Source: Escherichia phage vB_EcoM-P3322. From it: a DNA stretch of 64,000 nucleotides. The first letter of the stretch is position 1, and every line of letters begins with the position of its first letter. The stretch is taken from the sequence record PV191315.1. One strand, given 5' to 3'. The notes beneath the pieces are model-generated. The model was not told where the DNA came from. It saw only the letters and a program-made list of their open reading frames with translations, and made no database searches. Shown here piece by piece: positions 1 to 64,000 of the stretch. Position numbers and translations under genes: made by a program.

Positions 1-329
1 ACTGTAAACTTTGCAGTTTTTTCACTCTTAATATTCTTGACTAATAAGTATTCTCCTCCAGGGGCATCTTTATACTGTTTAATAGCTACTATTTCATTTT
101 TGCAAGTGGCTATAATCGAATAAAAAGGACGTTCCGTGTTATCTTCTTTTCCTGTATATGCCTCAACATCTTTACACTCTTCTAGAACACCATTTCCAGG
201 TGTATAGTAAAACTTGTTGCCTGTGATCACAACATCTTTACCAATATCTGTTTTAACTGCTACAAATTTTTGAGCGTAAGTGGTGAAGCTTACGGTAGCC
301 AGCAATGTGGCTAAGATTAATTTTTTCAT
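1..329 (-). CDS. secreted protein, 3' end cut by window edge
   Basis: ATG at 329 on minus strand; signal-peptide-like N-terminus MKKLILATLLATVSFTTYAQ; frame stays open to position 1; absent from ORF track because no stop in window. Confidence 0.45.
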   Translation of the reverse strand, partial: MKKLILATLLATVSFTTYAQKFVAVKTDIGKDVVITGNKFYYTPGNGVLEECKDVEAYTGKEDNTERPFYSIIATCKNEIVAIKQYKDAPGGEYLLVKNIKSEKTAKFT

Positions 330-340
330 AAACTTCCCTC

Positions 341-505
341 CTATTCCCACAACATACAAATCGCAGCGACAAACATATTAGCAATAGCCGCACCAAGAAC
401 TATAAACATCGCCAGTTCAGAACAATATTCACCAACCAGAGGGGATACTATTGCACAAAGTAGTCCCAATGTCAAACACAAGTTGATGATGAAGTTTAAA
501 ATCAT
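341..505 (-). CDS. small hydrophobic membrane protein (54 aa)
   Basis: Hand-translated MILNFIINLCLTLGLLCAIVSPLVGEYCSELAMFIVLGAAIANMFVAAICMLWE; AAGGAGAG Shine-Dalgarno upstream of ATG at 505; below track size cutoff. Confidence 0.4.
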   Translation of the reverse strand: MILNFIINLCLTLGLLCAIVSPLVGEYCSELAMFIVLGAAIANMFVAAICMLWE

Positions 506-514
506 ATTCTCTCC

Positions 515-679
515 TTACAACCAACCCTTTGCCTGGTAGCCTTTAGAAAATCCATCTTCCCATTCTTCGAATTCCTTTTTGTGTGTCTTTGGACAATATG
601 GATTTACTTTATTAAACATACCAAACTTGAACCCTGCGGTATACCCCTTCTTAAAAGCTATTGATTCTAAAGAGATCAT
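515..679 (-). CDS. hypothetical protein
   Basis: Track ORF 515..706; start moved to in-frame ATG at 679 preceded by AAGAGGAG. Confidence 0.45.
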   Translation of the reverse strand: MISLESIAFKKGYTAGFKFGMFNKVNPYCPKTHKKEFEEWEDGFSKGYQAKGWL

Positions 680-692
680 ATTCTTTCTCCTC

Positions 693-944
693 TTAGAATT
701 CGACAATGATTTTGTCTAAGTGTTCTGCTTCAACTTGGGATAATGTTAACACCTGCACCAAACCTCTGTCAATGCCTAATTTGATCACTTGCAAATAATC
801 ACCGAAAAGATCAGAGATTTCAATCTGGTGTTCAGTAACCACCACGACCTCGTTACCCTTGGTATACTCTCTCCAGATTCGTCCACACTTGTAAATGAAA
901 TCTTTCTGGTCTTCACTGATCATCTTAGGCTTAACGCTTAACAT
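693..944 (-). CDS. hypothetical protein
   Basis: Track ORF 83 aa, tightly packed in minus-strand gene array. Confidence 0.5.
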   Translation of the reverse strand: MLSVKPKMISEDQKDFIYKCGRIWREYTKGNEVVVVTEHQIEISDLFGDYLQVIKLGIDRGLVQVLTLSQVEAEHLDKIIVEF

Positions 945-1282
945 TACATACTCCCGTATTCTGGTTCAATATTATGTTTACGACAAATGGTATCCCAACG
1001 TTCATTACCAAAACTTCTTCCATGTAGAGCGTTAAATGCGAAATGCTCTGCCAACCACAATACTACATCATCAGGATCTGTGTCAAGAGGAATTCTAAAC
1101 TCTCGATCATAACGCATACGCAGAATAAAATCCTTATCATCTTCAAGGAGATACATGTGACTTTTAGCCCGTGATGCCAAATCAAAGAAAGGAGACTCAT
1201 CTTTCCAAACGTGACGCTCAACTTCAACACCATGATCAACTACCAGAGTAGCGATTACCTCTCTCATTTCTTTACTAAACAT
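944..1282 (-). CDS. hypothetical protein
   Basis: Track ORF 944..1300; start moved to ATG at 1282 (MFSKEM...) preceded by GGAGG. Confidence 0.5.
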   Translation of the reverse strand: MFSKEMREVIATLVVDHGVEVERHVWKDESPFFDLASRAKSHMYLLEDDKDFILRMRYDREFRIPLDTDPDDVVLWLAEHFAFNALHGRSFGNERWDTICRKHNIEPEYGSM

Positions 1283-1292
1283 ATTACCTCCA

Positions 1293-1469
1293 TTAACCAA
1301 TTAGTTCAACCGATTTGCAAATGTAAATCCAAACTGGAGTGAGCATAAGAGCTGTACCGAATACACAATTCCACTTAATTCCCATTTCCTCTATTAGAGA
1401 CATGATTAAGCCAACAGCACTAATAATCAGATAGATCCCTAAGAAAGCCATTGTGAAGAATTCAGACAT
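1293..1469 (-). CDS. small membrane protein (2 predicted TM helices)
   Basis: Track ORF 1293..1481; hydrophobic segments FLGIYLIISAVGLIMSLI and ALMLTPVWIYI; start at 1469 is a guess. Confidence 0.4.
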   Translation of the reverse strand: MSEFFTMAFLGIYLIISAVGLIMSLIEEMGIKWNCVFGTALMLTPVWIYICKSVELIG

Positions 1470-1471
1470 AT

Positions 1472-1828
1472 TTAGCTCCAAAGATTATCAAAATAACTAG
1501 CGAATAAAAGACGGCCCTCTAATCGTGCCTTCCTTTGATCTTCAGCATACACGATTTCTGGATTACCACTATCAATAAAAGCATTCTCCATCTTTTCTAA
1601 AATATTTAACCACTCTCTTCTACCTGTCTCCTCTTCTTCATCTGTATACGGCGCACTTCTATTTGGATACAAAACACGCATCAGTTTAGTGGGGATCATG
1701 ACAAACGTGCTATTGTTTGCCTTCTCACGGAAGGCTTTAATTCCTGCATAGATTACCTTCCCCAAAGCTGCATCCAAATCCATCAGGTCACTTTCTTCTA
1801 TTTGAATTTCATCGTGTACAATTTTCAT
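1472..1828 (-). CDS. hypothetical protein
   Basis: Track ORF 118 aa. Confidence 0.5.
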   Translation of the reverse strand: MKIVHDEIQIEESDLMDLDAALGKVIYAGIKAFREKANNSTFVMIPTKLMRVLYPNRSAPYTDEEEETGRREWLNILEKMENAFIDSGNPEIVYAEDQRKARLEGRLLFASYFDNLWS

Positions 1829-2112
1829 CGTGCCTTCTCCCGATCTGCATCTAATTTCAACAAGAAAGCTGTATACTCTTCCGAACCTTGGTGTAAAAAC
1901 ATGTGATAAGAGCTTACCAGTTTCTTCGTTGTCGTATAACGTTCCATTTCCCCAACAACACCTCCACCTAGTGTGTAGAGCACAATACCTTCAACTCCAA
2001 CATAGGTTACTACTTCAACCAAATCTGTGTTATCCCAATAGTAGTTAGGTGACACAATAAGATCGCCCACTGCCAGTTTAATGTTTGCTACTTCATCTTG
2101 TGAATAATACAT
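1825..2112 (-). CDS. hypothetical protein
   Basis: Track ORF 1825..2211; start moved to ATG at 2112 (MYYSQDE...) preceded by AGAGGAG. Confidence 0.45.
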   Translation of the reverse strand: MYYSQDEVANIKLAVGDLIVSPNYYWDNTDLVEVVTYVGVEGIVLYTLGGGVVGEMERYTTTKKLVSSYHMFLHQGSEEYTAFLLKLDADREKAR

Positions 2113-2149
2113 TTGGTTCTCCTCTCTTAATTGATGGAAATAGTATACC

Positions 2150-2641
2150 TTACCACATAATCTCGCGCAACTCTTTTTCTTCTTTAAAATTACGCAAGTT
2201 TTCCAGTGCACGGTTTAGGTCTTCTTCCGTCTCTGCTTTCTGGACTTTTTCCATCATTTTCGCAACAATATTTTTCTTAACTTGCAAATCTGGAACAGGC
2301 ATACGTTTTTCCATTTCATAAACTTCTCGTTTATGACGTTCCTCCATCTCTGCTTTTTCTTTTACCCAATCCGCCTCGTCCATTGCACCTTTGCAGACAC
2401 AAGTGTAACCTTTAATAGTATAATCACCATGTTCAATACCAGGTTGAAGAGCTAAGGCTTCATTACCACAATACGCGCACAACGGACGACCCGGCATTTT
2501 CAAAGTTTTGGTAGCCTTAGCGCCACATTGACTATCCCAGCTTGTTTTATAACTGGAACCATCATCTCCGTGAGAACGACCGACTAAGAAGTTACGGAAG
2601 AAGCCAGTAGCACGTTCGTCGATGTAGTCAGGGTAAGCCAT
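2150..2641 (-). CDS. hypothetical Cys-rich protein (possible zinc ribbon)
   Basis: Track ORF 163 aa; AAGGAG SD; Cys pairs CAYCGNE...CVCKG. Confidence 0.55.
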   Translation of the reverse strand: MAYPDYIDERATGFFRNFLVGRSHGDDGSSYKTSWDSQCGAKATKTLKMPGRPLCAYCGNEALALQPGIEHGDYTIKGYTCVCKGAMDEADWVKEKAEMEERHKREVYEMEKRMPVPDLQVKKNIVAKMMEKVQKAETEEDLNRALENLRNFKEEKELREIMW

Positions 2642-2654
2642 TGTATTTCTCCTT

Positions 2655-2948
2655 TCACATTAAGACACGTTTTGTGTCGATGGGTGCATTATCAAACATG
2701 TTAAGAACATTGTCAAGCAGTTTTACTAATTCGTTTGTAATTTGTTCCTTTGAACGGGAGGAAGTGAGCACTTTGCTTTCACCAACAATATGCATAACTT
2801 TTATAGGAGCGTCTAAAATGATGTTGTGCTGACGATCCTCTTCAAAAGAAGCCAACCATTTCTCATTGTTACCGTGCAAGGCTACAATCACACCAAAACC
2901 GTTAATTGTTTCAGAAATATTCTTAGTTGCTAAAGTAATGTTCATCAT
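2655..2948 (-). CDS. hypothetical protein
   Basis: Track ORF 97 aa; first gene of leftward block. Confidence 0.5.
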   Translation of the reverse strand: MMNITLATKNISETINGFGVIVALHGNNEKWLASFEEDRQHNIILDAPIKVMHIVGESKVLTSSRSKEQITNELVKLLDNVLNMFDNAPIDTKRVLM

Positions 2949-2973
2949 CTACCTCTCTTGTTAATGTTCATAC

Positions 2974-3001
2974 ATGATACCTGAAAATAATTTCAGATCA
3001 A
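2974..3001 (-). promoter_or_regulatory. candidate sigma70-type promoter for leftward block (TTGATC-N16-TATCAT on minus strand)
   Basis: Hexamers read on minus strand in the divergent intergenic region; near-palindrome CTGAAAATAATTTCAG (2981-2996) sits in the spacer. Confidence 0.3.
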
Positions 3002-3004
3002 GTA

Positions 3005-3032
3005 TTGACATACTTTTTAATCTTGTTAAGAT
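3005..3032 (+). promoter_or_regulatory. candidate sigma70-type promoter (TTGACA-N16-TAAGAT)
   Basis: Consensus -35 at 3005-3010, -10 at 3027-3032, about 30 nt before the first plus-strand gene. Confidence 0.4.
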
Positions 3033-3062
3033 CAACTCCTACCAAACAAAAGGAGAAAACAA

Positions 3063-3506
3063 ATGCAAAACATCCAAAACATCAAACTGACTTGGCCCGA
3101 AGCTAAAGAAGCAATGAAGGAAGGTAGACGTGTTGAGCACCGCCATTTTTGTGGTGGCGAATGGTTTGAGATGCGAGATGGTGTTATTCTCGACGAACAA
3201 GGTTATAACATGGAAACTTGGTTCAGAGGGGAAGCTTGGCAGGAAGAGGGTTGGTCTGTAATTGAAAAAGAAGACAGTAAGGAAGAAGGCGTGTTGTCTA
3301 ATGTAGAACGCGAGATGAGGGAAACAAAGATACCTGCTTTGGATTTTGTATACCTGGAAGAACTTGTGGCAGCATCTTTTGTAGCAGGAAACCTTTGGAA
3401 TACACCTGTTAGCCGACTGGAGAACCTAAATAACCCGTCTGCTCGTAATCACAAGCTTTATAAGGGTAAAGGTCACAACAAATTAAAGAAAGGAAAGAAG
3501 AAATGA
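3063..3506 (+). CDS. hypothetical early protein; N-terminus recalls DUF2829-type small phage proteins
   Basis: Track ORF 147 aa; strong SD AAAAGGAGAAAAC; motif WPEAKEAMKEGRRVEHRHF; Lys-rich tail. Confidence 0.5.
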   Translation: MQNIQNIKLTWPEAKEAMKEGRRVEHRHFCGGEWFEMRDGVILDEQGYNMETWFRGEAWQEEGWSVIEKEDSKEEGVLSNVEREMRETKIPALDFVYLEELVAASFVAGNLWNTPVSRLENLNNPSARNHKLYKGKGHNKLKKGKKK

Positions 3507-3652
3507 TCTACAAAAACAAGTTCACTGGTTGTCTCCGTAAATTTATCAATAAGAAAGGGTATGTTTCTCTTGACAAGGGTGTTACGTGGGTGCAAAATGG
3601 CACTTCAGAACAACTGATCAAGGCTTTACCTTACTATGAGGAGGTTTTATGA
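3503..3652 (+). CDS. small hypothetical protein (49 aa)
   Basis: Not in track; ATG 3503 overlaps upstream stop (ATGA) and its stop overlaps next start; MIYKNKFTGCLRKFINKKGYVSLDKGVTWVQNGTSEQLIKALPYYEEVL. Confidence 0.4.
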   Translation: MIYKNKFTGCLRKFINKKGYVSLDKGVTWVQNGTSEQLIKALPYYEEVL

Positions 3653-3909
3653 CACTTTATCACGTAACTACAGAAGGCGACTGTGAAGGCCGCACTACAA
3701 AAGATTTGGGGTATGTTGAAGCAGATTCACCTGAACATGCTATCAAATACCTGCATTCCATCGGGAAGTATGCGGGTTATGAGTATACTATCTACGAGGT
3801 TGAAATTATTAACCTTATACAAGTGGCAACTCCTATGGCAGAGTTGAAACATCTTAAGGCAAAAGTAAGACCTGGTATAGTGTCCGATTACAAAGGGGAA
3901 GTAAAGTGA
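3649..3909 (+). CDS. hypothetical protein
   Basis: Track ORF 86 aa; SD GAGGAGG. Confidence 0.5.
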   Translation: MTLYHVTTEGDCEGRTTKDLGYVEADSPEHAIKYLHSIGKYAGYEYTIYEVEIINLIQVATPMAELKHLKAKVRPGIVSDYKGEVK

Positions 3910-4118
3910 GTGGATGGATTAAAGTATCTGGTACCGAGGATGTTCCTATCGGAGAGTGGCTTGTAATCATGGCAAACGGCAAGAAGGGATTCTGTGAAGT
4001 TAACAAAACACGCAATGGCACGATAGCTGTTATCAATGGTCATTTTTATTTTGACTTGGCACCTGTGATCGCATACCATGCACTACCAACATATGAAGAG
4101 GAGATTAACAATGGCTAA
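3906..4118 (+). CDS. hypothetical protein
   Basis: Track ORF 70 aa; GTG start overlapping upstream stop. Confidence 0.45.
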   Translation: MSGWIKVSGTEDVPIGEWLVIMANGKKGFCEVNKTRNGTIAVINGHFYFDLAPVIAYHALPTYEEEINNG

Positions 4119-4428
4119 CAAAGAACCACATGTATATACTGCACTGGTAAAGCACTTGAACAAAGAACGTAACAGGATCATTGCAGATTATCGTAAATTT
4201 AAACGTAATAGTCTAAATCGTAAATACATGCCACATGCAGCTTTTGACGCTACACGTGCAGTATTTCGTGCAAAGATTGCGGAAATGGATAATCTGCTTA
4301 AGCTTGCACGATTATCTATTCATGCATCCAAAGTAACAGGAGTCACTCACTTCTTTGACTTCGATACTAAAGCACTATATGCACCAGAAGCAGGTGAACA
4401 ATTGATTTATCTACTTACCAAAAAATAA
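4111..4428 (+). CDS. hypothetical protein
   Basis: Track ORF 4078..4428; start moved to ATG 4111 (MANKEPHVY) after GAAGAGGAG. Confidence 0.5.
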   Translation: MANKEPHVYTALVKHLNKERNRIIADYRKFKRNSLNRKYMPHAAFDATRAVFRAKIAEMDNLLKLARLSIHASKVTGVTHFFDFDTKALYAPEAGEQLIYLLTKK

Positions 4429-4431
4429 GTG

Positions 4432-4460
4432 TTGACTTTTTTCAAAAAATATGCTACCCT
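4432..4460 (+). promoter_or_regulatory. possible promoter (TTGACT -35 with weak -10); shares 15-nt motif AAAATAAGTGTTGAC with 17354-17368
   Basis: Good -35 but only weak -10 candidates; lies at the start of a 175-nt structured intergenic region. Confidence 0.25.
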
Positions 4461-4604
4461 AACCCCGAAGGGTCGAGCGATAGCGAGTATAGATTATGTA
4501 ATAGATTAATCTCTATCGTTAGATGTTCGAAGAACAGAGATTTAAGTACTTGTTCTTATCGGTAGATGATCGTAAGATCAAGAACAATAATAGGAGAGTG
4601 TGTT

Positions 4605-4802
4605 ATGTTAGTCAGTGAAATACTACCTGACTCTAATGGTAATCAGATCACTGTTGATTGGTTTCCTGGTACTGGTACACTAGATCTAACTGCTGAATGG
4701 TCTGGTGATATTTATGGAGAAGGTGTATTATCATTGTCTACAGAACAAATGATCATCCTTCGTGACTTCTTAATTAGTTTAGATCTAGGAGAAAACAAAT
4801 GA
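4605..4802 (+). CDS. hypothetical protein
   Basis: Track ORF 4566..4802; start moved to ATG 4605 after TAGGAGAG. Confidence 0.45.
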   Translation: MLVSEILPDSNGNQITVDWFPGTGTLDLTAEWSGDIYGEGVLSLSTEQMIILRDFLISLDLGENK

Positions 4803-5068
4803 GTAAAACTTCTGTTGAGTTTATCGAGAAATCCCCTGTTCCAAAGTTATACCGTTTATCTGAAATTGAACCTATGTCTGTTTTCTACTACTACGATTCA
4901 GAAGTAAGTGAACAAGAACGGGACTACTACTTAGCTACAGATACAGGTGCAGTGTGCTTAACAGGTTCTCGTGCAGGAGAATACATTGTGACTAGTCGTT
5001 TTAATGAAGCAGATTACTGTTGGGCTAAGGTTGAAACTAAGATTGTCATCAACATCACTAATCATTAA
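4799..5068 (+). CDS. hypothetical protein
   Basis: Track ORF 89 aa; ATGA overlap with upstream gene. Confidence 0.5.
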   Translation: MSKTSVEFIEKSPVPKLYRLSEIEPMSVFYYYDSEVSEQERDYYLATDTGAVCLTGSRAGEYIVTSRFNEADYCWAKVETKIVINITNH

Positions 5069-5090
5069 GACTAATCTGACAAAGAGTTAC

Positions 5091-5120
5091 TTGACATGTG
5101 CAAAGCTCTTTGTGTAGAAT
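5091..5120 (+). promoter_or_regulatory. candidate sigma70-type promoter (TTGACA-N18-TAGAAT)
   Basis: Consensus hexamers 30 nt upstream of 5151; flanked by inverted repeat ACAAAGAG...CTCTTTGT. Confidence 0.4.
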
Positions 5121-5150
5121 AAAGATTCACTTACTAAGGAGATTTTATAA

Positions 5151-5348
5151 ATGGCTACAAAGAAACAGAAAATGAAATGTCTTACTCTCACTGAACTGGG
5201 TCAAGCTTCCAACTGCGTTACTGTTGGTAAGATTTATTCTACAGTTCTTGATAAAGACAACAACAGTTTTACTTTCAAAGATGATAACGGAAACCCTCAA
5301 GTTGGAATCTACCCTTCCTGTGCTTTTGGTACTTGGGAAAAAGTGTAA
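5151..5348 (+). CDS. hypothetical protein
   Basis: Track ORF 65 aa; SD AAGGAG. Confidence 0.5.
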   Translation: MATKKQKMKCLTLTELGQASNCVTVGKIYSTVLDKDNNSFTFKDDNGNPQVGIYPSCAFGTWEKV

Positions 5349-5391
5349 CTAATTAGAGGGTATACTTGTAAACAAGATTAAGGAGGCATTT

Positions 5392-5565
5392 ATGGGAGAT
5401 AAACAAAGTAACATCCGTTACGCGCTTTATGGAAGAATGGGTGCAGATTGTGAATGGATGCTTCTGTCGCAACGTATACCCTCTTACAAAGAGGCTCTTG
5501 AAAAAAGAGACTATTACAAACAAACATGGCGTTTTGTCATTTGTAAACACTATTTGGAGGCGTGA
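5392..5565 (+). CDS. small Cys-containing hypothetical protein (57 aa)
   Basis: Not in track; SD AAGGAGG 5 nt before ATG 5392; stop overlaps next start; preferred over alternative-frame track ORF 5429..5653. Confidence 0.4.
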   Translation: MGDKQSNIRYALYGRMGADCEWMLLSQRIPSYKEALEKRDYYKQTWRFVICKHYLEA

Positions 5566-5873
5566 TGAGTACATTATCATTAGCAGTTACGGTGCACCAG
5601 TATTACGAAGAAGCTGTAAAAGATTCAGAAAATCCATCTACATTAGTATTTGAAGATCGGACTGGTCTTAAGTGGGTAGAATCTTGTGGTGAACTTTACT
5701 TTTGGTATCCACAAGGTTGCACAAGTAATTCTAATTTGTATAGTTATGAATTGGAGTATCGTGCGCCTGTAGACGAAGATGATAATTACATCATGTATTA
5801 TGTTAATAATGGTTGCGGTGAAACGTTTAATGTAGTATTCTCTAAAGCCTTGAAGTCCGACGAGGAAATGTAA
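5565..5873 (+). CDS. hypothetical protein, tandem paralog 1
   Basis: Track ORF 5562..5873; shares LSLAV..H..Y...VKD...P..L.F and YELE(Y/H)RAP..EDD..IM with the next gene. Confidence 0.5.
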   Translation: MSTLSLAVTVHQYYEEAVKDSENPSTLVFEDRTGLKWVESCGELYFWYPQGCTSNSNLYSYELEYRAPVDEDDNYIMYYVNNGCGETFNVVFSKALKSDEEM

Positions 5874-6178
5874 TGCGGCACAATACGACTTTAAGTTTGG
5901 CAGTTGCAGCCCACATGCTGTACAATGATTCTGTGAAGGATGAGTTGTCGCCTGTGAGTTTAGCTTTCCATCTGATAGACAGGGATTGGATGTTCTCTGG
6001 TGAGGATGAAATCTACTACGTAAATTCACGCGGTTTTATTGAAAGTTTTGAACTTGAACATCGCGCACCAACAGCAGAAGATGATCGTTTTATTATGTTC
6101 TGTGTAAATGATGGTTACGGAGAGGTATATGACGTAGTATTCTTCAAAAACCGACAGAAGACTGAAGAGGAATTCTAA
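5873..6178 (+). CDS. hypothetical protein, tandem paralog 2
   Basis: Track ORF 101 aa; TAATG overlap; paralog of 5565..5873. Confidence 0.5.
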   Translation: MRHNTTLSLAVAAHMLYNDSVKDELSPVSLAFHLIDRDWMFSGEDEIYYVNSRGFIESFELEHRAPTAEDDRFIMFCVNDGYGEVYDVVFFKNRQKTEEEF

Positions 6179-6541
6179 ATGAAAAGGCTACTTTGTGTCC
6201 TGATGTTGATGATTGCCACCAATGCTACAGCCGCCCGTGATGGTTTCAAGATTGGGGTGGAAGGTAGCCAATTCTTCACTTGGTATGGTGGTGAAGCTGT
6301 CTACCAGGTGGATGATAAAAAGTATAACTGTAAGTTTGATCGTATAGATCGTGGAGTGGATAATTGGGGTGACGCTTACAAAGCCACAGGTTTCTATTGC
6401 ACAAAAGATTTATATATTACAGTCAAAGAACCACAAGACAACAGAAAGGTGTTGTTCATTGTGGTAAACCCTGCTAAATTTGAAGAACGTAAAGCTTACT
6501 ATGCAGATATGTTCATTGAATACAAAAAGGAGGAAAAATGA
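6179..6541 (+). CDS. secreted/periplasmic protein
   Basis: Track ORF 120 aa; signal peptide MKRLLCVLMLMIATNATAA. Confidence 0.5.
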   Translation: MKRLLCVLMLMIATNATAARDGFKIGVEGSQFFTWYGGEAVYQVDDKKYNCKFDRIDRGVDNWGDAYKATGFYCTKDLYITVKEPQDNRKVLFIVVNPAKFEERKAYYADMFIEYKKEEK

Positions 6542-6900
6542 GAGAAACAATCGTAGATGTTGTTATTAATGGTCAACGTTATGTGCCTGTTGTAGAGAAA
6601 GCTGAACCAGATGCTTTAGATGTTGTTTTTGAAGACGATGATCTTGGCACTGTTACTGTGCGTGAATATTTCAGACGACTGCTCTCTACGCTTTGGGAAG
6701 AAGAAGATAGTTTCAGTGGAAAACGCCCTTTCGGTAACTCTTGCTGGCAGTTCGATTTGATTATTGGTTTGATCGATGCTGGGTACCTGGAAGGTAAAGT
6801 TTATCGTGACGAAGATGGTGGTATAGAAGATACCGACTATGATCGGGAAGAAGCAGATAAACTCATCCAGGGTCTGATCGCACGTATGTGTTTAGGTTAA
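6538..6900 (+). CDS. hypothetical acidic protein
   Basis: Track ORF 120 aa; ATGA overlap. Confidence 0.5.
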   Translation: MRETIVDVVINGQRYVPVVEKAEPDALDVVFEDDDLGTVTVREYFRRLLSTLWEEEDSFSGKRPFGNSCWQFDLIIGLIDAGYLEGKVYRDEDGGIEDTDYDREEADKLIQGLIARMCLG

Positions 6901-6901
6901 T

Positions 6902-7270
6902 ATGAAGGTATTAAACTTTTACCATTTAGGCAAAACAATCCCAGAGGGTGCTGTTTATATTGGTAGAGCAATGCCACATATGGGACTAAAAGCCTCTAAG
7001 TTTGCAAATCCTTTTAAGTTAAAAGATGATGAACCACGAGGATCAACCATACAAAGGTATAAAGAGTGGTTGTGGGAGCAAATTCGTTGTGGTAAGATCA
7101 CTCTTGAAGATTTATTAGAGTTAGAAGCGAAAGATTTAGTTTGCTTCTGCTCACCTCAACCTTGTCATGGAGATGTATTGGTAGCAGCCGTAGCTTGGGC
7201 TAGAAAAGAGTGGGACAAAAGGCATCCTACTTATGTAGACAATTATTGGATTTGGGAGGAGAATTTTTGA
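6902..7270 (+). CDS. hypothetical protein, possibly DUF4326-like
   Basis: Track ORF 122 aa; motif LVCFCSPQPCHGDVL recalled as typical of that family; unverified. Confidence 0.45.
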   Translation: MKVLNFYHLGKTIPEGAVYIGRAMPHMGLKASKFANPFKLKDDEPRGSTIQRYKEWLWEQIRCGKITLEDLLELEAKDLVCFCSPQPCHGDVLVAAVAWARKEWDKRHPTYVDNYWIWEENF

Positions 7271-7620
7271 AAAATATTATTGATGTAGATGTGTTTGGTA
7301 TCACAACACTACAAGACAAACAAGCAACACTGTATTATCATAAAAAAGAGGACCAAGCTTACATCTACATCGGGGCAGAAAAGTTTGGTGTTGGAGATAT
7401 GGTTTTAAATGTTGAAGGAGATCTTCCTTTAGAACAAAAGTTGAAAGTTTTTCGTTTCACAGGAGATGTTAAACTAGACGGCGTTATCGCAATCCTACAA
7501 GAAGACCATTATTACATGGTAACTTTCGTTACTCCTGCTTTCTCTGGCCTTAATGGAGAAGAAGCTCTTAATGATGTTATTATCTTAAAGATTGGTAATG
7601 CTCTAAACGATGTAAACTAA
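7267..7620 (+). CDS. hypothetical protein
   Basis: Track ORF 7210..7620; start tentatively at in-frame TTG 7267 after GGGAGGAG. Confidence 0.4.
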   Translation: MKNIIDVDVFGITTLQDKQATLYYHKKEDQAYIYIGAEKFGVGDMVLNVEGDLPLEQKLKVFRFTGDVKLDGVIAILQEDHYYMVTFVTPAFSGLNGEEALNDVIILKIGNALNDVN

Positions 7621-7633
7621 AGGAGGAGTGAGT

Positions 7634-8143
7634 ATGTTCTTTGATGCAAATTCTCTTTTTGTATCTACAGCAGGGCAATCTGCTGTTAATGCAGAATTTG
7701 AGGAAAGAGAAGAATGGATTGATAATCACAACTACGATCCAAGTAATTTAAACTGGTGCAGTTTGGATGTTGGTAATCTTAGTAGAGATAATGCACTTAG
7801 AGCATACTACTCTGTATATACTGTTGACAATCTTTATCAATACTACGTGTTTCGTAGTCTTATTGTTAATCTTAATTTAGCTGGACGTTTAAAGAACAAT
7901 AAGGCATTCACATTGGGACATTATATTCCCTTCCGTAAAGGTGGTGTGCATTTTCCATGCAATTGGATTATTCAAACACGAAAAGAAAACAGTTTAGCAG
8001 GAGACACCATGCCAAGATTTAAAGATAAGTGGACATGGGAAAAACAAATGGGGTACATTAATGCACATTTGCCACCTAATCTAAAAGAACCTTACGCCAG
8101 CAGAGCTAAGGAAATGATGAGGATTGTCAAGAGTTTTTATTAA
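7634..8143 (+). CDS. hypothetical protein, possible HNH-type nuclease
   Basis: Track ORF 7628..8143, start ATG 7634 after AGGAGG; weak HNH-like stretch GHYIPFRKGGVHFPCNW. Confidence 0.45.
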   Translation: MFFDANSLFVSTAGQSAVNAEFEEREEWIDNHNYDPSNLNWCSLDVGNLSRDNALRAYYSVYTVDNLYQYYVFRSLIVNLNLAGRLKNNKAFTLGHYIPFRKGGVHFPCNWIIQTRKENSLAGDTMPRFKDKWTWEKQMGYINAHLPPNLKEPYASRAKEMMRIVKSFY

Positions 8144-8157
8144 GAGAGGAGAAATAC

Positions 8158-9750
8158 GTGTCTACACAATTGAGTTTTACACCTACTGATGAACAATACG
8201 CTATTGAAAGCGGGTATAAAGAAAATCGTTTCGTTACAATTCAAGCTAAATCTGGATCAGGTAAAACGTCAACACTGTATATGTTGGCTAATGGCACAAA
8301 TGATAGTATTCTATATTTGGCATTTAACAAAAGTATGGCAGAGGAAGCTCGACGTAAAATGCCGCCCAATGTTATGTGCCGAACGCTACATTCTATTTGT
8401 TACCAGCGTCTTCCACAAAACCTTCGACACAAATTATCTCGTCCAGAAGGTCAATATGTTAACGTAGCTGGAACTGGTAGTGAGATTGCCAAGAAATTCA
8501 AGATTCAGAACTTGATCGATAAGAATGGTAAAGTGCTACTGACTCGTGCAATGATCGGGTTAATGGTAAAACAAACTTTAGCTAAATATGAGTTTTCTGA
8601 CGATGAACATATCGGACATAAACATTTTCCTAAAGTGCACATGTCAGACCTAAAACGTAAAAACATCAACGAACAAAAACTTATTAACGAAGTTGTTAAA
8701 TATGCGAAGCAACTTTGGCGTGAGCGTATTGATCCTAAATCAGAAACCATTATGACTCATGACACCTATGTGAAACTCTTTGAATTGAGCAAAGAAGATT
8801 TAGGATACGATATTATTTTTGGAGATGAATTCCAGGATGTTAACCCTGCATTCCTGTCTATCCTTCGTAATGCTAAATCGGCTAAACGTATTGTTGTTGT
8901 GGGTGATGAATTTCAGAGTATTTATCAGTTCCGTGGAAGCCAGAACATGATGAAGCAAACGGCTACATATGGGGTTGAGTTGCCTCTGACAGCTTGTTTT
9001 CGCTTTGGTTCTAAAGTTGCGGACATTGCTAATGCGATCCTTTCTGATCGTTCACCTCTGAAGCATCCGCTGGTAGGCAAAGGTTATGATACTGTCACTG
9101 GAAGTTTTCATTCTGATGTGGTAGATTATAGTAAACCTTACACCATTATTTTCCGTAAGAATTTGACTCTGTTGCTCGAAGCTATGGACCGAATCGCTAA
9201 CGGAGAAGAGATTATTATTAACGTAGATACCAAAGATTTCATTTCTATGGTTGATAGTGTTAATGCTTTACGTAGAGGTGATTTGGACAAAGTTAAACAT
9301 GAGACAGTTCTCCCTTACACTTCTTGGGAAGAATTTGTAGAGTGTGCAGAATCAGATCCTGATGCAAAACGACTTTTAAACATTGTTGTTTCTGGTAAAG
9401 CTAATAATATTGCATATACTTTACGTATGCACCGTAACTCTCCAACGGCTAAAGTTACTTTAACTACAGCCCACAAATCAAAAGGTTTGGAGTGGGATCA
9501 GGTTATTGTTGCAAATGACTTCCCTTCCAATTATGATAAGAAGGGTGAGTGGGTAGGTCTTGAAGAATCAGAACGAAATCTTCTGTATGTTGCACATACA
9601 CGTTGTATTAAATGTCTGCAATGGAACCGAACTGTTCAAGAGATTTTAGACATGCATCGTTTAGGTAAGAGCACGGCTCCTGTATCTGAAGAAGATAAGC
9701 TTATAGCTGCCCTTGCTCGTAAGATTAATCAAATCAGAGAGGATCGTTAA
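8158..9750 (+). CDS. UvrD/Rep-like superfamily 1 DNA helicase
   Basis: Walker A AKSGSGKTS; motif II FGDEFQD; motif III VVVGDEFQSIYQFRG; motif VI-like TTAHKSKGLEWDQVIV; GTG start with SD. Confidence 0.7.
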   Translation: MSTQLSFTPTDEQYAIESGYKENRFVTIQAKSGSGKTSTLYMLANGTNDSILYLAFNKSMAEEARRKMPPNVMCRTLHSICYQRLPQNLRHKLSRPEGQYVNVAGTGSEIAKKFKIQNLIDKNGKVLLTRAMIGLMVKQTLAKYEFSDDEHIGHKHFPKVHMSDLKRKNINEQKLINEVVKYAKQLWRERIDPKSETIMTHDTYVKLFELSKEDLGYDIIFGDEFQDVNPAFLSILRNAKSAKRIVVVGDEFQSIYQFRGSQNMMKQTATYGVELPLTACFRFGSKVADIANAILSDRSPLKHPLVGKGYDTVTGSFHSDVVDYSKPYTIIFRKNLTLLLEAMDRIANGEEIIINVDTKDFISMVDSVNALRRGDLDKVKHETVLPYTSWEEFVECAESDPDAKRLLNIVVSGKANNIAYTLRMHRNSPTAKVTLTTAHKSKGLEWDQVIVANDFPSNYDKKGEWVGLEESERNLLYVAHTRCIKCLQWNRTVQEILDMHRLGKSTAPVSEEDKLIAALARKINQIREDR

Positions 9751-10002
9751 ATGGCAGGGTATCACATAACAGACATTAAGAAACAATCTTACGGAAGCAT
9801 AGAAAAGATTAAAGAGGAAGTGGAAGAACTTTTCGATGCTGTTGAACAGGATTGCAAAATAATGCAACTTGTTGAACTATCTGATATTATAGGTGCTGTC
9901 GAGGGAGTGTTAGAACAACAGTTCCCAGGTACGACTTTACAAGATTTGATCATTATGTCAAACATTACTAAACGTGCGTTTCGCACAGGAGGAAGGTCAT
10001 GA
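9751..10002 (+). CDS. MazG/HisE-like nucleotide pyrophosphohydrolase
   Basis: 83 aa; paired acidic motifs EEVEELFDAVEQD and ELSDIIGAVEGVLE fit the all-alpha NTP pyrophosphatase pattern. Confidence 0.4.
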   Translation: MAGYHITDIKKQSYGSIEKIKEEVEELFDAVEQDCKIMQLVELSDIIGAVEGVLEQQFPGTTLQDLIIMSNITKRAFRTGGRS

Positions 10003-10556
10003 ACACAGGTGTGATTGCCGAAGCCATCCAGAGTTATGGACGCTTTGCTGAAATGTTAGATGTTCCTTATTTAGTAGATGCAGATATTTTGGCATTCACA
10101 CTGCCACCTGGCAAAGAAGATGCTCCTTTGGGGCATCCTAATGGGAAGTTTTATGTTGCCAGTGCCGAGCAATCATTCTTGCAAATGGAAAAGGATGGCT
10201 ACGAGTTTATCGCTGGTCATCCCTACATGGCCCTGACACCATGTTACCGCACAGAGGAAGTGTTGGATGATTCTCACTTCAACATCTTCTTGAAGCTGGA
10301 GTTGATTGAGTTCTATCCCAGCTTTGGTGAAGTGAAAGAGTATGCCGAAGAAATGCGATACTTCTTCTGGACCTACTACAAAGTCCAAACAAGAATTGTA
10401 GAAACAGAAATAGGGCTTGACGTGGAAGACATGAATGGTTTAGAATTAGGGTCATTCGGAACAAGATTGTCCCCACAAGGTCATCCATATATTTATGCAA
10501 CAGCCATAGCCGAACCTCGTGCATCTATGGCAATTAACAGGAGGAATCATGATTAA
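9999..10556 (+). CDS. hypothetical protein
   Basis: Track ORF 185 aa; ATGA overlap. Confidence 0.5.
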   Translation: MNTGVIAEAIQSYGRFAEMLDVPYLVDADILAFTLPPGKEDAPLGHPNGKFYVASAEQSFLQMEKDGYEFIAGHPYMALTPCYRTEEVLDDSHFNIFLKLELIEFYPSFGEVKEYAEEMRYFFWTYYKVQTRIVETEIGLDVEDMNGLELGSFGTRLSPQGHPYIYATAIAEPRASMAINRRNHD

Positions 10557-11937
10557 TAAATTTGCCCGTAAACAGGAAGTTGCTGAAGCAGCACGTCGCG
10601 CTGGTGTGTATGACAAATTGTGTGAAGGTATTGTGAAGGTGTATGGCTGGGAGGGAGAAGATGATCCAACCTGTTCAGGTGATTTTGCAATGAACGATAT
10701 GACCTTCCCATATATTTCCTACAATGCCTCCACTGGTGAAATAAACGGTGTAACCAGCACCAGTGTTGATCGTTATCCAGACGCAGAACAAACCACAGGA
10801 GGTTACATGTTAGATCTGATTCTTAAGAAATCAGGGTTATTGGGAATCGAAGACGTTTTCGTAGATGCAGATAGTTTATCATTAAGAGATGTTGTTAAAC
10901 TACTGGTAGACTTTAGATTTGCAACAGGTAAAAGCTTCTGGAAGCCAGAAGATGCTGAACGTTTGAAGACAATCGACCCAAGTATGTATGAACTGCCACA
11001 ATATAAAGATAAACAATTCCGCAAGGTTATCTTCTTTGATCGTCAAGCAGGCTTAGATGCAATGCATATTGAAGTTGGGGATTTACCACGCCCACACTCT
11101 GCTGCTACTGGTGATCGCGGCCTTGTAGAAGTCACGGCCCAAGAATTTAAAAATATGTTTGCTGCGAAATACGATGAAGCTGCGCCTGTGCCAAGTATTG
11201 AGGAGCAAGAGGAAGAACAGTTTGTAGCGGAAGATACTGCATTTGAATATCTGCCGAACACAGGTGTTATGCCTTCAGAAGATTTCGTGCAGGTTCGCTT
11301 CAACAATGGTCAAACAGATGTTGCTAAGGGAACAGTATTCACTTGGAATATCGACAATCTGGAAGAGTGGGCGATTAAAGAATACTTCATTCTCCCGCGC
11401 ACGGCAAAATACAACTATAATAATGGTGGACACCGCCCTTGTGGTGGTCACGTAGAAGTTCTCTTTCGTGACGGAACTACGGATAGTGGATCGGCTACGC
11501 ATTTCACTTGGGGTCATGTTGGATATGATCGGGATATTGTTGGTTGGCTTCCAACTAACAACCCTAAACCACGTTACCGTAAGCCTCGTAAGAAGCCGCC
11601 AGTAGGTAAGAAGAGTGTCGTTCGTGTCCTTTACACTACACAGCAGACATACACATTTAAAAATGTGGTAGACGTGCAAGTGACCGAGGAGCGAGTTTAT
11701 ATCCAATATGATCGTGAAGTTACAGAGGGTATTAAAGAATCGGTTACTACCGAAATTGAAAATAAGCTTGTTATGGCAATCATTGTTGAAGAAAGTAAAG
11801 TAGAGAACGGTAAAGCCTACACTGTTCGTGATAGCTTCTTGCGTAACATTGATGGAACTTGGGATTATAATGGACACGATGGGACCGCTGTAAAGAACGG
11901 TAAGATCATGGGAAGACAATTCCTCTCCAAACGATAA
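10549..11937 (+). CDS. hypothetical protein (462 aa)
   Basis: Track ORF 10519..11937; start moved to ATG 10549 (MINKFARK) after AGGAGGAATC; followed by strong terminator. Confidence 0.55.
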   Translation: MINKFARKQEVAEAARRAGVYDKLCEGIVKVYGWEGEDDPTCSGDFAMNDMTFPYISYNASTGEINGVTSTSVDRYPDAEQTTGGYMLDLILKKSGLLGIEDVFVDADSLSLRDVVKLLVDFRFATGKSFWKPEDAERLKTIDPSMYELPQYKDKQFRKVIFFDRQAGLDAMHIEVGDLPRPHSAATGDRGLVEVTAQEFKNMFAAKYDEAAPVPSIEEQEEEQFVAEDTAFEYLPNTGVMPSEDFVQVRFNNGQTDVAKGTVFTWNIDNLEEWAIKEYFILPRTAKYNYNNGGHRPCGGHVEVLFRDGTTDSGSATHFTWGHVGYDRDIVGWLPTNNPKPRYRKPRKKPPVGKKSVVRVLYTTQQTYTFKNVVDVQVTEERVYIQYDREVTEGIKESVTTEIENKLVMAIIVEESKVENGKAYTVRDSFLRNIDGTWDYNGHDGTAVKNGKIMGRQFLSKR

Positions 11938-11943
11938 AACTTA

Positions 11944-11966
11944 AAGGCGCACTTTGCGCCTTTTTT
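11944..11966 (+). terminator. rho-independent terminator
   Basis: Stem AAGGCGCA / TGCGCCTT with 3-nt loop, followed by TTTTTT. Confidence 0.6.
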
Positions 11967-12006
11967 GATTTTCCTCAAAGCTTTTTTCGGTTGGAAGAGG
12001 TAGAAT
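11965..12006 (+). promoter_or_regulatory. nrdDG promoter with FNR-like box TTGAT-N4-CTCAA and -10 TAGAAT
   Basis: Box 11965-11978 (one mismatch to TTGAT-N4-ATCAA) centred about 41.5 nt upstream of the predicted start downstream of -10 (12001-12006); no good -35. Confidence 0.35.
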
Positions 12007-12037
12007 AATAGTTCTACTCACAAAATAAGGATTAATA

Positions 12038-13864
12038 ATGAAAGATTTGTACCAAGATGTTTTTTCTTTTTTAGATCGCACTTCAGAAACATACACTAGA
12101 GAGAATGCAAACAAACCTTCCCACCTCGTTAACACGCATAGGGATCTCTTGGCGGGGATTTTAAGCAAACATATGGCAATGACACAGATACTGCCAAAAA
12201 ACTTGTCAGAATGGCATACAGAAGGTTTTGGACATATTCACGACTTGGATTATCTGCTCTCTCCTCTTACAAACTGTTGTCTTGTTAATTATCAAGATAT
12301 GTTAGAAAATGGTTTTAAGATCGGTGCTGCACAGATAGAAAAACCAAAATCTATTGGAGTAGCTACCACAGTGCTAACTCAAATCATCCAAGCTGTAGCA
12401 TCGAGCCAGTATGGTGGACAGACTTGTGCGCATATTGACGAGGGATTAAAACAATACGTAGAAAAAAGCTACAACAAAATCTTTAATAATCTCAGCAAAA
12501 ATTATCGTGGTCCTAATACAGAGGACTTAGAGAAAAGGGCGATGGAAGTGGTGGACAGTCTTGTTTATGACGCAATGCAAACACTTCTGTATCAAGTTAA
12601 TACCTTGATGAGTGTGAATGGTCAATCACCATTCATCACTATCAGCCTCGGCTTGGACACCTCTGTTTTTGGACGAATGATCACTAAGAACTATTTAAAG
12701 GTTCATACAGGAGGTCTTGGGAAGGATCGCGTGACCCCAGTATTCCCGAAAGTCGTGTTCTTCCTGAAAGACGGGGTGAATATGAAACCGGGTGACCCGA
12801 ATTACGATCTCAAGCAACTGGCAATGGAATGTTGTGCAGAAAGGATTTACCCTGATTTCATCTCTGTTCCACTGAACATGGAAGTCACAGGATCTTCAGA
12901 TGGCAAGGTTACAAGCATGGGTTGCAGAAGCTTCCTTTCTCACTATGCCACCGAACAAGGAGAAAAATACGATGGACGATTCAACCTTGGAGTAGTTTCT
13001 ATCAACTTACCTCTGATCGCTGCGGAAGCGAGAAGTAAAGGAGAATCTTTCACCGATCTTCTTAATAAACATATGGAGATAGCCTACGATGCTCACATGC
13101 TACGTGTAAACCGTATCAGACATACCAAAGCATCTGAAAACCCTATTCTTTTCATGGAAGGGGCTTTAGCTCGTTTAAATGCCAACGATGAAATTGGTGT
13201 TTTGTTTGAAGGTGGTTATGCTTCTATTAGTATTGGTTATGTAGGTCTTGCCGAAGCTTTGGAAATCCTTTATCCAGAAGAAAAAGATAAAAAGGAACTT
13301 GGTAAAAACATTCTGCAACATATGAAAGATGTGTGTGCTGTGTTTAAAGAACGATCTAATTTGGCGTTTAGTCTCTATGGAACTCCAGCAGAATCTTTGT
13401 GCTATAAGTTTGCAACAGCTTTAAATGAAAAATACCCAGGTTTGGTAGAAAGAGACTATCTTACTAACTCTTTTCATCAACCTGTGTGGTTGGTAACAAA
13501 CCCTTTTGAAAAATGGGATTATGAAGCAGGTTTTGCACAGATTAGTAATGGTGGTAACATAAGTTATGTCGAAACACCAAACTTAAAGAATAACTTAGAA
13601 GCTTTGGAAACTTTAGTAGACTACGCTTATGAACATATTCACTATTTTGGTATTAATCAGCCCGTGGATCAATGCTTTAAGTGTGGTTTTCATGGGGAAT
13701 TTAAGGCAACGGCTAAAGGGTTTGAGTGTCCTGATTGTGGCAACCATGAAGAAGAAACTATTTCTGTAGTTAGACGTGTATCAGGGTATCTTTCTGCCCC
13801 TAATTCACGGCCTTATAACAAAGGTAAAATGCAGGAAGTTTTGCAAAGGGAGAAACATTTTTGA
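12038..13864 (+). CDS. nrdD: anaerobic ribonucleoside-triphosphate reductase (class III)
   Basis: 608 aa; C-terminal zinc ribbon CFKCGFHGEF...CPDCGNHEE followed by glycyl-radical-type RVSGYLS; next gene is a radical-SAM activase. Confidence 0.8.
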   Translation: MKDLYQDVFSFLDRTSETYTRENANKPSHLVNTHRDLLAGILSKHMAMTQILPKNLSEWHTEGFGHIHDLDYLLSPLTNCCLVNYQDMLENGFKIGAAQIEKPKSIGVATTVLTQIIQAVASSQYGGQTCAHIDEGLKQYVEKSYNKIFNNLSKNYRGPNTEDLEKRAMEVVDSLVYDAMQTLLYQVNTLMSVNGQSPFITISLGLDTSVFGRMITKNYLKVHTGGLGKDRVTPVFPKVVFFLKDGVNMKPGDPNYDLKQLAMECCAERIYPDFISVPLNMEVTGSSDGKVTSMGCRSFLSHYATEQGEKYDGRFNLGVVSINLPLIAAEARSKGESFTDLLNKHMEIAYDAHMLRVNRIRHTKASENPILFMEGALARLNANDEIGVLFEGGYASISIGYVGLAEALEILYPEEKDKKELGKNILQHMKDVCAVFKERSNLAFSLYGTPAESLCYKFATALNEKYPGLVERDYLTNSFHQPVWLVTNPFEKWDYEAGFAQISNGGNISYVETPNLKNNLEALETLVDYAYEHIHYFGINQPVDQCFKCGFHGEFKATAKGFECPDCGNHEEETISVVRRVSGYLSAPNSRPYNKGKMQEVLQREKHF

Positions 13865-14331
13865 ATTTTGCAGGATACGAACCTGTAGATCTTATTAATG
13901 GTGAGGGAGTTAGGTGCTCCCTCTGGGTTAGTGGTTGTAGCCACGGTTGTCGTGGCTGTTTTAACCAAAAAGCCTGGTCTTATTCTTATGGGAAACCGTT
14001 TACTCACGAAAATGTAGAGCAAGTTTTAAAAGATTTGTCAAGACCGTTTGTAAAAGGTTTAACAATTTTAGGAGGAGAGCCATTAGATCCACAGAATATT
14101 TACAATGTTAAAAACCTTATAGAAAAGGTTAGAGACGTTTATGGGTCAAGCAAAGATATAATGGTGTATACAGGGTATACTTTTGAGGAAGTGCCTTTGT
14201 ATATTAAAAATCTTGTTGACATTATTGTAGACGGAAAGTATGAAATAAACAATCCAACTGCAAAACCTTTCAGAGGGTCAGATAATCAAAGATTATGGAC
14301 CAAAACGGCAAGTGGTTGGCAATCAGATTAA
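13861..14331 (+). CDS. nrdG: anaerobic ribonucleotide reductase activating protein (radical SAM)
   Basis: 156 aa; CSHGCRGCFN cluster near N-terminus; TTG start overlapping nrdD stop. Confidence 0.7.
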   Translation: MNFAGYEPVDLINGEGVRCSLWVSGCSHGCRGCFNQKAWSYSYGKPFTHENVEQVLKDLSRPFVKGLTILGGEPLDPQNIYNVKNLIEKVRDVYGSSKDIMVYTGYTFEEVPLYIKNLVDIIVDGKYEINNPTAKPFRGSDNQRLWTKTASGWQSD

Positions 14332-14344
14332 CTTAGGAGGTTTC

Positions 14345-14536
14345 ATGGTTACATATTTTGCTGTAGGAGATAGAGTAGGGACGGCGGGAGAACTTTTGAA
14401 GAACAGTGATCGGGACGTTAAGGACATTCTTGCAACCCTTGTGGATATTTTACAAAGAAAAGAGTTGCTTTCTGATCGAGATGTTGCTAAATTACTTGAT
14501 ATCGGAGGAGATGAACTTCAAAGACTTCCATTTTAA
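14345..14536 (+). CDS. hypothetical protein
   Basis: Track ORF 14312..14536; start moved to ATG 14345 after AGGAGG. Confidence 0.45.
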   Translation: MVTYFAVGDRVGTAGELLKNSDRDVKDILATLVDILQRKELLSDRDVAKLLDIGGDELQRLPF

Positions 14537-14551
14537 GTGAGGAGATAAGTA

Positions 14552-15157
14552 ATGCAACATAGTGTAGTAGTCAACATGCCGAATAGTGGGGATAAATCTT
14601 TTGGTGTCCCTGCTAAAAAAGTGTGGAAAGCCCATTTTCATCTTACTTTATCTAATGTTAGTTCTGAAGAGTTGATGAAAGCAGCTAAGATTATTGGTGC
14701 CAAATGCACAACAATTGATTTACATCGGGATACAAAGTCTCAACGTGATCGTATGTTAACAAAGTATCAAAGCGATCTCGACACTACTTTAATGTTGCAG
14801 TGTGTAGAAAAACTTGAGAATGCAGGTTTCAATGTTGTTCGTTACAAACTGGAACGAATGTTTAAACATGTTGCCTGTGTTCTTTTCATGGATCTAAGTA
14901 AAGAAAATTACGGAGAAGTTCACATTAAGACTTCAGCAAGTGATCCCGAAGTAGAAACAAACTTCTTCCGTATTTCTTCTAATGCTGAAGAAGTTGATTA
15001 CCGATTTTATAATGCTCGCTTATATTCCGCAGAAGATAAGTTGCGTTTCAATGAAGCGTATGATATGCTCTTGAACAGTGGGATACAGATAAAAGGCTAC
15101 CACATAGAACAAGTGGTAGTGGACAGTAATCTTAACTTAGACGCATGGTGGGCTTAA
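14552..15157 (+). CDS. hypothetical protein
   Basis: Track ORF 201 aa; SD GAGGAG; no recognisable motif. Confidence 0.55.
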   Translation: MQHSVVVNMPNSGDKSFGVPAKKVWKAHFHLTLSNVSSEELMKAAKIIGAKCTTIDLHRDTKSQRDRMLTKYQSDLDTTLMLQCVEKLENAGFNVVRYKLERMFKHVACVLFMDLSKENYGEVHIKTSASDPEVETNFFRISSNAEEVDYRFYNARLYSAEDKLRFNEAYDMLLNSGIQIKGYHIEQVVVDSNLNLDAWWA

Positions 15158-15158
15158 T

Positions 15159-15815
15159 ATGACTATTAAACATATCTCTTTTGATGTATGGAACACACTG
15201 ATCACAGCAAACTCCAATTACGCAGACATGCGAGCCTGGACTATCGCAAAATATGGAGATATTACGGAAGTGGAAGCAAGAGCAGCTTATAAAAAGATCA
15301 AAAAGGAACTGGATAATGCAGCACTTCAAGGCAAAGCCGAGTGTGCAGCATATGCTTGGGAAAGACTTGGTTCTGAACTTGGGATAACGCCTTGGAAGTC
15401 TGCAAAGCTTCGTTTCGAGTGTGAACAGTGGTTCCTTAAGTTTCCACCACACGTAGCCGTGGATCTGCCGATGTACTTGCTGTATCTTTCGGGGCGTTAT
15501 GATTTGAGTATTAAGAGCAATACCAACTTCATATCAGGGGATATCCTGCGTCGTGCTTGTAAGTTTGATAGTTGGAATTGTTTTGAGTTCACCCATTTCT
15601 CGGATGAAGCTTTACTTTGTAAACCAGATCCGCGATTCTTTGCTCGCACGCTCACGTATTCTCCGATCCCTCTGTTAGGGCACGAAGTGTTGCACGTAGG
15701 CGATAGTGAAGAATATGATGGAAAATGTGTTGACTTAGGATTTAACTTCTGTCATATTAAGAACCCTAACGACTTACTAGAGAAACTTAAAAGAGGAGAA
15801 ATTGTAAATGCGTAA
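15159..15815 (+). CDS. HAD-superfamily phosphatase-like hydrolase
   Basis: Motif I-like ISFDVWNTLI near N-terminus and motif IV-like HVGDSEEYD. Confidence 0.5.
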   Translation: MTIKHISFDVWNTLITANSNYADMRAWTIAKYGDITEVEARAAYKKIKKELDNAALQGKAECAAYAWERLGSELGITPWKSAKLRFECEQWFLKFPPHVAVDLPMYLLYLSGRYDLSIKSNTNFISGDILRRACKFDSWNCFEFTHFSDEALLCKPDPRFFARTLTYSPIPLLGHEVLHVGDSEEYDGKCVDLGFNFCHIKNPNDLLEKLKRGEIVNA

Positions 15816-16635
15816 TCAAACTCAAATTTTTGCAAATAAATTTGATGACCTGGAAACTGCTACTTTTGATATCCAAGATTATTCAAAATTGAAATTTGGT
15901 AGTAACCAAGCTGCGCGTCGTATGGGTAAAGAATTGGCACTTCAGTTTTTTGCTCAAGTGGCAATGAAACATATTGGGGAACAATTTGTTATCATTCCTT
16001 CTCCTTATAACCATGTGCATAATGCTGCAACAATGATGACAGATCATTTTATTAATTACTTTAATATGTTGCAATCACAATATGATCAAGGTCGTTCAGC
16101 AGAACTGGACATTATTCATCGTAAAGTTAGCTATATCAACGATTATGGTTTCTTGGATAAAGCTAGTCGTAAGAAACTTATTGATGGGGATACATTCTAC
16201 TGCAACAAAGAATTCTGGGGTGATAAGAAGCTTGTATTCATTGATGATGTAAATATCACTGGAACGCATGAAGACAAACTGATTGAGATCCTTGATGAAA
16301 ATCAAGTTAAAAATGATGTTTACTTCCTGTATTTTGCAAAATACGAAGGTAATCAAGCAGATACCGAAGCTAAACTGAATTTTAACTACATTAATACACC
16401 AGAAGCGTTTGTTAAAATGATTAATGAAGAACGTGATGCACAGTGTCTTGTTCGTCCTATTAAGTATCTTATGGGCCAAAATCATGAAGACTTCAAAATC
16501 ATTCTTAGCCAATTGCCACATTACTATGTAGAGCAACTTTTCTTTGGATGCTTGGGAGAAGGTTACAACCGAATTTCAAAGTATGCTGAAAACTTTGAAT
16601 TCTTGGATCGTTACACAAAACAACACATTCTGTAA
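15808..16635 (+). CDS. phosphoribosyltransferase-like protein
   Basis: PRPP-binding-loop-like KLVFIDDVNITGTHED; overlaps HAD gene by 8 nt. Confidence 0.45.
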   Translation: MRNQTQIFANKFDDLETATFDIQDYSKLKFGSNQAARRMGKELALQFFAQVAMKHIGEQFVIIPSPYNHVHNAATMMTDHFINYFNMLQSQYDQGRSAELDIIHRKVSYINDYGFLDKASRKKLIDGDTFYCNKEFWGDKKLVFIDDVNITGTHEDKLIEILDENQVKNDVYFLYFAKYEGNQADTEAKLNFNYINTPEAFVKMINEERDAQCLVRPIKYLMGQNHEDFKIILSQLPHYYVEQLFFGCLGEGYNRISKYAENFEFLDRYTKQHIL

Positions 16636-16648
16636 TAAGGAGCTAAAA

Positions 16649-17122
16649 ATGCTTAAAATTAAAACAGGTAATCTTATTGATGCCGCTAAAGCAGGTGAAG
16701 TAACTGTTATTGCTCATTGTTGCAACTGTATGTGTAATATGGGGGCAGGTATTGCCCCACAAATCAAACGAGCATTTCCTTACGCATATGCAGCAGACTT
16801 AGACACAATGGCTGGTGATCAAAGTAAACTAGGTTGTTTTAGTTTAGGGGTGCCAGACGAACAATCCGACCCTTTGGTATATAATCTATACGGGCAATAC
16901 CGTTACGGATACAATGCTAAAGGTCGTCAGTTGGACTATGATGCACTTTACGATGCACTAATAGCTATGGCTAACGATTTGCTTCTCCGTGACCAAAAAT
17001 GTAAGATCGGCTTACCTATGATTGGCGCTGGATATGCTGGAGGTAATTGGGCTATCATCCAAGTGATGATTGAAGAAACTTTAGTAAAAACAGGTCACGA
17101 TGTGACTATTTATAAACTTTAA
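16649..17122 (+). CDS. macro-domain protein (ADP-ribose binding/processing)
   Basis: Track ORF 16544..17122, start moved to ATG 16649 after AAGGAG; VIAHCCNCMCNMGAGIAPQIKRAFP aligns with the macro-domain Gly-rich loop, second loop LPMIGAGYAGG. Confidence 0.5.
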   Translation: MLKIKTGNLIDAAKAGEVTVIAHCCNCMCNMGAGIAPQIKRAFPYAYAADLDTMAGDQSKLGCFSLGVPDEQSDPLVYNLYGQYRYGYNAKGRQLDYDALYDALIAMANDLLLRDQKCKIGLPMIGAGYAGGNWAIIQVMIEETLVKTGHDVTIYKL

Positions 17123-17134
17123 GAGGAGATTAGT

Positions 17135-17356
17135 ATGGGTGTTTTTGCAGGTATTGTTGCAGTGGTAAGCTTTTTTGTTATTGCTTTTATGCTTAGTTTG
17201 ATTCCAGCTTGGTTACTGTTGCTGGCTTACAACTATGTTGCTGAAGTTATGGGTCATGCAGATATCACTGTCCCAGTAACCTTCTGGACCGTGGTTTGTG
17301 TTTCGTTTATTCTGGCTGTATTACGAGGAATCTTTTCCTCTCATTCAACAAAATAA
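17135..17356 (+). CDS. small membrane protein (2 TM)
   Basis: Track ORF 73 aa; hydrophobic helices; SD AGGAGA. Confidence 0.5.
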   Translation: MGVFAGIVAVVSFFVIAFMLSLIPAWLLLLAYNYVAEVMGHADITVPVTFWTVVCVSFILAVLRGIFSSHSTK

Positions 17357-17359
17357 GTG

Positions 17360-17387
17360 TTGACATAGTTCTTAAAAAGAGTAAGAT
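17360..17387 (+). promoter_or_regulatory. candidate sigma70-type promoter (TTGACA-N16-TAAGAT) preceded by motif AAAATAAGTG
   Basis: Consensus hexamers in the 80-nt gap before the TerC-like gene. Confidence 0.4.
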
Positions 17388-17399
17388 GTATCACATGAA

Positions 17400-17418
17400 G
17401 CGGGGAATAGTTCCCCGC
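17400..17418 (+). promoter_or_regulatory. 5' leader stem-loop GCGGGGAA-TAG-TTCCCCGC
   Basis: Perfect 8-bp GC-rich stem between promoter and RBS, no T-run after it. Confidence 0.3.
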
Positions 17419-17435
17419 AAAGAGAGGAGAAAAGA

Positions 17436-18410
17436 ATGCAACTTGGTTTCCCAATTATTGATGTAGTTGTTTTAGTTGGTATTTTAGCATTGTCTATTGG
17501 TATTGATTTCTTTGGTCACAAAGAAAATAAAGAAATTTCATTCAAATCCGCAGTTGGTTGGTCGATCTTTTGGATTGGTGTATCATTAGCTTATTATGGT
17601 TTTGTATACTTCCAACATGGTGCCGATTTTGCTAACTTGTTTTTAAGTGGATATGTGTTGGAAAAATCTTTGTCGGTAGATAACTTGGTAGTATTTGTAG
17701 CAGTATTCGCAAGTTTTGGTATTAAAAGCACACACTTGCAGCACAAGATTCTACTTTGGGGTATTGCAGGTGCGATTGTCTTCCGAGGTGTGTTTGTAGC
17801 AGTAGGCACTTACTTGTTAAGTTTGGGCTGGTATGTTAATATCTTCTTCGGTGCGGTCATCCTTTTCTGTGCAGCTAAAATGGTATTTGCTGGAGATAAT
17901 GACGCAGAAGTTGATTACTCTAAACACTGGGCTACCCGTATTGTTCGTAAACTGTTCCCTGTATCTAATAAAATGGATGGGGAGAAGTTCTTCACAATCG
18001 AAAATGGTGTTCGTGTAGCAACTCCAGCTTTGGTTTGCGTATTCGTGATGGAAATGGTGGATGTAATCTTTGCAGTAGATTCGGTTCCAGCGGTGATCGC
18101 AGTGACACAAGAACCCCTGCTTGTATTCTCTTCGATGTTATGTGCAATCTTAGGTCTACGTGCTCTGTTCTTTGTTCTTAGTGTCGCACTGAAGTATCTG
18201 GTTCACTTGGAGAAAGCAGTTATTGTGGTTCTGGTGTTTGTAGGCGTTAAACTGATGTATCACCCGTTTGCAGAAACATTGCATGAGAAAATGAGTTTCC
18301 TGCCAGCACATATTGATCCAACTATTAGTATGTATATCGTGCTTGGTACTTTGGCCCTTGGTGTTATTGCAAGCTTTATCTTCCCTGAAAAAGAAGAAGC
18401 TACTGTTTAA
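17436..18410 (+). CDS. TerC-family integral membrane protein
   Basis: 324 aa polytopic membrane protein; SLSVDNLVVFVAVF motif and paired acidic/His TM segments fit TerC/Alx pattern. Confidence 0.55.
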   Translation: MQLGFPIIDVVVLVGILALSIGIDFFGHKENKEISFKSAVGWSIFWIGVSLAYYGFVYFQHGADFANLFLSGYVLEKSLSVDNLVVFVAVFASFGIKSTHLQHKILLWGIAGAIVFRGVFVAVGTYLLSLGWYVNIFFGAVILFCAAKMVFAGDNDAEVDYSKHWATRIVRKLFPVSNKMDGEKFFTIENGVRVATPALVCVFVMEMVDVIFAVDSVPAVIAVTQEPLLVFSSMLCAILGLRALFFVLSVALKYLVHLEKAVIVVLVFVGVKLMYHPFAETLHEKMSFLPAHIDPTISMYIVLGTLALGVIASFIFPEKEEATV

Positions 18411-18416
18411 TAAATG

Positions 18417-18440
18417 AGCCTCCTTCGGGAGGCTATTTTA
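18417..18440 (+). terminator. rho-independent terminator
   Basis: AGCCTCC-TTCG-GGAGGCT hairpin followed by ATTTTA. Confidence 0.55.
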
Positions 18441-18452
18441 TAGGAGAGACTT

Positions 18453-18803
18453 ATGAGTAATTTTGATGAAATTCAAGAACTTGTTTGGGATTTATCTGGT
18501 GATGTGGATTACATTTCAGATTATCTTTCAAAAGTTTACCCTGGGGTAAGCGTTATGATTGTGACCAAAGATCCAATTAATTTGCCTCCTAACGTGGTAG
18601 CTTGTTGTGGAAGTGGTTCAGGAGAAGTAGAGCCTGTATCTCGTTGGGAATTAACTAAAGCTGTTTCAAAACGAAATGGTGAAGTTTTGAATATTGATAT
18701 CGAACAAATATGGACTTCTCCAGCAGCCAAATGGAATGATCCTAATGGTTGGGATTTGTTCTTCTGGGATAATGAAACTGATGATGAGGTATTTTTAAAA
18801 TGA
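18453..18803 (+). CDS. hypothetical protein
   Basis: Track ORF 116 aa. Confidence 0.5.
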   Translation: MSNFDEIQELVWDLSGDVDYISDYLSKVYPGVSVMIVTKDPINLPPNVVACCGSGSGEVEPVSRWELTKAVSKRNGEVLNIDIEQIWTSPAAKWNDPNGWDLFFWDNETDDEVFLK

Positions 18804-19045
18804 AATACTTGTTGGTTGTGTTTGAAAATATTTGTTTTGCAATAGGGTTGTTTGTTGTAATTTTTGTATTGACAAGCGTAATCAACGGCAGTAAAGTGAG
18901 TTTATACCGAGATGGAGAGCAACTCTATTGCTTCTCTGGAGATTTCAAACACAGATGTATTAATAGTCAAAATGAGGAAAGCAAATATGAAAAAACTAGC
19001 CCTGATTTTAATTGGTTGTATCTTTTTAACAGCTTGCGAGGATGA
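18800..19045 (+). CDS. small protein with N-terminal TM helix; overlaps next gene in another frame
   Basis: Track ORF 81 aa; ATGA overlap with upstream gene; TM FAIGLFVVIFVLTSVI; reality uncertain because of 59-nt overlap. Confidence 0.3.
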   Translation: MKYLLVVFENICFAIGLFVVIFVLTSVINGSKVSLYRDGEQLYCFSGDFKHRCINSQNEESKYEKTSPDFNWLYLFNSLRG

Positions 19046-19424
19046 AACAAATCCTGCACAATACCAACAACCTCCTCAACAATACACTCAACAAGGATCT
19101 GACGGAGATACAACTATTATCAACAATGGTGGCGGTTCTAGTAGTAGTGGTGTTGGTGAGTTTGCTACAGGTATGTTGTTAGGGCATATGATGAGTGGCA
19201 GTAGTAATCGTAGCAGTGGTGATTATAACGATAACAGAACGATTATTAATAAGCATTATAATACACCTAAACCGAAAACTAATTTTTATGGTAAGCCTAA
19301 ACAAGAGATAAAAACTTATGAAAAGCCGAGACAAACTTTTAAAACAAATAGTAGCTATACAACTCGTAAATCTTACAATAGCCCTTTAAGTAAAAAGAGT
19401 TCATCTCGTAGCAAGCGACGTTAA
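18987..19424 (+). CDS. lipoprotein, low-complexity Q/S/N-rich with basic C-terminus
   Basis: Track ORF 18912..19424; start moved to ATG 18987 after GAGGAAAG; lipobox LTAC in MKKLALILIGCIFLTACEDE. Confidence 0.5.
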   Translation: MKKLALILIGCIFLTACEDETNPAQYQQPPQQYTQQGSDGDTTIINNGGGSSSSGVGEFATGMLLGHMMSGSSNRSSGDYNDNRTIINKHYNTPKPKTNFYGKPKQEIKTYEKPRQTFKTNSSYTTRKSYNSPLSKKSSSRSKRR

Positions 19425-19438
19425 TAAGGAGAAAAACA

Positions 19439-20032
19439 ATGACAATTTCTATTCGTACTTCCATCGTAGGTGTTAAAAGGTTGCCTAATGCTTTGCAAAT
19501 CACACGCGCTTTGAGGGATACATTCTCTGCTGTGGACGAGCATAAGATGCTTGATAATCTTTCAAATTGGCCCTATTTCCATTATTTTAAAAATGAAGAT
19601 GACGAGTTTATAGACGCTGTTTCTTATGGTTATGATTTCGGTAAGGAGGTTTCTGCTGAAGAATTTGTAGCTATGGTGTTCCCAAACGGTTTGCCTACTC
19701 GCAGTAAACGTAAAAAAGGACCAAAAAACAAGAAACGTGCTACTAATAAAGCTACCATTTTCTTTACTGATGGCACACAATATACGATTAAAGATTTTGA
19801 AGAGGTATCTTATACAGCAGGTGGGAATCTTTCTTTCTACACCATCAAAAAACAAAACTCTACGTTCAGCCATGTTTCTAACATGATTGAAATGTTAGTA
19901 GAAGATATTGAAAGCGTGGCTGTGTTAGGTATGCATAAAAGCTTTTTAATTACAAATATTTCAGATTTCAGTGCAAGTTTATCTGGCCCTGATTTTGAAG
20001 CCACGACCACGCATTTCGCTTTTAAGGTGTAA
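19439..20032 (+). CDS. hypothetical protein
   Basis: Track ORF 197 aa; SD AAGGAGAAAAAC. Confidence 0.55.
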   Translation: MTISIRTSIVGVKRLPNALQITRALRDTFSAVDEHKMLDNLSNWPYFHYFKNEDDEFIDAVSYGYDFGKEVSAEEFVAMVFPNGLPTRSKRKKGPKNKKRATNKATIFFTDGTQYTIKDFEEVSYTAGGNLSFYTIKKQNSTFSHVSNMIEMLVEDIESVAVLGMHKSFLITNISDFSASLSGPDFEATTTHFAFKV

Positions 20033-20035
20033 GTT

Positions 20036-20626
20036 ATGCATACCGAGAGAGACTTGCAACTCTTGTGGTGGGAAGTGATGCAGGAAATAAAAGAAGATTT
20101 TCCTGCTTACTACAACATGTTACGTGAAGCAGGATATAAAGCTTGTGTTAGAAACAAAGTGAATAACTCTTTCGGTTGGTGCAACTACCGAGATAAAATT
20201 GTTGTTGTAAATTGGCACTTGCATAAGAACTCCACAAGAGATATGATCGTGGATACAATGAAGCACGAAATTGCTCATGCTATTGATGGTTGTATGGGTA
20301 AGTTTAGTAGGCACGGTGCTCATTGGCAAAAACTGGCAGCAGAATTAGGGGCTAATCCTAAAGCCACTTCCAAAGAGCCGTTGAACCACGAATATAAATA
20401 TGTTCTTGTTCTGGTAGATAGGTTTGCGACAAGATGTGTTAGAGGTTATAATCGTAAACCTAATCGCATGTACCCAGGTAAGCAACCTAATATGTGGTTG
20501 AAATCAGATAAAGAAGGGACCGAAGGAAAATTATGGTTGTATAAATGGGACGATTGGGTTAAAGTAGCTAAAGAGTACGGTGTTTCACCATATATAAGAG
20601 ATGCAGAAGAGGAGAATGAAGAATGA
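20036..20626 (+). CDS. SprT-like zinc metalloprotease-domain protein
   Basis: HExxH in TMKHEIAHAI with downstream HGAHW and upstream GWCNYRDKIVVVNWHL, matching SprT-like layout. Confidence 0.5.
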   Translation: MHTERDLQLLWWEVMQEIKEDFPAYYNMLREAGYKACVRNKVNNSFGWCNYRDKIVVVNWHLHKNSTRDMIVDTMKHEIAHAIDGCMGKFSRHGAHWQKLAAELGANPKATSKEPLNHEYKYVLVLVDRFATRCVRGYNRKPNRMYPGKQPNMWLKSDKEGTEGKLWLYKWDDWVKVAKEYGVSPYIRDAEEENEE

Positions 20627-21735
20627 CAAGTCCATTTTTAAAAGCAGCTACTGGTGGTCAGAAGAAGCCTGAAATGAGCGTATTTGCTGCAACAACAGAT
20701 GCAAGTAAATCTGTATTCGCTCCAAGCGTGTTAGATGCCAGTCCTGTTTATGCACCAGCGGCACCGCAAGAAGTTCCAGTTTTGCCTTCTATGACCCGAC
20801 AAGAGATCGAAGAGATTGGGGCAGAGGCAGGAACAACCTTGCGTTCCTTGAATGCCGAGGTATTAAAACATCAACGTAGTAATCAAGGCGATCAGATGAG
20901 TGAACGACTCACAGCTTTGATTAAACAGGCAAAACAACTTGATCCAAACTCTATTAAACAAAGCAAGGGTATTACTAAACTCATTAAAAAAGTTATGGGT
21001 ATGAAAGAAGATCTGTTTGGGGAGTTTGATAATGTTAATAACCGTATTGAAGAGTTGGTAAAGAACCTTCAAATGGATATTCGCAAAGAAGAAGATTCCT
21101 TGGTATATCTTGAAAAGCTACATCAAGCTATTGGACAATATGCTGCAAGTTTGAACCGAGATATGCAGCTTCTAACAGCAACCTATGAAAAAGAAGAACA
21201 AGCTTTGGCTGCTCTTCCAGAAGATGCAGTAGAACAGCGACAAGTGATCCGAGATACTTTGGATCTTCTGGAGATTCGTATTGCAGATTTAAAAGCATTG
21301 CGCCTACTGTGTGTCCAAATGGGACCGCGTGTACAAGGTATGCAAAAAGTTTCTGCAAGCTTAATGCGATCTGCGCGTAACATAGTAAATAATGTTATTC
21401 CTGCTTACTCTGCTAACTTCTCAATGTATATCGAGAGCTTACGTCAAATGAAAGCAGCAGAGACGCAGAATAACGTTCTTGATGAATTTAACCTGGCAAT
21501 TAAACTGGGTAGCGATCTTGCCACACAGAATCAGATCGAAGCAGCAGCACTGGCTAACCGTCAAGTGTTGGATATTGAAACTCTGCGTCACGATCAGGAA
21601 AACTTGGTTAAGATGTTGGAAGAAACTAACCGCATCAATACGGAAGCCCGTGCTGCTCGTGTTGATTATATTAATGAAGTTCAATCTCTGGAAGACGGGA
21701 TGGTAGCTGCTGTGAAACGAGGGCTTGGTAAATGA
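20623..21735 (+). CDS. TelA-like (toxic anion resistance family) coiled-coil protein, tentative
   Basis: 370 aa helical, Gln/Leu-rich with heptad-like stretches; call by size, composition and Ter-gene context only. Confidence 0.35.
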   Translation: MTSPFLKAATGGQKKPEMSVFAATTDASKSVFAPSVLDASPVYAPAAPQEVPVLPSMTRQEIEEIGAEAGTTLRSLNAEVLKHQRSNQGDQMSERLTALIKQAKQLDPNSIKQSKGITKLIKKVMGMKEDLFGEFDNVNNRIEELVKNLQMDIRKEEDSLVYLEKLHQAIGQYAASLNRDMQLLTATYEKEEQALAALPEDAVEQRQVIRDTLDLLEIRIADLKALRLLCVQMGPRVQGMQKVSASLMRSARNIVNNVIPAYSANFSMYIESLRQMKAAETQNNVLDEFNLAIKLGSDLATQNQIEAAALANRQVLDIETLRHDQENLVKMLEETNRINTEARAARVDYINEVQSLEDGMVAAVKRGLGK

Positions 21736-21929
21736 GAATCCGTATCTATATAATTGATGAAGACATTGGTGTCCGTTATGATGACGAAAAACGATTCGCA
21801 CCGATGGGAGGTATATATCCCCCAAGTGTTCTAGCAGTTTGTCGTGATTGTTATATTTATGAAGGTTGTCGTAACTTCCGTAAATTCGAACTCCTTGCAG
21901 ATATTGACTTCAATGAGGAGGAGGAGTAA
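21732..21929 (+). CDS. hypothetical protein
   Basis: Track ORF 65 aa; ATGA overlap. Confidence 0.45.
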   Translation: MRIRIYIIDEDIGVRYDDEKRFAPMGGIYPPSVLAVCRDCYIYEGCRNFRKFELLADIDFNEEEE

Positions 21930-22099
21930 TGAAAATATTACGAGTGAATATTGAAACTGCTTGGTGTGGATGCAATGAGGTTGTGGATATCGAAATTGAA
22001 GATGATATGTCTCAAGAGGATATAGAAGATCTTGCGCACGAAACCTTTCAGGATTATTGTAATTACGGGTTCCATATTTTAGAGGAGGAAGAAGATGTT
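21929..22099 (+). CDS. small acidic hypothetical protein (56 aa)
   Basis: Not in track; TAATG overlap upstream, SD GAGGAGGAG, stop overlaps next start; MKILRVNIETAWCGCNEVVDIEIEDD... Confidence 0.4.
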
Positions 22100-22298
22100 T
22101 AACTACGATAACGATCCTAATATTATCCAGTTAACCCGACAAGAACTGATCACAATCATTGAAGATGCTTTTATTGATGGCTGGAATACACAAGATAATG
22201 ACTGGGGTGGACCCGAAGCTTTTCTGGAACATCATAAAACTTATGGAGACTCTTGTGAAACCACTGTAGCTCTTGATAATCTGAAGGAGGGTTTGTAA
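22095..22298 (+). CDS. hypothetical protein
   Basis: Track ORF 67 aa; SD GAGGAGG. Confidence 0.5.
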   Translation: MFNYDNDPNIIQLTRQELITIIEDAFIDGWNTQDNDWGGPEAFLEHHKTYGDSCETTVALDNLKEGL

Positions 22299-22861
22299 TG
22301 GGTTGTTTTAGCTTTTTGTGCAAAGAATCGGGCAAAGCTGCCCTTTCTACTTCTTTCGACGGATCACCTTGCTACCTCTTTCTTTTGAAGGACGGTGTTG
22401 TTATTGAAGAGATGTATGGCAACTATGATAGTTATGGTTGTGTTTTCTCTGGAAAGGAGGATGAAAACGGCGTTCGTGAACGGTTCGAATGGGCTATGGA
22501 TTGGGGTAAGGTTTGTGATTTGATGCATTCCTCAAATCCAAGGGACGGTATCGCTATGGTGCTGGAAGAGTACTTTACAGGTGAAATCCCTACAGAACAA
22601 TCTGACGGAGATCCTAACCAAGGTTGGGGTGATGGTGAAGAAGATCCAGATTGTTTTTTCAGCACAGAAAAGAATAAGTTTAAACGTGTTGACAACCCTT
22701 ATCACAAAGTGCATAATACTCTCATTGAAACAGAAGATGACAAGATGGAAATTGAAGAAGATGATCCTCTTGTAACACTTCCTATAAGTGAGTTACAAAA
22801 GATCACTAAGGAAGCTTACGATTTGGGCTTCAAAATTGGTAGAGGAGGTATGCGTGTTTAG
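22298..22861 (+). CDS. hypothetical protein
   Basis: Track ORF 187 aa. Confidence 0.5.
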   Translation: MGCFSFLCKESGKAALSTSFDGSPCYLFLLKDGVVIEEMYGNYDSYGCVFSGKEDENGVRERFEWAMDWGKVCDLMHSSNPRDGIAMVLEEYFTGEIPTEQSDGDPNQGWGDGEEDPDCFFSTEKNKFKRVDNPYHKVHNTLIETEDDKMEIEEDDPLVTLPISELQKITKEAYDLGFKIGRGGMRV

Positions 22862-23132
22862 ATTCAATATTCAAGAAGAAAAAAGTCAGGATTTACCTAT
22901 TGCTTTCGAAGATCTTGACGTAGGGGCCACATTCATGTATTATGATGCCTATGAAGACGCAGGGTTGGATACCTACCGTAACTTGGTGTTCATTAAAAAT
23001 TCCACAAACAGTGCGATTTGTATTAATGGATCACTAGCACAACGAGGCTATACTCATTGCATCCCACCAGATACAAATATGGTGGAAGTAGATTTAGAAG
23101 TTACCAATATTACACTTAAGAAGGAGAAATAA
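22854..23132 (+). CDS. small protein, paralog A (of 24154..24423)
   Basis: Track ORF 22788..23132; start moved to GTG 22854 after AGAGGAGG; shares DLDVG(A/D)TF and EV(D/E)L.VT.ITLK with paralog B. Confidence 0.45.
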   Translation: MFRFNIQEEKSQDLPIAFEDLDVGATFMYYDAYEDAGLDTYRNLVFIKNSTNSAICINGSLAQRGYTHCIPPDTNMVEVDLEVTNITLKKEK

Positions 23133-23133
23133 T

Positions 23134-23928
23134 ATGTCCGAGAAAATCAGCCTGAAAAAACGTCAAGAAAACCTTGCTTTCTCTCTGAAAAAGAATAAGA
23201 ACCTGAACGAAGGTAAGATTGTTCTTCGTGTAGCATGTGCTCTAGATATTTCTGGTAGTATGCATGGTCTATATTCTAGTGGGGTAGTGAGTGATTTTGT
23301 AGGTAAACTGCTTCCTTTTGGTATGCTGTTCGACGATAATCAACAAATTGATATGTGGGCCTTCAATACGAGTTCCCAAGAGCTTACTCCAGCAACAGCA
23401 GATGTTTACGATGACTATGTTGGTAAATGTATGCGTAATGTTCGTATCGGAGGTGGAACAAATTACGCCCCTGTAATGGCGGATATCTACGATGAGTATT
23501 TTGGCACTGTTACTAAATATATTACCACTAAACAAGTGGTACAAGAGGAGGCTCCAAAGAAAGGTTTCTTTAATCGTCTACTTGGTAAAACTGAAACAGT
23601 ATCTGTAGAGCGTGAAAAGGTCGTAGCTGTATCTGAACCAGGTGCTGACGTTACCCCTGGTGTTGTATTCTTCCAAACGGATGGTGAGAATGGTGATCCT
23701 AGTGCTGTTCGTCGTCTTATCGAAGAGAATAAGAATAAACCTATTTATTGGTTCATGGTTGGCGTTGGTAATGAGAAGTTTGGCTTCCTGAAAGAACTGG
23801 CAAATGCTTATGATAATGTTGGTTTTATTGGTATTAAAGATTTAGACTTGACAGATTCAGAGCTTTATGACAAACTCTTATCTGAAGAGTTCGGAGAGTG
23901 GGTTGTTAAAGTAGGTGCTAAAAAATGA
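23134..23928 (+). CDS. von Willebrand factor A domain protein, TerY-like
   Basis: MIDAS-type LDISGSMHG after hydrophobic strand VLRVACA; N-terminus EKISLKK echoes TerD N-terminal motif. Confidence 0.5.
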   Translation: MSEKISLKKRQENLAFSLKKNKNLNEGKIVLRVACALDISGSMHGLYSSGVVSDFVGKLLPFGMLFDDNQQIDMWAFNTSSQELTPATADVYDDYVGKCMRNVRIGGGTNYAPVMADIYDEYFGTVTKYITTKQVVQEEAPKKGFFNRLLGKTETVSVEREKVVAVSEPGADVTPGVVFFQTDGENGDPSAVRRLIEENKNKPIYWFMVGVGNEKFGFLKELANAYDNVGFIGIKDLDLTDSELYDKLLSEEFGEWVVKVGAKK

Positions 23929-24173
23929 TCGACGAGCTTGCCTCTCAAGTCATAGAAAATTATTGGCGCGAGAGAGAAGCTTTCATTATGCGCAGTCTCA
24001 AAGAGTATTTCATTGGGACTGTGCGAATGGAAGATATTGTAAGTAGAGTAGAGATTCATGTATGGCCTGATTATGAAGAATGGGTTGACAAAGAAAATGA
24101 AAATGCTATAATTCTTCGTATATACAAACCGGAGATAACATTAGGAGGAAGAAGTGTTAAACTTCGAAATTGA
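23925..24173 (+). CDS. hypothetical protein
   Basis: Track ORF 82 aa; ATGA overlap. Confidence 0.45.
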   Translation: MIDELASQVIENYWREREAFIMRSLKEYFIGTVRMEDIVSRVEIHVWPDYEEWVDKENENAIILRIYKPEITLGGRSVKLRN

Positions 24174-24423
24174 TGAGCAAAAAGTAAATAAACGATGCCT
24201 TACCATTAAAGATTTGGATGTAGGAGATACTTTCGTCTATGAAAATGCATTTGACGAAAATGGTTTAGACCTTAGTGAAATCATTGTTTATTTAAAAGTA
24301 GATGATGGGGAAAACGATTATTCTGCTGTAGAACTAAACCATCATGCACAATTAGTATCAATCCAAAACACATCTAAGCTTTTGGAAGTAGAATTGACTG
24401 TAACTGGTATTACACTTAAATAA
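24154..24423 (+). CDS. small protein, paralog B (of 22854..23132)
   Basis: Track ORF 89 aa; GTG start after AGGAGG; paralog motifs as above. Confidence 0.45.
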   Translation: MLNFEIDEQKVNKRCLTIKDLDVGDTFVYENAFDENGLDLSEIIVYLKVDDGENDYSAVELNHHAQLVSIQNTSKLLEVELTVTGITLK

Positions 24424-24438
24424 TAGAGGAGACAAAAG

Positions 24439-25041
24439 ATGACTGATAAAATTTCCCTGAAAAAAGGCTCTAGCGAAAAAATTTCCCTGAAGAAAGTTGC
24501 TCCGGCTCTGAAAGAACTGCGCCTGGAATTCTCTTGGAAATCTGATTCTAAACTGGATCTGGATGTAAGTGCACTGGTTTGTCGTCATAATGCCGCTGGC
24601 AATCCTGAAATGTTGTCTGCACGTCATCTGGTTTGCTATGCTAACAAGTTTGATCCTGAACGTTCTACCTTCGCTGGTGACGATGTTCGTGATGGAACTG
24701 GTAGCATGGAGCAGATTGATATTACTCTGGCTAAAATCTCTCCTGATGCACAAGAGATTGCCTTTGTTCTGACCATTGATGATGATACAGGTCTGAAACG
24801 TTTTGGTCATGCTTCTGAAGGTATGCTTAAAATCTTCGACTCCGAGCGCAATGTGGAAATTCTGGATTTTGACTTCCTGGCTCCTGAAGTAGCTGGCAAC
24901 ACAATCTGCCACGTGGCTTCCTTGGTTCGTGAAGATGGGGAATGGAAGCTGAAAGCATATGGTGTAGGTAAAGCTGGTCTGGATATTTGTGATGTGGTGA
25001 TGGCCTTCGGTGGTAAAAAAGAATGGTATGAATGTCCATAA
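24439..25041 (+). CDS. TerD-domain protein
   Basis: N-terminal KISLKKG..EKISLKK, central Ca-binding-type AGDDVRDGTGS, C-terminal EWKLKAYGVGKAGL all fit TerD; strong host-like codon bias. Confidence 0.65.
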   Translation: MTDKISLKKGSSEKISLKKVAPALKELRLEFSWKSDSKLDLDVSALVCRHNAAGNPEMLSARHLVCYANKFDPERSTFAGDDVRDGTGSMEQIDITLAKISPDAQEIAFVLTIDDDTGLKRFGHASEGMLKIFDSERNVEILDFDFLAPEVAGNTICHVASLVREDGEWKLKAYGVGKAGLDICDVVMAFGGKKEWYECP

Positions 25042-25059
25042 TAATTAACAAATGATTTT

Positions 25060-25079
25060 GAGGGGGAGAAATCCCCCTC
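25060..25079 (+). terminator. hairpin terminator candidate (GAGGGGGA-GAAA-TCCCCCTC)
   Basis: 8-bp GC stem with tetraloop right after TerD gene; weak T-tract; same stem recurs at 42912-42930. Confidence 0.35.
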
Positions 25080-25108
25080 TTGCAATAAAGCCTCTATCGT
25101 GTTATACT
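25080..25108 (+). promoter_or_regulatory. candidate sigma70-type promoter (TTGCAA-N17-TATACT)
   Basis: Near-consensus hexamers 30 nt upstream of endolysin-like gene. Confidence 0.45.
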
Positions 25109-25140
25109 AGAAATTCGTTAACTTAAAAAGGAGGCAAAAT

Positions 25141-25662
25141 TTGCTGATAAAAAACTTTGTAACAGTTGCGTTACTATCCTTAACTGCTTTTACATTTACA
25201 CCTGTTGTGGCGAAAGCCGAAGCTGCAAACGTAAAAACCGCTAAAGTAGTTCACAAATGTACAAAGCAATATAATGATAAAATTCTATTAGCTTGTGCAA
25301 TTTACGCAGAAGGTCGCGGTCTGGGTAAAAAAGGAATGAATGCCGTTGGGAATGTGGTAATCAACAGAAGAAATGATACATACTTCCCTAACACAGTCAG
25401 AGGAGTCTTGTTCCAGAAAGGGCAATTCTCATATGCGAAAACTTTTAACGTAACAGAGAAAGATAAGTGGCAGGAAGCAAAAGCAATAGCGGAGCGTTTA
25501 CTTTATTTAGAGAAACATTTTCCTGAATTGCGGTCTGTTTTAGATGTTACTAAAGGTGCTCTATACTTCAAGAAACGGAATATAAGAACACACTGGGAAC
25601 GTGATATGCGTCTTGTTTATCGAGATAAAGTGCATGGTTTCTATCTACCAAAGGGGAGTTAA
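25141..25662 (+). CDS. SleB-like cell wall hydrolase (putative endolysin) with N-terminal signal peptide
   Basis: TTG start after AAAGGAGG; signal sequence LIKNFVTVALLSLTAFTFTPVVAKA; core LLACAIYAEGRGLGKKGMNAVGNVVINRRN typical of SleB-type hydrolases. Confidence 0.55.
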   Translation: MLIKNFVTVALLSLTAFTFTPVVAKAEAANVKTAKVVHKCTKQYNDKILLACAIYAEGRGLGKKGMNAVGNVVINRRNDTYFPNTVRGVLFQKGQFSYAKTFNVTEKDKWQEAKAIAERLLYLEKHFPELRSVLDVTKGALYFKKRNIRTHWERDMRLVYRDKVHGFYLPKGS

Positions 25663-25663
25663 A

Positions 25664-25948
25664 ATGCAAGAAGATAATACTGTTGTTGTAGCAAGTTACC
25701 TGGTTGTCGGTCTTACTGAAGAGGATGTATACTACACCCGTAAGCATTTAGAAGCATACGCTACTTTGTTTATGGAAGATGAAAAGGATGTAGATAAATA
25801 TAGCATTGACATGATCAACGACAGTATTTATCCTTGTATGGTTCTTAAAGTAGATGCTGTGTTGTGGGAGCGTTTTGCAAGGACTCATGATGCTGTAGAA
25901 TGCTCCGCAGTAATGTCTCAAAACAACATTTTAGGGGAGATTCATTGA
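25664..25948 (+). CDS. hypothetical protein
   Basis: Track ORF 25601..25948; start moved to ATG 25664 after AAGGGGAG. Confidence 0.45.
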   Translation: MQEDNTVVVASYLVVGLTEEDVYYTRKHLEAYATLFMEDEKDVDKYSIDMINDSIYPCMVLKVDAVLWERFARTHDAVECSAVMSQNNILGEIH

Positions 25949-26178
25949 TGGGAGAAGTCATTGAAGTCAATTTTCGCACTAAACAGAAAGTGCAAAAATA
26001 TGTCGTTATTAAAAACATTTGCGTTGTCTGCTTCAATACGGTAATATACGACTCACGACGCGGAGAAAACGAAAATGAACCTTACATTGAAATTTCTAAG
26101 AACAAAGGTCAATGTATTTGTAAGAACTGTGCAGTAGCTATTAAGGAGGTTGTAAATGAAAACGCTTGGGACCAATGA
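25948..26178 (+). CDS. small Cys-rich zinc-finger-like protein
   Basis: Track ORF 25900..26178; start ATG 25948 overlapping upstream stop; CVVCFN...CICKNC. Confidence 0.45.
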   Translation: MGEVIEVNFRTKQKVQKYVVIKNICVVCFNTVIYDSRRGENENEPYIEISKNKGQCICKNCAVAIKEVVNENAWDQ

Positions 26179-26347
26179 AACTGGCGAGATCTCTCTTCAA
26201 GAAGTGACAAACGACAAACTGATTAAACTACGGGACGTAGCCCGTGACCATCTCCAAGAATCTTTTAAAGAATATATGGAAGCACGAGATCGTGTGATCC
26301 AAATCCAACAAGAAATGATTAAACGTGGGATTGTAGCTGACAGTTAA
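26156..26347 (+). CDS. hypothetical protein
   Basis: Track ORF 63 aa; SD AAGGAGG. Confidence 0.45.
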   Translation: MKTLGTNETGEISLQEVTNDKLIKLRDVARDHLQESFKEYMEARDRVIQIQQEMIKRGIVADS

Positions 26348-26363
26348 TATAACGGAGGGGAGA

Positions 26364-26927
26364 ATGATTTATTATATTACTCCCTATCTGACAGGAAATA
26401 TCGGCAAGGCTATCAATGAAGCCATTGCCGTTCTTCCAGATGATAGTTGGGTGTGTTTAAGAGATACCGATACAATGTTCCTCCTACCTGATCAACCGTC
26501 TATGCTTGAAGAGCTTGTTATGTCAAACCCGCCTTTTGATGTAATAGGTGCAACTTGTAACAGGTTAGGCAGTGGTTATCAACTTTTCTCTAACCAAATT
26601 AACGATGATCCAGATATTCTAAACCATATAGAATATGCTAAGATTGCAAGAGAATATCATAAAGTGAGTGTTGAAGAAGTTCCTTTCGGAACACCTCTGG
26701 CAGGTTTCTTTTTGCTTTTTAGAAAATCATTGTGGAATGAAATTCCTTTCGAAGAAAAATCTATCCAATTCGACTTAATTTTCTCTCGCACTTTACATGA
26801 AAAAGGAAAGAGGTTAGGATTGATGCGGGGAATGTATCTGTTTCACATTTACAGATTAGGTCAAACAAATCCTCAACGGTCTATACATCATTTATTACAC
26901 TGTCATGATCACAGTAAAACTATTTAG
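26364..26927 (+). CDS. glycosyltransferase-like protein (tentative)
   Basis: 187 aa; LRDTDTMF acidic motif; first of four adjacent sugar-transferase-like genes. Confidence 0.3.
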   Translation: MIYYITPYLTGNIGKAINEAIAVLPDDSWVCLRDTDTMFLLPDQPSMLEELVMSNPPFDVIGATCNRLGSGYQLFSNQINDDPDILNHIEYAKIAREYHKVSVEEVPFGTPLAGFFLLFRKSLWNEIPFEEKSIQFDLIFSRTLHEKGKRLGLMRGMYLFHIYRLGQTNPQRSIHHLLHCHDHSKTI

Positions 26928-26935
26928 GAGAGAAA

Positions 26936-27619
26936 ATGGAAAATATTAAAATCGGAGTGGGTGTTATCACTGTAGGTGTCCGTCCACTTAAAGACTACCT
27001 TGTAACAGATCCACGTGCAGATTTTCGAGTATTCAACGATCCAGATCGTAAAGGTGTAGCTTATGCCAGGAATGAACTTATGCACCAGTTTTATGAAGAA
27101 GGTTATGATTATTGGTTTATTTTTGACGATGATTGCTACCCAGTCATGGAGGGATGGGAAACATACTTTGTAGATCAAGCTGTCTCTGGAGGATGGGATT
27201 TCTTTGGTATGCCGGAGTATTTCAAAGATAAAGTTGTTGGAAGCAAAGGAGAAGTTATTCTCTGGGAACTTGCAATGTGTCAATTTGCAATGTATTCTCG
27301 TGCCGTTGTTGAGAAGATGGGTTATTTCCGTCCTTACACTCACGGTTATGGTTTTGAAGATGCTGAATGGGGACACCGTTTGCAAGCTGCTGGTTTGAAT
27401 CATGGTATTCAGGCAACACCTTGTCCACTTCGTATCATGGCTTATATCCACCCAGACGATGTTTTTGGAAACAATCCTATGCCTTTTGCTAACCTGACAA
27501 AAGAAGAGAAAGAGGCTGCTATTGGGATTAACTGGGAAGAATATAAAGCATCTTTAGAGGATATTAAAAATGGGAAAATCCGAATTTCCTATGAGGAGGC
27601 ACTAGCACATGTCAAATAA
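26936..27619 (+). CDS. glycosyltransferase, GT-A-like (tentative)
   Basis: 227 aa; DxD-type YWFIFDDDCYP after a beta-strand. Confidence 0.35.
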   Translation: MENIKIGVGVITVGVRPLKDYLVTDPRADFRVFNDPDRKGVAYARNELMHQFYEEGYDYWFIFDDDCYPVMEGWETYFVDQAVSGGWDFFGMPEYFKDKVVGSKGEVILWELAMCQFAMYSRAVVEKMGYFRPYTHGYGFEDAEWGHRLQAAGLNHGIQATPCPLRIMAYIHPDDVFGNNPMPFANLTKEEKEAAIGINWEEYKASLEDIKNGKIRISYEEALAHVK

Positions 27620-28559
27620 AAAATGGTCTAAACTAAAAATTGATGCAAAACCTCACAGCGGTTGTGACTATCATCGTATTGTTATACCATTTAACAACAA
27701 CAATAATATTCAACCTAAGAAAGATGTTGTTGTGTTTAACCGTATCCACTCTAAAGGTGCAGAATACGTTTTATCTTTGAAACGTCAAGGTGTTAAGGTT
27801 GTTGTAGACTTAGATGATTTTTACCAACTTAATCCAGAACATTATTTAGCAAGTCTATACGAGTCAAACACTCATGCTATTGTAGCTATGGTTAAGCTTG
27901 CTGATGTGGTTATTGTGACTACGGAATATTTGGCATATAAGATCCGTCACTTAAATAGGAATGTTGTTGTGATCCGAAATGCACTTCCTTTTGATAGCGG
28001 ACAATTCACTTTGTCAAATGATCGTTCATCCGGTACCCCTGTTGTATGGGCTGGCGGTGCTAGTCACGAACCAGACTTACGACTAGTCTCTAATACTTTC
28101 GATGATGAACTTCTTACTATTGCGGGATATGAAGCATCACAAAGCATCACGGGACAAGAGTGGATTAAGATTCGCAGAAATTTACCAAATGCCAAATATA
28201 AAGCCGCTGTAAAAGATTTAGATAATTACATGAGTGTTTACGAAAGTCATGCTATTGCTATAGCTCCTTTGGTAGATAATGATTTTAATAATTGTAAAAG
28301 TAATCTCAAAATCCTGGAAGCTGGAGCAAAAGGTATTCCAATTGTTTGTTCTAAGGTATTACCTTATTTTAACCCTGTAGATGCTCGCGCTGTTGCTTAC
28401 GCAGAGAATAAAGCAGAATGGCATTACGAAATTGTTAAGCTTCTTCGCAATCCAAACTATCGGGAAGATCGTGGCTTGTTCTTGGCTGAACATGTTCGAA
28501 CACATTATAATCTGGCAGATGCAAACGAGTTGCGACGCCAGGTTATTGAAAGTTTGTAG
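27609..28559 (+). CDS. glycosyltransferase, GT-B fold, paralog 1
   Basis: 316 aa; C-terminal NNCKSNLKILEAGAKGIPIVCS resembles the GT4-type EGFGL..LEAMA.G.PVI motif. Confidence 0.45.
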   Translation: MSNKKWSKLKIDAKPHSGCDYHRIVIPFNNNNNIQPKKDVVVFNRIHSKGAEYVLSLKRQGVKVVVDLDDFYQLNPEHYLASLYESNTHAIVAMVKLADVVIVTTEYLAYKIRHLNRNVVVIRNALPFDSGQFTLSNDRSSGTPVVWAGGASHEPDLRLVSNTFDDELLTIAGYEASQSITGQEWIKIRRNLPNAKYKAAVKDLDNYMSVYESHAIAIAPLVDNDFNNCKSNLKILEAGAKGIPIVCSKVLPYFNPVDARAVAYAENKAEWHYEIVKLLRNPNYREDRGLFLAEHVRTHYNLADANELRRQVIESL

Positions 28560-28566
28560 GTGAAGT

Positions 28567-29511
28567 ATGGGACAAATAATTCTTGACAATCGTAACGGAA
28601 TCAATTATAGTGTCTGCGATTTCCATAGGGTAGTGCTGCCTTACTCAAGGCAGTTCTCTTCACAACCTAAACACAACGTTTTCGTTTTTAACGGGGTGCC
28701 AACAAAAGGTAAAGAGGGCTTTTTAGCCCTTAAAAACCTAGGCTTTAAAATGGTTATGGATTTGGATGACTCTTTAGTTATTCCAAAAGGACACATGTTA
28801 GAAGGTATTTTTGAATCAGGTATTCGTGAACATTTAAAATGGTTTTTAGAGCACAGCGATCTCGTTACAACTACGACACCTGCTTTGCAAGTTGAACTTT
28901 CACAATACAATGATAATGTGCACATAATCCCTAATGGACTTCCTTACGATGAAGGTCAATTTGTGTTGACCCGTGATCGCTACTCCAAAACTCCATTAGT
29001 CTGGGCTGGAAGTGAAACACATAAACAAGACTTGGCTATCTTGCCCGATTTTGGTAAAGATCTTACAATATGTGGTTTTCGTAGGGATTCTGAAGTTTTA
29101 AGTAGTCGTGAATGGTCTGTGATCAGAGAAAATGTAGCACCAACTTGTGTTTATGAAGGTGTAAGACCATATGCCAACTACATGGAATCTTACGATGGTC
29201 ATCAAATCAGTCTTGCGCCATTGATTGATAACGTGTTTAATAATGCAAAAAGCAATCTTAAAATTCTTGAGGCAGGTGCTAAGGGTTTACCTTTGATCTG
29301 TTCTCCTCGTGAGAATTATCATACACAAGAGTTTAAAGATTTGTTATTCTTTGCTGAAACACCTTCCGAGTGGAAAGATATTACGGAATACTTATTAAGT
29401 GCTCCCGATGTTTGCATGGAGAAAGGATTAGCATTAGCTAAGTATGTCAGGACTCATTATCACATTGATGTGTTGAATGAGCGTCGTAGACTTTTATTTG
29501 AGGAGCTATAA
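28567..29511 (+). CDS. glycosyltransferase, GT-B fold, paralog 2
   Basis: 314 aa; NNAKSNLKILEAGAKGLPLICS; collinear similarity to 27609..28559 (CD(Y/F)HR(I/V)V.P, VVWAG/LVWAG). Confidence 0.45.
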   Translation: MGQIILDNRNGINYSVCDFHRVVLPYSRQFSSQPKHNVFVFNGVPTKGKEGFLALKNLGFKMVMDLDDSLVIPKGHMLEGIFESGIREHLKWFLEHSDLVTTTTPALQVELSQYNDNVHIIPNGLPYDEGQFVLTRDRYSKTPLVWAGSETHKQDLAILPDFGKDLTICGFRRDSEVLSSREWSVIRENVAPTCVYEGVRPYANYMESYDGHQISLAPLIDNVFNNAKSNLKILEAGAKGLPLICSPRENYHTQEFKDLLFFAETPSEWKDITEYLLSAPDVCMEKGLALAKYVRTHYHIDVLNERRRLLFEEL

Positions 29512-29789
29512 TGATTAACACTTTTGATTTTGAATACACCACTCGTAACGGGAAAGCTTTAGTCGTGGAGGTGGATTACTATTATGAAGAGCCTAACCCG
29601 CTTTCTCGTGAAAGTGATTGGGATTACCACGGAGGGCTTTTAATTGACGGTATTCGTTTTTATGAAGGCTCTACAGAAGTTTTTGAAAAAGATTTAAATG
29701 TAACTGTAGCAGAAATTGCTTTCCAATTTAGAAAGCATATGGAAGAACTAGAAGCAGAATATATGATGGAGACTAACGAACCATTTTAA
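29511..29789 (+). CDS. hypothetical protein
   Basis: Track ORF 92 aa; TAATG overlap. Confidence 0.5.
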   Translation: MINTFDFEYTTRNGKALVVEVDYYYEEPNPLSRESDWDYHGGLLIDGIRFYEGSTEVFEKDLNVTVAEIAFQFRKHMEELEAEYMMETNEPF

Positions 29790-29801
29790 CAGGAGAACAA
29801 A

Positions 29802-31580
29802 GTGTCGCACATTATAACTAAATATGGATTTGATGTTGATCTTAGCAAGGAAGGACATACAGGTTGTCCGCGCTGCATGAAAAATGGCAAGGATCGCTCT
29901 CGTAATAACCTGATGGTTTATGGATTAGATTCTAATGGAGAGCATAAAGGTGCTAAGTGCTTTGCGTGTGAATACACTATTCCTAGCGTAGAATGGTTAC
30001 GAGAAAATGGTGAAGTTTTAGAAGAAGAGGAGGAGATTGTGGGTTCGGAATTTAATAAACAGATTCATCGTAAAATTGTTCAAGAAACATCAACCAACCC
30101 ACGTGGTTATCGAGGCATTAAAGAAAAAGTTTCATCTTTCTATGGTGTTCGTTATGAATACCGCCAGGAAGGGGATCAGATGGTAGTAGAAAGTTGTTTA
30201 TATCCAACTACTATCGGTAAAGAATTAGTTGGTTTTAAGCGTCGTATTCATCCTAAAGATTTCAGTAAACCTATTGGTCAAGTAGGTAAAGATGTAGATC
30301 TTTTTGGACAAATTCGTTTTGCAGACCGTTCTCATACTGTGGTAATTACAGGTGGTGAACACGATGCTCTGGCAGCTTATCAAATGCTGTCTGAAAACTT
30401 GGACAACAAATATGAACTTCCAGCAGTAGTTAGTGGCACAACTGGTGAAACCAGTATGTATAAACAAGTTCAGGCACAATATCCTTTCTTTGAAAAATTT
30501 AAGAAGATTATTGTTTGCATGGATAATGACAAAGCAGGTAATGAGGCATTTGAAAATATTGTTAAGGTGTTGCCTCGTAACAAAGTCTACCGTATGCAGA
30601 TGGATCTTAAGGATGCCAATCAGTATCTGGAAGAAGGTCGTGCAAAAGATTTCGTAAAAGCTTTTTGGAGTGCTCGTCTATACACCCCAGCAGGTGTTTA
30701 TGCTTCTAATGTCTTGTATGAAGCTGCATTAGAATGCTTGGAATCCAAGATGATTACCTTGCCTCCTTTTATGCGTGTTGCTGCAAATATGCTGGGTGGT
30801 GGTTTAGTAGAGGAAGAGATTACAGTTATCCTGGCGAAGACCAGTATCGGTAAAACTTTGATGGTGAACGAGATCACCAAACATATTATTGTTGCGCACC
30901 CAGAACATACCCTAGGTATTCTGTCCTTGGAAGCAACTTATAAGAAATATTCTCGTAACCTGTTGTCCTCGTTCCTGCATATTCCTCTACACAGGAAAAC
31001 ACCGGAAGAGAAATTTCAAATCTTGGAAGAGAATAAAGAAAAAATCCTAGATTTTTACGAAAGAGAAGATGGATCACCACGTTTTTATGTGTGTGATGAT
31101 CGTGGAGCAGATGTGGAGTCTATCAAAGAAAAAGTTTTGGAGATGATCATCTATTTTGGAGTAACAATTCTTGTTATCGACCCTTATTCTGATTTGCTTT
31201 CTGGTATGGATGTTCAAGCCCAGGAAGAGTTAGCAACATGGTTGAAGCGCATCATGAAAGAGTATGCTATAACTATTATTGTCATCTCACACGTTAAGAA
31301 ATCGGCTAATGGTGGCAATGAACACTTAACAGAGGACGATGCAATGGGTAGTAGTTTCTTGGCTAAAGGTGCTGGTATTACCTTGGCTTTGGAACGAGAT
31401 AAAGCCGCTGAAGACCCTGTAGAACGCAATACGACTCATTGCTTTATCCTAAAAAACCGTGAGTTCTCAGAAACTGGTCCGGCAGGGCAGTTTTACTATG
31501 ACATTAGAACTGCAACTCTGCATGACAAAGAGCAGTATTTCAACAATCCTGCTAATTTGCCTACGGATAGCAACTATTAA
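29802..31580 (+). CDS. bifunctional DNA primase-helicase (T7 gp4-like)
   Basis: N-terminal zinc ribbon CPRCMKNGKD...CFACEY; TOPRIM-like VVITGGEHDALAAYQ and CMDNDKAGNEA; helicase Walker A AKTSIGKT and Walker B-like LVIDPY. Confidence 0.7.
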   Translation: MSHIITKYGFDVDLSKEGHTGCPRCMKNGKDRSRNNLMVYGLDSNGEHKGAKCFACEYTIPSVEWLRENGEVLEEEEEIVGSEFNKQIHRKIVQETSTNPRGYRGIKEKVSSFYGVRYEYRQEGDQMVVESCLYPTTIGKELVGFKRRIHPKDFSKPIGQVGKDVDLFGQIRFADRSHTVVITGGEHDALAAYQMLSENLDNKYELPAVVSGTTGETSMYKQVQAQYPFFEKFKKIIVCMDNDKAGNEAFENIVKVLPRNKVYRMQMDLKDANQYLEEGRAKDFVKAFWSARLYTPAGVYASNVLYEAALECLESKMITLPPFMRVAANMLGGGLVEEEITVILAKTSIGKTLMVNEITKHIIVAHPEHTLGILSLEATYKKYSRNLLSSFLHIPLHRKTPEEKFQILEENKEKILDFYEREDGSPRFYVCDDRGADVESIKEKVLEMIIYFGVTILVIDPYSDLLSGMDVQAQEELATWLKRIMKEYAITIIVISHVKKSANGGNEHLTEDDAMGSSFLAKGAGITLALERDKAAEDPVERNTTHCFILKNREFSETGPAGQFYYDIRTATLHDKEQYFNNPANLPTDSNY

Positions 31581-31599
31581 GGGCTTCGGCCCTTTTATT
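31581..31599 (+). terminator. rho-independent terminator
   Basis: GGGCTTCGGCCC hairpin followed by TTTTATT directly after primase-helicase stop. Confidence 0.65.
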
Positions 31600-31610
31600 A
31601 AAAATACCTG

Positions 31611-31639
31611 TTGACAACTTTACGGAAGAGACTTATACT
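31611..31639 (+). promoter_or_regulatory. strong candidate sigma70-type promoter (TTGACA-N17-TATACT)
   Basis: Near-consensus hexamers with optimal spacing, about 30 nt before 31673. Confidence 0.55.
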
Positions 31640-31672
31640 TGTCTCATCAACCAAACAAGAGGAGAAGTAAAA

Positions 31673-32104
31673 ATGCGTATGACAATCGATCTGAATGCAA
31701 AAGTTAAAGCTGCTGGTGCTCTGGGTGCTGGTGTTATTAAACACAAACAAGCGTTGGCATTTGCCATCCCACATATGATTGTTGAGGATCATCCTGAAGA
31801 GTTTGCTGTAAAAGTTGTTGAGAACAATGTCTCTGTTATTGAACATCTTCCAACTGGACGTTCTTACCGTGTTGTTTCTTCTAAAGGTTTCCGTTTCGAT
31901 GTAAGCCCTTCTTTCACAAAAGGTGCTGGTCGTAGTAAAGTGGGTATTCTTTCTTACAAATATTATATCGATAAAGTTGCAGATGGTGTCGCATTCTGTC
32001 GTGTAAGTGAAGGTAAAGTAGATATCATCTTTAAAAATACCAAAAACATGGTTATTTCTGACGATGGTAAAGTTGACCTCACTATTGAGTTCGCTAACAA
32101 CTAA
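31673..32104 (+). CDS. hypothetical protein, expression-optimised (143 aa)
   Basis: SD AGGAGAAG; heavy CTG/GGT/GCT/CGT codon usage like TerD and SSB genes; strongest promoter in window. Confidence 0.6.
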   Translation: MRMTIDLNAKVKAAGALGAGVIKHKQALAFAIPHMIVEDHPEEFAVKVVENNVSVIEHLPTGRSYRVVSSKGFRFDVSPSFTKGAGRSKVGILSYKYYIDKVADGVAFCRVSEGKVDIIFKNTKNMVISDDGKVDLTIEFANN

Positions 32105-32113
32105 GGAGGACTA

Positions 32114-32908
32114 TTGAGCAAGTTGAATACACTTGATCAATATTACACTAACCCCGCTTATGCGGGGTTCTTATGTGATAAGATCAAAGAAATTTTTGGA
32201 GAGGAAGCTAACTACGTAGAACCATCTGCGGGAGAAGGAGCTTTCTCTTCTTGTTTTAAAAACATAACTTCTTTTGATATTGACCCTAAGTTTGAAGATT
32301 GTATTGAGGCAGATTTTTTAGCTCAATCTGTTGAGTCTGTTGGCAGTGTAACTGCTTTTGTCGGTAATCCTCCGTTTGGAAAAAATGCTAGTCTTGCCAT
32401 TAAGTTCTTTAACCATTGTGCTGAAATGTTGGATAACGAAGGTGGTATTTGTTTTATCTTGCCTCGCACATTTCAAAAAATCTTTTTTGCACACAAACTA
32501 AATCCCCACATGCATCTTCTTTACGAAGAAGAATGTCCAAAAGGATCTTTTATTCTTCATGGGGAACCTTGGGATGTTCCTTGTGTATTCCAGATATGGA
32601 TTAAACGCAACGAGAAGCGTTCTCCCGTTGTTTTAGGAGAGAATAGACTGTTCGTATTAGGTAACAGTAAAGACTACGATATAGCCGTTAGGAGAGCGGG
32701 AGCAAGTGCAGGTAAAGTGTTATCAGAAGAAGATTCTTTATCTGAAGCATCTACCTACTTTTTAAAAGCCTTGACTTCTGATCTTAAAACACGTATCATT
32801 GAGGCTTACCCGTTACTTAAAGCTGAAGCTAGTAAAACTGCGGGAGTAAGAAGTTTAAGTTTAAAAGAACTTCAGTGGGTTCTGGAGAACATTAGAAAGG
32901 AGGAATAG
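32114..32908 (+). CDS. DNA N6-adenine methyltransferase-like protein
   Basis: 264 aa; catalytic-type FVGNPPFGKN; N-terminal YYTNP..AGFLCD consistent with AdoMet-binding region; TTG start after AAGGAGG. Confidence 0.5.
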   Translation: MSKLNTLDQYYTNPAYAGFLCDKIKEIFGEEANYVEPSAGEGAFSSCFKNITSFDIDPKFEDCIEADFLAQSVESVGSVTAFVGNPPFGKNASLAIKFFNHCAEMLDNEGGICFILPRTFQKIFFAHKLNPHMHLLYEEECPKGSFILHGEPWDVPCVFQIWIKRNEKRSPVVLGENRLFVLGNSKDYDIAVRRAGASAGKVLSEEDSLSEASTYFLKALTSDLKTRIIEAYPLLKAEASKTAGVRSLSLKELQWVLENIRKEE

Positions 32909-35505
32909 TGAGTAAGTTTACATGGGATATTGAAGCAAACGGATTGTTGAATAATGACACTATTGATTATTTAGCTAGTCCTTATCGTCTCAAAGACACA
33001 TTTCAAATGCACTGTATTGTCTTAGAGAACCATGAAACAGGAGAAATAGTAGCTTTCCACGATGGCCCTAAATACATCTTTGATGGGCGTCCTTATGAAG
33101 AGTCAGATGGTAAATACACATATGTTCTTAAAGAGTATGTGGCGCAAGATTACACACATTTTCAACTAAAAGATTTCCCAGATTTTATTAATCATGAAGG
33201 TTATTTTAAAGACAAGCCTGAATATCTGGTTGAAATGGCTGTGGCTCACAACGGTATCAACTACGACTGGTTGGCTACAAAACTGTTTTATGGATTAGAT
33301 TACAGTGTTAAATATAATACGTGGGGCAAAAATAAGGTAAAACTTATTGACTCTTTGATTTTGAGTAAAGTGTTAAACCCAGATAGAAAGATTGAGGGCA
33401 AATCAGGACATAGTTTGGCAGCACTTTCTCGAAAAGCAGGTGGTGATGTAAAAATAGATTTCCGTAAAGAGATTCCAGAAGAAGATCGATTTAAGACTTT
33501 TGCTGCGGATATGCTTTATTACTGTATCTATGACAACAAAGCCAATACGAGCGTATATAATTACCTTATGGAAGAATGGGGTGATTATGATAAATGGGAA
33601 GGTCCATTTGAACTTGAACAACGTGTAGCAGACATTATTACACGCCAGGAACACCGTGGGTTTGCTTTTAACATGAAACAAGCAGAAGAGAACCTTGCTT
33701 TTTTGGATGCAGAAATGGAGCGTCTTCGTTTACTCGTTGAGCCTATTTTGCCACCTAAACCAGCAACAAAAGGTTATCTTAAGGCTTTTATTCCACCTAA
33801 GTTGCAAATTAAAAAGAACTTAGAGCCAACTAACCATATGATCAATTTTGCTAAGAAACACGATGGTCATTTGGAAGAGAGGGATGGCGATTGGTGGTTA
33901 GTTATGTTGGGGAAAGAGTGGAAACTGCCAGTTGCAGCAGATGAACCTCTATGTGATCCTAACATCCCTGCAACATTGAACGATACAACCCATATTAAAA
34001 ACTGGCTTGTAGGATTAGGTTGGGTACCGTCTGAATATAAAGATAAAGACTTGACTCTTAAATCTGGCACCAAGATTAAAAAGAGCGAGGAAGAACTTCA
34101 GAAAGGTATTCGAGCTTACGTTGAGCAAACTCTATCTTCTAATTTTTGTCAGGATCGTTGTGATCATCTGGAGTGCACACCGGAAACCCTGGAAAGGAAG
34201 ATTCAAGAGCGTATAGCAAAAGGTAAAGGTCGCGGTCTTAAAGTATTGACTAACCCATGTTTTACCAAAGGTCAGGAAAAAGAAATTTGTCCTAACCTGC
34301 AAGCTTTGGGTGAGAAGTTTCCTTATGCTACACAGATTGTAGAATACTTAACGTATAAGCATCGTAGGAACTCTATTTTAGGTGGCGGTGCTGATTGGGA
34401 AGAAGACGAAGAAGATCAAGAATACGATAAAGGTTTCTTAGCCGCAGTAAGGGCGGATGGGCGTATTCCTACCCCAGCCGCTACATGTGATGCTGCAACC
34501 TCTCGTATGAAGCATAGATCTGTAGCTAATATTCCTCGTGTCACATCTTTGTTTGGATGGGAGATGCGTAACTTGTTTGGTGTAGAAGTTCCTAAATACT
34601 TCCAGATCGGCTACGACTTCGACTCTTTGGAAGCAAAAATTGAATCACACTACTGTTGGCGGTACGAGCCGGAGCCACACGAATATTGTAACGCTCTGTT
34701 GTTAGAGAAACCTAACGATGTTCACACAATGATGGCAAAACGTATCACTGAAACTATTGGACGTAAATTTGAACGTAGTCCTGCTAAATCTGTTAAGTAT
34801 GGTATTACCTATGGTGCACAAGCCGACAAGGTTGCTAAAACAATTGGTAGCGATAAGTTTACAGGTCAATTGGTGTTTGATGCTTTCTGGGAAGCTGCAT
34901 TCCCATTGGCGCGTCTTAAAGAACGTTTAAACGATTTCTGGGTTAAGACTGGTAAACAATATGTTTTGGGTATTGACGGTCGTAAGGTTCCTACTCGTTC
35001 TGCTCACGCGATTCTTAACTCTCTGTTCCAAAGTGGTGGGGTTATCTGTGCTAAACGTGCAATGGTTATTTATGACGACATGATCGAAGAAGAAGGACTA
35101 AGTGTTGACTTCTTTAAAGATGACTGGAAGAATAAAGACTTCGTACAACAAATGATTGCATATCACGATGAAGCCCAGCTTGAAGTTTCTCGTAACCTTG
35201 TAGAATTCAAATGGTTTTCACCTGAATCGTTAGGTTGGAAGAAAGTGGACGATCCTGAAGAACAAAAGAAAATTGATAAAGAATGCCTTGCTAAAGTTGA
35301 AGAATGGAAGCATAATAAGGAAAAAGAGACGGGGCAAATTTGGGCTAACATTCATGAATCTCCCAAAGGTGGATGGTTTACAGCTTATAGTCGAGCAGGA
35401 GAACTTGCTGCTTTAGCTGTTACTAAAGCCGGAGAATTCTACAATCTTAATGTTCAGCTTACTGCTGGATATGATGTGGGTAACTCCTGGGCCAGTTGTC
35501 ACTGA
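32908..35505 (+). CDS. family A DNA polymerase with 3'-5' exonuclease domain
   Basis: Exo I FTWDIEANGL; motif B RSPAKSVKYGITYGAQ; motif C IAYHDEAQLEV; GTG start after GGAGGAA. Confidence 0.8.
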   Translation: MSKFTWDIEANGLLNNDTIDYLASPYRLKDTFQMHCIVLENHETGEIVAFHDGPKYIFDGRPYEESDGKYTYVLKEYVAQDYTHFQLKDFPDFINHEGYFKDKPEYLVEMAVAHNGINYDWLATKLFYGLDYSVKYNTWGKNKVKLIDSLILSKVLNPDRKIEGKSGHSLAALSRKAGGDVKIDFRKEIPEEDRFKTFAADMLYYCIYDNKANTSVYNYLMEEWGDYDKWEGPFELEQRVADIITRQEHRGFAFNMKQAEENLAFLDAEMERLRLLVEPILPPKPATKGYLKAFIPPKLQIKKNLEPTNHMINFAKKHDGHLEERDGDWWLVMLGKEWKLPVAADEPLCDPNIPATLNDTTHIKNWLVGLGWVPSEYKDKDLTLKSGTKIKKSEEELQKGIRAYVEQTLSSNFCQDRCDHLECTPETLERKIQERIAKGKGRGLKVLTNPCFTKGQEKEICPNLQALGEKFPYATQIVEYLTYKHRRNSILGGGADWEEDEEDQEYDKGFLAAVRADGRIPTPAATCDAATSRMKHRSVANIPRVTSLFGWEMRNLFGVEVPKYFQIGYDFDSLEAKIESHYCWRYEPEPHEYCNALLLEKPNDVHTMMAKRITETIGRKFERSPAKSVKYGITYGAQADKVAKTIGSDKFTGQLVFDAFWEAAFPLARLKERLNDFWVKTGKQYVLGIDGRKVPTRSAHAILNSLFQSGGVICAKRAMVIYDDMIEEEGLSVDFFKDDWKNKDFVQQMIAYHDEAQLEVSRNLVEFKWFSPESLGWKKVDDPEEQKKIDKECLAKVEEWKHNKEKETGQIWANIHESPKGGWFTAYSRAGELAALAVTKAGEFYNLNVQLTAGYDVGNSWASCH

Positions 35506-35523
35506 TCTAACGTATTGTTTTAT

Positions 35524-35543
35524 AAGGGGCTTCTGCCCCTTTA
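35524..35543 (+). terminator. weak terminator/attenuator hairpin
   Basis: AAGGGGC-TTCT-GCCCCTT stem-loop followed by TATAGG; short T-tract only. Confidence 0.3.
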
Positions 35544-35554
35544 TAGGAGAAGAT

Positions 35555-35746
35555 ATGGGTTACGATTTAGATTGTCTTGGTATGCCTTACCTACCAGATG
35601 AATTTGAAGGTGAAGAAGAACGTGAATGGGACGATGGGGATATCCGTTGTTGGTCTTGTGGTAAAGATATGTCTTATGAACAACATATGCACAATGATGG
35701 TTTCTGCATACATTGTTATAATGAAATTGATCTGGAGGAAGATTAA
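35555..35746 (+). CDS. small acidic Cys-rich zinc-ribbon-like protein
   Basis: Track ORF 35450..35746; start moved to ATG 35555 after AGGAG; CWSCGKD...CIHCYNE. Confidence 0.45.
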   Translation: MGYDLDCLGMPYLPDEFEGEEEREWDDGDIRCWSCGKDMSYEQHMHNDGFCIHCYNEIDLEED

Positions 35747-35913
35747 TGGGAAATGGTATCATGATTTGCTATAAAATTGTGCGTATTGTCGGAGACGAAG
35801 TTATCACTCGTTATTTTATGATAGAGTCTCAAGCCGATGAGGTTTACAATGACTGGCTTGAAAAAGGTGGATACGATTTTGTATCTAAAGAAACTTTCCG
35901 TTTAGAAGTATAA
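35746..35913 (+). CDS. small hypothetical protein (55 aa)
   Basis: Not in track; TAATG overlap upstream, SD GGAGGAAG; MGNGIMICYKIVRIVGDEVITRYFMIESQADEVYNDWLEKGGYDFVSKETFRLEV. Confidence 0.4.
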   Translation: MGNGIMICYKIVRIVGDEVITRYFMIESQADEVYNDWLEKGGYDFVSKETFRLEV

Positions 35914-35923
35914 GGAGAAAACA

Positions 35924-36142
35924 ATGCGTAAATTAGTGAGCTTTAATGTTTCAATTCTTGTTGATGAACAAAATGAAGATGTTATTAAAGGTCTTGCAAA
36001 TAAGATTGCAGGTGGAATGACGGAAGCTGAAGTGTGGGAAGAATGTGCTCGACTTTATGAGGAAGGTGTTATTGAGGTCTTGGGAGATGAGATTAATATG
36101 GACGATATTGTTAAAGTAACTGTGGAGCGTATCAATGACTAA
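35924..36142 (+). CDS. hypothetical protein
   Basis: Track ORF 72 aa; SD AAGGAGAAAAC. Confidence 0.5.
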   Translation: MRKLVSFNVSILVDEQNEDVIKGLANKIAGGMTEAEVWEECARLYEEGVIEVLGDEINMDDIVKVTVERIND

Positions 36143-36728
36143 ATCAAAACAAATCAATATTGCCAAAGAAATTCTTACCGTATTAAAGATCGCTGATCCT
36201 AATTCTGTCTTGGCTGGCGGTGCTGTTCGTGATTGGCGTATTCTTGATATTGCTGGACGTGATCTGGATTTCTATACATCCCTTCCTGCACATCGGACTG
36301 AAGAACAAATACAAGGATTAATTGCATCTGCTTTAATGGGAACCAATATTCGTAAACTAGGAAACAAAGAGGCTTCTGACAATTATGAAGGTGTTACTGG
36401 TCTTAAACACGTTTTTGAGTTTGAACGTGATGGTCAGCTTTGCAACCTTATGATTATGGAACCAAGCGTAATGACAACCTTTCTAAATGAGTTCGATCTG
36501 TCCATCTGCCAGGCTGCATTTGATGGGAAGGACTGTTATTATTCTAAAGATTTTGAAACAACCTTGGAAACAGGGATCTGCTTCTTGCACAAAGATGTTA
36601 GAGAAGATGCCAAACATGTTATTAAAATTGCTACACGTTTCCCATATCTTCGTTTTGTGAAAGAGGTTAAGGTTCCACGTCCACCTCAAGTAGATACCAG
36701 ATTGGAAGAAGATGATATTCCTTGGTAA
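36135..36728 (+). CDS. minimal nucleotidyltransferase of the CCA-adding/poly(A) polymerase head-domain type, with SSB-like C-terminal tail
   Basis: 197 aa; LAGGAVRDWRILDIAGRDLDFY matches the GGxVRD...D.D catalytic signature; C-terminus LEEDDIPW resembles the SSB tail DDDIPF. Confidence 0.5.
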   Translation: MTKSKQINIAKEILTVLKIADPNSVLAGGAVRDWRILDIAGRDLDFYTSLPAHRTEEQIQGLIASALMGTNIRKLGNKEASDNYEGVTGLKHVFEFERDGQLCNLMIMEPSVMTTFLNEFDLSICQAAFDGKDCYYSKDFETTLETGICFLHKDVREDAKHVIKIATRFPYLRFVKEVKVPRPPQVDTRLEEDDIPW

Positions 36729-36735
36729 TTAAAGC

Positions 36736-36765
36736 TTGACAATATTAAACATTTTATGATAGGAT
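36736..36765 (+). promoter_or_regulatory. possible promoter (TTGACA-N18-TAGGAT)
   Basis: Good -35, mediocre -10; predicted start almost at the ATG of 36774 and no SD, so the downstream gene may be leaderless. Confidence 0.25.
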
Positions 36766-36773
36766 AGCATTCA

Positions 36774-37166
36774 ATGACTGAACGTTCTAAGATAGCTGTT
36801 GAAACTGTTTATGGAAACTATACCAGTTTGACACTAGTTGAGAAAAATGTTGTAGGTCTTGACAACTCTTTTTATTTTCAAATTTTGGTTATTCAAGGTG
36901 GAAACAAGAAGCTAACTGCTCGTGTTGAAACATCTGAAATAATTGAAACCACTGTTACAAACAAAGAATTCATTTCACTGCAAGATACAATCCGAAACGT
37001 TATAGACGAAGAAGGCAAAGCTGCCACAATTAAACTCGGAGGTTTCCCAGTGCAAATAGTTCATTTTCCTAATGGTGAAATTGGAGTTGGAATAGGTAAA
37101 GGTAAATACCTGTTAGAGCAAGATGATATGGAAAGACTCCGCTCTTTCTGTGCAAAATTAATGTAA
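36774..37166 (+). CDS. hypothetical protein
   Basis: Track ORF 130 aa; no obvious SD. Confidence 0.45.
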   Translation: MTERSKIAVETVYGNYTSLTLVEKNVVGLDNSFYFQILVIQGGNKKLTARVETSEIIETTVTNKEFISLQDTIRNVIDEEGKAATIKLGGFPVQIVHFPNGEIGVGIGKGKYLLEQDDMERLRSFCAKLM

Positions 37167-37182
37167 TGTAGAGGAGATAATA

Positions 37183-38070
37183 ATGTCCGTAATTAATACT
37201 GAAACTGATCGTAAAGGCAAAACCGTAACTTATGCAACTGGTATCGTAGACTACGTTAAACTGGATAAATTCGCTGAACCTAAAACTTTTCATTGGGAAG
37301 GAAAAACGATTGTTTCAACTCACCGAGCCTCTCTTGTTCTGAAAGAGAAAGGTGCTAAACCAGATGAGAAAGGTGTTTGGATTTCTCTTGGTGACATTGA
37401 ACTGAAAGAAGGTTATGAAAACCTGCAAGTCAAAGAAGGTGATAATTGGATCACTATTGAAAAAGGTGTAGAAGTAAGTATTGATATTGATCGCGTTGAT
37501 AATAAAGGCGGTAAAACTTACTACAATACTAAAAAATCTCGTATTACAGTATTGTCTACCGATGGTGTTCAGAAGTCTAACAAATCTTCTGGCAATAAAG
37601 GTTCCAACGATGCTGCTCCTAAGCAGTCCTATAAAAAACGTGATACTGTAGGTCTGGAAACTGGTCACGCAGTAAATGGTGCACTGGAACTGATTCGTAA
37701 TGGTGTTAAAGGCGATGCTTTCGATATCGCTGGGGTTGTTCAATCTGCAACTGTCACACTGAAATCTGAAATTGCTGAATCTCGTGGCGTTGATATTAAT
37801 GATTATGATCTTGGGGCATCTGTTGGTCACGCTATTCTCAATGCTTGTAAAGACCATACCATTAAGACTGTCTCTGTAGAAGATCTGATTGATTCTGCTC
37901 GTAAAGTTCTGGCTCTGTCTGATAAAGTTGCTGCTGCCATTCGTGGTTCCGCAGAACAGCCTAAGAAAGAAGAGAAGAAAGAAGTTAAGAAACCTGAACC
38001 ACAACCAGAACCAACTCCAAGTAATCAAGAAGAACCTCCAATGGACTTCGACGATGATATTCCATTCTGA
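37183..38070 (+). CDS. single-stranded DNA-binding protein-like, with E. coli SSB-type C-terminal tail
   Basis: 295 aa; last residues PMDFDDDIPF match the conserved E. coli SSB tip; Pro/Glu/Lys-rich linker before it; host-like optimal codons; SD AGAGGAG. Confidence 0.5.
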   Translation: MSVINTETDRKGKTVTYATGIVDYVKLDKFAEPKTFHWEGKTIVSTHRASLVLKEKGAKPDEKGVWISLGDIELKEGYENLQVKEGDNWITIEKGVEVSIDIDRVDNKGGKTYYNTKKSRITVLSTDGVQKSNKSSGNKGSNDAAPKQSYKKRDTVGLETGHAVNGALELIRNGVKGDAFDIAGVVQSATVTLKSEIAESRGVDINDYDLGASVGHAILNACKDHTIKTVSVEDLIDSARKVLALSDKVAAAIRGSAEQPKKEEKKEVKKPEPQPEPTPSNQEEPPMDFDDDIPF

Positions 38071-38102
38071 TCTTATTGATTTATAAAGAGTTTTTATAAA
38101 AG

Positions 38103-38132
38103 AAAAGGGAACCTTTGCGGGTTCCCTTTTTT
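38103..38132. terminator. bidirectional rho-independent terminator between convergent early/middle and tail modules
   Basis: GGGAACC-loop-GGTTCCC hairpin flanked by AAAA upstream and TTTTTT downstream, between plus-strand stop (38070) and minus-strand stop (38134). Confidence 0.7.
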
Positions 38133-38133
38133 A

Positions 38134-40809
38134 TTAGTCGTAATATTTCAAACCTGTAATGAACTTCGATCCCCAATCCGCACTTGCGGCGGTGAACGTC
38201 AACATCCAAGTTGTAGCTGTACCAGTGAAGACCTCTCGTTGCACAGTACCATCAGTGTGGTAAATGTCCACGCCAGTATGTCCATTCTTAGGAATAGTGA
38301 AGGTAACAGCACTGGTAGTGTCTCGTGCATAAGAACAAACAAATGGTGTCCCCGCCCAAACTGGATTTGTCATATCACCCATCTCAAGCTGTGGAACCCA
38401 AGCAATAAGACCTGCCGTACCATCTCCTGCGAAAGTGTCTGATCCACTTGCATTCAAAGCTATAATCTCATAGGTTATAGATGCTTGTTTGGCAACTGTC
38501 ACTTTGTGTAGAATTACACGATACCAACCATTCCCCATATCGATTATGTTTGCATCTGCACCTGTAAATGTTCCAGCTACAAGATCATAAGTCCCTTCGT
38601 TAATCTCATCTCCTGAAGTCAATTTGAGTTTCACTTTAGTGATCCCATCTGGCTTCAAGAATACGGATGCCGCCCAGTGCTTACCTGCTGTAATATCAGA
38701 AGCTGTATTCACTGCTGATAAAATATGTTGTCCTGAAGTTGTAGAAGGTGTTAACTTGTAAGTGTTAGCCGTAGTTCCAACCGGAGAGTTGATTGTTGAT
38801 GCTGTGACTGTCAAGTTCGTCTTCAACCACGGGGAAGCTGTTGTCAAGTTATTGTTGATAAAGATATGTGTACGGTTGGCTGCTACAACACGTCTACCTT
38901 GTGGAGTTGTACCAACATATTCTAAAGGTGCTACGGGAGCAGAACTCTCTGTAGGTACAAGGATATCTCCAGAAGCCCTGGCATAACGGTTACTCCTGTT
39001 GACCTTTACATCCGCCGGAATAGTTTCTTGCGTCAAATCATAATCCATCACAATCACCACAGCATTCACTGTGAGATAAGAACTATCTTCGGCAGTTACC
39101 ACACCTTGATAAGTTGCTCTACAACCGATACGACAACCTCCATCAGCAACCGCTGTAATAACGCCTGTAACAGGGTCAACTGTTGCTACCGTAGGGTCAT
39201 TAGAGAAATACTCAACAACCATACCAGGTAAGCTTGCTGCTCCTGTTGGCGTTATTTCTGCTACCATTGTTTGTGTTGTTCCTACATCCATCGCAGATAA
39301 GCTAGGGGTGTAAACACTCAATGTTGAAGCATATCCTCCAGAGGTATCTGATAAAGTTGTTCCTTCGGCGTTTAAGGCTGTCATACCTGCATCAAAACCA
39401 CCTTCTGCATGGAAAGTCATTAAACCAGTAGATGATATTGTCATGTTTGCAGGGGCAGAAGAAGTGTATTTAATATTGAAAAGTTTACCTCCTTCTGGGC
39501 TAACAGAATGTGTCAACTGTTTAGTTCCACCTACAATACAAATTCCTAAAGAATCTGTAGTTAAGCCAGTTGCCAGAATATCACCCGTAATCACGGAGCT
39601 TGCTATTGGTGTGAATTTATTATAGTTTAGACCGCTATTGAACAGATACGAGGCTTTCCCATCTTTCCAAATACCGGAATAATACATATCTCCATTATAA
39701 ACGAAAAAGGTTCCTTGATAACCTAATTGGTTAGTAACATCCATATTCAGCGTATGAACGCTTGTGAGCTTGTTTATATCCCAAGAACCAACTCCTTCAG
39801 GTTTAACTGGTTTTCCCACTTGGAGTGGATCTCCGCTCGCAGAATCATACCCCAAACCTAAGTTTGCAGTGTAGTTCTTACCAATAGCCCACAAGGAATT
39901 ATTGATCCCAACGAAAAAAGAGTGGCGGCTTGGTGGAAACTTCCATGTTGAGAAACCTGCTGCAAAGGTATCCAGTTTAGTGTAGGTTGTTTCTGTATTA
40001 GACCTAACATATAAGTAGTTTACTGTACCCGTGCCACCGGAGGTATCTCCTACAACTATTGTCTGGGAAACTGTATTGATGTAATCTTTGACATACACTG
40101 TTTCAGTAGCGGATATCTTAGCATTGACAAAAGCTGTTGTTGTGTTATTATTACCTGCTAAACCTTTACTAGCTCCACAAACACGCAAGGTTCCCACATT
40201 GTTGACATAAGAGCATTGGTTGTAACCTGCATCAAAAGCAACTGCTGCACTTGTTATCTGACGAGGAGTAGAAACTTCGTTAGTAGTACTTGCACCTAAA
40301 CTGCCTACTGTGTTTTGACCTGATCCATAAAGAACACCACTATTCATTAACCAGAGAGTGTTGTTATATCCTCCCTTAACCTCTTTAAGATTAGCTAAAG
40401 AGATAGTCCCTGTTATTACAGATGGAAAGCTGGTCCAAGTAGTTACACATGCGTCCGTACCACCTGCTGCTATAGATCCTACCAATCCTGCTGTCAATCC
40501 TGAATATTGCCATCCTCCACTGTTAGTTTTAATAACAAAACAACGATCTGCGGTAAACACATCCGCTACTACAGTAGAAGCCAAGTGGAAATTATTGAAT
40601 CGTGCACTACGAGTTCCATCTGCAATCTCACCAAAAAGGTTTGCGCCTTGAGTAAACAATCTACCATCATTAAGCAAAATTGCTAAACTGCTGTTAGAAT
40701 TACCAGCATTATCTGGGTAATCTAAAGTGATTACTTTTTTAACAATACCCGCTGGCAGAGGAACGACACCAGTGCTGGTCATAATAGTAAATATTGGAAT
40801 TGGAAACAT
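38134..40809 (-). CDS. tail fibre / receptor-binding protein (891 aa)
   Basis: Large Gly/Thr/Ser/Asn-rich beta-type protein at the distal end of the tail module; SD GGAGGG. Confidence 0.45.
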   Translation of the reverse strand: MFPIPIFTIMTSTGVVPLPAGIVKKVITLDYPDNAGNSNSSLAILLNDGRLFTQGANLFGEIADGTRSARFNNFHLASTVVADVFTADRCFVIKTNSGGWQYSGLTAGLVGSIAAGGTDACVTTWTSFPSVITGTISLANLKEVKGGYNNTLWLMNSGVLYGSGQNTVGSLGASTTNEVSTPRQITSAAVAFDAGYNQCSYVNNVGTLRVCGASKGLAGNNNTTTAFVNAKISATETVYVKDYINTVSQTIVVGDTSGGTGTVNYLYVRSNTETTYTKLDTFAAGFSTWKFPPSRHSFFVGINNSLWAIGKNYTANLGLGYDSASGDPLQVGKPVKPEGVGSWDINKLTSVHTLNMDVTNQLGYQGTFFVYNGDMYYSGIWKDGKASYLFNSGLNYNKFTPIASSVITGDILATGLTTDSLGICIVGGTKQLTHSVSPEGGKLFNIKYTSSAPANMTISSTGLMTFHAEGGFDAGMTALNAEGTTLSDTSGGYASTLSVYTPSLSAMDVGTTQTMVAEITPTGAASLPGMVVEYFSNDPTVATVDPVTGVITAVADGGCRIGCRATYQGVVTAEDSSYLTVNAVVIVMDYDLTQETIPADVKVNRSNRYARASGDILVPTESSAPVAPLEYVGTTPQGRRVVAANRTHIFINNNLTTASPWLKTNLTVTASTINSPVGTTANTYKLTPSTTSGQHILSAVNTASDITAGKHWAASVFLKPDGITKVKLKLTSGDEINEGTYDLVAGTFTGADANIIDMGNGWYRVILHKVTVAKQASITYEIIALNASGSDTFAGDGTAGLIAWVPQLEMGDMTNPVWAGTPFVCSYARDTTSAVTFTIPKNGHTGVDIYHTDGTVQREVFTGTATTWMLTFTAASADWGSKFITGLKYYD

Positions 40810-40820
40810 TTAAACCCTCC

Positions 40821-40849
40821 ATAAAAAGAAAGCCCCTTTCGGGGCTTCT
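40821..40849 (-). terminator. intercistronic terminator/attenuator (minus strand)
   Basis: On minus strand GAAGCCCCGAAAGGGGCTTTC hairpin followed by TTTTTAT, then RBS of next gene. Confidence 0.45.
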
Positions 40850-40850
40850 G

Positions 40851-42875
40851 TTATCGTGTTACAACAACCATGTCCACGATATCACCCACACCAGGATACG
40901 TTAATTGCAAAATTGTTACTGCGTTAGCAGTAGTTGCTATTTCTGTATCATTTAGTGCTCCATAAGACGCATCTAGTGTAACCGTGTGTCCCGTTGTATC
41001 TTGAATCAAATAAATCATTGCTGAAAACGCTTTAGGTTTTGTAGAGCCAGTGACACCAGGCCATGCTCCAACTGTCAGAGCGTCAGTTACTGTAACAACA
41101 TACATATTGGAAGTTCCAGGAGGAGTCCAAGATGCTCCAGAGTTGGCAGTAGTTGTTTCAAGTTCCATGAAACCTGCTGTAACTCTAGTTGGTGTTATAG
41201 CTTCCGTAGGATCTGATCCTGATATTTCGATCCAGTTTCCATCAGAACGACCATACGTCAAGCCGTCTTGAGGGGCTTCTGGTATACTAGGAAGAGTTCC
41301 TATAAGTGTCCACGTAGAAGAATCTGTTTTCTTAAACACTGCTCCAGTGGTAGTATTGAAGGCGTAATCATTGATAACACCGTCTCCTGCGACTGGATTA
41401 GTTGTTGCTACAAACCACTGTGCGCCGTCCTTACCGTTGGTCCCATCAGTACCGTTGGTTCCATTTGTTCCAGGATCACCCTTATCACCTTTGTCGCCCT
41501 TCTCACCTTTGTCACCTTTAATACTTCCCATGTCAACAAAAGATGCGGAATTGGTGTCTTGATCGTAAGTATAGATGTAAAGATTACTAGTGTCTTCAGT
41601 TAAGTAAGCATCACCATAGTTATTGTAAACAGGGAGAGCTTCACTGTTCGGAACATGACCTTTAGCTGTAATTGATGTTCCTCCAAGACTGCCAACATTC
41701 ATCCATTCCGTAGCATCTTGGACCCAAACATACAAATCATTATTAATTTTATATGCATCACCTACTTCTCCAGTCGGGGGAAGTTCAGCTTCGCTGTTCA
41801 GAACCCCGATAATCTCTAAGCCTGATCCTGTTGCACCAACTGGTCCTTGTGGACCTAATTCACCTTGTGGACCTTGCTCTCCTTGATCACCCTTGTCTCC
41901 TTTTGGACCTTTAAGCGAGGCAATGAAATCTACTTCTGTCCCTTCATTACCAGCATCCAGCCAACTTTGATATGCAGATTTCCCTTCATCTCCATCTGTT
42001 CCATCTAGACCGTCTTTACCTGCCTCACCTTGTGGACCTTGAGGACCAACAATATTACCCATGTTGACCCAAGCTGTCCCATTAGAGACATAAAGATTAC
42101 CATTGATAGAGTAAGCTTGGCTTACGTTTTCAGAGTTAGGTTGTGGTAAGTTACTTGTAGAAGGCAAATCCCCACGATAATCAAAACCGTTGGCGTTAAC
42201 ACCAGGTGCTCCCTGTGGCCCTGTAGGACCAACATCGCCTTTATCACCTTTTATAGAGGTAAGAAAATCATAAACAGACCCTGTATTACCATCTGCCAAC
42301 CATACCTCGTAAGCTGATTTACCTTCTGGCCCAAGAGAAGAAATAAGTTTCCAAACAGAACCATCCCAAGCGTAGATTACATCACCTACGATATAACCAT
42401 CCCCTGCAACGTTACCTGTAGATGGTAGTTCACTAGTGCTTGCTAATGATCCTTTAATATTAAGTTGAGCACCAGTATCCCCTTTCAAAGAAGCAAGCCA
42501 TTGTGCTTCTGTTCCAACAAAACCATTATCAAGTGCGATCTGATAAGCCGATTTACCAGCTTCAGGTATTGTTTCCGACAGATCATCAATCTGTTGCTGC
42601 ATTGCCGTAAACTTGGCATTGATAATTGCTATATCATCAGCGGTCCCAACACTTTGCCATGCAAGGGAAGAAATACCACCTGTGGTGGCTGGCGTAGAGT
42701 TTGCTGGAACTACTTTAGGAAAAGTTCCTTTCCATTGGTAATAATTCCCTTCTGCTGCTAACAGCAAAACTTCACGGGAATTACGTAATGTAAAACCTGC
42801 CTCAAAGCTGCGACGTTTTCGATAAGTAGCTTCTACCAGATCGGCTATCGCACTATTAGGTCTTGTTAAATTCAT
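40851..42875 (-). CDS. tail fibre protein with collagen-like Gly-X-Y repeats
   Basis: Four interrupted Gly-X-Y runs; a module GKSAY(Q/E)..L..G..G....(F/W)L.S(L/I)KG repeated three times, as in many phage side tail fibres. Confidence 0.55.
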   Translation of the reverse strand: MNLTRPNSAIADLVEATYRKRRSFEAGFTLRNSREVLLLAAEGNYYQWKGTFPKVVPANSTPATTGGISSLAWQSVGTADDIAIINAKFTAMQQQIDDLSETIPEAGKSAYQIALDNGFVGTEAQWLASLKGDTGAQLNIKGSLASTSELPSTGNVAGDGYIVGDVIYAWDGSVWKLISSLGPEGKSAYEVWLADGNTGSVYDFLTSIKGDKGDVGPTGPQGAPGVNANGFDYRGDLPSTSNLPQPNSENVSQAYSINGNLYVSNGTAWVNMGNIVGPQGPQGEAGKDGLDGTDGDEGKSAYQSWLDAGNEGTEVDFIASLKGPKGDKGDQGEQGPQGELGPQGPVGATGSGLEIIGVLNSEAELPPTGEVGDAYKINNDLYVWVQDATEWMNVGSLGGTSITAKGHVPNSEALPVYNNYGDAYLTEDTSNLYIYTYDQDTNSASFVDMGSIKGDKGEKGDKGDKGDPGTNGTNGTDGTNGKDGAQWFVATTNPVAGDGVINDYAFNTTTGAVFKKTDSSTWTLIGTLPSIPEAPQDGLTYGRSDGNWIEISGSDPTEAITPTRVTAGFMELETTTANSGASWTPPGTSNMYVVTVTDALTVGAWPGVTGSTKPKAFSAMIYLIQDTTGHTVTLDASYGALNDTEIATTANAVTILQLTYPGVGDIVDMVVVTR
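41427..42251 (-). repeat. collagen-like Gly-X-Y repeat-encoding segments within tail fibre gene
   Basis: Runs KGDKGDVGPTGPQGAPG, GPQGPQGEAGKDGLDGTDGDEG, GPKGDKGDQGEQGPQGELGPQGPVGATG, KGDKGEKGDKGDKGDPGTNGTNGTDGTNGKDG; opposite strand gives a Pro/Leu/Ser-rich pseudo-ORF. Confidence 0.6.
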
Positions 42876-42911
42876 TTATCTCTCCTATCATTAGACCATT
42901 CTATTGGAAGA

Positions 42912-42930
42912 AGAGGGGGAATCCCCCTCT
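42912..42930 (-). terminator. intercistronic hairpin (AGAGGGGGA / TCCCCCTCT)
   Basis: GC-rich inverted repeat between tailspike-like and collagen-like fibre genes; no clear U-tract. Confidence 0.3.
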
Positions 42931-42936
42931 ATTCCA

Positions 42937-45900
42937 TTAGGTTGTTGGCACATCTACTACTGGCGTTGGGCGAATAACCGCAGTATTACCTACAGAAACA
43001 TTACTGGAATCATTAGGTATGGTTTTAATTCTAACTCCAGCACTTGTAGGCGTTACAATTGGATCTGCAATGTCTATTTTAACTGGGTTAGTCCACGTAT
43101 CATTATCTTGATAAGGTGCACGAGTAATAACTGTGTCCAAATCTGCTCCACCTACGCCAGCACCAGGAATACGGATACGTGTCCCTGCTGACAGAGGGTA
43201 ATGATACAACCAAGAAGCATTTGTTGCTGTCCCGTTAGGAGTCAAGTTCTGTGTCAGGAAGGTATCTCCTGCCTGTGTAGCTCGAATACCGAAAGCTGGG
43301 ATATCTGGAATATATGCCCCACTTGTTGTTACAAGGAAGAACGTATTATCCGCCTTGACTATCATATCACCTTTGTCAAACTCTTTCCCTGTTGGGAAAT
43401 GCATTCCATCAATGTTTCGACTAGGATTAGGCTCTAAGTAATAAACTTTGCCCGTTGTCCCTACAATAGCTCCAATACCACCTGCGATATTGGTATACAT
43501 ATTAGCTTCAACATTACAGTTGACACGATGAATATCCGAGTAACGGCAACGGCTCCACTGTGGACGACCAGTAACCATCGTCTTGCCATCTGGGTAACAG
43601 TTTACGTTAACCATTTCAAGAACAGATTTTTCTCTACGGAAGAATCCATCATAAAATGTCCCTGGACCAGATTCAGGTTGACCAACACAATCGAAGATAT
43701 TACAGGTGATGTTAGACATTGAAAGCCAAGAAGCTATACCGAACAACTGCAATGCAGCGCAACGAATATTTTCAAAGCTAACTCTGTTTTCATAACCTGG
43801 CCCAGCGGAAACTCCCGCAAAAACACGCCCAGTTTTGGTGTGAATGTTACGAACAGAATAGTTAAAGCATGGGTTTGAAGGTCTACCCTGTGCCGGAACT
43901 ACCGGATTACCCTCTTCGTCCAGAACTGCGTTAGTTCCCCACTCCAAATAAATCATACGGATATTACTTGCAAGTGTGCTACCGTCTGTTTTAGGCTCTC
44001 CGTAAACACCGTCAATCGTAAAATCTTTACTTCCATACATTACAACTGCGCCAGTTGCCAAACCTGTCCCAACAGATACGGTTTGATCTGGATCGCCATG
44101 AATGTTTTCGATAGAGATATTACGACCAACTTCTACGTGGACAATCTGACGACAACGTTTTGCAAAAACGTTACGAATTGTAATATTCTTGCAATATTGA
44201 TCATCAGGGATTCCGTAACCATATGGTCCTTTACCAGCTACACCGATACCGATACCCCAGTTGGACAGAGGAATAGGAGCGTTAGTCCCATCGATATTAG
44301 ACAGGTAAATATTCTCAATCACACAACCATCGTCATAATGTTTATTGATGACGTTCAGTTCTATTGCATCACCTTGCATGTCCATGAAGGTAAGGTTACG
44401 GAAGACACCACGTGTTACTGGTTCCCCTGTTCCTTGTTGAAGGATGCCATACAACCCGTTTTTAAAAGTACAGTTATCAATTTCAAAAGTACCTGATATT
44501 GGGTTGCCTTGGAATACCAAGCTACCAACTTGACCTGGGCGAGGAGCACCGTCCCACAAACAATCGAACATGCGCACAGCACCACCCCAATACATAACAC
44601 GAGAGTTACGGAAAGTTGTGCCTTCTACTGTAGCATTCTGCACACGATAGTCGCGTTGACCACGGAACACACCACCACGCAAAGTGATATCTTGAATATC
44701 AAAAGAGCTTGTCGTGAAAGTCATATCGCAACCATAAGCATCGAGAATCTTGCTTTTCGAAGCTTTTGCTGCTAACAGTGCCGCTTGGAAAGCTGCTTCT
44801 GGTGTGGTATATGTTGTTGTGTTGTTAGCAAATTCTGATAAGTAGACAACATCGAATAAATCGTTGTATGTTCCACCACGAGGGGTTAACAGTCCTTCTG
44901 TATTGGTCAGAACCCATGCATTTGGACCTAATCCACCGCTTGTCTCCAATGTATCGGAGGCCAAAATACTTTTTGGTAAACTTCCAGCCCAACGATAACG
45001 ACCAGCACCACGCCCAATCGTCTGATTTTTAGCTGTCAGAGTTACGTTATTACCAAAGCTTGTAGGCAAATGAACAAACTGTCCACGTTCAACAGCTAGT
45101 GCAGAAAGATCTACAGACCCCCCAGAATAAGTCATTACTCCAGAAACAGACAAGGATGTTAAAGTTCCTGTGATGTTAGGAGGTAATGTGTAGGAAGACT
45201 GTGCTACTGGATCATACAGAGCTTTAATCCCTGTTAACGATTGACCTGCTGTTGCGTAAGCCACCTCATCATCTAACAAACCATATTTACGAGCAATAGT
45301 TTGCAGAGGGACTTTATCCATGCTTTCTGTTAGTTCTTCCGTTTTTGTTTCTAAACTAACAAGACGGTTCTCTAGATTAGGATCTGTATCTGCTGAAGCT
45401 ACGATTTTACCAATATAAGCAAAAAGCTTGTTTGGCAGTCCTGTTGCAGGATCGTGTCCCAAAGGTTCAGATAAGATGATCTTACTATCTTCTATACGGA
45501 AAGCTTCCCCCAGAACCTGAATAACACCATTGATCGTAACAATAGCACTATCAAAGATGTAAGGAGGACTAATTACTGTTTCATAACCAGTTGCACCAGA
45601 ATATACCCAAGGGGTGACTTCTGTTGCCAATTGTTCTGTCTTCAGTCCCCACAATACCCAGTTGTTATCTCCTACTGGAGTCCCTTGCATAGGGATAGGG
45701 TTAACCAATGTAGCGTTAGGAGCATAGTAATAACCGCTCAATACTCCATTCTGGAAATAACGAAGTTGGTTAAAAACCGTTTCATTTGTGCCTTGCGCCC
45801 AATCCAATGGGCTTTTAAAGAAAAAGTTATCAACAAGGGCTTTTCTCAGGGTTGGTATCAACCCTGATTCTGTTTCAATACTCTCTGTAGCACTTCCATT

Positions 45901-45990
45901 AATAACGTCATGGAGTTGGTTAGATGAGAAAATAACCAGGTCTACGCCCTGTTCGAGAGACGTTGCTGGATATGTTGGGAATGTTGCCAT
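42937..45990 (-). CDS. large tailspike-like protein (1017 aa)
   Basis: Very long beta-rich protein with many N-x-T/S and Gly-rich turns; possible depolymerase, enzymatic motif not confirmed. Confidence 0.45.
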   Translation of the reverse strand: MATFPTYPATSLEQGVDLVIFSSNQLHDVINGSATESIETESGLIPTLRKALVDNFFFKSPLDWAQGTNETVFNQLRYFQNGVLSGYYYAPNATLVNPIPMQGTPVGDNNWVLWGLKTEQLATEVTPWVYSGATGYETVISPPYIFDSAIVTINGVIQVLGEAFRIEDSKIILSEPLGHDPATGLPNKLFAYIGKIVASADTDPNLENRLVSLETKTEELTESMDKVPLQTIARKYGLLDDEVAYATAGQSLTGIKALYDPVAQSSYTLPPNITGTLTSLSVSGVMTYSGGSVDLSALAVERGQFVHLPTSFGNNVTLTAKNQTIGRGAGRYRWAGSLPKSILASDTLETSGGLGPNAWVLTNTEGLLTPRGGTYNDLFDVVYLSEFANNTTTYTTPEAAFQAALLAAKASKSKILDAYGCDMTFTTSSFDIQDITLRGGVFRGQRDYRVQNATVEGTTFRNSRVMYWGGAVRMFDCLWDGAPRPGQVGSLVFQGNPISGTFEIDNCTFKNGLYGILQQGTGEPVTRGVFRNLTFMDMQGDAIELNVINKHYDDGCVIENIYLSNIDGTNAPIPLSNWGIGIGVAGKGPYGYGIPDDQYCKNITIRNVFAKRCRQIVHVEVGRNISIENIHGDPDQTVSVGTGLATGAVVMYGSKDFTIDGVYGEPKTDGSTLASNIRMIYLEWGTNAVLDEEGNPVVPAQGRPSNPCFNYSVRNIHTKTGRVFAGVSAGPGYENRVSFENIRCAALQLFGIASWLSMSNITCNIFDCVGQPESGPGTFYDGFFRREKSVLEMVNVNCYPDGKTMVTGRPQWSRCRYSDIHRVNCNVEANMYTNIAGGIGAIVGTTGKVYYLEPNPSRNIDGMHFPTGKEFDKGDMIVKADNTFFLVTTSGAYIPDIPAFGIRATQAGDTFLTQNLTPNGTATNASWLYHYPLSAGTRIRIPGAGVGGADLDTVITRAPYQDNDTWTNPVKIDIADPIVTPTSAGVRIKTIPNDSSNVSVGNTAVIRPTPVVDVPTT

Positions 45991-45993
45991 TAA

Positions 45994-46329
45994 TTACCCC
46001 TTATTCTGTGTACGTTTAACTATGTCATCTAGCATCATTTGGATAGTCGCATTCTTGAGGTCCATAATCTTTTCAATTTTTTGCTCAAGGGTGTTGTTAT
46101 TTGCCATTAATGTAGAGTTAATTTGATTTAGCATCTGGGTAAGTTCGGCTTTAGTTGCGTAAGTTGATTCAACAAAGACCAACTTCTTCTCTAGCTCTCG
46201 ACTTTTCTCCTCCATTTCCTCAAGATCAGAGCCGAATTTATCCATTTTTTGTTTGAAAAAGAACCAGATGACTCCGATTAAAGGGATTATTGCATCCTTT
46301 GCAAGTCCCCATGCTTCTTGAAATTCCAT
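45994..46329 (-). CDS. small protein with N-terminal TM helix and coiled coil
   Basis: Track ORF 111 aa; IIPLIGVIWFFF then heptad-rich charged region. Confidence 0.45.
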   Translation of the reverse strand: MEFQEAWGLAKDAIIPLIGVIWFFFKQKMDKFGSDLEEMEEKSRELEKKLVFVESTYATKAELTQMLNQINSTLMANNNTLEQKIEKIMDLKNATIQMMLDDIVKRTQNKG

Positions 46330-46338
46330 AATGATCCC

Positions 46339-46884
46339 TTATTCCGTTGGTAATGTAGGCCAATCTATAGTGTAAGGATAGTCTTTTTGAAGCGGAACAC
46401 GGTTTAGTTTAACCACATAAACTTGAAGATTTTTAAGATAAGCTAATTCATCTTCAGTAGCCATTTCTAAATCTTTAGCATACTGTAAAGGTGTTATAAG
46501 TGCTACCGCTGTTTCTTGTAAAGAGCGAATTTTTGCACTAACTTGTGTCATCAACTCTTCACGGGAATACTCTTTATCCTTAAGAGTCAAAGTTTCTAAA
46601 TCCAGAACCTTGTTTCTAATATCCTCAAAAGTGTCTATATTAAAGTCCACTTGTGCTATAGAAAGATCTTCAGGGCAAAGTAATGTAGGATCAGTGTTCC
46701 AAAACACAATACGATTTTGATCGTCAAAAACGACTTTCATTTTATCGTTATTGAATTCTGTGCTACGTAAATCATACCAATCGTAACCTTGATCGCAACG
46801 AAGAAAAAGAATGTTCTCTACTTCTACCAATTCTTTTAGTTCGGGATCTTCGGGAATATATCTTTTAAAATTTGTAAATATCAT
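46339..46884 (-). CDS. tail fibre assembly/chaperone-like protein (tentative)
   Basis: 181 aa immediately after a fibre gene; call by position only. Confidence 0.3.
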   Translation of the reverse strand: MIFTNFKRYIPEDPELKELVEVENILFLRCDQGYDWYDLRSTEFNNDKMKVVFDDQNRIVFWNTDPTLLCPEDLSIAQVDFNIDTFEDIRNKVLDLETLTLKDKEYSREELMTQVSAKIRSLQETAVALITPLQYAKDLEMATEDELAYLKNLQVYVVKLNRVPLQKDYPYTIDWPTLPTE

Positions 46885-47946
46885 TTAGCCTCCGATATCG
46901 TACCAGTTTCCGTTAACGTTGCGCTGGAGGCGTTTGAAATAAACCCCACCGATGTTATCCGCAGAACTACGTCCTGTTTCCTGTACAATAATACCAGAAA
47001 GAACATAACCAGAAGAACAGATATAAGTCCAAGAAACCTCGTTCCCTGGTGGATAATACACACCTTGGCTAGTATAACGAATATCTCTTACAAAGGTTCC
47101 GTTAGCATAATTGTAGTTGTTTGTAATCTGACTTTGATGATTACTTTCTACATTGTTTATACGGGAAGAGAGGTTGCTGTTAACACTATTCAGGTTGTTT
47201 TGAACAGTGTTAATATTCGTCTGCAATGTGTTCTGAAGAGAAGTCAAACGAGAATTCAGATAATCTAAGCGAACTAAAGCATTTCCGTTAGAAGTATCTT
47301 GTCCACTGTTTGATCTTGGACTGTCTATTAGAACATAACCTGCATCATATAAACGAACACCTGCTGATACACTACCTGTGCTAGGATTTCTACGATAGAT
47401 GTAAAGCTGACCTCCGCTTTGATACTCGGCAGAAATCTCACCATTTGTTTGTCCTGCAAAGTTTTTGAAGAACAGTGTTGCAGGATCTGTTGTGGAAGTA
47501 CCGTTAACATAAACATCACCACCATAAATAGCACCACCCGCATCACGTTTTACCAACACGTTTGGTGTTACTGTTGAACTAGTAGCATCTGTAATGTTTG
47601 CTGACAAGTGATTATGACTGTTATCTTGAACTTGGATAGATAAAGTAACTTCTTTGTTACCGTTCCAAGTGGCCTCACCAGTAGCATCACCCGCCATTGT
47701 AATCTTAGTTCCCACTAAAGGCAAGTAGGTATTAGGTAAAGTTGGAAGAAAATCATCCACCAAATAGCGAATCCATAAACCGATATTATTAAGAATCCAG
47801 TTCATCTCTTCGCAAGTCATGATTTGACCATAATCCATACCAATTGTGCGGATGGTTTCTTTAGGTCTAATTTTGTTTGTGTTTAAAGTTCCTGGGAGCG
47901 TTACAGTTTGTGTAGCCCAGTCAGGATAATATATTGGCTTCGCCAT
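46885..47946 (-). CDS. tail fibre protein
   Basis: 353 aa; Asn/Ser/Thr/Gly-rich with repetitive N..N..S tracts; follows baseplate-like genes. Confidence 0.4.
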   Translation of the reverse strand: MAKPIYYPDWATQTVTLPGTLNTNKIRPKETIRTIGMDYGQIMTCEEMNWILNNIGLWIRYLVDDFLPTLPNTYLPLVGTKITMAGDATGEATWNGNKEVTLSIQVQDNSHNHLSANITDATSSTVTPNVLVKRDAGGAIYGGDVYVNGTSTTDPATLFFKNFAGQTNGEISAEYQSGGQLYIYRRNPSTGSVSAGVRLYDAGYVLIDSPRSNSGQDTSNGNALVRLDYLNSRLTSLQNTLQTNINTVQNNLNSVNSNLSSRINNVESNHQSQITNNYNYANGTFVRDIRYTSQGVYYPPGNEVSWTYICSSGYVLSGIIVQETGRSSADNIGGVYFKRLQRNVNGNWYDIGG

Positions 47947-47955
47947 TTAAACTCC

Positions 47956-48585
47956 TTAATCTATTTGCTTGAGAAGCGTACACATGCGTCCTGTTTCATC
48001 CCCAGTAGATTCCATGTACAGGGAACCTAAACCACCAATACCATGAGGCGGTTTGGTAGCATAATAAGAACTAAAACCAAAAGCTGATCCTGCTTTTGCT
48101 CCAAGACGGTAGCTACTAATAATAGGGAAAACACTTAGCAACTGCTCTAAAGCTTGATCAGATTGAAGACACAGGTTGTAGAAAAACACATCAAAGGTTT
48201 TATTCAAACCTACGTAAGTATTAAGCGTTTCACGTTCTGTTCCTGTGAAACGGGCGAAGATATCAATTATGTCACCACGAGTCCCCGACGAGGCTACGCG
48301 GTAAGCCCTGATTTTTAATATTGTTCTATACTCTTCATCATCAGAGCCATTACGTTCGATCCCCATTTCTTCTCCTAAGATATCTAGGTATTTGCCTGTG
48401 GCTGTGGAGATCAAGCGGTGTTTAGCAAGATAGATCATTGCCTGATCTATCTTTTGCTTTTCACTGGATACGATGTAGAGGAGCTTGACAATGTTAGGAG
48501 AAGATTTAAAATCTTCAATCAGAAGGTTTTTAACGTCTTCATTGATACTGGCCCAAGTTGTTACATGGTCAACACTCACTGCCAT
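47956..48585 (-). CDS. baseplate protein, gpI/YmfQ-like (tentative)
   Basis: 209 aa; YLDILGEEMGIERNGSDDEEYRTILK resembles the family signature. Confidence 0.35.
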   Translation of the reverse strand: MAVSVDHVTTWASINEDVKNLLIEDFKSSPNIVKLLYIVSSEKQKIDQAMIYLAKHRLISTATGKYLDILGEEMGIERNGSDDEEYRTILKIRAYRVASSGTRGDIIDIFARFTGTERETLNTYVGLNKTFDVFFYNLCLQSDQALEQLLSVFPIISSYRLGAKAGSAFGFSSYYATKPPHGIGGLGSLYMESTGDETGRMCTLLKQID

Positions 48586-48587
48586 TT

Positions 48588-50075
48588 TTACACTCCATAC
48601 TCGTAAGAAATGTTATCAAGGTCAAAAGAAGGGACAACATTATAAGCAGGAACTATATTATTCTCTGTATATTTACTGTCATCCTCAGTATTAAGTTTAA
48701 CATAAACACGAAGAGAAGTCAAGCGTCCAAAAGCAAGTGCTGCATAAATAACACCTTTGATTTGATCGTTCGTTACTGAAGAACCTAACTCAAAGTAAGC
48801 TTGTAGGTTTTGTAGAGCTTCTACGATGTTTTGTTTTTCTGTTCCACTTAAAGTTGTTCCGTTGACAGTTTGATAAACAAGTTTTACGGAATACATAGCA
48901 GAAGCACCAGGAGAGAAGCGAATAATTTCTTGTCCTCCGTCTTCTGTTGTAACTGTTATGTTAGTTGTTCCGTGTGTCAAAGTGTTGATTGGCTTGGTTT
49001 TATAGATAACATTTGCAATTTCTTCTGCACTGCCACCATAAACTATAGTCTGGAAAGTCATAGCTGGAGCATGTTCTTGATCATGTAATGTAGGGTTATC
49101 ATAAATCTTCACCTTAGTAACACCATCTGTAAGTAGCAGAGCTTTCACAATAGCTGCTCGTGTCCCTGCGTTAGCTTCGTCAACGTTGTCATTGAAACGA
49201 GAGCGGAATTCTGCGTCTGTCTCAACATCTCGACCAGGGGAAAATGAATAGAAGTTACCACTATCAAGATAACCTGTAAAGGTAGAAGATATCCCTGTAA
49301 TAGACTCCACACCAACAGGATTGTATCCTTTCTCTGCTGCAACTACCGGAATCTCACTCCACTTGGTTCCAACCGGAACACTAGCATAAAATTTAATAGG
49401 AGTTACCAGCCCCACTGGAGTATCACTGGTTAAAGAAGTAAAACCAATTGATAAGTTACCTGAATCAGAAAATACAAGACTACGATCAGCTTCTGTTAAA
49501 TTCGCCTTGATAAAAGTTTCAAGATCGGTTATAAATGTAGAAGAACCAGGTGCAAGTGTTTTACTGTTTAGTCCTCCATCCACCGCACTTTGTGCATAAA
49601 AAGTAATATTTGGAACACCTGTAGCAGTTGCATTAGCACGAGAGATTTGATAAGCTGCAATCTTAGCATTCAACATAGTTGGTGTGCTAACATAGTAGTT
49701 CATATCACTATCAGAGTTGAAGTAAATATCCGTGCCTAACTCATAAGTCCAAGCTGCTTTGTTATTACTCTTAACATATGCATAACCTGTACTTGCTGCT
49801 GCCCCTGCTCGATAGAAACCGCGTTTAGAAAAGATTTCGTCAAGATAAATACCTTCTGCACCATCCAGTGTTTGAGTATTATAAACACCTTGCATACCTT
49901 CCCACAATGTGTAATCTGTGTATGCAATTATTCTAAACAGTTGCCCGATCACAGTATCTTCCGAAGTGGCTGCATCTGCACCAAATGTGTTTTTTACTGC
50001 TGTCATGTAGTTGTTTAAAACATCGTCAAAAGTCGGGATTACAAATCCCGCATCTGTCAAACCATATTCGTCCAT
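48588..50075 (-). CDS. baseplate J-like protein (tentative)
   Basis: 495 aa directly upstream of gpI-like gene; N-terminal region of the J type. Confidence 0.35.
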   Translation of the reverse strand: MDEYGLTDAGFVIPTFDDVLNNYMTAVKNTFGADAATSEDTVIGQLFRIIAYTDYTLWEGMQGVYNTQTLDGAEGIYLDEIFSKRGFYRAGAAASTGYAYVKSNNKAAWTYELGTDIYFNSDSDMNYYVSTPTMLNAKIAAYQISRANATATGVPNITFYAQSAVDGGLNSKTLAPGSSTFITDLETFIKANLTEADRSLVFSDSGNLSIGFTSLTSDTPVGLVTPIKFYASVPVGTKWSEIPVVAAEKGYNPVGVESITGISSTFTGYLDSGNFYSFSPGRDVETDAEFRSRFNDNVDEANAGTRAAIVKALLLTDGVTKVKIYDNPTLHDQEHAPAMTFQTIVYGGSAEEIANVIYKTKPINTLTHGTTNITVTTEDGGQEIIRFSPGASAMYSVKLVYQTVNGTTLSGTEKQNIVEALQNLQAYFELGSSVTNDQIKGVIYAALAFGRLTSLRVYVKLNTEDDSKYTENNIVPAYNVVPSFDLDNISYEYGV

Positions 50076-50317
50076 TAGTCATCCTCTTTGGTAGATTGTG
50101 ATCTGCCCCAACGTAAATCAATAAGATTTTTCATGAGGCGAGAAGGGGTTATCATGAAAACAAAAGCCCAACCCATCCATTCAGGAATTTCTTTTTCTAT
50201 TCCTAAAAAGATAAACATGCCTGTCATAACCGACATGCCTACAGCGTTCCAGACTTTCGTAGAACTGACTTTATTATCAGGATATGTACAGAACATACCT
50301 ATTAAAAATTTTCTCAT
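50075..50317 (-). CDS. small membrane protein (2 predicted TM), holin-like topology
   Basis: 80 aa; hydrophobic segments MSVMTGMFIFLGI and WMGWAFVFMI; charged C-terminus. Confidence 0.4.
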   Translation of the reverse strand: MRKFLIGMFCTYPDNKVSSTKVWNAVGMSVMTGMFIFLGIEKEIPEWMGWAFVFMITPSRLMKNLIDLRWGRSQSTKEDD

Positions 50318-50622
50318 AGTGCGTTCTCATTACTTTTTAAATCACGATATACAGCTAATTCCCCAAGGTCTACAAAACCCGCTGAATGCACAAGTACAGC
50401 AGCACTAAGACTAATGGCAGTAGTACCTGGGGCAATATCAGCAGGTAGGGAATACGCCCTTTGCGTCTCCTTATCATAGATAACCTTATACCCACCCAAA
50501 TCCACACCTACTGAGAAGTAAACAACCTCAGATTGTTTAACTCCAAAGTGACGGGCTACTGCTTGTTTATTGGTTAAGATTCCGGTTGAACCTTTACCAC
50601 CTTGGGAGAACATTTCGTTCAT
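50314..50622 (-). CDS. hypothetical protein
   Basis: Track ORF 102 aa; SD AAGAGG; preceded by leader hairpin. Confidence 0.5.
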   Translation of the reverse strand: MNEMFSQGGKGSTGILTNKQAVARHFGVKQSEVVYFSVGVDLGGYKVIYDKETQRAYSLPADIAPGTTAISLSAAVLVHSAGFVDLGELAVYRDLKSNENAL

Positions 50623-50644
50623 AACAACCTCTTTGTTTTTCTAA

Positions 50645-50670
50645 GTAAGCCCCTCCAAAGAGGGGCTTAC
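50645..50670 (-). promoter_or_regulatory. 5' leader stem-loop (11-bp stem) just upstream of RBS of 50314..50622
   Basis: GTAAGCCCCTC-CAAA-GAGGGGCTTAC inverted repeat; no U-tract; same position relative to RBS as the TerC leader hairpin. Confidence 0.3.
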
Positions 50671-50849
50671 AGTGGTAGTGACAACACTTTGAGTTAGTAC
50701 GATAGTAACTAAAGACAAGATTAACCCTGCTACGATATGTTTTCATCATTTTATCACATGGCGATGATATGCGCTTGCAGGACATAGCTTGTGTGGATTG
50801 TGCTGAATGCAATTTTGGCCTATTGTCATCAGTAAGAAAGCATTCATTC

Positions 50850-50873
50850 CCCCGCCGAAGCGGGGTTTTTGTT
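50850..50873 (-). terminator. hairpin terminator after 50872..53160 (A-tract/hairpin/T-tract, possibly bidirectional)
   Basis: CCCCGC-CGAA-GCGGGG stem; T5 on plus side, A-run on the other; related stem at 62283-62298. Confidence 0.4.
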
Positions 50874-53160
50874 ATATAACTGAAGTAACAACACCATTGA
50901 TTGTTGCTTTTATCTGTGCAGTTGGATGAGGTCTAACATTAATGGTGCCTCTATTACTTGATGCCCCAATAAATACATCATACCCTGAAGTTGCGTTGAA
51001 ATCCGAGAACAGGCTAACCGGGCTTGCATTCTGAGTGGCAGGCACAGCAGATGAGGTTCCACAACGCTTCAGGATACCTGGTGTTGCTAAGGATGATGCA
51101 GCATCGCGACGGCAAGTAACGTCAAGATCAAATGTGTATCCATCAAATCCGTATTGTGTTGAATCCTGATAAAGTTTCATTACTTCTACTGTTGAACCTC
51201 CGGCAGAAGAGTTATGGTTGAGTCCTGTGAACTTCATTCTGGTAAATCGATTGTCCTGCACAACTGTATCGAATGTCTTTTCAATTTTAAGACTGCTTAA
51301 ACCGTATACACCGTTCAGAAGTATAGGGTTCTGGACACGCGTACTCATGCTTATATCAATAGTCGGCGCGTTATACAGGTCAATCCTGTCACCAATGGAA
51401 CCTGAACGATCTTTGATATTTACGGCAATAGAAAATGTAGCATCATTATTATCAATTTTTATTGTCGATCTCTTATCTACCTCTATTGTCATAGATGGAG
51501 ATGACTCTGCTACTGAAGTTCCTGTTATTGTCAAAGAACGTGGATATTTAGTTACATATATTTTTGCTTCTTCGCTATAGTTTCCCGCCACAAAGGTTGC
51601 CTGGCTGTCTCCTATGCGTATTTCACCAGTTTCAACAGTTGCAGCAATGACAGACGTTCCAATAATCGGAACCTCTACTTTAGTTCCGGAAGGGAAATCA
51701 GATGTCATTGCTCGATCAAGAGTAATGACGTTTCCCGATATTGCTGTAATTCTTCGAGTCTCAACACCGCCAGTCGAGTTTGTAAAAGCAATCTCAAACC
51801 AGGTATCAAAACCAGAGGCATCTGCAACAGTAACAGTGTTGTCATTGATAGATGCTGGCGATGTCAGTGTGGTGCTCATACCCTCAATAGACAAAGTACA
51901 TTGGGCTTTGTCACTACTACCAATGTAACCCATCAACTTGATGGAGTTATTACGAACTCGAACACCGTACTTAGTTCTGGTGGAGCCGTTTTTTGTTCCC
52001 TGTGAGTGTCCATACCAATACATAACAAGATGTAAAAGATCGTAGTTGCTGATACGGTGATCAATTGATTTATTACGAACAGTAGCATAAGGCGCAGTAT
52101 AGATAGCTCTGGCTGCTGCGCTGGCACCATTATTAGAAATGTTTCCATTTACGGTGAAACCTTCAACTGTTTGGTGCCAGTGGAGACGATCTCTGCTCCT
52201 GTCACGCGGATCAATTCCGACATGGTGCAGTGAAATGTCAGATGACGTTGACATGATTATTGTTGCGTCATTTCCGGCACCGGAAAAAGTAAATCCTCGA
52301 CGATCAACATCAAGGTTGATTGTATTTGATAGATAGCTTCCGGAAGGGAATGATAACTTAGATATTATACTGTTAGCCCTTGCAACCCTGTTTGCTTCAT
52401 CTATAGCAACTGAGTTTTCATCTGCGTCTGCACCGCCAAAACCAAATTCATCATACCCCATGCTCTCTCTTACAATTAAGTTGGCATTAAACCCGCCCGC
52501 TATTGGGATTGAGTATGTATCATCATTTTGTGTTGTTGATATTAACCATTCTGACTCAGATCTTATTCCATGTTTGTTTTTATATGTTTTTACAATCATC
52601 CCTTCGCTGAATGTGGCACCATCCCCTGATGGCAGAATTCCAGATATTAACTCTGAAACGCTATTAAATATTATAGTTGTGTTTTTATTAACCCACAATC
52701 TCAAAGAAGCATCGCCAACACTAACCCACGCACTAGGACCAACGCCACCAGTTGATGTAGGGGTTGATTTAGGTGGTACATCTTTAGGGAAACCAGACCC
52801 CCATGTGTAGCACTGAGCACCCGCTATGTACCAGACAGCATCAGTTACACTGCCCACTGTAGCCCCTTCTTCAAAACTACCATCAACAAGAGTTAACCCA
52901 GCCTCGGCAAGACTACGACGCCACTGTTCACGATCATTAAGAAGATTGTTATTCAACTCTTCCTGAACAGTATTACCATTTGAAGATTGTATGAAATCTG
53001 CTCCATCTGTATCTTTCAACTGGGTGGCTAAAACCACCCCAGTGTCAGTAAGAAAGTTGGAAACTGTGCTTTTAACAGTCTTATCAGGTTGGTCTAAAAC
53101 CAGGTAATCAGAATCATTAACTTTTGATGTTTCGGGTAAATTAGTAATTGTAGTTGACAT
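50872..53160 (-). CDS. tail fibre/tailspike-like protein (762 aa)
   Basis: Large beta-rich Ser/Thr/Asn/Gly-rich protein in the tail module. Confidence 0.4.
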   Translation of the reverse strand: MSTTITNLPETSKVNDSDYLVLDQPDKTVKSTVSNFLTDTGVVLATQLKDTDGADFIQSSNGNTVQEELNNNLLNDREQWRRSLAEAGLTLVDGSFEEGATVGSVTDAVWYIAGAQCYTWGSGFPKDVPPKSTPTSTGGVGPSAWVSVGDASLRLWVNKNTTIIFNSVSELISGILPSGDGATFSEGMIVKTYKNKHGIRSESEWLISTTQNDDTYSIPIAGGFNANLIVRESMGYDEFGFGGADADENSVAIDEANRVARANSIISKLSFPSGSYLSNTINLDVDRRGFTFSGAGNDATIIMSTSSDISLHHVGIDPRDRSRDRLHWHQTVEGFTVNGNISNNGASAAARAIYTAPYATVRNKSIDHRISNYDLLHLVMYWYGHSQGTKNGSTRTKYGVRVRNNSIKLMGYIGSSDKAQCTLSIEGMSTTLTSPASINDNTVTVADASGFDTWFEIAFTNSTGGVETRRITAISGNVITLDRAMTSDFPSGTKVEVPIIGTSVIAATVETGEIRIGDSQATFVAGNYSEEAKIYVTKYPRSLTITGTSVAESSPSMTIEVDKRSTIKIDNNDATFSIAVNIKDRSGSIGDRIDLYNAPTIDISMSTRVQNPILLNGVYGLSSLKIEKTFDTVVQDNRFTRMKFTGLNHNSSAGGSTVEVMKLYQDSTQYGFDGYTFDLDVTCRRDAASSLATPGILKRCGTSSAVPATQNASPVSLFSDFNATSGYDVFIGASSNRGTINVRPHPTAQIKATINGVVTSVI

Positions 53161-53168
53161 TTTTACTC

Positions 53169-55322
53169 CTATATATAAAATTTTTGTGTTGTTACTAAAT
53201 CTTCTCCAGATTTAGTAGCTAATGTAATTCCACTTATGGTAGCAATCTCAACATTTGCTTGTTTAAGAGTGATATCTTGCAAATAACAATTCAAAGGCAC
53301 ATTACCCATATAGAAAACTTGGGATTGAGAATTAACTACCGTGATGGAATCATGCATTATTTGAGGATAGGCCCATATATATTGTGTAAGCCCATTGAAC
53401 TTATTGGCGTTCAACACTATATTACCTATAATCATTTTCCAAAGATACGTGCGGTAGTTTGATTCAGGATCGAAGCCATACAAAGGTGCAAGAGTAGCAT
53501 CTGGAACAAAACCCGAAAGATAGTGAATATCAGAATATTCAAAACCTAATTTTTCATGTGGTATGGTAATTGCATCGAATGCTTTCATCATTTTACCTTC
53601 CAGAAGCCAGTCGTAACACTCTGAACAGTAAAAATCAAAAGTTTCAGGAATGTAGTAATCAGACGGAAAGTTAACTTTCTCCATCAAACCGTTGCCAATA
53701 ATTGACGGTAAGAACGGAAGCAATGTTACTTTAGCTCCTGGATAAGTTGCTCTAGTGTCTGTTGCAAACTTTGTAACTCTTAATCCTAGTTTACGAGACA
53801 AAAATGCATAGTATTCGTCAAACGGTGTTCCTGTTTTATAATTATCTATTGTTCCTGCATCTTGTGCAAATAAGCCTGTTTCTGTATTGAATGCTAGTTT
53901 GGTAGTGTAATCATATATACAAGGCATTTTACTTGCTGTATTATACCACCACCAAGGTTCACCAATTTGAATGACGACTGGAATATTGTTAGTTTGAGAA
54001 ATAGATGCTATTTTGTTAATAACATTTTGCAAATATTCCATACCTTCATCAATAGTTGGAGACAACACGTAACTAGGAGGCTTATACCCTGTTGCTGCAA
54101 GAGCATCGTTCCAATCATGCTGGACCCATTCAACAGGACAAACTGTGCTCATCAACTCAAAACTCAAAGAGTTCATTATTGTGTAGCCATTTTCATTAGC
54201 TATAGAATGGAAACTGTTAAGCCAAGCTTCTGTAGCCGGATTCAGGAAAACAGATCTATTTAAAGCCCAAGATGTTCCGTTCCATGAGAACTCATAATAG
54301 TGAGACATTCCGTTGTAATGGTTAATCATTCCACGATAACCTAGTGCATATGTATTATAAATAACTCTCTCTGGAGTCAGGTTATACATATCATCATAAG
54401 ATGTGCACATGCGAATATCATGTTCAGGCTGGACAAGGTTGCTGACTTTCATCATACTGTAACCAGAAGTAGGTTCAAGAAGAGTGAAAGTAAACCAAGC
54501 CTCTTGACTGGCAATAGGTACAATCTCTTCTATTTCTTCATACCTTGCTGTAATCAAAGAGAAGAAAATATTATCTACAGCATTCATATCCAAAGGAATA
54601 TCATTATTAGGGCCAGAAAAGATATTACCAAAATCTAACTTTATTGTGGCTGTTTTACCATCTTCTGAAATATCTGAAGCGTAGAATCCTAAACTGACAT
54701 AATGAACACTTTTATCCAGGAGAGTTACAGTCAAAGTCGGCACCAAAGGTTCTTCTTTAAAACCTGGCATGTTTTGACTAATTTCCATTTTAAACCAAAG
54801 TTTCTCTGAACTTAAATCTGTGTGAGGCAAATACCCAACACCTTTATGGTCATATTTGTCAACTGTGCTCCAGATAACCCCTGCCAAACCTGCTGTTGTT
54901 CTGTTTACAAATCTTGCAGTAAAAGAGTCTCCATGAGATACAATAGAACAACTTTCCGTTGCTTGAGAATCTATTGTCCAATACATAGGAGAGAACATTT
55001 TAACGTCTTTTGTAGTCCAAGTTATTGGAGTAGTGTTTTCTTGGATAGTAGTTATAATACAATTGATGGTTGTTTCAACCATCATGTTATTTTGACTAAT
55101 CCCTGAAACTTGGAGGGAGAAGTTAAGATCTATTGAGTTCTTTGGTCGTTCAAATACTTCAACCACAATAGTAGCAGAATCAGCATCATCAGGGAACACA
55201 AGTGTTCCCGATTTTGCAATATAATCTCTACCAGCGACTGCTGTTCCGTCAACAGTCGTGTAGTTAAATGAACTCGCATTTACTCTCTTGTCTCGCGTGA
55301 CAGTAAATATAGCTTGTTTCAT
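53169..55322 (-). CDS. large virion structural protein (717 aa)
   Basis: Track ORF with strong coding continuity in structural operon; no motif recognised. Confidence 0.45.
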   Translation of the reverse strand: MKQAIFTVTRDKRVNASSFNYTTVDGTAVAGRDYIAKSGTLVFPDDADSATIVVEVFERPKNSIDLNFSLQVSGISQNNMMVETTINCIITTIQENTTPITWTTKDVKMFSPMYWTIDSQATESCSIVSHGDSFTARFVNRTTAGLAGVIWSTVDKYDHKGVGYLPHTDLSSEKLWFKMEISQNMPGFKEEPLVPTLTVTLLDKSVHYVSLGFYASDISEDGKTATIKLDFGNIFSGPNNDIPLDMNAVDNIFFSLITARYEEIEEIVPIASQEAWFTFTLLEPTSGYSMMKVSNLVQPEHDIRMCTSYDDMYNLTPERVIYNTYALGYRGMINHYNGMSHYYEFSWNGTSWALNRSVFLNPATEAWLNSFHSIANENGYTIMNSLSFELMSTVCPVEWVQHDWNDALAATGYKPPSYVLSPTIDEGMEYLQNVINKIASISQTNNIPVVIQIGEPWWWYNTASKMPCIYDYTTKLAFNTETGLFAQDAGTIDNYKTGTPFDEYYAFLSRKLGLRVTKFATDTRATYPGAKVTLLPFLPSIIGNGLMEKVNFPSDYYIPETFDFYCSECYDWLLEGKMMKAFDAITIPHEKLGFEYSDIHYLSGFVPDATLAPLYGFDPESNYRTYLWKMIIGNIVLNANKFNGLTQYIWAYPQIMHDSITVVNSQSQVFYMGNVPLNCYLQDITLKQANVEIATISGITLATKSGEDLVTTQKFYI

Positions 55323-55330
55323 TTTACCCC

Positions 55331-58207
55331 TTACTCGGTAACGTCCACACTAATGTTTGCCATTGTCAAAACAGTAAGTGCAGGAATATTGCTCGAATCC
55401 AAAACAGGTAATGCATTTTGGGGATTAAGTTTTTTGTATAAAGCATACAACCCAAAACCACGTAACAACTCTCCGGCGTGGAAGCCAAAGAAGACTCCGT
55501 TATCACTGTCTGGTCTAGGGGCAGCACTCCAACAACCATTCATAACGTGATTAGGACCAAGAACAATATAATTTTCCTGAATAAGTTCAAAACAGCGATC
55601 TGCTACTATTTTAATGTTAGGAATTTCTGAATCATATCCAGCCATCCCCATTATAGCACATCCCGCCATAAAGAGCGCAGACATGTGACTTGTAAAGTCA
55701 TCTACAGGCGCAGCCACTTCTCCGTTGGGATAAAATATTGTTGGTGTTCTTCCTTCGTTGTTATCTTGGAACCACTTCAGATAATTGATCCAGTTTTTAC
55801 AAACTGTTAAAAGTTTTGCAGGAACTTCTGCTCCTCGTTGCTTCAGTTCGTATACTGTATGACACGCACAGAAGAATGCTCGTGCTTCATAACCATCCCA
55901 AGCTTTATCGTTCCAATGATACATTGTGAACTCATTCTTGTTTCCGTATTTATGAGCATCCCAACGATCCCAAACATAAGCTTGTGCCATTGGCCCAGGC
56001 ATCACAGGGGCAAACTTATTATAAAACCACATTTGTGAATCATATAAAAAGTCTATACTGTTGTTCATACGAACCCAATCAATATCTCTCCCTTTAAAAC
56101 AATATAAGGATGGGTATTGATAACCTGGGTAAGGAATACCACGCCAACCGTCATATAAGGCTGTGTTAGGATCACTGATATTGGAAAATGGAATGATTCC
56201 TGGAGTATAATTCAAACTGTTAAGTTTGTAGTCCAGTATTGTACAATCTCCAAGTTTTGCTGTATAAGGATTTTCAGATGAAACTGTAACCCTGAAATAC
56301 ATTGTGTAATCATCACCAGTGGCTGAAGAATACAAAGATGGGATATCGTTAACGCAATAAAAATCGATTGCCCCTGTCAAGCCATTTGCAGGTTCAGAAT
56401 CCAATGCAATATTGATCTGATCAACAGCAGTCAGGTTTATTGACGAAGGTTTTGCCTCTGTGTCTTCGTGATTAGGTTGCCAAGTACTTAATTTGAAATC
56501 GGCAGGACTTAAAGCTTTAGTAACCCATGCAGAATTTGTTTTTTCTAACATGGCCCACCATCTCCAACCTGCGGAATCCGTAATAGTGATGTTAAAATCA
56601 TCTGCGTATGAACGATACGTAATAGATTTTAAATTGGCTGTTTTAGTTGGTGTTAACCAAAACCCAACAGTAAAACCACCATCTGAATCCATATTAGCAG
56701 AAACTATCTGATCACTATTTGTCCCAGCAATACCAGTTGCATATTTATATTGTATCACAGTATTGCTTCCCCAGTCAACAATAATTCTGGGTTCAGCAAT
56801 AATATATACACCACCTCCAGGAGGTTCGGTGCGCATAAAACTAGATAAAGGTATATCCATCTTAGTCATATTAGCTGCACCAAGAGGTAAGCCACAACGA
56901 TATGTCACTGTGTCTGTTTCACTCTTAGTTTTGCTTAATTCTAGCTCTGGACGGAAAAGAACACCTTCCCCTGCATCATCTACACCTTGAAACTCAATAC
57001 GCAGTTTTGAATTCTGATCTACTCTGAACCAAACTGCCTGTTGTTCTAGAGTTGTTTGTGCTGCAACATCTTGGCGAATTACTGTGTATCCTAACTCGTC
57101 ACGAGAATATTTAGGTATTGCTGTAGATGGGTATGAGTAATCATACGAGATACCATCTGTAAAAGGAATTATTGCTGTCGTAGATCTACGGAAGAATTTA
57201 TCAAACATATCGATGTTTGAGTAGTCTTGACACAACAATAAAGAAGATTGCCAGCAAAGCCAGTATTTTCTCTCTCCTGTGATTTGATACATCAAGTAGT
57301 TTGCATCACACCACCACGTTTCAGCATCGGAAGCATTATCTTGATAGCCTAACTCTACCGGAACGTTTACAGGACGGTTATGCCACATCTCATTACGCTT
57401 AAGCAGATATCCACCGTGTTCTACAGGATTGCATGTAGCGTAGTTGAATTTATAGTCCCCGTTCACAGAAGCATTTTTAAGTTGCACTGTTCCATATTCT
57501 GCAAAGCTATGACCAGTAGATAAAATGTTACCATCCCAATCAACTTTACGTCCTAGACGGTCTATAATCCATTCAACGTCCCACTGATCTCCATATTCTT
57601 TCCAGTTGGTTGAACCATCTGGGTTAGTTGCATAAACTGTTGCGTTAACGGAGTTCCAACCAAGATTGCCATTGAAAGCAAACCAAGCTTTATCTAAGTA
57701 TTCCCCCCAATGCGGTGCACCTTTAGGAATAACAGTCCTTCCGTTAATCCAAGTCATCATGCTACCTTTGAACCCGCCGTGCGTAGGATACCCATCATCT
57801 GTGAGAGGGTAATGTGCTAAACGTGGTTCTTTACCATTGATGATCCAATTGGGACGATATTTAGCTGGAGGATCAGGAATAGGTTGGCCCCCGAAGAAGT
57901 GATCTATATAGGCTTGCCAATACTTCTCGGCAGATTCAAGATATTTTTTATCCCCTGTAGCCAAATATGCATAAGCAAAACCAGTGATAAGCACAGATTG
58001 ACCTTCGGTAGTAGCGTCACCGTTTGGTTGCCCTTCCTGCGCTGTCCAGTTAATAAAGTGTCTGTTGTTCGCCAATACGTTTTGTGGGTTGATAATGTAA
58101 TGCTGAACCGTAGGATCTATGGTAAGCCCAGTATTTCTTTCCAAAAACTGAACCAACCCTTCAATCAACTGAAACGTGTTGTCAATATTGTGCTTAACTC
58201 TTGACAT
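55331..58207 (-). CDS. large virion structural protein (958 aa), aromatic-rich, possible carbohydrate-active domain
   Basis: Trp/Tyr/Asn-rich composition typical of glycan-binding or glycosidase-like tail proteins; unverified. Confidence 0.45.
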   Translation of the reverse strand: MSRVKHNIDNTFQLIEGLVQFLERNTGLTIDPTVQHYIINPQNVLANNRHFINWTAQEGQPNGDATTEGQSVLITGFAYAYLATGDKKYLESAEKYWQAYIDHFFGGQPIPDPPAKYRPNWIINGKEPRLAHYPLTDDGYPTHGGFKGSMMTWINGRTVIPKGAPHWGEYLDKAWFAFNGNLGWNSVNATVYATNPDGSTNWKEYGDQWDVEWIIDRLGRKVDWDGNILSTGHSFAEYGTVQLKNASVNGDYKFNYATCNPVEHGGYLLKRNEMWHNRPVNVPVELGYQDNASDAETWWCDANYLMYQITGERKYWLCWQSSLLLCQDYSNIDMFDKFFRRSTTAIIPFTDGISYDYSYPSTAIPKYSRDELGYTVIRQDVAAQTTLEQQAVWFRVDQNSKLRIEFQGVDDAGEGVLFRPELELSKTKSETDTVTYRCGLPLGAANMTKMDIPLSSFMRTEPPGGGVYIIAEPRIIVDWGSNTVIQYKYATGIAGTNSDQIVSANMDSDGGFTVGFWLTPTKTANLKSITYRSYADDFNITITDSAGWRWWAMLEKTNSAWVTKALSPADFKLSTWQPNHEDTEAKPSSINLTAVDQINIALDSEPANGLTGAIDFYCVNDIPSLYSSATGDDYTMYFRVTVSSENPYTAKLGDCTILDYKLNSLNYTPGIIPFSNISDPNTALYDGWRGIPYPGYQYPSLYCFKGRDIDWVRMNNSIDFLYDSQMWFYNKFAPVMPGPMAQAYVWDRWDAHKYGNKNEFTMYHWNDKAWDGYEARAFFCACHTVYELKQRGAEVPAKLLTVCKNWINYLKWFQDNNEGRTPTIFYPNGEVAAPVDDFTSHMSALFMAGCAIMGMAGYDSEIPNIKIVADRCFELIQENYIVLGPNHVMNGCWSAAPRPDSDNGVFFGFHAGELLRGFGLYALYKKLNPQNALPVLDSSNIPALTVLTMANISVDVTE

Positions 58208-58680
58208 TAAATAACTCCTGCTAAAACTAAGCTACCTGTCCAAGTTGCTCCATTATCATAACTGATAAACTCAAAAGTGTCTGTTGCACCTTGACGATAA
58301 CTCAAAACTGGGGAACGACCAAAACTCCATTTTACAGAAGAAGGCCATACGACTTTATTTGCACCACTTCCTTGACGCAAAGCTAAAGTAAAGTTTAAAA
58401 CTGCATTTGTTGCTACTGGAATATTAGTAAAACTAATTGTGCATGTTGCAGAAGATAAAGTTGCCGAAAAATATTCTGCTGAACTAATATCTAATGCCAA
58501 GGTGCTAGTTACTGTTCCACGTGCATTTAAACGGTTTCTAGTTACCCCTGCACCACTCAACAGCACTTTCAAAGAAGTTTTCTTTGTTATTCCAGCCTGA
58601 TCTGTTACAAAGAAATCTGTATCAGACACAGAGGTTGTTTGTGTAAGATCAGAAATTTTGATCGTAGTTAAATCTGCCAT
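58207..58680 (-). CDS. hypothetical structural protein
   Basis: Track ORF 157 aa; ATGA-type coupling to neighbours. Confidence 0.45.
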   Translation of the reverse strand: MADLTTIKISDLTQTTSVSDTDFFVTDQAGITKKTSLKVLLSGAGVTRNRLNARGTVTSTLALDISSAEYFSATLSSATCTISFTNIPVATNAVLNFTLALRQGSGANKVVWPSSVKWSFGRSPVLSYRQGATDTFEFISYDNGATWTGSLVLAGVI

Positions 58681-59306
58681 TACTCTTCTACTCCTGTCAT
58701 AGCTGTTATACCGAAATTATTGTTTGTAGCTAATGCATCACCTTTTTCGTTAACCATGATTCTTTCCACTGATGACTCTGTAGACCATTCATTCCACCAA
58801 GTAGAGTAGGTATCACGTGGCAAACCAACAAAGTTGATAAAGCGATAAAGTCTATTCGAATTCTCAACAATACTGTAAGCTTCACAAATGATCGCTGCAT
58901 TGTCTTCACCAGCTTCAGGGTAAATAAACTCTTCAGAAGGTTGAGTATTGAATATAGATGTTACTGTATCTGCTCCAACTGTGACCATAACTGTCATTGA
59001 GTAATAACGTTGATCCATGTCATAAGCAGATTTATAACTGTTTATTGTATCTATGTAAACGTTTTTGGCAATCTCTGCTAAAAATATTCTGTCTACAATA
59101 TCTTTCTTTCTAGCAACACCAATAATCTCTTGTAAGTAAGGAACACCGAAGTTAGTATTTAAAAACCACTCCCCACGATACGTGTTCAGAGTTATCCCAA
59201 GAGTTTGTGCTGCAATTTCTGTTCTGGTTGTAGTGAGGACCAAATCCCCATCATCCATGATGAGGTCGTTGTTTGGTCCAAGTTTTAAGTCAAAAGGGAT
59301 TCCCAT
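58680..59306 (-). CDS. baseplate wedge-like protein (gp25/GpW-type region, tentative)
   Basis: 208 aa; N-terminal DDGDLVLTTTRTEIAAQTLGITLNTYRGEWFLNTNFGVPY resembles the small baseplate wedge family. Confidence 0.3.
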   Translation of the reverse strand: MGIPFDLKLGPNNDLIMDDGDLVLTTTRTEIAAQTLGITLNTYRGEWFLNTNFGVPYLQEIIGVARKKDIVDRIFLAEIAKNVYIDTINSYKSAYDMDQRYYSMTVMVTVGADTVTSIFNTQPSEEFIYPEAGEDNAAIICEAYSIVENSNRLYRFINFVGLPRDTYSTWWNEWSTESSVERIMVNEKGDALATNNNFGITAMTGVEE

Positions 59307-59307
59307 G

Positions 59308-60042
59308 TTAGGCTCCTGTTGGTTTTAAGGACTCGGCACTTGAGCTACCGCTCTGAATGTTACGAACCGTGTGCGTGTGAGTATGGAATCCGATGCCATT
59401 ACCATCTGTCATCAAACCGTTCTGATCTATTTTAAGACCATTGATATCTGCCACGCCGCCTTTGAAAGTTAAATTACCACCTTTTAGATCCAAAGTCCCT
59501 GTGCCATCTGTAATAGTAATACCGGAGGTAGTAATATCTATTTTCATCCCTTGACTATTCCATATTGAAATATTACCTGTAGGGTCGAAAGAAGCGTACG
59601 TGTTTTTGTTATTAGAAATAACTACCTTTTCAGAATCTACAGCTTCTGTTGAATCTGTTCCTGTAGCTATTTTGGGAATAAAACAAATAGGGTATAATCC
59701 ACAAGGCTGCATAAAAGTGGATGATGAAGAGGTTTCTCCACTAGTTTGCAGTGCATTAGAAGGATCTCTTTCAGAAAATATAACAGTTCCTAAATCGCCA
59801 GCTTTAATAGGGAATGAGATTCTTCCTGTCCCACCACCATTAACCATAAAAGGAACATCTTCAAAAGTAGGGTAATCTATTTCATCTTCGCTAGATCGTG
59901 TGTTTTTAACAATAGATTCTAAGGTGACAGTCTTAGCACCATAATTAACACCAGTCACACGGACTGGCAGGGCTGTATGGACTTCTGCTAATTGTTCTGT
60001 CATTAAGCCACGCATTGCTGTGACAAAATTCAATGCATCCAT
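59308..60042 (-). CDS. baseplate central spike protein (gpV/gp5-like)
   Basis: 244 aa; OB-fold-like N-terminus, Gly/Thr-rich beta-helix-like repeats, C-terminal HTHTHT as in metal-binding spike apex domains. Confidence 0.4.
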   Translation of the reverse strand: MDALNFVTAMRGLMTEQLAEVHTALPVRVTGVNYGAKTVTLESIVKNTRSSEDEIDYPTFEDVPFMVNGGGTGRISFPIKAGDLGTVIFSERDPSNALQTSGETSSSSTFMQPCGLYPICFIPKIATGTDSTEAVDSEKVVISNNKNTYASFDPTGNISIWNSQGMKIDITTSGITITDGTGTLDLKGGNLTFKGGVADINGLKIDQNGLMTDGNGIGFHTHTHTVRNIQSGSSSAESLKPTGA

Positions 60043-61052
60043 TATTTCTCCTTAGTCATTATTTCAGACACGGATACACACTCCACTTCAGTAACCCACT
60101 CTTTACCCTCTTTATCCCCATTGTGAGAAACAGAAACAACTTTAAACGGACCATCATAATCTCGGCTTTTTAACCAGATTGTTTTTTCTGGTAATATTGC
60201 ACCATTCATTTGGCATTTGAATTTAACACCGTCTGTAGGTTTCTTTGCCTTCTTAGAGGATTTGGTAACTTTTTTAGTAGGTTTTATATCGTTGTGGAAT
60301 GGTTCTGGACTTCCTATCAGACCAGTTTCAGGGCTAATATAGGCGCTACGTGCACTAGACATTTGTGAACGAGGAGTGACATAAACAGATCCATCTTGTA
60401 TTGACACATTGTGATCAATACTTTTACAAATATGTTCTAGGTAATGTGAAGTGTTTCCACACATAGCTGTTGCTGAAGATAAGGTTTGATCATTATCTAC
60501 GTGTATATTACCTTCTGTAGTTCCTAAATCCTTTACCAAATCTGTCACAACACGTTTGATTTTAGTTCCTTTTGGATAACTGCGGCTTGTTCTTGCTTCT
60601 GCAATGTTAATACCGCCATCCAAACAGTGTAAAGTGGTTTTCCTGTCTACCGAGTCAAAAGTATCACTAACCCACTGGATAGTTCCTTTGAAGATCATAA
60701 CCAACTCTTCACCTTCGTATCCTACCGCTAAAGCAACAGCCAAGTTATTTCGGATACCACGGTTTATATAGTTAACAGTATCATCTGAAAGGTTATAAAC
60801 TACAATCTCTGCTTGGTTAGGATCTTTGTTATTATCTTTCTTAATACTGAAGGTTATTTGATGGTCTTGCAACAAATACAAATTAGAAGAGGATTTTTCT
60901 GTTGTCCCTAACTTGGTATCCAAATCTACTGTAGATTTAAATGCCGAGTTCTTAGTTCTCTTCTGTATTGTGTTTGTGGCAGAACCAATTAATAATTTGT
61001 ATGCCCTGTTTAAATTAGGGGCAGGAGCTTTTGTATACTCTCTTTCTGCCAT
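60042..61052 (-). CDS. baseplate hub-like protein (tentative)
   Basis: 336 aa between tail-completion-like genes and spike. Confidence 0.3.
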   Translation of the reverse strand: MAEREYTKAPAPNLNRAYKLLIGSATNTIQKRTKNSAFKSTVDLDTKLGTTEKSSSNLYLLQDHQITFSIKKDNNKDPNQAEIVVYNLSDDTVNYINRGIRNNLAVALAVGYEGEELVMIFKGTIQWVSDTFDSVDRKTTLHCLDGGINIAEARTSRSYPKGTKIKRVVTDLVKDLGTTEGNIHVDNDQTLSSATAMCGNTSHYLEHICKSIDHNVSIQDGSVYVTPRSQMSSARSAYISPETGLIGSPEPFHNDIKPTKKVTKSSKKAKKPTDGVKFKCQMNGAILPEKTIWLKSRDYDGPFKVVSVSHNGDKEGKEWVTEVECVSVSEIMTKEK

Positions 61053-61061
61053 ATTATCTCC

Positions 61062-61475
61062 TTACGCCTGATTAGGTTTGTTATCAATATAAACCAATAC
61101 AAAACGTTTATCTCGACCTGTAGTTGTATACCCAGGACGACCATTAATCTTGACTGTATCTACTATATATAATTGACCATCTGGCACACTTTCAAGATAT
61201 TTATAAGGTTTAAGAAGATCTAAACCATTTGTAACTTTGAAACTTATACTCGGATCATCCCCAGATAATCCCATCTGACATTGCCAAGATTCGTCCCTAG
61301 TGTTCCACCTTAAACGAATGTCATAATCAACCCCATCCAATGTAACTGTATATGTTTGATCAGGGTACTCTTCAGTTTTCAGATACCATGCAAAATAAGT
61401 AGAATGGTCCTCCAGATAAACTGCACTGTAGCCAGTGTTACTTGTAGACCTTGTTGTTTTAGAATAAGTTGTCAC
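61062..61475 (-). CDS. hypothetical tail protein
   Basis: Track ORF 137 aa. Confidence 0.45.
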   Translation of the reverse strand: MTTYSKTTRSTSNTGYSAVYLEDHSTYFAWYLKTEEYPDQTYTVTLDGVDYDIRLRWNTRDESWQCQMGLSGDDPSISFKVTNGLDLLKPYKYLESVPDGQLYIVDTVKINGRPGYTTTGRDKRFVLVYIDNKPNQA

Positions 61476-61477
61476 TA

Positions 61478-62179
61478 TTAACCTCCGTTGTTTGTTGGGG
61501 TATTAGTAGCTTTGCCAGTTCTTACTGTAATATCTGACTTAGGACCATCTGAAGAAACTTGTCCTTTCACATCACCACCAGTTGACTTATTTGGTGCTGT
61601 TTTTACAGCGATAGCGTTAGTAGTGGCCTTAGAGACTAGACGGATTTGTTCGAACTCTAAATCAAATTGCATAGCAAATTCAGATTTATAATCATAAGAG
61701 TAGCCTTTGAGAATAACATTTTCAAAAGTTCTGTGTTCTGTCAAAAGAACTATTGGTTGTCTTGACTCAAATATTTGGTCCAGATATTCTATTGCTTGAG
61801 AAATCCTTGCTCCATTTACACCTGCACTATATAATTGATCTCGCATAAGTCGAATTGGTGTTTCGGTAATTATACCTGAAAGTTTAAATCTGTTATTTTT
61901 TATCTGAACGTGATCGCTTACATCCGATCCTGATTCCACAGGAAAACTTGTAACATCTGCTTCACGAGTTACACCTATTTCAGGGACTGAATCGAAAGTA
62001 ATTGCTTTAAAGTTTTGAATGTATTGATCGCTTGAACTATTATAAACACTTGCTAAAATACAGAAACCATTATCACCCTTTACGGTAGATGCCGAGGTAT
62101 TTTTATTCTCGGTAGAGTTGATTTCCTGTTCTGCCTTGTAGACGGCTCTCACCGACTGTTGTGGAGTCATTGCTGCCAT
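61478..62179 (-). CDS. hypothetical tail protein
   Basis: Track ORF 233 aa; first gene after internal promoter. Confidence 0.45.
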   Translation of the reverse strand: MAAMTPQQSVRAVYKAEQEINSTENKNTSASTVKGDNGFCILASVYNSSSDQYIQNFKAITFDSVPEIGVTREADVTSFPVESGSDVSDHVQIKNNRFKLSGIITETPIRLMRDQLYSAGVNGARISQAIEYLDQIFESRQPIVLLTEHRTFENVILKGYSYDYKSEFAMQFDLEFEQIRLVSKATTNAIAVKTAPNKSTGGDVKGQVSSDGPKSDITVRTGKATNTPTNNGG

Positions 62180-62238
62180 GATAACCTCGTGGTAATGATA
62201 ATGCCAAAAGGAAGATGCAAGATCTTCCCATATTGATT

Positions 62239-62268
62239 ATTGTAACACATATAGAAACTTCGTGTCAA
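62239..62268 (-). promoter_or_regulatory. candidate sigma70-type promoter inside tail module (TTGACA-N18-TACAAT on minus strand)
   Basis: Hexamers read on minus strand just downstream of the tape-measure terminator; inverted repeat GGAAGATCTTGCATCTTCC in the leader. Confidence 0.35.
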
Positions 62269-62276
62269 GGGAAACG

Positions 62277-62298
62277 AAAAAACCCCGCCGAAGCGAGG
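62277..62298 (-). terminator. rho-independent terminator after tape-measure gene (minus strand)
   Basis: On minus strand CCUCGC-UUCG-GCGGGG (one G-U pair) followed by UUUUUU. Confidence 0.5.
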
Positions 62299-62305
62299 TA
62301 TTTTA

Positions 62306-64000
62306 TTAACCACCAGTGTTAGATTGTCCACTTAGAGTTGAAAGAGATAAACGTTGGAAAATACTATTTCCGCTATTTTGAATTCTTGCATCAAGAATAT
62401 TTCCAAACTCTGAAGAAGGGCTGATCGTAACTTTGATAAGATCACTTGGTATTGCTACCGTATTCTCAACAACAGGTTGATTACGAGCCAAACTTACATT
62501 AGGTGTATATGCCGACTGACGTAAATCTTCCAGAGGATTACCAAATCCAAAAGCACGTGTCCTTGTTTGTTCTCCTCTCCACATACGACCAATATCTTGT
62601 GTATCAATACCTGTTAAATTGTACAACCAATCTGCTACAGGATTGCTGTCTCCACTTTGCGTTGCCTCGTATGCTTTTTGTGCCAAAGATTTATTAGGAT
62701 CTGTGTTGTCTCCGAAGGTATCTGGGAATGTTTCTTTAAGCCAATTGGTAAAAGATCCGAAACCATCTCCTAATTCTTTAGCAAAACCACCAAGTTGAAC
62801 TGTTGTTTTACCAAGTTCTTCACCTAAATCTTTGGCGAACTGATCTAGCACTTTAACGTTATCCAACCAAGAATCATCTTTAGGTAAAGCTTTTACAAAA
62901 CCTTCTAAGAAATGGTTCTGCATACCTTGACCTACAAGCTGAACTGTTGCAGCAAAACGAGTAAACTCTTTAGAAGCGTCTATTTGTTCTTGAGTTAATG
63001 TTGCACCTGTTCTTTGAAGCATTTTCAATGTTTCATTGTATCCTTCGCCGTTTTTACTAAACATTCGTTGGTAGTGCATAAGGTCGTCACCAAGGTTTTC
63101 AAGAAGTCGCCCGATTTGAGCAGAGTTCATACCTCGACGCTCACCCTCATTAACAGTAGCCTGAATAAAAGCTAAAGGATCGTTCTGTAAAGGTTTAAGC
63201 TGTTCTGGATTCCATCCAAACAAGTTCATAATGTCGTTTATGCCATTATCACCGCCTTTCCACTTCCCTTCTTTCTCATTCCATTTTGAGGCTAAAACTG
63301 TATTACCAAGACGTTCACGAACGTCTTTAATATTATCTATTGACTTAATAATATTTGCAGAGTCTACACCGTTCTGTTCACCCCAAGCTGTCATCGTTAA
63401 AATAGAGTTGGCGTTTGTCTGAACGTTTTCAGCGCCACGGCTTACAAGTTTAATTCTTTCGTTAGTATTCATCAAAGTGTTACCAACTACAGAACCACCT
63501 GCAAACAGTCCAGCACCGATCAAAGAGGATGCAATCATGCGTGGATTAAGACCTGCTGCACCTTCTTTTAATTGTCCATATCGACGATCACGATCACGTT
63601 TTTGTTGAGCTAATTCACGCTTACGGTTGCGTTCTATATCTCTAAGTTCACGATTTCGCATACGTATACGCATTTTAGCTTCTGCTTCTAGCTCTCTACG
63701 AATACGGCGACGACCGCGAACCTCGTCTTCTATTTCAGCATTCTTTTCACGATGAGATCTGCGTAAAGCATCCAACTGGTGAGCAAGAGCTTGGTTCATA
63801 CGTTGAAGAGTTATTTCACCCTTTTTGTATTGCTCTACAGCTTTACCCATAACGTCTCTAGCTTCTTGCATAGCGCCAGGACTAGCTTTACTAAATGCTC
63901 TTGCTCGATAGTTAAAGTTCTGCAAACGAAGATTACCTAAATCTTCCCTACGTGCTGCTGCTTTAGCTTCGCGTTCAGCAGCTTTACGAGCTTTTTCTTC
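62306..64000 (-). CDS. tail tape measure protein, N-terminal part beyond window
   Basis: Track ORF 62306..63925 begins at an internal TTG; frame stays open to 64000; Arg/Glu/Lys-rich coiled-coil stretches and Gly-rich hydrophobic segment IASSLIGAGLFAGG; sits upstream of baseplate genes. Confidence 0.45.
   Translation of the reverse strand, partial: EEKARKAAEREAKAAARREDLGNLRLQNFNYRARAFSKASPGAMQEARDVMGKAVEQYKKGEITLQRMNQALAHQLDALRRSHREKNAEIEDEVRGRRRIRRELEAEAKMRIRMRNRELRDIERNRKRELAQQKRDRDRRYGQLKEGAAGLNPRMIASSLIGAGLFAGGSVVGNTLMNTNERIKLVSRGAENVQTNANSILTMTAWGEQNGVDSANIIKSIDNIKDVRERLGNTVLASKWNEKEGKWKGGDNGINDIMNLFGWNPEQLKPLQNDPLAFIQATVNEGERRGMNSAQIGRLLENLGDDLMHYQRMFSKNGEGYNETLKMLQRTGATLTQEQIDASKEFTRFAATVQLVGQGMQNHFLEGFVKALPKDDSWLDNVKVLDQFAKDLGEELGKTTVQLGGFAKELGDGFGSFTNWLKETFPDTFGDNTDPNKSLAQKAYEATQSGDSNPVADWLYNLTGIDTQDIGRMWRGEQTRTRAFGFGNPLEDLRQSAYTPNVSLARNQPVVENTVAIPSDLIKVTISPSSEFGNILDARIQNSGNSIFQRLSLSTLSGQSNTGG

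Follow-up and report, generated by a model that had tools for sequence, protein, structure and literature searches.

Class II FNR promoters are textbook knowledge. In 19 of 23 FNR-activated promoters, the site is centred at -41.5 +/- 4, and validated activated sites occur at -40.5, -41.5 and -42.5 (Myers 2013, PMC3688515), within a validated range that extends from -40.5 to -45.5. The E. coli class II promoters of narG, dmsA, nirB, nrfA, ydfZ, pflB and fnrS contain a 14-bp site of the TTGAT-N4-ATCAA type centred between -40.5 and -42.5, and the same placement is predicted upstream of nrdD in the window (the whole stretch of 64,000 nucleotides of Escherichia phage vB_EcoM-P3322 analysed here). 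In the E. coli set as in the phage, the site overlaps a weak or absent -35 element and stands upstream of a sigma-70 -10 element. Unlike the members of this set, the phage promoter is carried by a virulent phage, directly adjoins an intrinsic terminator and is predicted from the sequence.

The class III ribonucleotide reductases (RNRs) are highly oxygen-sensitive (PMC10425943). In E. coli, the nrdDG operon displays two FNR sites, site 1 at -33.5 and site 2 (TTGAGctacATCAA) at -64.5, the latter being necessary and sufficient for anaerobic activation (PMC10425943). The earlier note on this DNA had pointed out that host anaerobic RNR operons are activated by FNR, and for nrdDG this is indeed stated in PMC10425943 and PMC2892513. 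In the K-12 sequence (L226), the FNR sites correspond to positions 405-418 and 436-449, and the -10 element TAAAAT to positions 463-468; about 178 nt of leader precede the coding sequence. NrdR boxes are paired 16-bp palindromes, 15-16 bp apart, that overlap the core promoter (PMC12176259). The pattern CWANATNTWG recovers both host NrdR boxes, at positions 449 and 480 of L226; the spacing between the host boxes is given as 15 bp, and elsewhere they are said to be 31 bp apart.

The nrdDG operons of E. coli and Salmonella comprise the same genes as the phage operon, and the control, putative in the phage, is of FNR type in both. On the other strand the phage box reads TTGAGgaaaATCAA, and its ten specified bases are those of host site 2 (TTGAGctacATCAA). 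Whereas the host operon has two FNR sites 31 bp apart (-64.5 and -33.5), the phage has a single one at about -41.5, and no second FNR box with two mismatches or fewer is present in the 300 nt upstream of phage nrdD. Likewise, the two NrdR boxes and the leader of about 178 nt of the host contrast with a leader of about 25 nt and no NrdR boxes in the phage: the pattern CWANATNTWG is absent from the window promoter even with one mismatch allowed, and no pair of it was detected in any of the phage promoters. Given these differences in architecture (single class II site, no NrdR boxes, short leader), the promoter of the phage does not reproduce that of the host. The apparent loss of the NrdR boxes suggests that the phages keep the oxygen control and escape repression by the dNTP pool.

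In cyanophages, pstS and phoA are reportedly controlled by the host regulator PhoB, with experimental support. Phage nrdDG would resemble this case, since in both a lytic phage would carry the binding site of a host environmental sensor before a metabolic gene. Unlike FNR, which is a one-component Fe-S oxygen sensor, the sensor of the cyanophage hosts is the phosphate two-component system PhoBR; the hosts and the gene differ too. To our knowledge, virulent phages are usually described with a fixed temporal programme, and few cases are documented where they use a host environment sensor for metabolic genes. In the literature searched, which covered the principal survey of RNR genes in phages as well as the paper on the ICP1 genome, neither FNR sites on nrdD promoters of phages nor FNR-dependent phage gene expression are described, and no transcriptome or reporter data for this phage group were found.

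Organization of the nrdDG promoter region

The 3.9 kb around the nrdD promoter are matched at 95-99% identity by about 65 genomes of Phapecoctavirus, the genus of the phage analysed here, which comprises phAPEC8-like E. coli myophages of the Stephanstirmvirinae with genomes of about 150 kb. The features of the region are listed in Table 1. The start codon of nrdG (TTG) and the stop codon of nrdD overlap (TTGA). A ribosome-binding site (RBS) is annotated at the equivalent site in ESCO13. The gene upstream of the promoter, in which a Pfam domain search detected no domain, is context and lies outside the proposed switch, its transcript being ended by the terminator. In PHROGs and in many records, this phrog_15930 gene is labelled "ribonucleotide reductase", a label that may be a propagated guess. 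Its homologues stand before nrdD in phiWec179 and PHB05.

Table 1. Features of the nrdDG region, other promoters of the window and nrdD promoters of distant phages (promoters of the window as -35/spacing/-10; distant promoters as box/spacing/-10; spacings in nt).
Feature	Position	Strand	Description
Upstream gene	10519..11937	+	472 aa; phrog_15930 (PHROG 1.7e-168); from ORF list
Intrinsic terminator	11943..11966	+	9-bp stem, 3-nt loop, T run
FNR-type box	11965..11978	.	TTGATtttcCTCAA; 9/10 specified consensus bases
Spacer, box to -10	11979..12000	+	22 nt; site for a -35 hexamer, none there
-10 hexamer	12001..12006	+	TAGAAT; only usable -10 at the nrdD promoter
Predicted transcription start	12012..12014 (~12013)	+	placed 7 nt past the -10
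RBS	12028..12031	+	AGGA; 6 nt ahead of the nrdD ATG (12038)
nrdD	12038..13864	+	608 aa; class III (anaerobic) ribonucleotide reductase; Pfam NRDD 1.6e-165, Gly_radical 1.8e-27
nrdG	13861..14331	+	radical-SAM activase; Pfam Fer4_12 4.8e-42, Radical_SAM
Promoter	2949-3062		TTGACA/16/TAAGAT
Promoter	3507-3648		TTGACA/17/CAAAAT
Promoter	4429-4565		TTGACT/17/TACCCT
Promoter	5069-5428		TTGACA/18/TAGAAT
Promoter	17357-17435		TTGACA/16/TAAGAT
Promoter	25042-25140		TTGCAA/17/TATACT
Promoter	31581-31672		TTGACA/17/TATACT
Promoter	36729-36773		TTGACA/18/TAGGAT
Promoter	62180-62305	-	TTGACA/17/TACAAT
phiWec179 clade			TTGATcctgAACAA/21/TGgTAAAAT; 68% nt identity
Justusliebigvirus PHB05 and two IMG/VR contigs			TTGACtaagATCAA/22/TAAAAT
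Asteriusvirus 121Q			TTGATatagGTCAA/22/TATAAT
121Q-like jumbo contigs			TTGATcyagRTCAA/23/TGaTATAAT
GAP32, CBB and relatives (jumbo phages)			perfect TTGATctagATCAA/23/TATTAT
Vibrio-phage-like contig (L036), 128 kb			TTGACtaagATCAA/22/TATAAT
Aliivibrio phage HNL01			TTGACctaaATCAA/22/TATAAT
V. cholerae phage ICP1			TTGACacaaGTCAA/22/TATAAT

The sequence through the promoter region is ...TAAAACTTAAAGGCGCACTTTGCGCCTTTTTTGATTTTCCTCAAAGCTTTTTTCGGTTGGAAGAGGTAGAATAATAGTTCTACTCACAAAATAAGGATTAATAATG. The terminator is composed of the stem AAAGGCGCA-ctt-TGCGCCTTT at positions 11943-11963, followed by a T run that extends to position 11966. Its RNA fold has an energy of -12.6 kcal/mol (z = -4.05), it is the top terminator hit within 5-20 kb, and the equivalent hairpin is annotated as a terminator in the ASO2A record. 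The last two T of the terminator are also the first two bases of the FNR-type box, and part of the box is therefore constrained by another function. The earlier note had described this box as FNR-like, with one mismatch and located between the terminator and nrdD, and all its coordinates are correct: TTGATtttcCTCAA has one mismatch to TTGATN4ATCAA and its core TTGA-N6-TCAA is complete. The same note had predicted a centre about 41.5 nt upstream of the start deduced from TAGAAT, in class II activation geometry. The 22-nt spacing indeed puts the box centre (11971.5) at -41.5 relative to the predicted start 12013, and the distance from the box to the only plausible -10 element fits this geometry exactly. 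More generally, the spacings of 21, 22 and 23 nt found in phages correspond to centres at -40.5, -41.5 and -42.5.

At a spacing of 16-18 nt from the -10 element, the best -35 match is of 1/6 (AAAGCT), and a sigma-70 scan called no promoter at the nrdD spacer. The sequences TTGATT, TTGACx and TTGGAA were considered as ordinary -35 elements and were ruled out, no -10 element being present 16-18 nt downstream of any of them. The leader starting at the predicted position 12013 (about 25 nt) is predicted to be unstructured (0 kcal/mol). A search for known RNA families in positions 11600-12400 gave two sub-threshold hits, both driven by the terminator. A 6-bp inverted repeat, GTAGAA-taatag-TTCTAC, extends over positions 12000-12017 across the -10 element and the predicted start; as RNA it folds with -7.5 kcal/mol (z = -2.2). 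At the same place phiWec179 displays a different small repeat, ATAGA-N7-TCTAT. The repeat of the window could be an operator, a 5' stem or nothing.

The nrdD spacer was compared with all intergenic spacers of the plus-strand early block and of the minus-strand late block. In the other spacers, 9/9 recognisable promoters have a near-consensus -35 element at 16-18 nt (TTGACA, TTGACT or TTGCAA; Table 1), and the hexamer TAGAAT is itself found as the -10 element of one of them, TTGACA/18/TAGAAT at positions 5091-5120. The nrdD spacer is the sole one with a -10 but no -35 element, and it is also the sole one with an FNR-type box. The claim that the nrdD promoter has no good -35 element is thus borne out both by the 1/6 match and by the TTGACA-like -35 elements of the nine other promoters. 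In rV5, a class of -35-less promoters is defined by the late motif TGGTAAAATA (PMC3606486). A phage-wide class of this type was considered for the window and rejected: the motif is not enriched, has no exact copy, and nothing similar to it was detected in the late-region intergenic spacers. Since TGGTAAAATA is not enriched, there is no sign of a phage-specific -35-less class that would explain the missing -35 element of nrdD.

FNR-type boxes with one mismatch or none are not enriched in the 64-kb window (7 boxes versus 5.77 +/- 2.07 expected). None of the other six boxes has the gene context of a promoter, and in 5/6 no TAnnnT is found at 21-23 nt on either strand. One of them, TTGATGAAAATCAA at positions 16292-16305, is a perfect FNR consensus within the PRTase (ComF-like) ORF 15808-16635; it is probably due to chance, since no TAnnnT occurs at the class II distance on either strand. 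Another, TTGAATTTCATCAA at positions 18463-18476 of the minus strand, is followed after 22 nt by TAAAAT. It is located at the start of a plus-strand gene, and the pattern was taken as chance because no minus-strand gene follows. The a priori probability of a box at one of the three class II positions in the nrdD region is about 3e-4 (7/64000 x 3). That the nrdD box exceeds chance is decided by the comparative evidence and not by the box count.

Distribution of the layout among phages

In Phapecoctavirus, the 221 nt around the box display 98-100% identity. An alignment of eight genomes of the genus reveals that the half-sites, the 22-nt spacing and the -10 element are invariant. The substitutions concern two positions of the N4 spacer of the box (tttc/ttcc/ttta) and two of the nucleotides that separate the box from the -10 element, and the terminator run differs by one T upstream of the box. 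This conservation has little power, since the upstream gene is conserved to the same degree (98.2-99.6%, versus 98-99% for the intergenic region).

Outside the genus, the layout composed of an FNR box, 21-23 nt, TAnnnT and a poor -35 element was found upstream of nrdD in at least seven further lineages of phages of Enterobacterales and Vibrionaceae (Table 1). The NrdD proteins of the positive lineages range from 85% down to about 30% identity with that of the window, and the flanking DNA is unalignable between the positive groups. The -35 elements are poor in 12/12 representative promoters (1-4/6). The 121Q-like jumbo phages taken together display TTGATnnagRTCAA/22-23/TATAAT. In an alignment of nine jumbo-phage sequences, no more than three blocks are invariant, and the box core is among them. 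The mismatches of the boxes are nearly all located at the inner positions 5 and 10, and the core TTGA-N6-TCAA is kept in every positive lineage except the phiWec179 clade, which has an AACAA half-site; this half-site is present in the strong ydfZ site of E. coli (PMC3688515). The box-to-(-10) spacing varies among lineages between 21 and 23 nt. The hosts of the positive lineages are Escherichia, Salmonella, Klebsiella, Cronobacter, Pectobacterium, Yersinia/Erwinia-type bacteria, Vibrio and Aliivibrio. Enterobacterales and Vibrionaceae are facultative anaerobes.

The significance of the layout was assessed with the core pattern TTGA-N6-TCAA, 21-23 nt, TAnnnT, searched in the 300 nt upstream of nrdD. 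The pattern was recovered at 16/96 loci. As background, the remainder of these loci gave 8 hits over 493 kb when both orientations were counted, which corresponds to 0.0024 expected per 300-nt region. Even if no more than three independent origins among about 20 lineages are assumed, the binomial probability is of the order of 1e-5. Among the best 80 bacterial-genome matches to the phage NrdD profile, the pattern was found in 0/79 Fusobacteria and Firmicutes nrdD loci. The sole positive (L227, JAEZZU010000022.1) is filed as a "Proteobacteria bacterium" metagenome-assembled genome (MAG) and displays a Phapecoctavirus nrdD (92% aa identity) with a promoter identical to that of the window; the contig is of phage origin and ended up in a bacterial MAG through binning.

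These values bear on the explanation by chance, according to which the box is fortuitous and nrdDG is expressed from a weak, constitutive -35-less promoter, independently of FNR and oxygen. This explanation agrees with the box count of the window and with the perfect box at position 16292, in a coding region without promoter context. It also agrees with the environmental contigs L049, L058, L059, L066 and L068, where candidate boxes at about -306 were rejected as coding coincidences: they are really the TTG start and the MKIIK codons of the NrdD ATP-cone. We nevertheless consider it unlikely, because the same box-to-(-10) distance occurs in at least eight lineages (that of the window included) with unalignable flanks, against the low expectation and the negative control loci given above, and because the substitutions within the genus spare the half-sites.

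Several lineages have no such layout. No box was detected at the nrdD loci of T4-like phages, nor upstream of nrdD in GAP52, K440 and qdvp001. The nrdD gene of the T5-like phage Spc35 has a classic TTGACA/17/TATAAT promoter and no box. In rV5-like phages, nrdD overlaps the preceding gene within an operon nrdA-nrdB-trx-nrdD and has neither a promoter of its own nor a box. In GAP52 and Felix O1-like phages, there is merely a hairpin, then the RBS, ahead of nrdD. The Felix O1-like lineage is nevertheless ambiguous: Suspvirus EcSzw-2 displays TTGATatcaAACAA/22/TAGTAT inside the upstream CDS, and the box is degenerate in Felixounavirus (CTGATtttgAACAA). A scan of IMG/VR for TTGATN4ATCAA-N21-23-TATAAT gave at least 120 listed matches, an uninformative sample in no particular order, none of which is beside nrdD.

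The position of the putative insulating hairpin relative to the box differs among the positive lineages. In the phiWec179 clade and the 121Q-like phages it precedes the box, in the GAP32/CBB-like phages (ATACCCC...GGGGTAT) it stands between the box and the -10 element, and in Justusliebigvirus it follows the -10 element, in the leader. In the latter genus (L007, positions 1925-1997; also L002, L003, L013 and L035), the FNR-type promoter and the stop codon of the preceding gene overlap, and the leader hairpin, terminator-like and with a U run, stands directly before the RBS (-19 kcal/mol, z = -4). This hairpin may be an attenuator or a 5' stabiliser; it is awkward for a simple promoter model, which does not explain it.

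A second explanation supposes that there is no functional promoter, that nrdDG is transcribed by read-through of a leaky terminator from the early promoters upstream, and that the -10 element and the box are irrelevant. The hairpin-RBS arrangement of GAP52 and Felix O1-like phages, the promoter-less nrdD of the rV5-like operon (nrdAB) and the hairpin of Justusliebigvirus right before the RBS are in line with it. However, the hairpin of the window is strong (9 bp, T run, -12.6 kcal/mol), TAnnnT is conserved at 21-23 nt from the box in every positive lineage, and read-through leaves the conservation of the box unexplained. This makes it quite unlikely as the explanation, and some read-through could occur alongside an FNR promoter.

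In the jumbo phages (L010, L017-L023, L031 and L039), an invariant block TAAATA(A) lies between the FNR-type promoter and the nrdD ATG, about 25-35 nt before the latter; in most cases (T)CACC comes a few nt after the block. This block may represent a second, phage-specific promoter. One of these sequences, L031, has a perfect box, yet no clear -10 element.

Candidate reader of the box and proposed regulation

Across the boxes found, the half-sites are always TTGA and never GTGA as in CRP-type sites, and several boxes are a perfect FNR consensus. A tblastn search with E. coli FNR detected no homologue in 50,697 phage records, barring one Listeria fragment. Because no FNR homologue is phage-encoded in these records, the parsimonious reader is a host protein that Enterobacterales and Vibrionaceae share. 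The inverted repeat might instead be read by another protein, either CRP or a phage-encoded regulator. The sites of CRP and FNR are related, and most of the genes in these phages have no assigned function, which makes an unrelated DNA-binding protein conceivable. We regard such a reader as very unlikely in view of the invariable TTGA half-sites and the perfect consensus boxes, of the FNR-query search, which also returned no member of the FNR/CRP family, and of the presence of the box in phage families that share little beyond host taxonomy and nrdD.

From the comparative evidence and the contrast with the other promoters of the window, we estimate at roughly three in four the probability that the nrdDG promoter is a class II FNR-activated sigma-70 promoter that gates phage nrdDG on host anoxia, in support of the suggestion of the earlier note that the phage may have put its nrdDG under the oxygen sensing of the host. 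As read from the sequence, the terminator would block read-through from the constitutive, strong early promoters upstream and insulate nrdDG, and with a usable -10 but no -35 element, the host RNA polymerase would initiate poorly alone and need an activator. From established FNR biology and from the pattern of conservation, we infer the following steps. In an anoxic host, dimeric [4Fe-4S]-FNR would bind TTGATtttcCTCAA at about -41.5 and activate transcription through contacts with sigma-70 and the alpha subunits. In air, FNR is monomeric and the operon would stay largely off. NrdD and NrdG would then be made only when the oxygen-sensitive glycyl-radical enzyme can work, and no enzyme that oxygen destroys would be wasted. 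In the phages with the FNR-type layout upstream of nrdD, synthesis of the enzyme is probably restricted to host cells without oxygen.

The opposite effect of FNR was also considered. FNR represses some promoters where its site overlaps core elements (Myers 2013, PMC3688515), and the box of the window overlaps the T run of the terminator; bound FNR could thus turn nrdDG off in anoxia or act as a roadblock at the terminator. Repression is extremely unlikely, given that sites near -41.5 signal activation (19 of 23 activated promoters, as cited above), that the missing -35 element implies the need for an activator, and that switching off an anaerobic enzyme in anoxia would be physiologically senseless.

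We lean slightly towards a broader interpretation of class II FNR activation, in which virulent phages that infect facultative anaerobes and are unrelated to one another (Stephanstirmvirinae, 121Q- and GAP32-like jumbo phages, ICP1 and other Vibrionaceae phages) would each have wired a class III RNR to host FNR through a terminator-insulated class II promoter, shedding the NrdR feedback. If this is true, lytic phages sense the oxygen status of the host and match nucleotide supply to it, which would constitute a general environment-sensing layer in gut and estuarine phages. If FNR gates phage nrdDG, the expression of phage genes depends directly on oxygen in the gut, in sediments and in cholera stool. 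In these settings phAPEC8-like, jumbo and ICP1 phages encounter their hosts, and phage therapy has to be effective there. Since a single 14-bp site is at stake, the prediction is precise and can be tested cheaply. Genetically tractable systems are provided by BASEL-type Phapecoctavirus isolates in E. coli K-12 and by ICP1 in V. cholerae, and T4-, T5- and rV5-like phages are natural comparators without the box.

Two observations concern the neighbourhood of the promoter. Downstream of nrdDG, a ter-like cluster (positions 15808-23928) contains a PRTase (ComF-like), a phosphatase, TerC, TelA and a TerF-like vWA protein. From nrdG to positions 18417-18434, no terminator-like hairpin of comparable strength was called, and some genes of the cluster could therefore be co-transcribed with nrdDG. 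Concerning nrdD itself, its first 1200 nt (12038-13237) display only 86% identity to ASO2A and ESCO13, with a 12-nt length difference, versus 98-99.6% for the upstream gene and the promoter. Judging from these identities, the nrdD gene of the window is a mosaic allele, with ECO340P1 as its closest relative, and recombination has its boundary either at the promoter or directly behind it.

Follow-up and report, generated by a model that had tools for sequence, protein, structure and literature searches.

Linked Ter genes and a two-enzyme nucleotide cassette in an Escherichia phage of the phAPEC8 group

Escherichia phage vB_EcoM-P3322 (sequence record PV191315.1), a phage of the phAPEC8 group that is virulent on E. 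coli, carries its own linked copies of Ter genes, which in bacteria are the ‘tellurite-resistance’ genes of membrane stress, and a two-enzyme nucleotide cassette. We analysed a window of 64,000 nucleotides (i.e. the whole stretch of DNA under study), which is of Phapecoctavirus (phAPEC8-type) and ∼99% identical to published phages. Within it, positions 15159–25041 constitute, with a probability of about 0.9, a phage Ter system of the type described by the Aravind group. The full reading, in which this system also serves superinfection exclusion or envelope protection, is tentative and we place it a little short of even odds; its functional part is a hypothesis from the literature. Genes of three kinds are present at the locus: (i) a HAD–PRTase_3 cassette; (ii) a membrane/metal module of TerC, TelA, a vWA-TerF-like protein and one abundant TerD, together with lineage-specific envelope proteins; and (iii) unrelated interleaved accessory genes (i.e. 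an AdfM-type macrodomain gene, a SprT-like protease gene and orf201 just upstream).

Ter clusters of this kind are not new, contrary to what the preliminary description of this DNA implied: GenBank records of relatives already label the genes, and the cluster is described in the literature. The families follow Anantharaman et al. 2012 and Iyer et al. 2021. The Aravind group (2021) described Ter systems, PRTase and HAD enzymes included, in jumbo phages and in a number of smaller tailed ones. Systems with these two enzymes are covered in PMC7824862, together with the superinfection-exclusion hypothesis; the same idea was raised for phage ZCKP1 (PMC6141743), and further earlier accounts of phage Ter genes are available (PMC8386662 and PMC9796965). 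The PhiPsa374 authors considered tellurite resistance unlikely from partial ter sets of such kind.

The seven open reading frames initially proposed as Ter-type genes are all present at their coordinates on the + strand, as are all other features given below, and each of the seven has a Shine-Dalgarno sequence. Five of the family calls (PRTase_3, TerC/Alx, TelA, vWA-TerF-like and TerD) are backed by strong profile matches. The other two are weak in Pfam, the macrodomain being marginal and the HAD protein below the cutoff, yet both are secured by other evidence: PDB, PHROG and PADLOC matches for the macrodomain, and conserved motifs and sub-threshold NCBIfam matches for HAD. Six of the seven belong to Ter-locus families; the macrodomain does not.

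The cassette lies directly after nrdD–nrdG. Its first gene (15159–15815) encodes a HAD-IA-type hydrolase, identified by motifs I–IV, a match to phrog_14393 ‘hydrolase’ (3e-117) and its position before PRTase_3. The Pfam ‘Hydrolase’ score is 21.2 bits (E 4e-4), under the cutoff of 26.4, and the NCBIfam matches (DREG-2 at 2.4e-8, YjjG and HAD-IA-v1) are all sub-threshold. Motifs I (with the nucleophile Asp), II, III and IV are nevertheless kept across 21 diverse homologs. Motif I reads D-x-W-N-T, with Trp in place of Asp+2, and because this general acid/base is missing, simple phosphatase chemistry is not assured. The second gene (15808–16635) begins within the HAD gene, sharing its last 8 nt, and encodes a PRTase_3 protein (ComF-like type I phosphoribosyltransferase) that matches PF15610 over its full length (E 2e-41). 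Its PRPP loop is intact (VFIDDVNITGTH), D146, D147, T151, G152 and T153 are invariant in 16 homologs, and the AF2 model has a pLDDT of 92.5; the best PDB folds are those of HG(X)PRT (E 1e-6), ComF from H. pylori and PyrR. In every one of the 41 loci that encode the PRTase, HAD is the gene directly before it. The two genes are an autonomous, translationally coupled pair and one inseparable unit wherever present. Linkage of the pair to Ter genes is limited to a subset of lineages, but among these the gene order varies.

The next gene (16649–17122) encodes a macrodomain protein of the T4 Tk.4/AdfM family, 38% identical (E 5e-20) to the Tk.4 ortholog of Tequatrovirus HY01. It matches Pfam Macro at 23.1 bits (E 7e-5; cutoff 22), SCO6735 in the PDB at 9e-13 (also BT1257, TARG1 and DarG), phrog_335 at 3e-54 and the PADLOC DarG model at 4e-10. 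Homologs are found in 2,980 phage records, compared with ∼150 for the Ter genes, and they adjoin HAD–PRTase only within the phage's own subfamily. We therefore rejected the macrodomain as a Ter component and regard it as a stand-alone phage gene. T4 tk.4 is adfM, experimentally an anti-DarTG2 factor, and by sequence the present gene is probably an anti-DarTG2 counter-defence gene beside the Ter set. A distant homolog of orf201 shares an overlap with an Acb1 gene, and a NADAR gene is close by.

TerC (17436–18410) is a TerC/Alx-family integral membrane protein with ∼9 TM helices and a predicted metal-ion transporter. It matches Pfam TerC (E 1e-38) and the curated NCBIfam family TIGR03718 (Alx/TerC; 3e-95, 319 bits, above the cutoff of 246). 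At 95% identity to the TerC of phi92, a phage of another genus, it is the most conserved gene of the comparison, and it has no DNA match in E. coli genomes. A sigma70-type promoter-like site (17360–17387; TTGACA-16-TAAGAT, 10/12) lies 49–76 nt upstream, with a counterpart at the same offset in phi92 and in the relatives L011, L012 and L013. Directly 3' of the gene is an intrinsic-terminator-like hairpin (18417–18434; AGCCTCC-TTCG-GGAGGCT, then a T-rich stretch); compensatory changes preserve the hairpin in phi92, L012 and L013. The upstream region contains no riboswitch, the Mn type included. Lineage-specific envelope companions accompany this module, namely one protein with two TM helices and another with one, a lipoprotein and two small paralogous proteins. 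The two-TM protein (17135–17356; hydropathy scan) has homologs at the same position in phi92, L011, L012 and L013 and stays with the cluster across the subfamily. The protein with one N-terminal TM helix (18800–19045) and the predicted lipoprotein (18987–19424; lipobox LTAC, low-complexity tail) are also kept in the subfamily, and a signal peptide is annotated for the lipoprotein homolog phi92 gp180.

Between the lipoprotein gene and TelA are a conserved 197-aa protein (19439–20032) that has no Pfam match and has homologs in phi92, L011, L012 and L013, and a SprT-like Zn-metalloprotease (20036–20626; HEIAH, Pfam SprT-like 3.5e-9). The latter gene overlaps the TelA start by 4 nt and abuts TelA in L012 and L013; it is missing from phi92 and from locus L003, and is an accessory gene. 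TelA (20623–21735), of the toxic anion resistance/KlaA type, matches Pfam TelA (E 3e-33, residues 59–361) and phrog_5890 (1.5e-139) and is 79% identical to phi92 gp178; sequence search found no relative of solved structure.

A conserved 187-aa protein (22298–22861), 76% identical to phi92 gp175 and missing from L011 and L012, precedes the vWA unit; it has no family match in Pfam, NCBIfam or PADLOC-type profile searches. The unit has a sigma70-type promoter-like site (22689–22717; TTGACA-17-CATAAT, 11/12); phi92 and L013 have this site unchanged and at the very same offset (−165 to −137). Its first gene, orf92 (22854–23132; 92 aa), ends 1 nt before the start of vWA (23134–23928). The vWA protein had been called vWA/TerY-like; vWA holds, and PF10138 (vWA-TerF-like, E 1.6e-37) makes it TerF-type rather than TerY. 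Its MIDAS motif (DISGS ... GGT ... TDG) is intact, with the residues kept in 12 of 12 phage homologs, and its CAI ranks eighth among 84 ORFs.

Upstream of TerD is the sole perfect sigma70 consensus in the window (24085–24112; TTGACA-16-TATAAT, 12/12, with an upstream TG), a promoter-like site 42 nt from orf89 and 327 nt from TerD. The same 12/12 site occurs in L013, and in phi92 and L011 10/12 sites lie just before TerD, at −65 and −68. The 89-aa orf89 (24154–24423), which ends 15 nt before TerD, is a paralog of orf92 (pairwise score 123 against 26 ± 4.6 for shuffles, z = 21). It occurs only in the Phapecoctavirus-type lineage, being present in L013 and missing from phi92; the orf92/orf89 family as a whole is confined to phages of this kind and shows no fusions. 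TerD (24439–25041) is a single-domain protein matching Pfam TerD (E 3e-28) and Klebsiella TerD (PDB 2KXT, 1.5e-15). It was described as among the most codon-optimised genes, and indeed ranks first of the 84 ORFs (CAI 0.526 on E. coli usage, with Sharp-Li w values). It is 100% identical across Phapecoctavirus records whose DNA differs by ∼4%, which we count as a sign of selection.

TerC, vWA and TerD thus each appear to have their own sigma70-type promoter, with conserved counterparts among the four relatives (phi92, L011, L012 and L013), and are predicted to form separate early units, not one operon. These sites, and the co-directional arrangement of the genes after nrdDG, make the suggested early/middle expression plausible. 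Separate transcription units rather than one operon also count against the full reading given at the outset.

Co-location of these families exceeds chance, as had been supposed. Among 50,697 phage records, TerD occurs in 148 and PRTase_3 in 156, mostly in the same genera. Synteny is kept across Phapecoctavirus and Justusliebigvirus, and the six Ter-type genes are linked in phi92; some intervening genes were gained or lost between genera. Distant phage contigs have other orders: TerC-x-TerD-x-vWA-HAD-PRT in three, TelA-vWA...HAD-PRT-TerD in two and TerC-vWA-TerD-TelA-HAD-PRT in one. Two Bacteroidetes MAGs link Ter-type families in further orders. Overall, ∼40% of independent phage lineages and both MAGs have TerD, vWA or TerC no more than a few kb from HAD–PRTase; in CcrColossus, Gurke and XaC1 the PRTase–TerD distance is 28–165 kb. 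Proximity that persists while order is rearranged suggests a functional link rather than an inherited order.

We infer envelope protection or superinfection exclusion as the most likely role. Shortly after infection, TerC, orf92-vWA and orf89-TerD would each be transcribed by host RNA polymerase from a strong sigma70-type promoter of their own. The products might form a complex at the inner membrane, an arrangement also supposed for bacterial Ter proteins, and alter both the ion balance (Ca2+/Mn2+) and the envelope of the infected cell. Such a cell could then withstand what comes later, above all superinfecting phages that inject their DNA, and colicins of the pore-forming type. The PRTase may join a base to PRPP, and HAD may convert the nucleotide so formed into a small, nucleoside-like molecule acting with or on the membrane Ter complex.

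The locus may instead unite two unrelated neighbours, a possibility we consider improbable but credible: HAD–PRTase_3 would be a self-sufficient unit of nucleotide or nucleoside metabolism that serves salvage, manipulates pools or yields a small-molecule product, sharing only a common accessory-gene region with the Ter membrane proteins. The preliminary description had named unlinked genes in relatives as evidence against it, and for the cassette this is in part what is seen. In rhizobia, on Rhizobium plasmid pRL10 among others, the pair is isolated, with Ter genes absent within 10 kb. Several jumbo phages likewise have the pair with no Ter genes close to it, and in T4-like ones it adjoins genes for RNA ligase, 2H-SAK and CCA-adding enzyme instead; the cassette therefore has no strict need for Ter proteins. 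Its place behind nrdD–nrdG and the promoter-like site between it and TerC fit such independence. Against this stand the lineages and MAGs that keep the pair near TerD, vWA or TerC in shuffled orders, and the largely shared genera of PRTase_3 and TerD. That there is no system at all, only independent morons held together by tight genome packing and common subfamily ancestry, is very improbable. Neighbours are close by default in the fully co-directional 12–26 kb block, with gaps of −74 to +99 nt, and the separate promoters and variable intervening genes agree with this; however, the same rare families (each in ∼0.3% of phage records) reunite in unrelated lineages in different orders, and their association is already known from cellular Ter loci.

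Two other explanations accept a membrane module and differ in its purpose. A counter-defence role, which we regard as unlikely, would have it keep the inner membrane energised against pore-forming or depolarising abortive-infection effectors of the host, not against rival phages. Bacterial ter operons are cited as guarding against pore-forming colicins; the neighbours are of counter-defence type (the macrodomain gene right after the cassette, and orf201), expression signals are early and strong, and several envelope proteins occur at the locus. However, the argument is one of analogy, PADLOC and anti-defence models have no match to the Ter proteins, and the absence of TerB and the degenerate TerD site weigh on it as on the preferred explanation. 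Decidedly unlikely, in our judgement, is metal homeostasis, whereby TerC/Alx would export or redistribute Mn2+, Ca2+ or Zn2+ while TerD and vWA buffer or sense divalent cations, tuning metal supply for phage enzymes or periplasmic/lysis proteins. The above-cutoff match of TerC to the Alx/TerC ‘metal homeostasis membrane protein’ subfamily, its conservation and own promoter–terminator unit, the intact MIDAS site and recent work on Mn2+ export, metalation and zinc resistance by TerC-family proteins (PMC10197570, PMC12096827 and PMC12054061) all point this way. It leaves TelA and the cassette unexplained, and the missing Mn riboswitch and degenerate TerD metal site speak against it.

No TerB was found by profile search among the ORFs of 14.3–25.7 kb (the short orf81 and orf57 excepted), nor were ATP-grasp or TIM-barrel lyase partners found at the locus. 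Bacterial TerB is believed to connect the biosynthetic module with the complex of TerD and TerC, and its absence is counted against the explanation we prefer. The ‘Ca-binding-type core’ attributed to TerD is only partial: where the Klebsiella signature is GDNRTGEGDGDDE, the phage protein reads GDD-VRDGTGSME, and in contrast to Klebsiella and canonical phage and bacterial TerDs it has lost the DDE triad of the Ca2+ signature. The resistance proposed for the infected cell would mirror the Phi and PacB phenotypes, which are those of bacterial ter operons.

All seven open reading frames (ORFs) of the preliminary description lie exactly where it placed them, on the plus strand and each with a Shine–Dalgarno sequence. 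Five of its family calls have strong matches in Pfam, i.e. PRTase_3 (15808–16635; PF15610, full length, 2e-41), TerC (17436–18410; 1e-38), TelA (20623–21735; 3e-33), the vWA protein (23134–23928; vWA-TerF-like, PF10138, 1.6e-37) and TerD (24439–25041; 3e-28 over residues 5–179). TerC also scores 319 bits against a cutoff of 246 for the curated NCBIfam Alx/TerC subfamily TIGR03718, and TerD matches the Klebsiella TerD in the PDB at 1.5e-15. The macro gene (16649–17122) is marginal in Pfam (23.1 bits, gathering score 22) and is secured by its matches to solved macrodomains, phrog_335 and the PADLOC DarG model. The HAD gene (15159–15815) falls under the Pfam ‘Hydrolase’ threshold (21.2 vs 26.4) and is secured by the nucleophile Asp and motifs II–IV, which are kept in 21 homologs, together with sub-threshold NCBIfam HAD-IA matches. 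The description of TerD as codon-optimised is also borne out by its E. coli CAI of 0.526, which ranks first among 84 ORFs; with the Sharp–Li weights used, these values are good for ranking only. The next-highest values belong to plus-strand ORFs at 31673–32104 (0.499) and 37183–38070 (0.489).

Of the features of a Ter system in the sense of Anantharaman, Iyer and Aravind, the locus contains TerD, TerC, the sub-membrane components TelA and vWA, and a PRTase–HAD module of the nucleoside-biosynthesis type, and these families also show neighbourhood association. TerB, which in such systems links the membrane complex with biosynthesis, gave no hit in a scan of 20 ORFs from the 14.3–25.7-kb interval, all of those there except the short orf81 (18800–19045) and orf57 (21929–22102). 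We regard the locus as a phage Ter system with a probability of about 0.9.

Such a cluster is already known, because public genomes almost identical to this one label the same genes and the idea itself has been published. These 9.9 kb share 99% identity with Dompiswa phage TSP7_1 and with Escherichia phage tuntematon, and they match 129 phage records, mostly of Phapecoctavirus and Justusliebigvirus (Stephanstirmvirinae). The SKA64 record carries the labels ‘TerD family protein’, ‘vWA-TerF-like’, ‘TelA’, ‘TerC family’, ‘Macro_Poa1p_like’, ‘phosphoribosyltransferase’ and ‘REG-2-like HAD hydrolase’, and comparable labels appear in the records of EF1-1 and the Justusliebigvirus phi92. Three records with other host names, ‘Campylobacter phage B15/C3’ and ‘Acinetobacter phage vB_AbaM_ABPW7’ (MG065650, MG065656 and OP562383), share ∼96% identity with the E. 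coli phages discussed here, and their host labels are probably wrong. Ter genes were previously noted in a phi92-like phage of the Intesti phage cocktail, as well as in Klebsiella phages phiKp34 and ZCKP1 and Pseudomonas phage PhiPsa374 (PMC8386662, PMC6141743, PMC9796965). Iyer, Anantharaman, Krishnan, Burroughs & Aravind (2021; PMC7824862) proposed a role against superinfecting phages for phage Ter systems, with Acinetobacter phage ME3, Caulobacter jumbo phages and some related tailed phages of smaller size among their examples. Our literature search found no phage ter gene that had been the subject of functional or experimental work. The additions of the present analysis are modest: (i) the macro gene is assigned to the AdfM family and removed from the Ter set; (ii) the HAD–PRTase_3 gene pair (hereafter the cassette) is autonomous; (iii) its HAD is atypical; (iv) the layout of transcription units is conserved; and (v) the metal site of TerD is degenerate.

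In an alignment of the vWA protein with 11 phage homologs, the MIDAS site is intact in all 12 sequences. For TerD, the Klebsiella segment GDNRTGEGDGDDE aligns to GDD-VRDGTGSME of the phage protein. The latter departs from the 13-residue Ca2+ signature GDN(R/L)TG(E/A)GDGDDE, with SME in place of the DDE that other phage and bacterial TerDs of the compared loci keep. It retains the DLD motif and has an extra acidic DDD at the canonical H[DE]A position. Judged from these residues, Ca2+ binding by the phage TerD is uncertain. The protein is nevertheless under very strong constraint: it is 100% identical across genomes that are here ∼4% divergent in DNA. TerC is 95% identical between the window and phi92 (L003:16124–17101), with 49–80% identity for the neighbouring genes. 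This excess similarity suggests either recent inter-genus recombination or exceptional constraint. Alx/TerC genes are classically under riboswitch control; a Mn2+ riboswitch upstream of the phage TerC was ruled out, with no Rfam hit at E ≤ 1 across 11–27 kb. The 20 ORFs searched for TerB likewise include no ATP-grasp or TIM-barrel lyase gene.

Several smaller genes lie among these. The plus-strand orf92 (22854–23132) and orf89 (24154–24423) are paralogs (alignment z = 21) situated directly upstream of vWA and TerD, respectively, and their family (15 clusters) is confined to these phages. A Rosetta-stone search for their fusion to TerD or vWA gave a negative result, as no member of the 15 clusters is longer than ∼93 aa and none is fused. 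Bacterial TerF is a TerD–vWA fusion, and orf92 and orf89 might bridge the split TerF halves. A SprT-like Zn-metalloprotease gene (HEIAH; 20036–20626, +) overlaps TelA at ATGA, a translational coupling; it is lineage-specific, abutting TelA in comparison loci L012 and L013 and missing in phi92. Three envelope-type genes accompany the cluster and are kept across the subfamily; their products are two TM proteins, one with two TM helices and the other with one, and a lipoprotein that has an LTAC lipobox.

From nrdD (12038) to the SleB-type endolysin gene (25141), all genes run in the same direction, spaced by −74 to +99 nt. The overlap is 8 nt between HAD and PRTase_3 and 4 nt between the SprT-like gene and TelA, while the end of orf92 lies 1 nt from vWA and that of orf89 lies 15 nt from TerD. 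The region is organized into several transcription units and is not one operon. TerC has its own sigma70-like promoter (17360–17387, +) and terminator hairpin (18417–18434, +). Strong sigma70-like promoter sites on the plus strand precede orf92–vWA (22689; TTGACA-17-CATAAT) and orf89–TerD (24085; TTGACA-16-TATAAT with an upstream TG, the only perfect one in the window). The offsets of these promoters are conserved in phi92, L011, L012 and L013, and the TerC hairpin is kept via compensatory substitutions in phi92, L012 and L013. From the conserved offsets and hairpin, early transcription by host RNA polymerase can reasonably be inferred. Window-wide, there are 10 near-consensus sigma70 sites (≥11/12; at 2688, 5091, 22689, 24085, 28583, 31611, 40124, 48485, 53154 and 62239) compared with 2.8 ± 1.7 in shuffles, and they probably mark early or middle units read by the host enzyme. 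At the two ends of the region, nrdD (12038–13864) is one uninterrupted 608-aa ORF, annotated in phi92 as split or spliced with two pieces joined (L003:9218–11296), and the SleB-type cell-wall hydrolase (25141–25662, +) has a TTG start and an N-terminal hydrophobic signal-like segment. The hydrolase gene lies directly 3′ of TerD and 5′ of four glycosyltransferase genes (from 26364).

In PRTase_3 the PRPP loop is kept, with DDVxITGTH invariant, and its confident AF2 model (pLDDT 92.5) has the type I PRTase fold, extended by helices at the C terminus. Foldseek gives a probability of 1.0 to HGPRTs, ComF and PyrR at TM scores of 0.3–0.5. The nearest solved folds (6-oxopurine PRTases, H. pylori ComF and PyrR) share 11–17% identity, too distant for base specificity to be read from structure, and that attempt was abandoned. 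The HAD protein keeps the nucleophile Asp and motifs II (SNTNF), III (KP) and IV (HVGD...D) in 21 homologs. Its motif I reads D-V-W-N-T and departs from DxDx[TV], in which Asp+2 is the acid/base: this position is Trp in 20 of 21 aligned homologs (the window protein with those of L003–L027) and Tyr in one. Because of this replacement, the name ‘phosphatase’ is tentative. The protein belongs to a distinct D-x-W-N-T subfamily, whose motif is atypical for a phosphatase and hints at altered chemistry.

The macro gene was counted in the Ter set by the preliminary description, and we remove it, since it belongs to the AdfM family, is widespread and adjoins the cassette only within the subfamily. Homologs are spread over 2,980 phage records, compared with 156 for PRTase_3 and 148 for TerD, and they adjoin HAD–PRTase only in Stephanstirmvirinae. 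The protein has 38% identity (E 5e-20) with the Tequatrovirus HY01 ortholog of Tk.4, whose gene sits between vs and tk.3–tk, and both have the motifs AHxCNC...MGxGxA, YNLYxQY and IGxGxAGGxW. Among solved macrodomains it matches SCO6735 (9e-13), then BT1257, TARG1 and DarG (5m31, 2.9e-6); it also matches phrog_335 (3e-54) and the PADLOC DarG model (4e-10). T4 tk.4 has been shown to correspond to adfM, which encodes a macrodomain factor against DarTG2 (bioRxiv 10.1101/2025.11.20.689424), and the chimallivirus AdfM (gp104) removes the ADP-ribose added by DarT2 from DNA (PMC13309987). By homology, the window protein is probably also an anti-DarTG2 factor, and on the parsimonious reading its gene is a stand-alone counter-defence gene that does not belong to a pathway for a Ter metabolite. 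Public records label it ‘phosphatase’ or ‘Poa1p-like’.

At the upstream side of the cassette, orf201 (14552–15157, +) abuts the HAD gene and is probably a further accessory or counter-defence gene. It matches PADLOC ‘AbiEi’ models (3.6e-13), but its structural model shows a pair of ferredoxin-like lobes for which no structural neighbour was convincing. In a distant phage contig, the orf201 homolog and an Acb1 gene overlap, with a NADAR gene 4 kb away. Two HxT-like motifs noticed on visual inspection had raised the possibility of a 2H phosphoesterase feeding a macro/HAD pathway, a candidate rejected as the second of them is invariably H-x-K and the model lacks a 2H fold. Membership in the cassette was likewise rejected: distant homologs lie apart from HAD–PRTase, and phi92 lacks orf201.

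Linkage between the cassette and the Ter genes was assessed in 41 PRTase_3-encoding loci from annotated phages, contigs found via homologs, IMG/VR viral contigs and GTDB species genomes (comparison loci are given L numbers). HAD lies directly upstream of PRTase_3 in 41/41. Of the 19 phage loci outside Stephanstirmvirinae, eight have TerD inside the ±10-kb flanks of the PRTase, seven have vWA-TerF there, five TerC and four TelA. Ter-family linkage occurs in phi92, L006, L007, L015, L019, L020, L022, L023, L027 and two Bacteroidetes MAGs (L041 and L042), with two or three TerD genes beside the pair in the MAGs and TerC in one of them. Gene orders are diverse, i.e. TerC-x-TerD-x-vWA-HAD-PRT (L006, L007 and L023), TelA-vWA...HAD-PRT-TerD (L015 and L019) and TerC-vWA-TerD-TelA-HAD-PRT (L022). 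TelA assignments considered for ∼400-aa and ∼310–390-aa unknowns in the compact L006 and L007 operons were dropped because neither Pfam nor phmmer gave a significant match, and for the 311-aa protein of L006 there were only faint hits of coiled-coil type. PnuC and NadR neighbours, which had raised a link to NAD salvage, occur in two loci only and were counted as coincidence.

Ter families are absent within 10 kb in L004, L008/9, L016–18, L021 and L024–26. The association is not universal. The cassette stands alone, for example, as a two-gene unit on Rhizobium johnstonii pRL10 (L043, record 107669–109142), and it is also found without nearby Ter genes in many Rhizobium, Sinorhizobium and Ensifer genomes (L029–L040; 38–41% identity). 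Its occurrence in Rhizobium phages and rhizobia suggests phage–host exchange. In T4-like jumbo phages it adjoins genes for RNA ligase, 2H-SAK and CCA-adding enzyme, a neighbourhood that is RNA-repair-like and not Ter. In L008:9345–13168, L009 and L004:14333–17527, an RNA ligase gene is followed by the cassette and then by the genes of a vWA-type protein (DUF2828/DUF7788) and of a 2H-SAK phosphoesterase. The PRTase–TerD distance is 28–165 kb in CcrColossus, Gurke and XaC1. Given its solitary occurrence in rhizobia and T4-like jumbo phages and this separation from TerD, the cassette is autonomous and facultatively Ter-linked. The same facts would suit a cassette that is functionally independent and simply adjacent to the Ter genes. 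Proximity is retained despite the shuffled orders, however, which supports a functional tie; we consider independence unlikely, and mere co-location of all the genes highly improbable.

As to function, we give slightly less than an even chance to envelope or superinfection protection involving a cassette molecule. TerC, TelA, vWA and TerD would act together at the inner membrane early in infection, where they would alter ion or envelope state and so protect against superinfecting phages or pore-formers. The cassette would make a nucleoside-like molecule acting with these four proteins. Protection of this kind is the hypothesis already in print and parallels the Phi (phage-inhibition) and PacB (colicin-resistance) phenotypes of bacterial ter. 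Other readings place the benefit elsewhere. Membrane protection by the Ter module against abortive-infection effectors, in a neighbourhood that also holds the predicted anti-DarTG2 gene, is also unlikely, if a shade less so than cassette independence. A more elaborate counter-defence version, in place of a superinfection barrier, with an early and strongly expressed TerD/vWA/TelA/TerC complex that would guard the membrane against pore-forming or depolarising effectors of this kind and colicins under the control of a new nucleoside-like molecule from HAD–PRTase_3, is more doubtful. Metal homeostasis through TerC, which does fall in the Alx-type subfamily, seems improbable.

The action of Ter, TelA and TerD proteins has been puzzling for about three decades despite their spread, including in pathogens. 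To our knowledge, E. coli K-12 lacks a ter operon of its own, so phages that plate on K-12 and carry a compact Ter set would offer a clean genetic handle. The HAD–PRTase_3 pair provides a defined two-enzyme target for the long-predicted ‘nucleoside-like metabolite’. As this opportunity follows from published annotations and the 2021 analysis, our results represent confirmation and some dissection, not discovery.

Compared with the enterobacterial terZABCDEF and telAB (kilA-telAB) determinants of tellurite and colicin resistance and phage inhibition (R478, O157:H7 islands and RK2), the phage cluster likewise has TerC, a TerD fold, a TerF-type vWA and TelA. By contrast, it has a single TerD and no TerA/Z/E series, its TerF is split into separate genes, TerB is missing among the 20 ORFs scanned at 14.3–25.7 kb, its promoters are separate and similarity is low. 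The cluster is not of the terZABCDEF type. The idea that the phage had recently captured alx or ter genes from its host was rejected because TerD is distant from the Klebsiella protein (E 1.5e-15) and blastn finds no DNA-level TerC match in 5,426 E. coli genomes. The lytic myoviruses phiKp34, ZCKP1 and PhiPsa374 have the same terC, terD, terF-vWA and telA core; their reports do not mention a HAD–PRTase_3 cassette, and phiKp34 has two TerD genes. Of the known systems, those of Iyer et al. come closest. They also combine PRTase and HAD (for signal biosynthesis) with TerD, TerC, a TerF-type vWA and TelA in large virulent tailed phages, and homologs of the window PRTase occur in CcrColossus and Brevundimonas jumbo phages. 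Relative to those systems, the present one resides in a ∼150-kb genome that is not jumbo, places TerC, vWA and TerD in separate promoter units, and has one TerD with a degenerate Ca signature, in the company of envelope proteins particular to the lineage and a pair of small paralogs.

Follow-up and report, generated by a model that had tools for sequence, protein, structure and literature searches.

A macrodomain protein at the edge of a phage Ter-like gene cluster is a candidate counter-defence hydrolase

The gene at positions 16649-17122 (+ strand) of the 64,000-nt stretch of DNA analysed here (the window), from an E. coli phage of the genus Phapecoctavirus (Stephanstirmvirinae), encodes a small macrodomain protein, hereafter the macro protein. 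Judged by sequence, it is a member of the PHROG 335 family, which holds Tk.4/AdfM and Adpp, and belongs to the SCO6735-like subclass of the TARG1/DarG/ALC1-like macrodomains. We propose, with about even confidence, that it is a stand-alone, catalytically competent counter-defence hydrolase that, like AdfM, reverses the modification of DNA by DarT2. The macro protein would bind the ADP-ribose moiety of its substrate and cleave off the group that the distal ribose carries at its 1'' carbon. The thymidines of single-stranded phage DNA receive ADP-ribose from DarT2-type toxins, and the macro protein would remove it, allowing replication to proceed. The enzyme has probably retained phosphatase activity towards ADP-ribose-1''-phosphate (ADPR-1''-P) as well, which would be seen in vitro. 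The macro gene would thus be an accessory counter-defence gene, and its product would not work with the neighbouring HAD hydrolase and phosphoribosyltransferase (PRTase_3), which would form a separate module associated with the Ter cluster.

Results

The macro gene has an ATG start and encodes 157 amino acids followed by a stop codon. In the list of open reading frames it is nested in a longer, TTG-started frame (16544-17122); the alignment with 39 homologues shows that they use the same Met, and direct reading of the sequence places a Shine-Dalgarno motif, AAGGAG (16637-16642, + strand), 6 nt 5' of the ATG. The surrounding stretch of the window (14500-18500) is matched by 134 phage records and is 99.3% identical to Escherichia phage tuntematon. 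The macro gene lies in a + strand block running from nrdD to a small membrane gene, with intergenic gaps of -4, 1, -8, 13 and 12 nt. Upstream of it are the genes of the HAD-superfamily hydrolase (15159-15815, +; phrog_14393) and of its downstream partner PRTase_3, a ComF-like type I phosphoribosyltransferase (15808-16635, +; PF15610, Pfam 2.2e-41; PRPP loop LVFIDDVNITGTH). The preliminary description of the locus gave the HAD and PRTase genes an 8-nt overlap and the PRTase and macro genes a 13-nt gap (16636-16648), both of which are exact, and took this packing as a sign of one functional unit. However, the packing does not set these three genes apart, because tight spacing is general across the block.

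Before the HAD gene lies a gene for a 201-amino-acid protein (14552-15157, +; phrog_22504), which matches the PADLOC 'AbiEi' models (4e-13) and resembles in fold some uncharacterised phage and giant-virus proteins; an identity as 2H phosphoesterase was considered for it and rejected. The small membrane gene that follows the macro gene (17135-17356, +; 73 amino acids, phrog_16065) accompanies macro and TerC genes in Stephanstirmvirinae. It is followed by the gene of a TerC-family membrane protein (17436-18410, +), the first of a Ter-like cluster spanning 17436-25041 that also contains SprT-like (20036-20626), TelA (20623-21735), vWA-TerF-like (23134-23928) and TerD (24439-25041) genes, all on the + strand. 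The preliminary description missed that the macro gene borders a Ter cluster carried by the phage. The Ter-like gene set of the window recurs in jumbo phages and in Otagovirus. A terminator-like hairpin (18417-18434, +) stands directly 3' of TerC and, together with another at 11943-11963, flanks the genes nrdD through TerC. Between the small membrane gene and TerC are 79 nt (17357-17435), in which we noted a promoter-like TTGACA-16-TAAGAT (17360-17387) as well as a hairpin, GCGGGGAATAGTTCCCCGC. Riboswitches are often found upstream of TerC genes; an Rfam scan of the whole window gave no matches, TerC-type riboswitches included.

The identification of a 157-residue macrodomain protein proved sound: Pfam, PHROG, PDB matches and a structural model agree on it, and the HMM and structure searches that had been proposed as a check returned the macro fold. 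The Pfam match (PF01661, Macro; residues 23-135) reaches 23.1 bits where the gathering threshold is 22, a narrow margin that is backed by the other evidence. The match to phrog_335 ("phosphatase") is at 3e-54; the same PHROG includes the Tk.4 of phage RB14, the Adpp of phage Gary and the homologues of Otagovirus, Pakpunavirus and Certrevirus. A sequence search of the PDB found SCO6735 (5E3B) as the best match (9e-13), TARG1/OARD1 and Thermus DarG at about 2e-6, and also BT1257. The AlphaFold2 model, built on 39 homologues (pLDDT 93.5, pTM 0.90), has the three-layer alpha/beta/alpha macro fold. When this model was compared with the PDB by Foldseek, 215 matches were obtained at E<=1e-3, the top 50 of which are all macrodomains, headed by TARG1 (1e-11, TM 0.79/0.88) and followed by BT1257, DarG, Poa1p and SCO6735. 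The PADLOC DarG model matches residues 1-156 at 4e-10, Tk.4 and Adpp scoring about equally among the three proteins tested; the score with the NCBIfam DarG model, 34.6, is far under its cut-off of 250. GenBank records annotate the protein as "putative phosphatase, Macro_Poa1p_like". In some homologues, annotated or predicted N-terminal extensions of about 70-80 residues were seen, as in phage inny (238 amino acids; 4734-5450 of locus L005) and in the metagenomic proteins P0030, P0031, P0036 and P0037 (221-223 amino acids).

The residues expected of an active centre are kept. Across 39 homologues, H23, N26, Q83, G126, G132 and W134 are invariant and G128 is conserved; the Gly-rich loops named in the preliminary description, N26..G32-A-G34-I-A36 and P123..G126-A-G128..G132-x-W134, are both invariant or nearly so. 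The catalytic Lys of TARG1 (K84) and DarG (K80), which closes the central strand, is replaced by Gln83, and the protein thus lacks the Lys-based centre of these enzymes. Instead, it has both features of SCO6735, a Gln in place of the catalytic Lys and a longer mobile loop, in an alignment that runs ungapped through GQ...Y. Q83 aligns with Gln85 of SCO6735, and H23 and N26 with its H24 and N27; H23 also aligns with H23 of Poa1p, H32 of TARG1 and H24 of Gary Adpp. Since the active-site residues are kept and Q83 corresponds to Gln85, the macro protein appears to be enzymatically active and to fall in the SCO6735-like subclass. Of the two lysines that position DNA in SCO6735, Lys34 and Lys89, the first corresponds to Ala33, and the loop carries R85, K91 and R93 instead. 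A130 occupies the position of TARG1 D125.

Relatives of the macro protein have been tested in both of the roles that we consider most closely. SCO6735 cleaves thymidine-linked ADP-ribose on DNA, with Gln85 as an essential catalytic residue (PMC9411070). Tk.4 of T4, named AdfM (anti-DarT factor), was found in a transposon screen (HIDEN-SEQ) to be required for growth of T4 on DarTG2 (10.1101/2025.11.20.689424). The name AdfM was given independently to PhiKZ gp104, which strips DarT2 marks from DNA (PMC13309987); the macrodomain of gp104 resembles DarG more closely and has a catalytic Lys, K78. ICP1 AdfB was considered as a further relative and set aside: according to its paper it acts by contacting DarT directly, and it is not introduced there as a macrodomain protein. 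In the record of a mutant T4, clone T4_7t1 (OL964745; 2531-2906 of locus L010), we saw tk.4 split into two short coding sequences; in RB14 it is intact (155 amino acids). Gary Adpp, encoded in a NARP1 operon, is an ADPR-1''-P phosphatase; it converts the product of aRES, a RES-domain defence present in E. coli, to ADP-ribose, from which NARP1 then rebuilds NAD+ (10.64898/2026.01.28.702374). In the same study the Adpp mutant H24A (listed in Table S4) was inactive, and inactivation of any one of Adps, Adpp and Namat abolished anti-aRES activity (10.64898/2026.01.28.702374). Thus the anti-defence function that the preliminary description had offered as its second option is the role of the tested homologues, Tk.4/AdfM against DarTG2 and Gary Adpp, through NARP1, against aRES.

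The protein itself is homologous to both phage enzymes. Pairwise alignment gave 36% identity with the Tk.4 orthologue of RB14 across 124 residues (70 bits, 6e-21) and 40% with Gary Adpp across the full length (108 bits, 1e-35); identity to a NARP1-adjacent Otagovirus protein reaches 47%. The His, Asn and Gln are common to Tk.4, Adpp and the macro protein, and an alignment including Tk.4 and Adpp revealed no residues that separate the DNA hydrolases from the ADPR-1''-P phosphatases. In a neighbour-joining (NJ) tree, both Tk.4 and Gary Adpp fall inside the macro family relative to TARG1, and NARP1-linked and stand-alone genes are intermixed: the macro protein clusters with Stephanstirmvirinae sequences and with stand-alone, apparently Vequintavirinae-like ones, and NARP1-linked Otagovirus and Pakpunavirus sequences stand next to this group. 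As no discriminating residue was found and the tree mixes contexts, the substrate is assigned from what the genome contains and not from the protein itself.

Gene contexts were surveyed in the 80 IMG/VR macro loci closest to the macro protein, NARP1 genes being counted within 7 kb. Namat and/or Adps were found in 38 of them, the HAD-PRTase_3-macro-TerC arrangement in four (all Stephanstirmvirinae-type contigs), Ter genes only in one, and neither module in the remaining 37. In Thalassavirus the macro gene is flanked by Adps and Namat, in Pakpunavirus and Otagovirus it directly follows Namat, and in Certrevirus and T4-like phages it stands alone. In Pseudomonas phage M5.1 (L004) we observed Adps-Namat-macro followed by TelA-vWA-TerC-TerD within a few kb, and in a 211-kb IMG/VR contig (L114) TerC-TerD-vWA-HAD-PRTase_3 with a Namat-like gene 4 kb on. 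The occurrence of NARP1 genes near Ter clusters in these two cases may reflect a shared hotspot for accessory genes or a functional link.

The main alternative, which we consider unlikely, is that the macro protein acts as Adpp does: it would take the phosphate from the ADPR-1''-P that aRES and other RES-domain NAD+ phosphorylases produce, and the resulting ADP-ribose would enter the rebuilding of NAD+, of which this is the initial step. The proteins closest to it in sequence are NARP1-associated, nearly half of the loci surveyed carry Namat and/or Adps, the proven phosphatase Gary Adpp has its catalytic His aligned with H23, and a matching defence occurs in E. coli. However, the phage type lacks NARP1. 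The window and three pieces of the 99%-identical tuntematon genome, which together give the whole genome of that phage, contained no tblastn match to Adps or Namat at E<=0.1, and neither is annotated. There is accordingly no adjoining Adps-Namat operon, and a role as NARP1-AP was rejected on this ground. Nor is PRTase_3 a hidden Adps: hhalign matched only the 33-column PRPP loop, with a probability of 0.6%, and a profile search of the PDB with PRTase_3 gave only a weak match to HPRT. Because PRTase_3 shares no more than this loop with Adps, the genome has no known user of the ADP-ribose that would be produced. Since Adpp did not counter aRES once either Adps or Namat had been inactivated, and this phage type has no NARP1, we regard the AdfM-like role as the most likely one. 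Against it stand the sequence of the macro protein, which is nearer to that of Adpp enzymes linked to NARP1 than to that of Tk.4, the loop of Tk.4, which is 5 residues shorter, and Ala33, which replaces the DNA-positioning Lys34 of SCO6735.

The neighbours of the macro gene in the window, HAD and PRTase_3, were the basis of the first option of the preliminary description, in which the macrodomain would process an intermediate made by the pair. The PRTase had not been recognized there as the ComF-like type of PF15610, which we take to be the type described with Ter operons. Anantharaman, Iyer and Aravind are said to have described, in 2012, a Ter-associated HAD/PRTase biosynthetic module; we found no mention of PF15610 in the papers searched. 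The HAD protein has FDVWNT as motif I, with Trp at Asp+2, where classical HAD phosphatases have a second Asp, and going by this motif the label 'phosphatase' may be wrong.

PRTase_3 was surveyed in 17 viral IMG/VR loci (L101-L117), in two jumbo-phage loci (L006 and L008), a T4-like contig (L009) and two rhizobial plasmids (L099 and L100). Each of the 22 loci had a HAD gene immediately 5' of PRTase_3, the two usually overlapping and often, not always, lying beside Ter genes; HAD and PRTase_3 are therefore an obligate, self-contained pair. The macro gene, in contrast, does not co-occur consistently with the pair. It is absent beside PRTase_3 in 12 of the 17 viral loci, the five with it all being of one phage subfamily (Stephanstirmvirinae-type), and absent too from the jumbo-phage loci, with TelA-vWA-TerC-HAD-PRTase_3-TerD, and from the T4-like contig and both plasmids, which have the bare HAD-PRTase_3 pair. 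Even where all three genes are present they can be apart, by about 10.5 kb in the 153-kb contig IMGVR_UViG_3300041405_000148 (L020/L113) and by an insertion of about 950 nt between PRTase_3 and the macro gene in L103.

We therefore think it improbable that HAD, PRTase_3 and the macro protein make up a shared pathway of three enzymes, in which the macro protein would process a phosphoribosylated or ADP-ribose-like intermediate of a Ter-associated 'nucleoside-like metabolite'. For this idea speak the three genes' common strand and their position between the two terminator-like hairpins, and the order HAD-PRTase_3-macro-small TM-TerC, which Phapecoctavirus shares with Justusliebigvirus and with related metagenomic contigs, at macro protein identities as low as about 49%. 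Such conservation of placement across two genera could reflect a functional link. Yet the pair is near only four of the 80 closest macro loci, the macro gene being mostly NARP1-linked or alone, and tight spacing is usual in this block. As the pair occurs without the macro gene outside one subfamily, the adjacency is a trait of one lineage, and the data do not support a pathway. Of the preliminary interpretation, then, the macrodomain and the anti-defence option stand, and the shared pathway and the single functional unit, given a self-contained HAD-PRTase_3 pair, do not.

A variant of the shared pathway seems to us a little more doubtful still: in Stephanstirmvirinae the macro gene may have been recruited to HAD/PRTase_3 instead of to NARP1, giving a three-enzyme route from a defence product derived from ADP-ribose (ADPR-1''-P or ADP-ribose) to a usable or harmless nucleoside or nucleotide, a route that might be linked to the phage Ter cluster. 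The occurrence of NARP1 genes or HAD/PRTase_3 in comparable Ter-adjoining positions in different phages (M5.1 and L114) speaks loosely for it. If true, such a HAD/PRTase_3/macro route would be undescribed.

Equally doubtful is a housekeeping function for the phage's own NAD+ consumers, such as deacetylation of O-acetyl-ADP-ribose made by a Sir2-like enzyme, or reversal of phage-made ADP-ribosylation. Sirtuins make O-acetyl-ADP-ribose or ADP-ribosylate proteins, and both products are macrodomain substrates; one Sir2-like protein, gp208, is annotated in tuntematon (136756-137571 of NC_052660.1; 1757-2572 of L018). However, this gene is about 100 kb from the macro gene in record coordinates, and homologues of the macro protein are found in many phages whatever the context. 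Least probable of all is a macro protein without catalytic activity that would merely bind or soak up immune signals derived from ADP-ribose, such as the gcADPR of Thoeris: derivatives of ADP-ribose are ligands of macrodomains, and phages are known to have sponges for signals of this kind, but the invariance of the catalytic His, Asn and Gln in 39 homologues points to an enzyme, and both tested relatives, AdfM and Adpp, are enzymes.

Discussion

The macro protein adds no new kind of system; it joins a known family of phage counter-defence macrodomains. Macrodomain genes of the PHROG 335 family are present in roughly 6% of sequenced phage genomes: of 50,697 phage records searched by tblastn, 2,980 contained a homologue, the tk.4 genes of T4-like phages among them. 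The family has recently been tied to two counter-defence roles, reversal of DNA ADP-ribosylation by DarT2 and rebuilding of NAD+ after RES-type cleavage. An Adpp-like sequence in a genome without NARP1 is a test case for whether one type of enzyme serves both roles or the family is split. Both the substrate and the defence system that the macro protein would counter we infer, favouring DarT2-modified DNA and DarT2-type toxins. Phages like phAPEC8 are candidates for phage therapy, where a knowledge of the defences that they overcome helps to predict host range.

Among known systems, the macro protein shares the macro fold and the aligned His with yeast Poa1p (6LFQ) and human TARG1 (OARD1); S30 and F152 of Poa1p are replaced by N30 and A130. 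The macrodomain of DarG (Thermus 5M3E, M. tuberculosis 5M3I) resembles it in fold (Foldseek 1e-9, TM about 0.77-0.80) and in the Asn; however, the macro protein has neither the catalytic Lys of DarG (K80) and PhiKZ gp104 (K78) nor the C-terminal DarT-binding domain of DarG, and its gene has no darT neighbour. With SCO6735 of Streptomyces coelicolor (5E3B) and BT1257 of Bacteroides it shares Gln for the Lys of TARG1/DarG, a mobile loop of equal length and the motif GxGxAGGxW, although SCO6735 is encoded by a bacterial chromosomal gene under a DNA-damage promoter. Gary Adpp (KNV71_gp137 of a Vibrio phage) shares PHROG 335, the long loop and the catalytic His (H24, corresponding to H23), whereas its gene stands between those of Adps and Namat and its action depends on both, and the phage type studied here has neither. 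Tk.4 differs in sequence, at 36% identity over 124 residues, in the loop after the catalytic Gln, 5 residues shorter than in the macro protein, and in the place of its gene, which lies between vs and tk, away from Ter genes. In other respects Tk.4 is alike: it belongs to PHROG 335, has about 155 residues, matches the PADLOC DarG macrodomain model, has His, Asn and Gln at the same positions, and is encoded by a stand-alone gene in a phage without NARP1.
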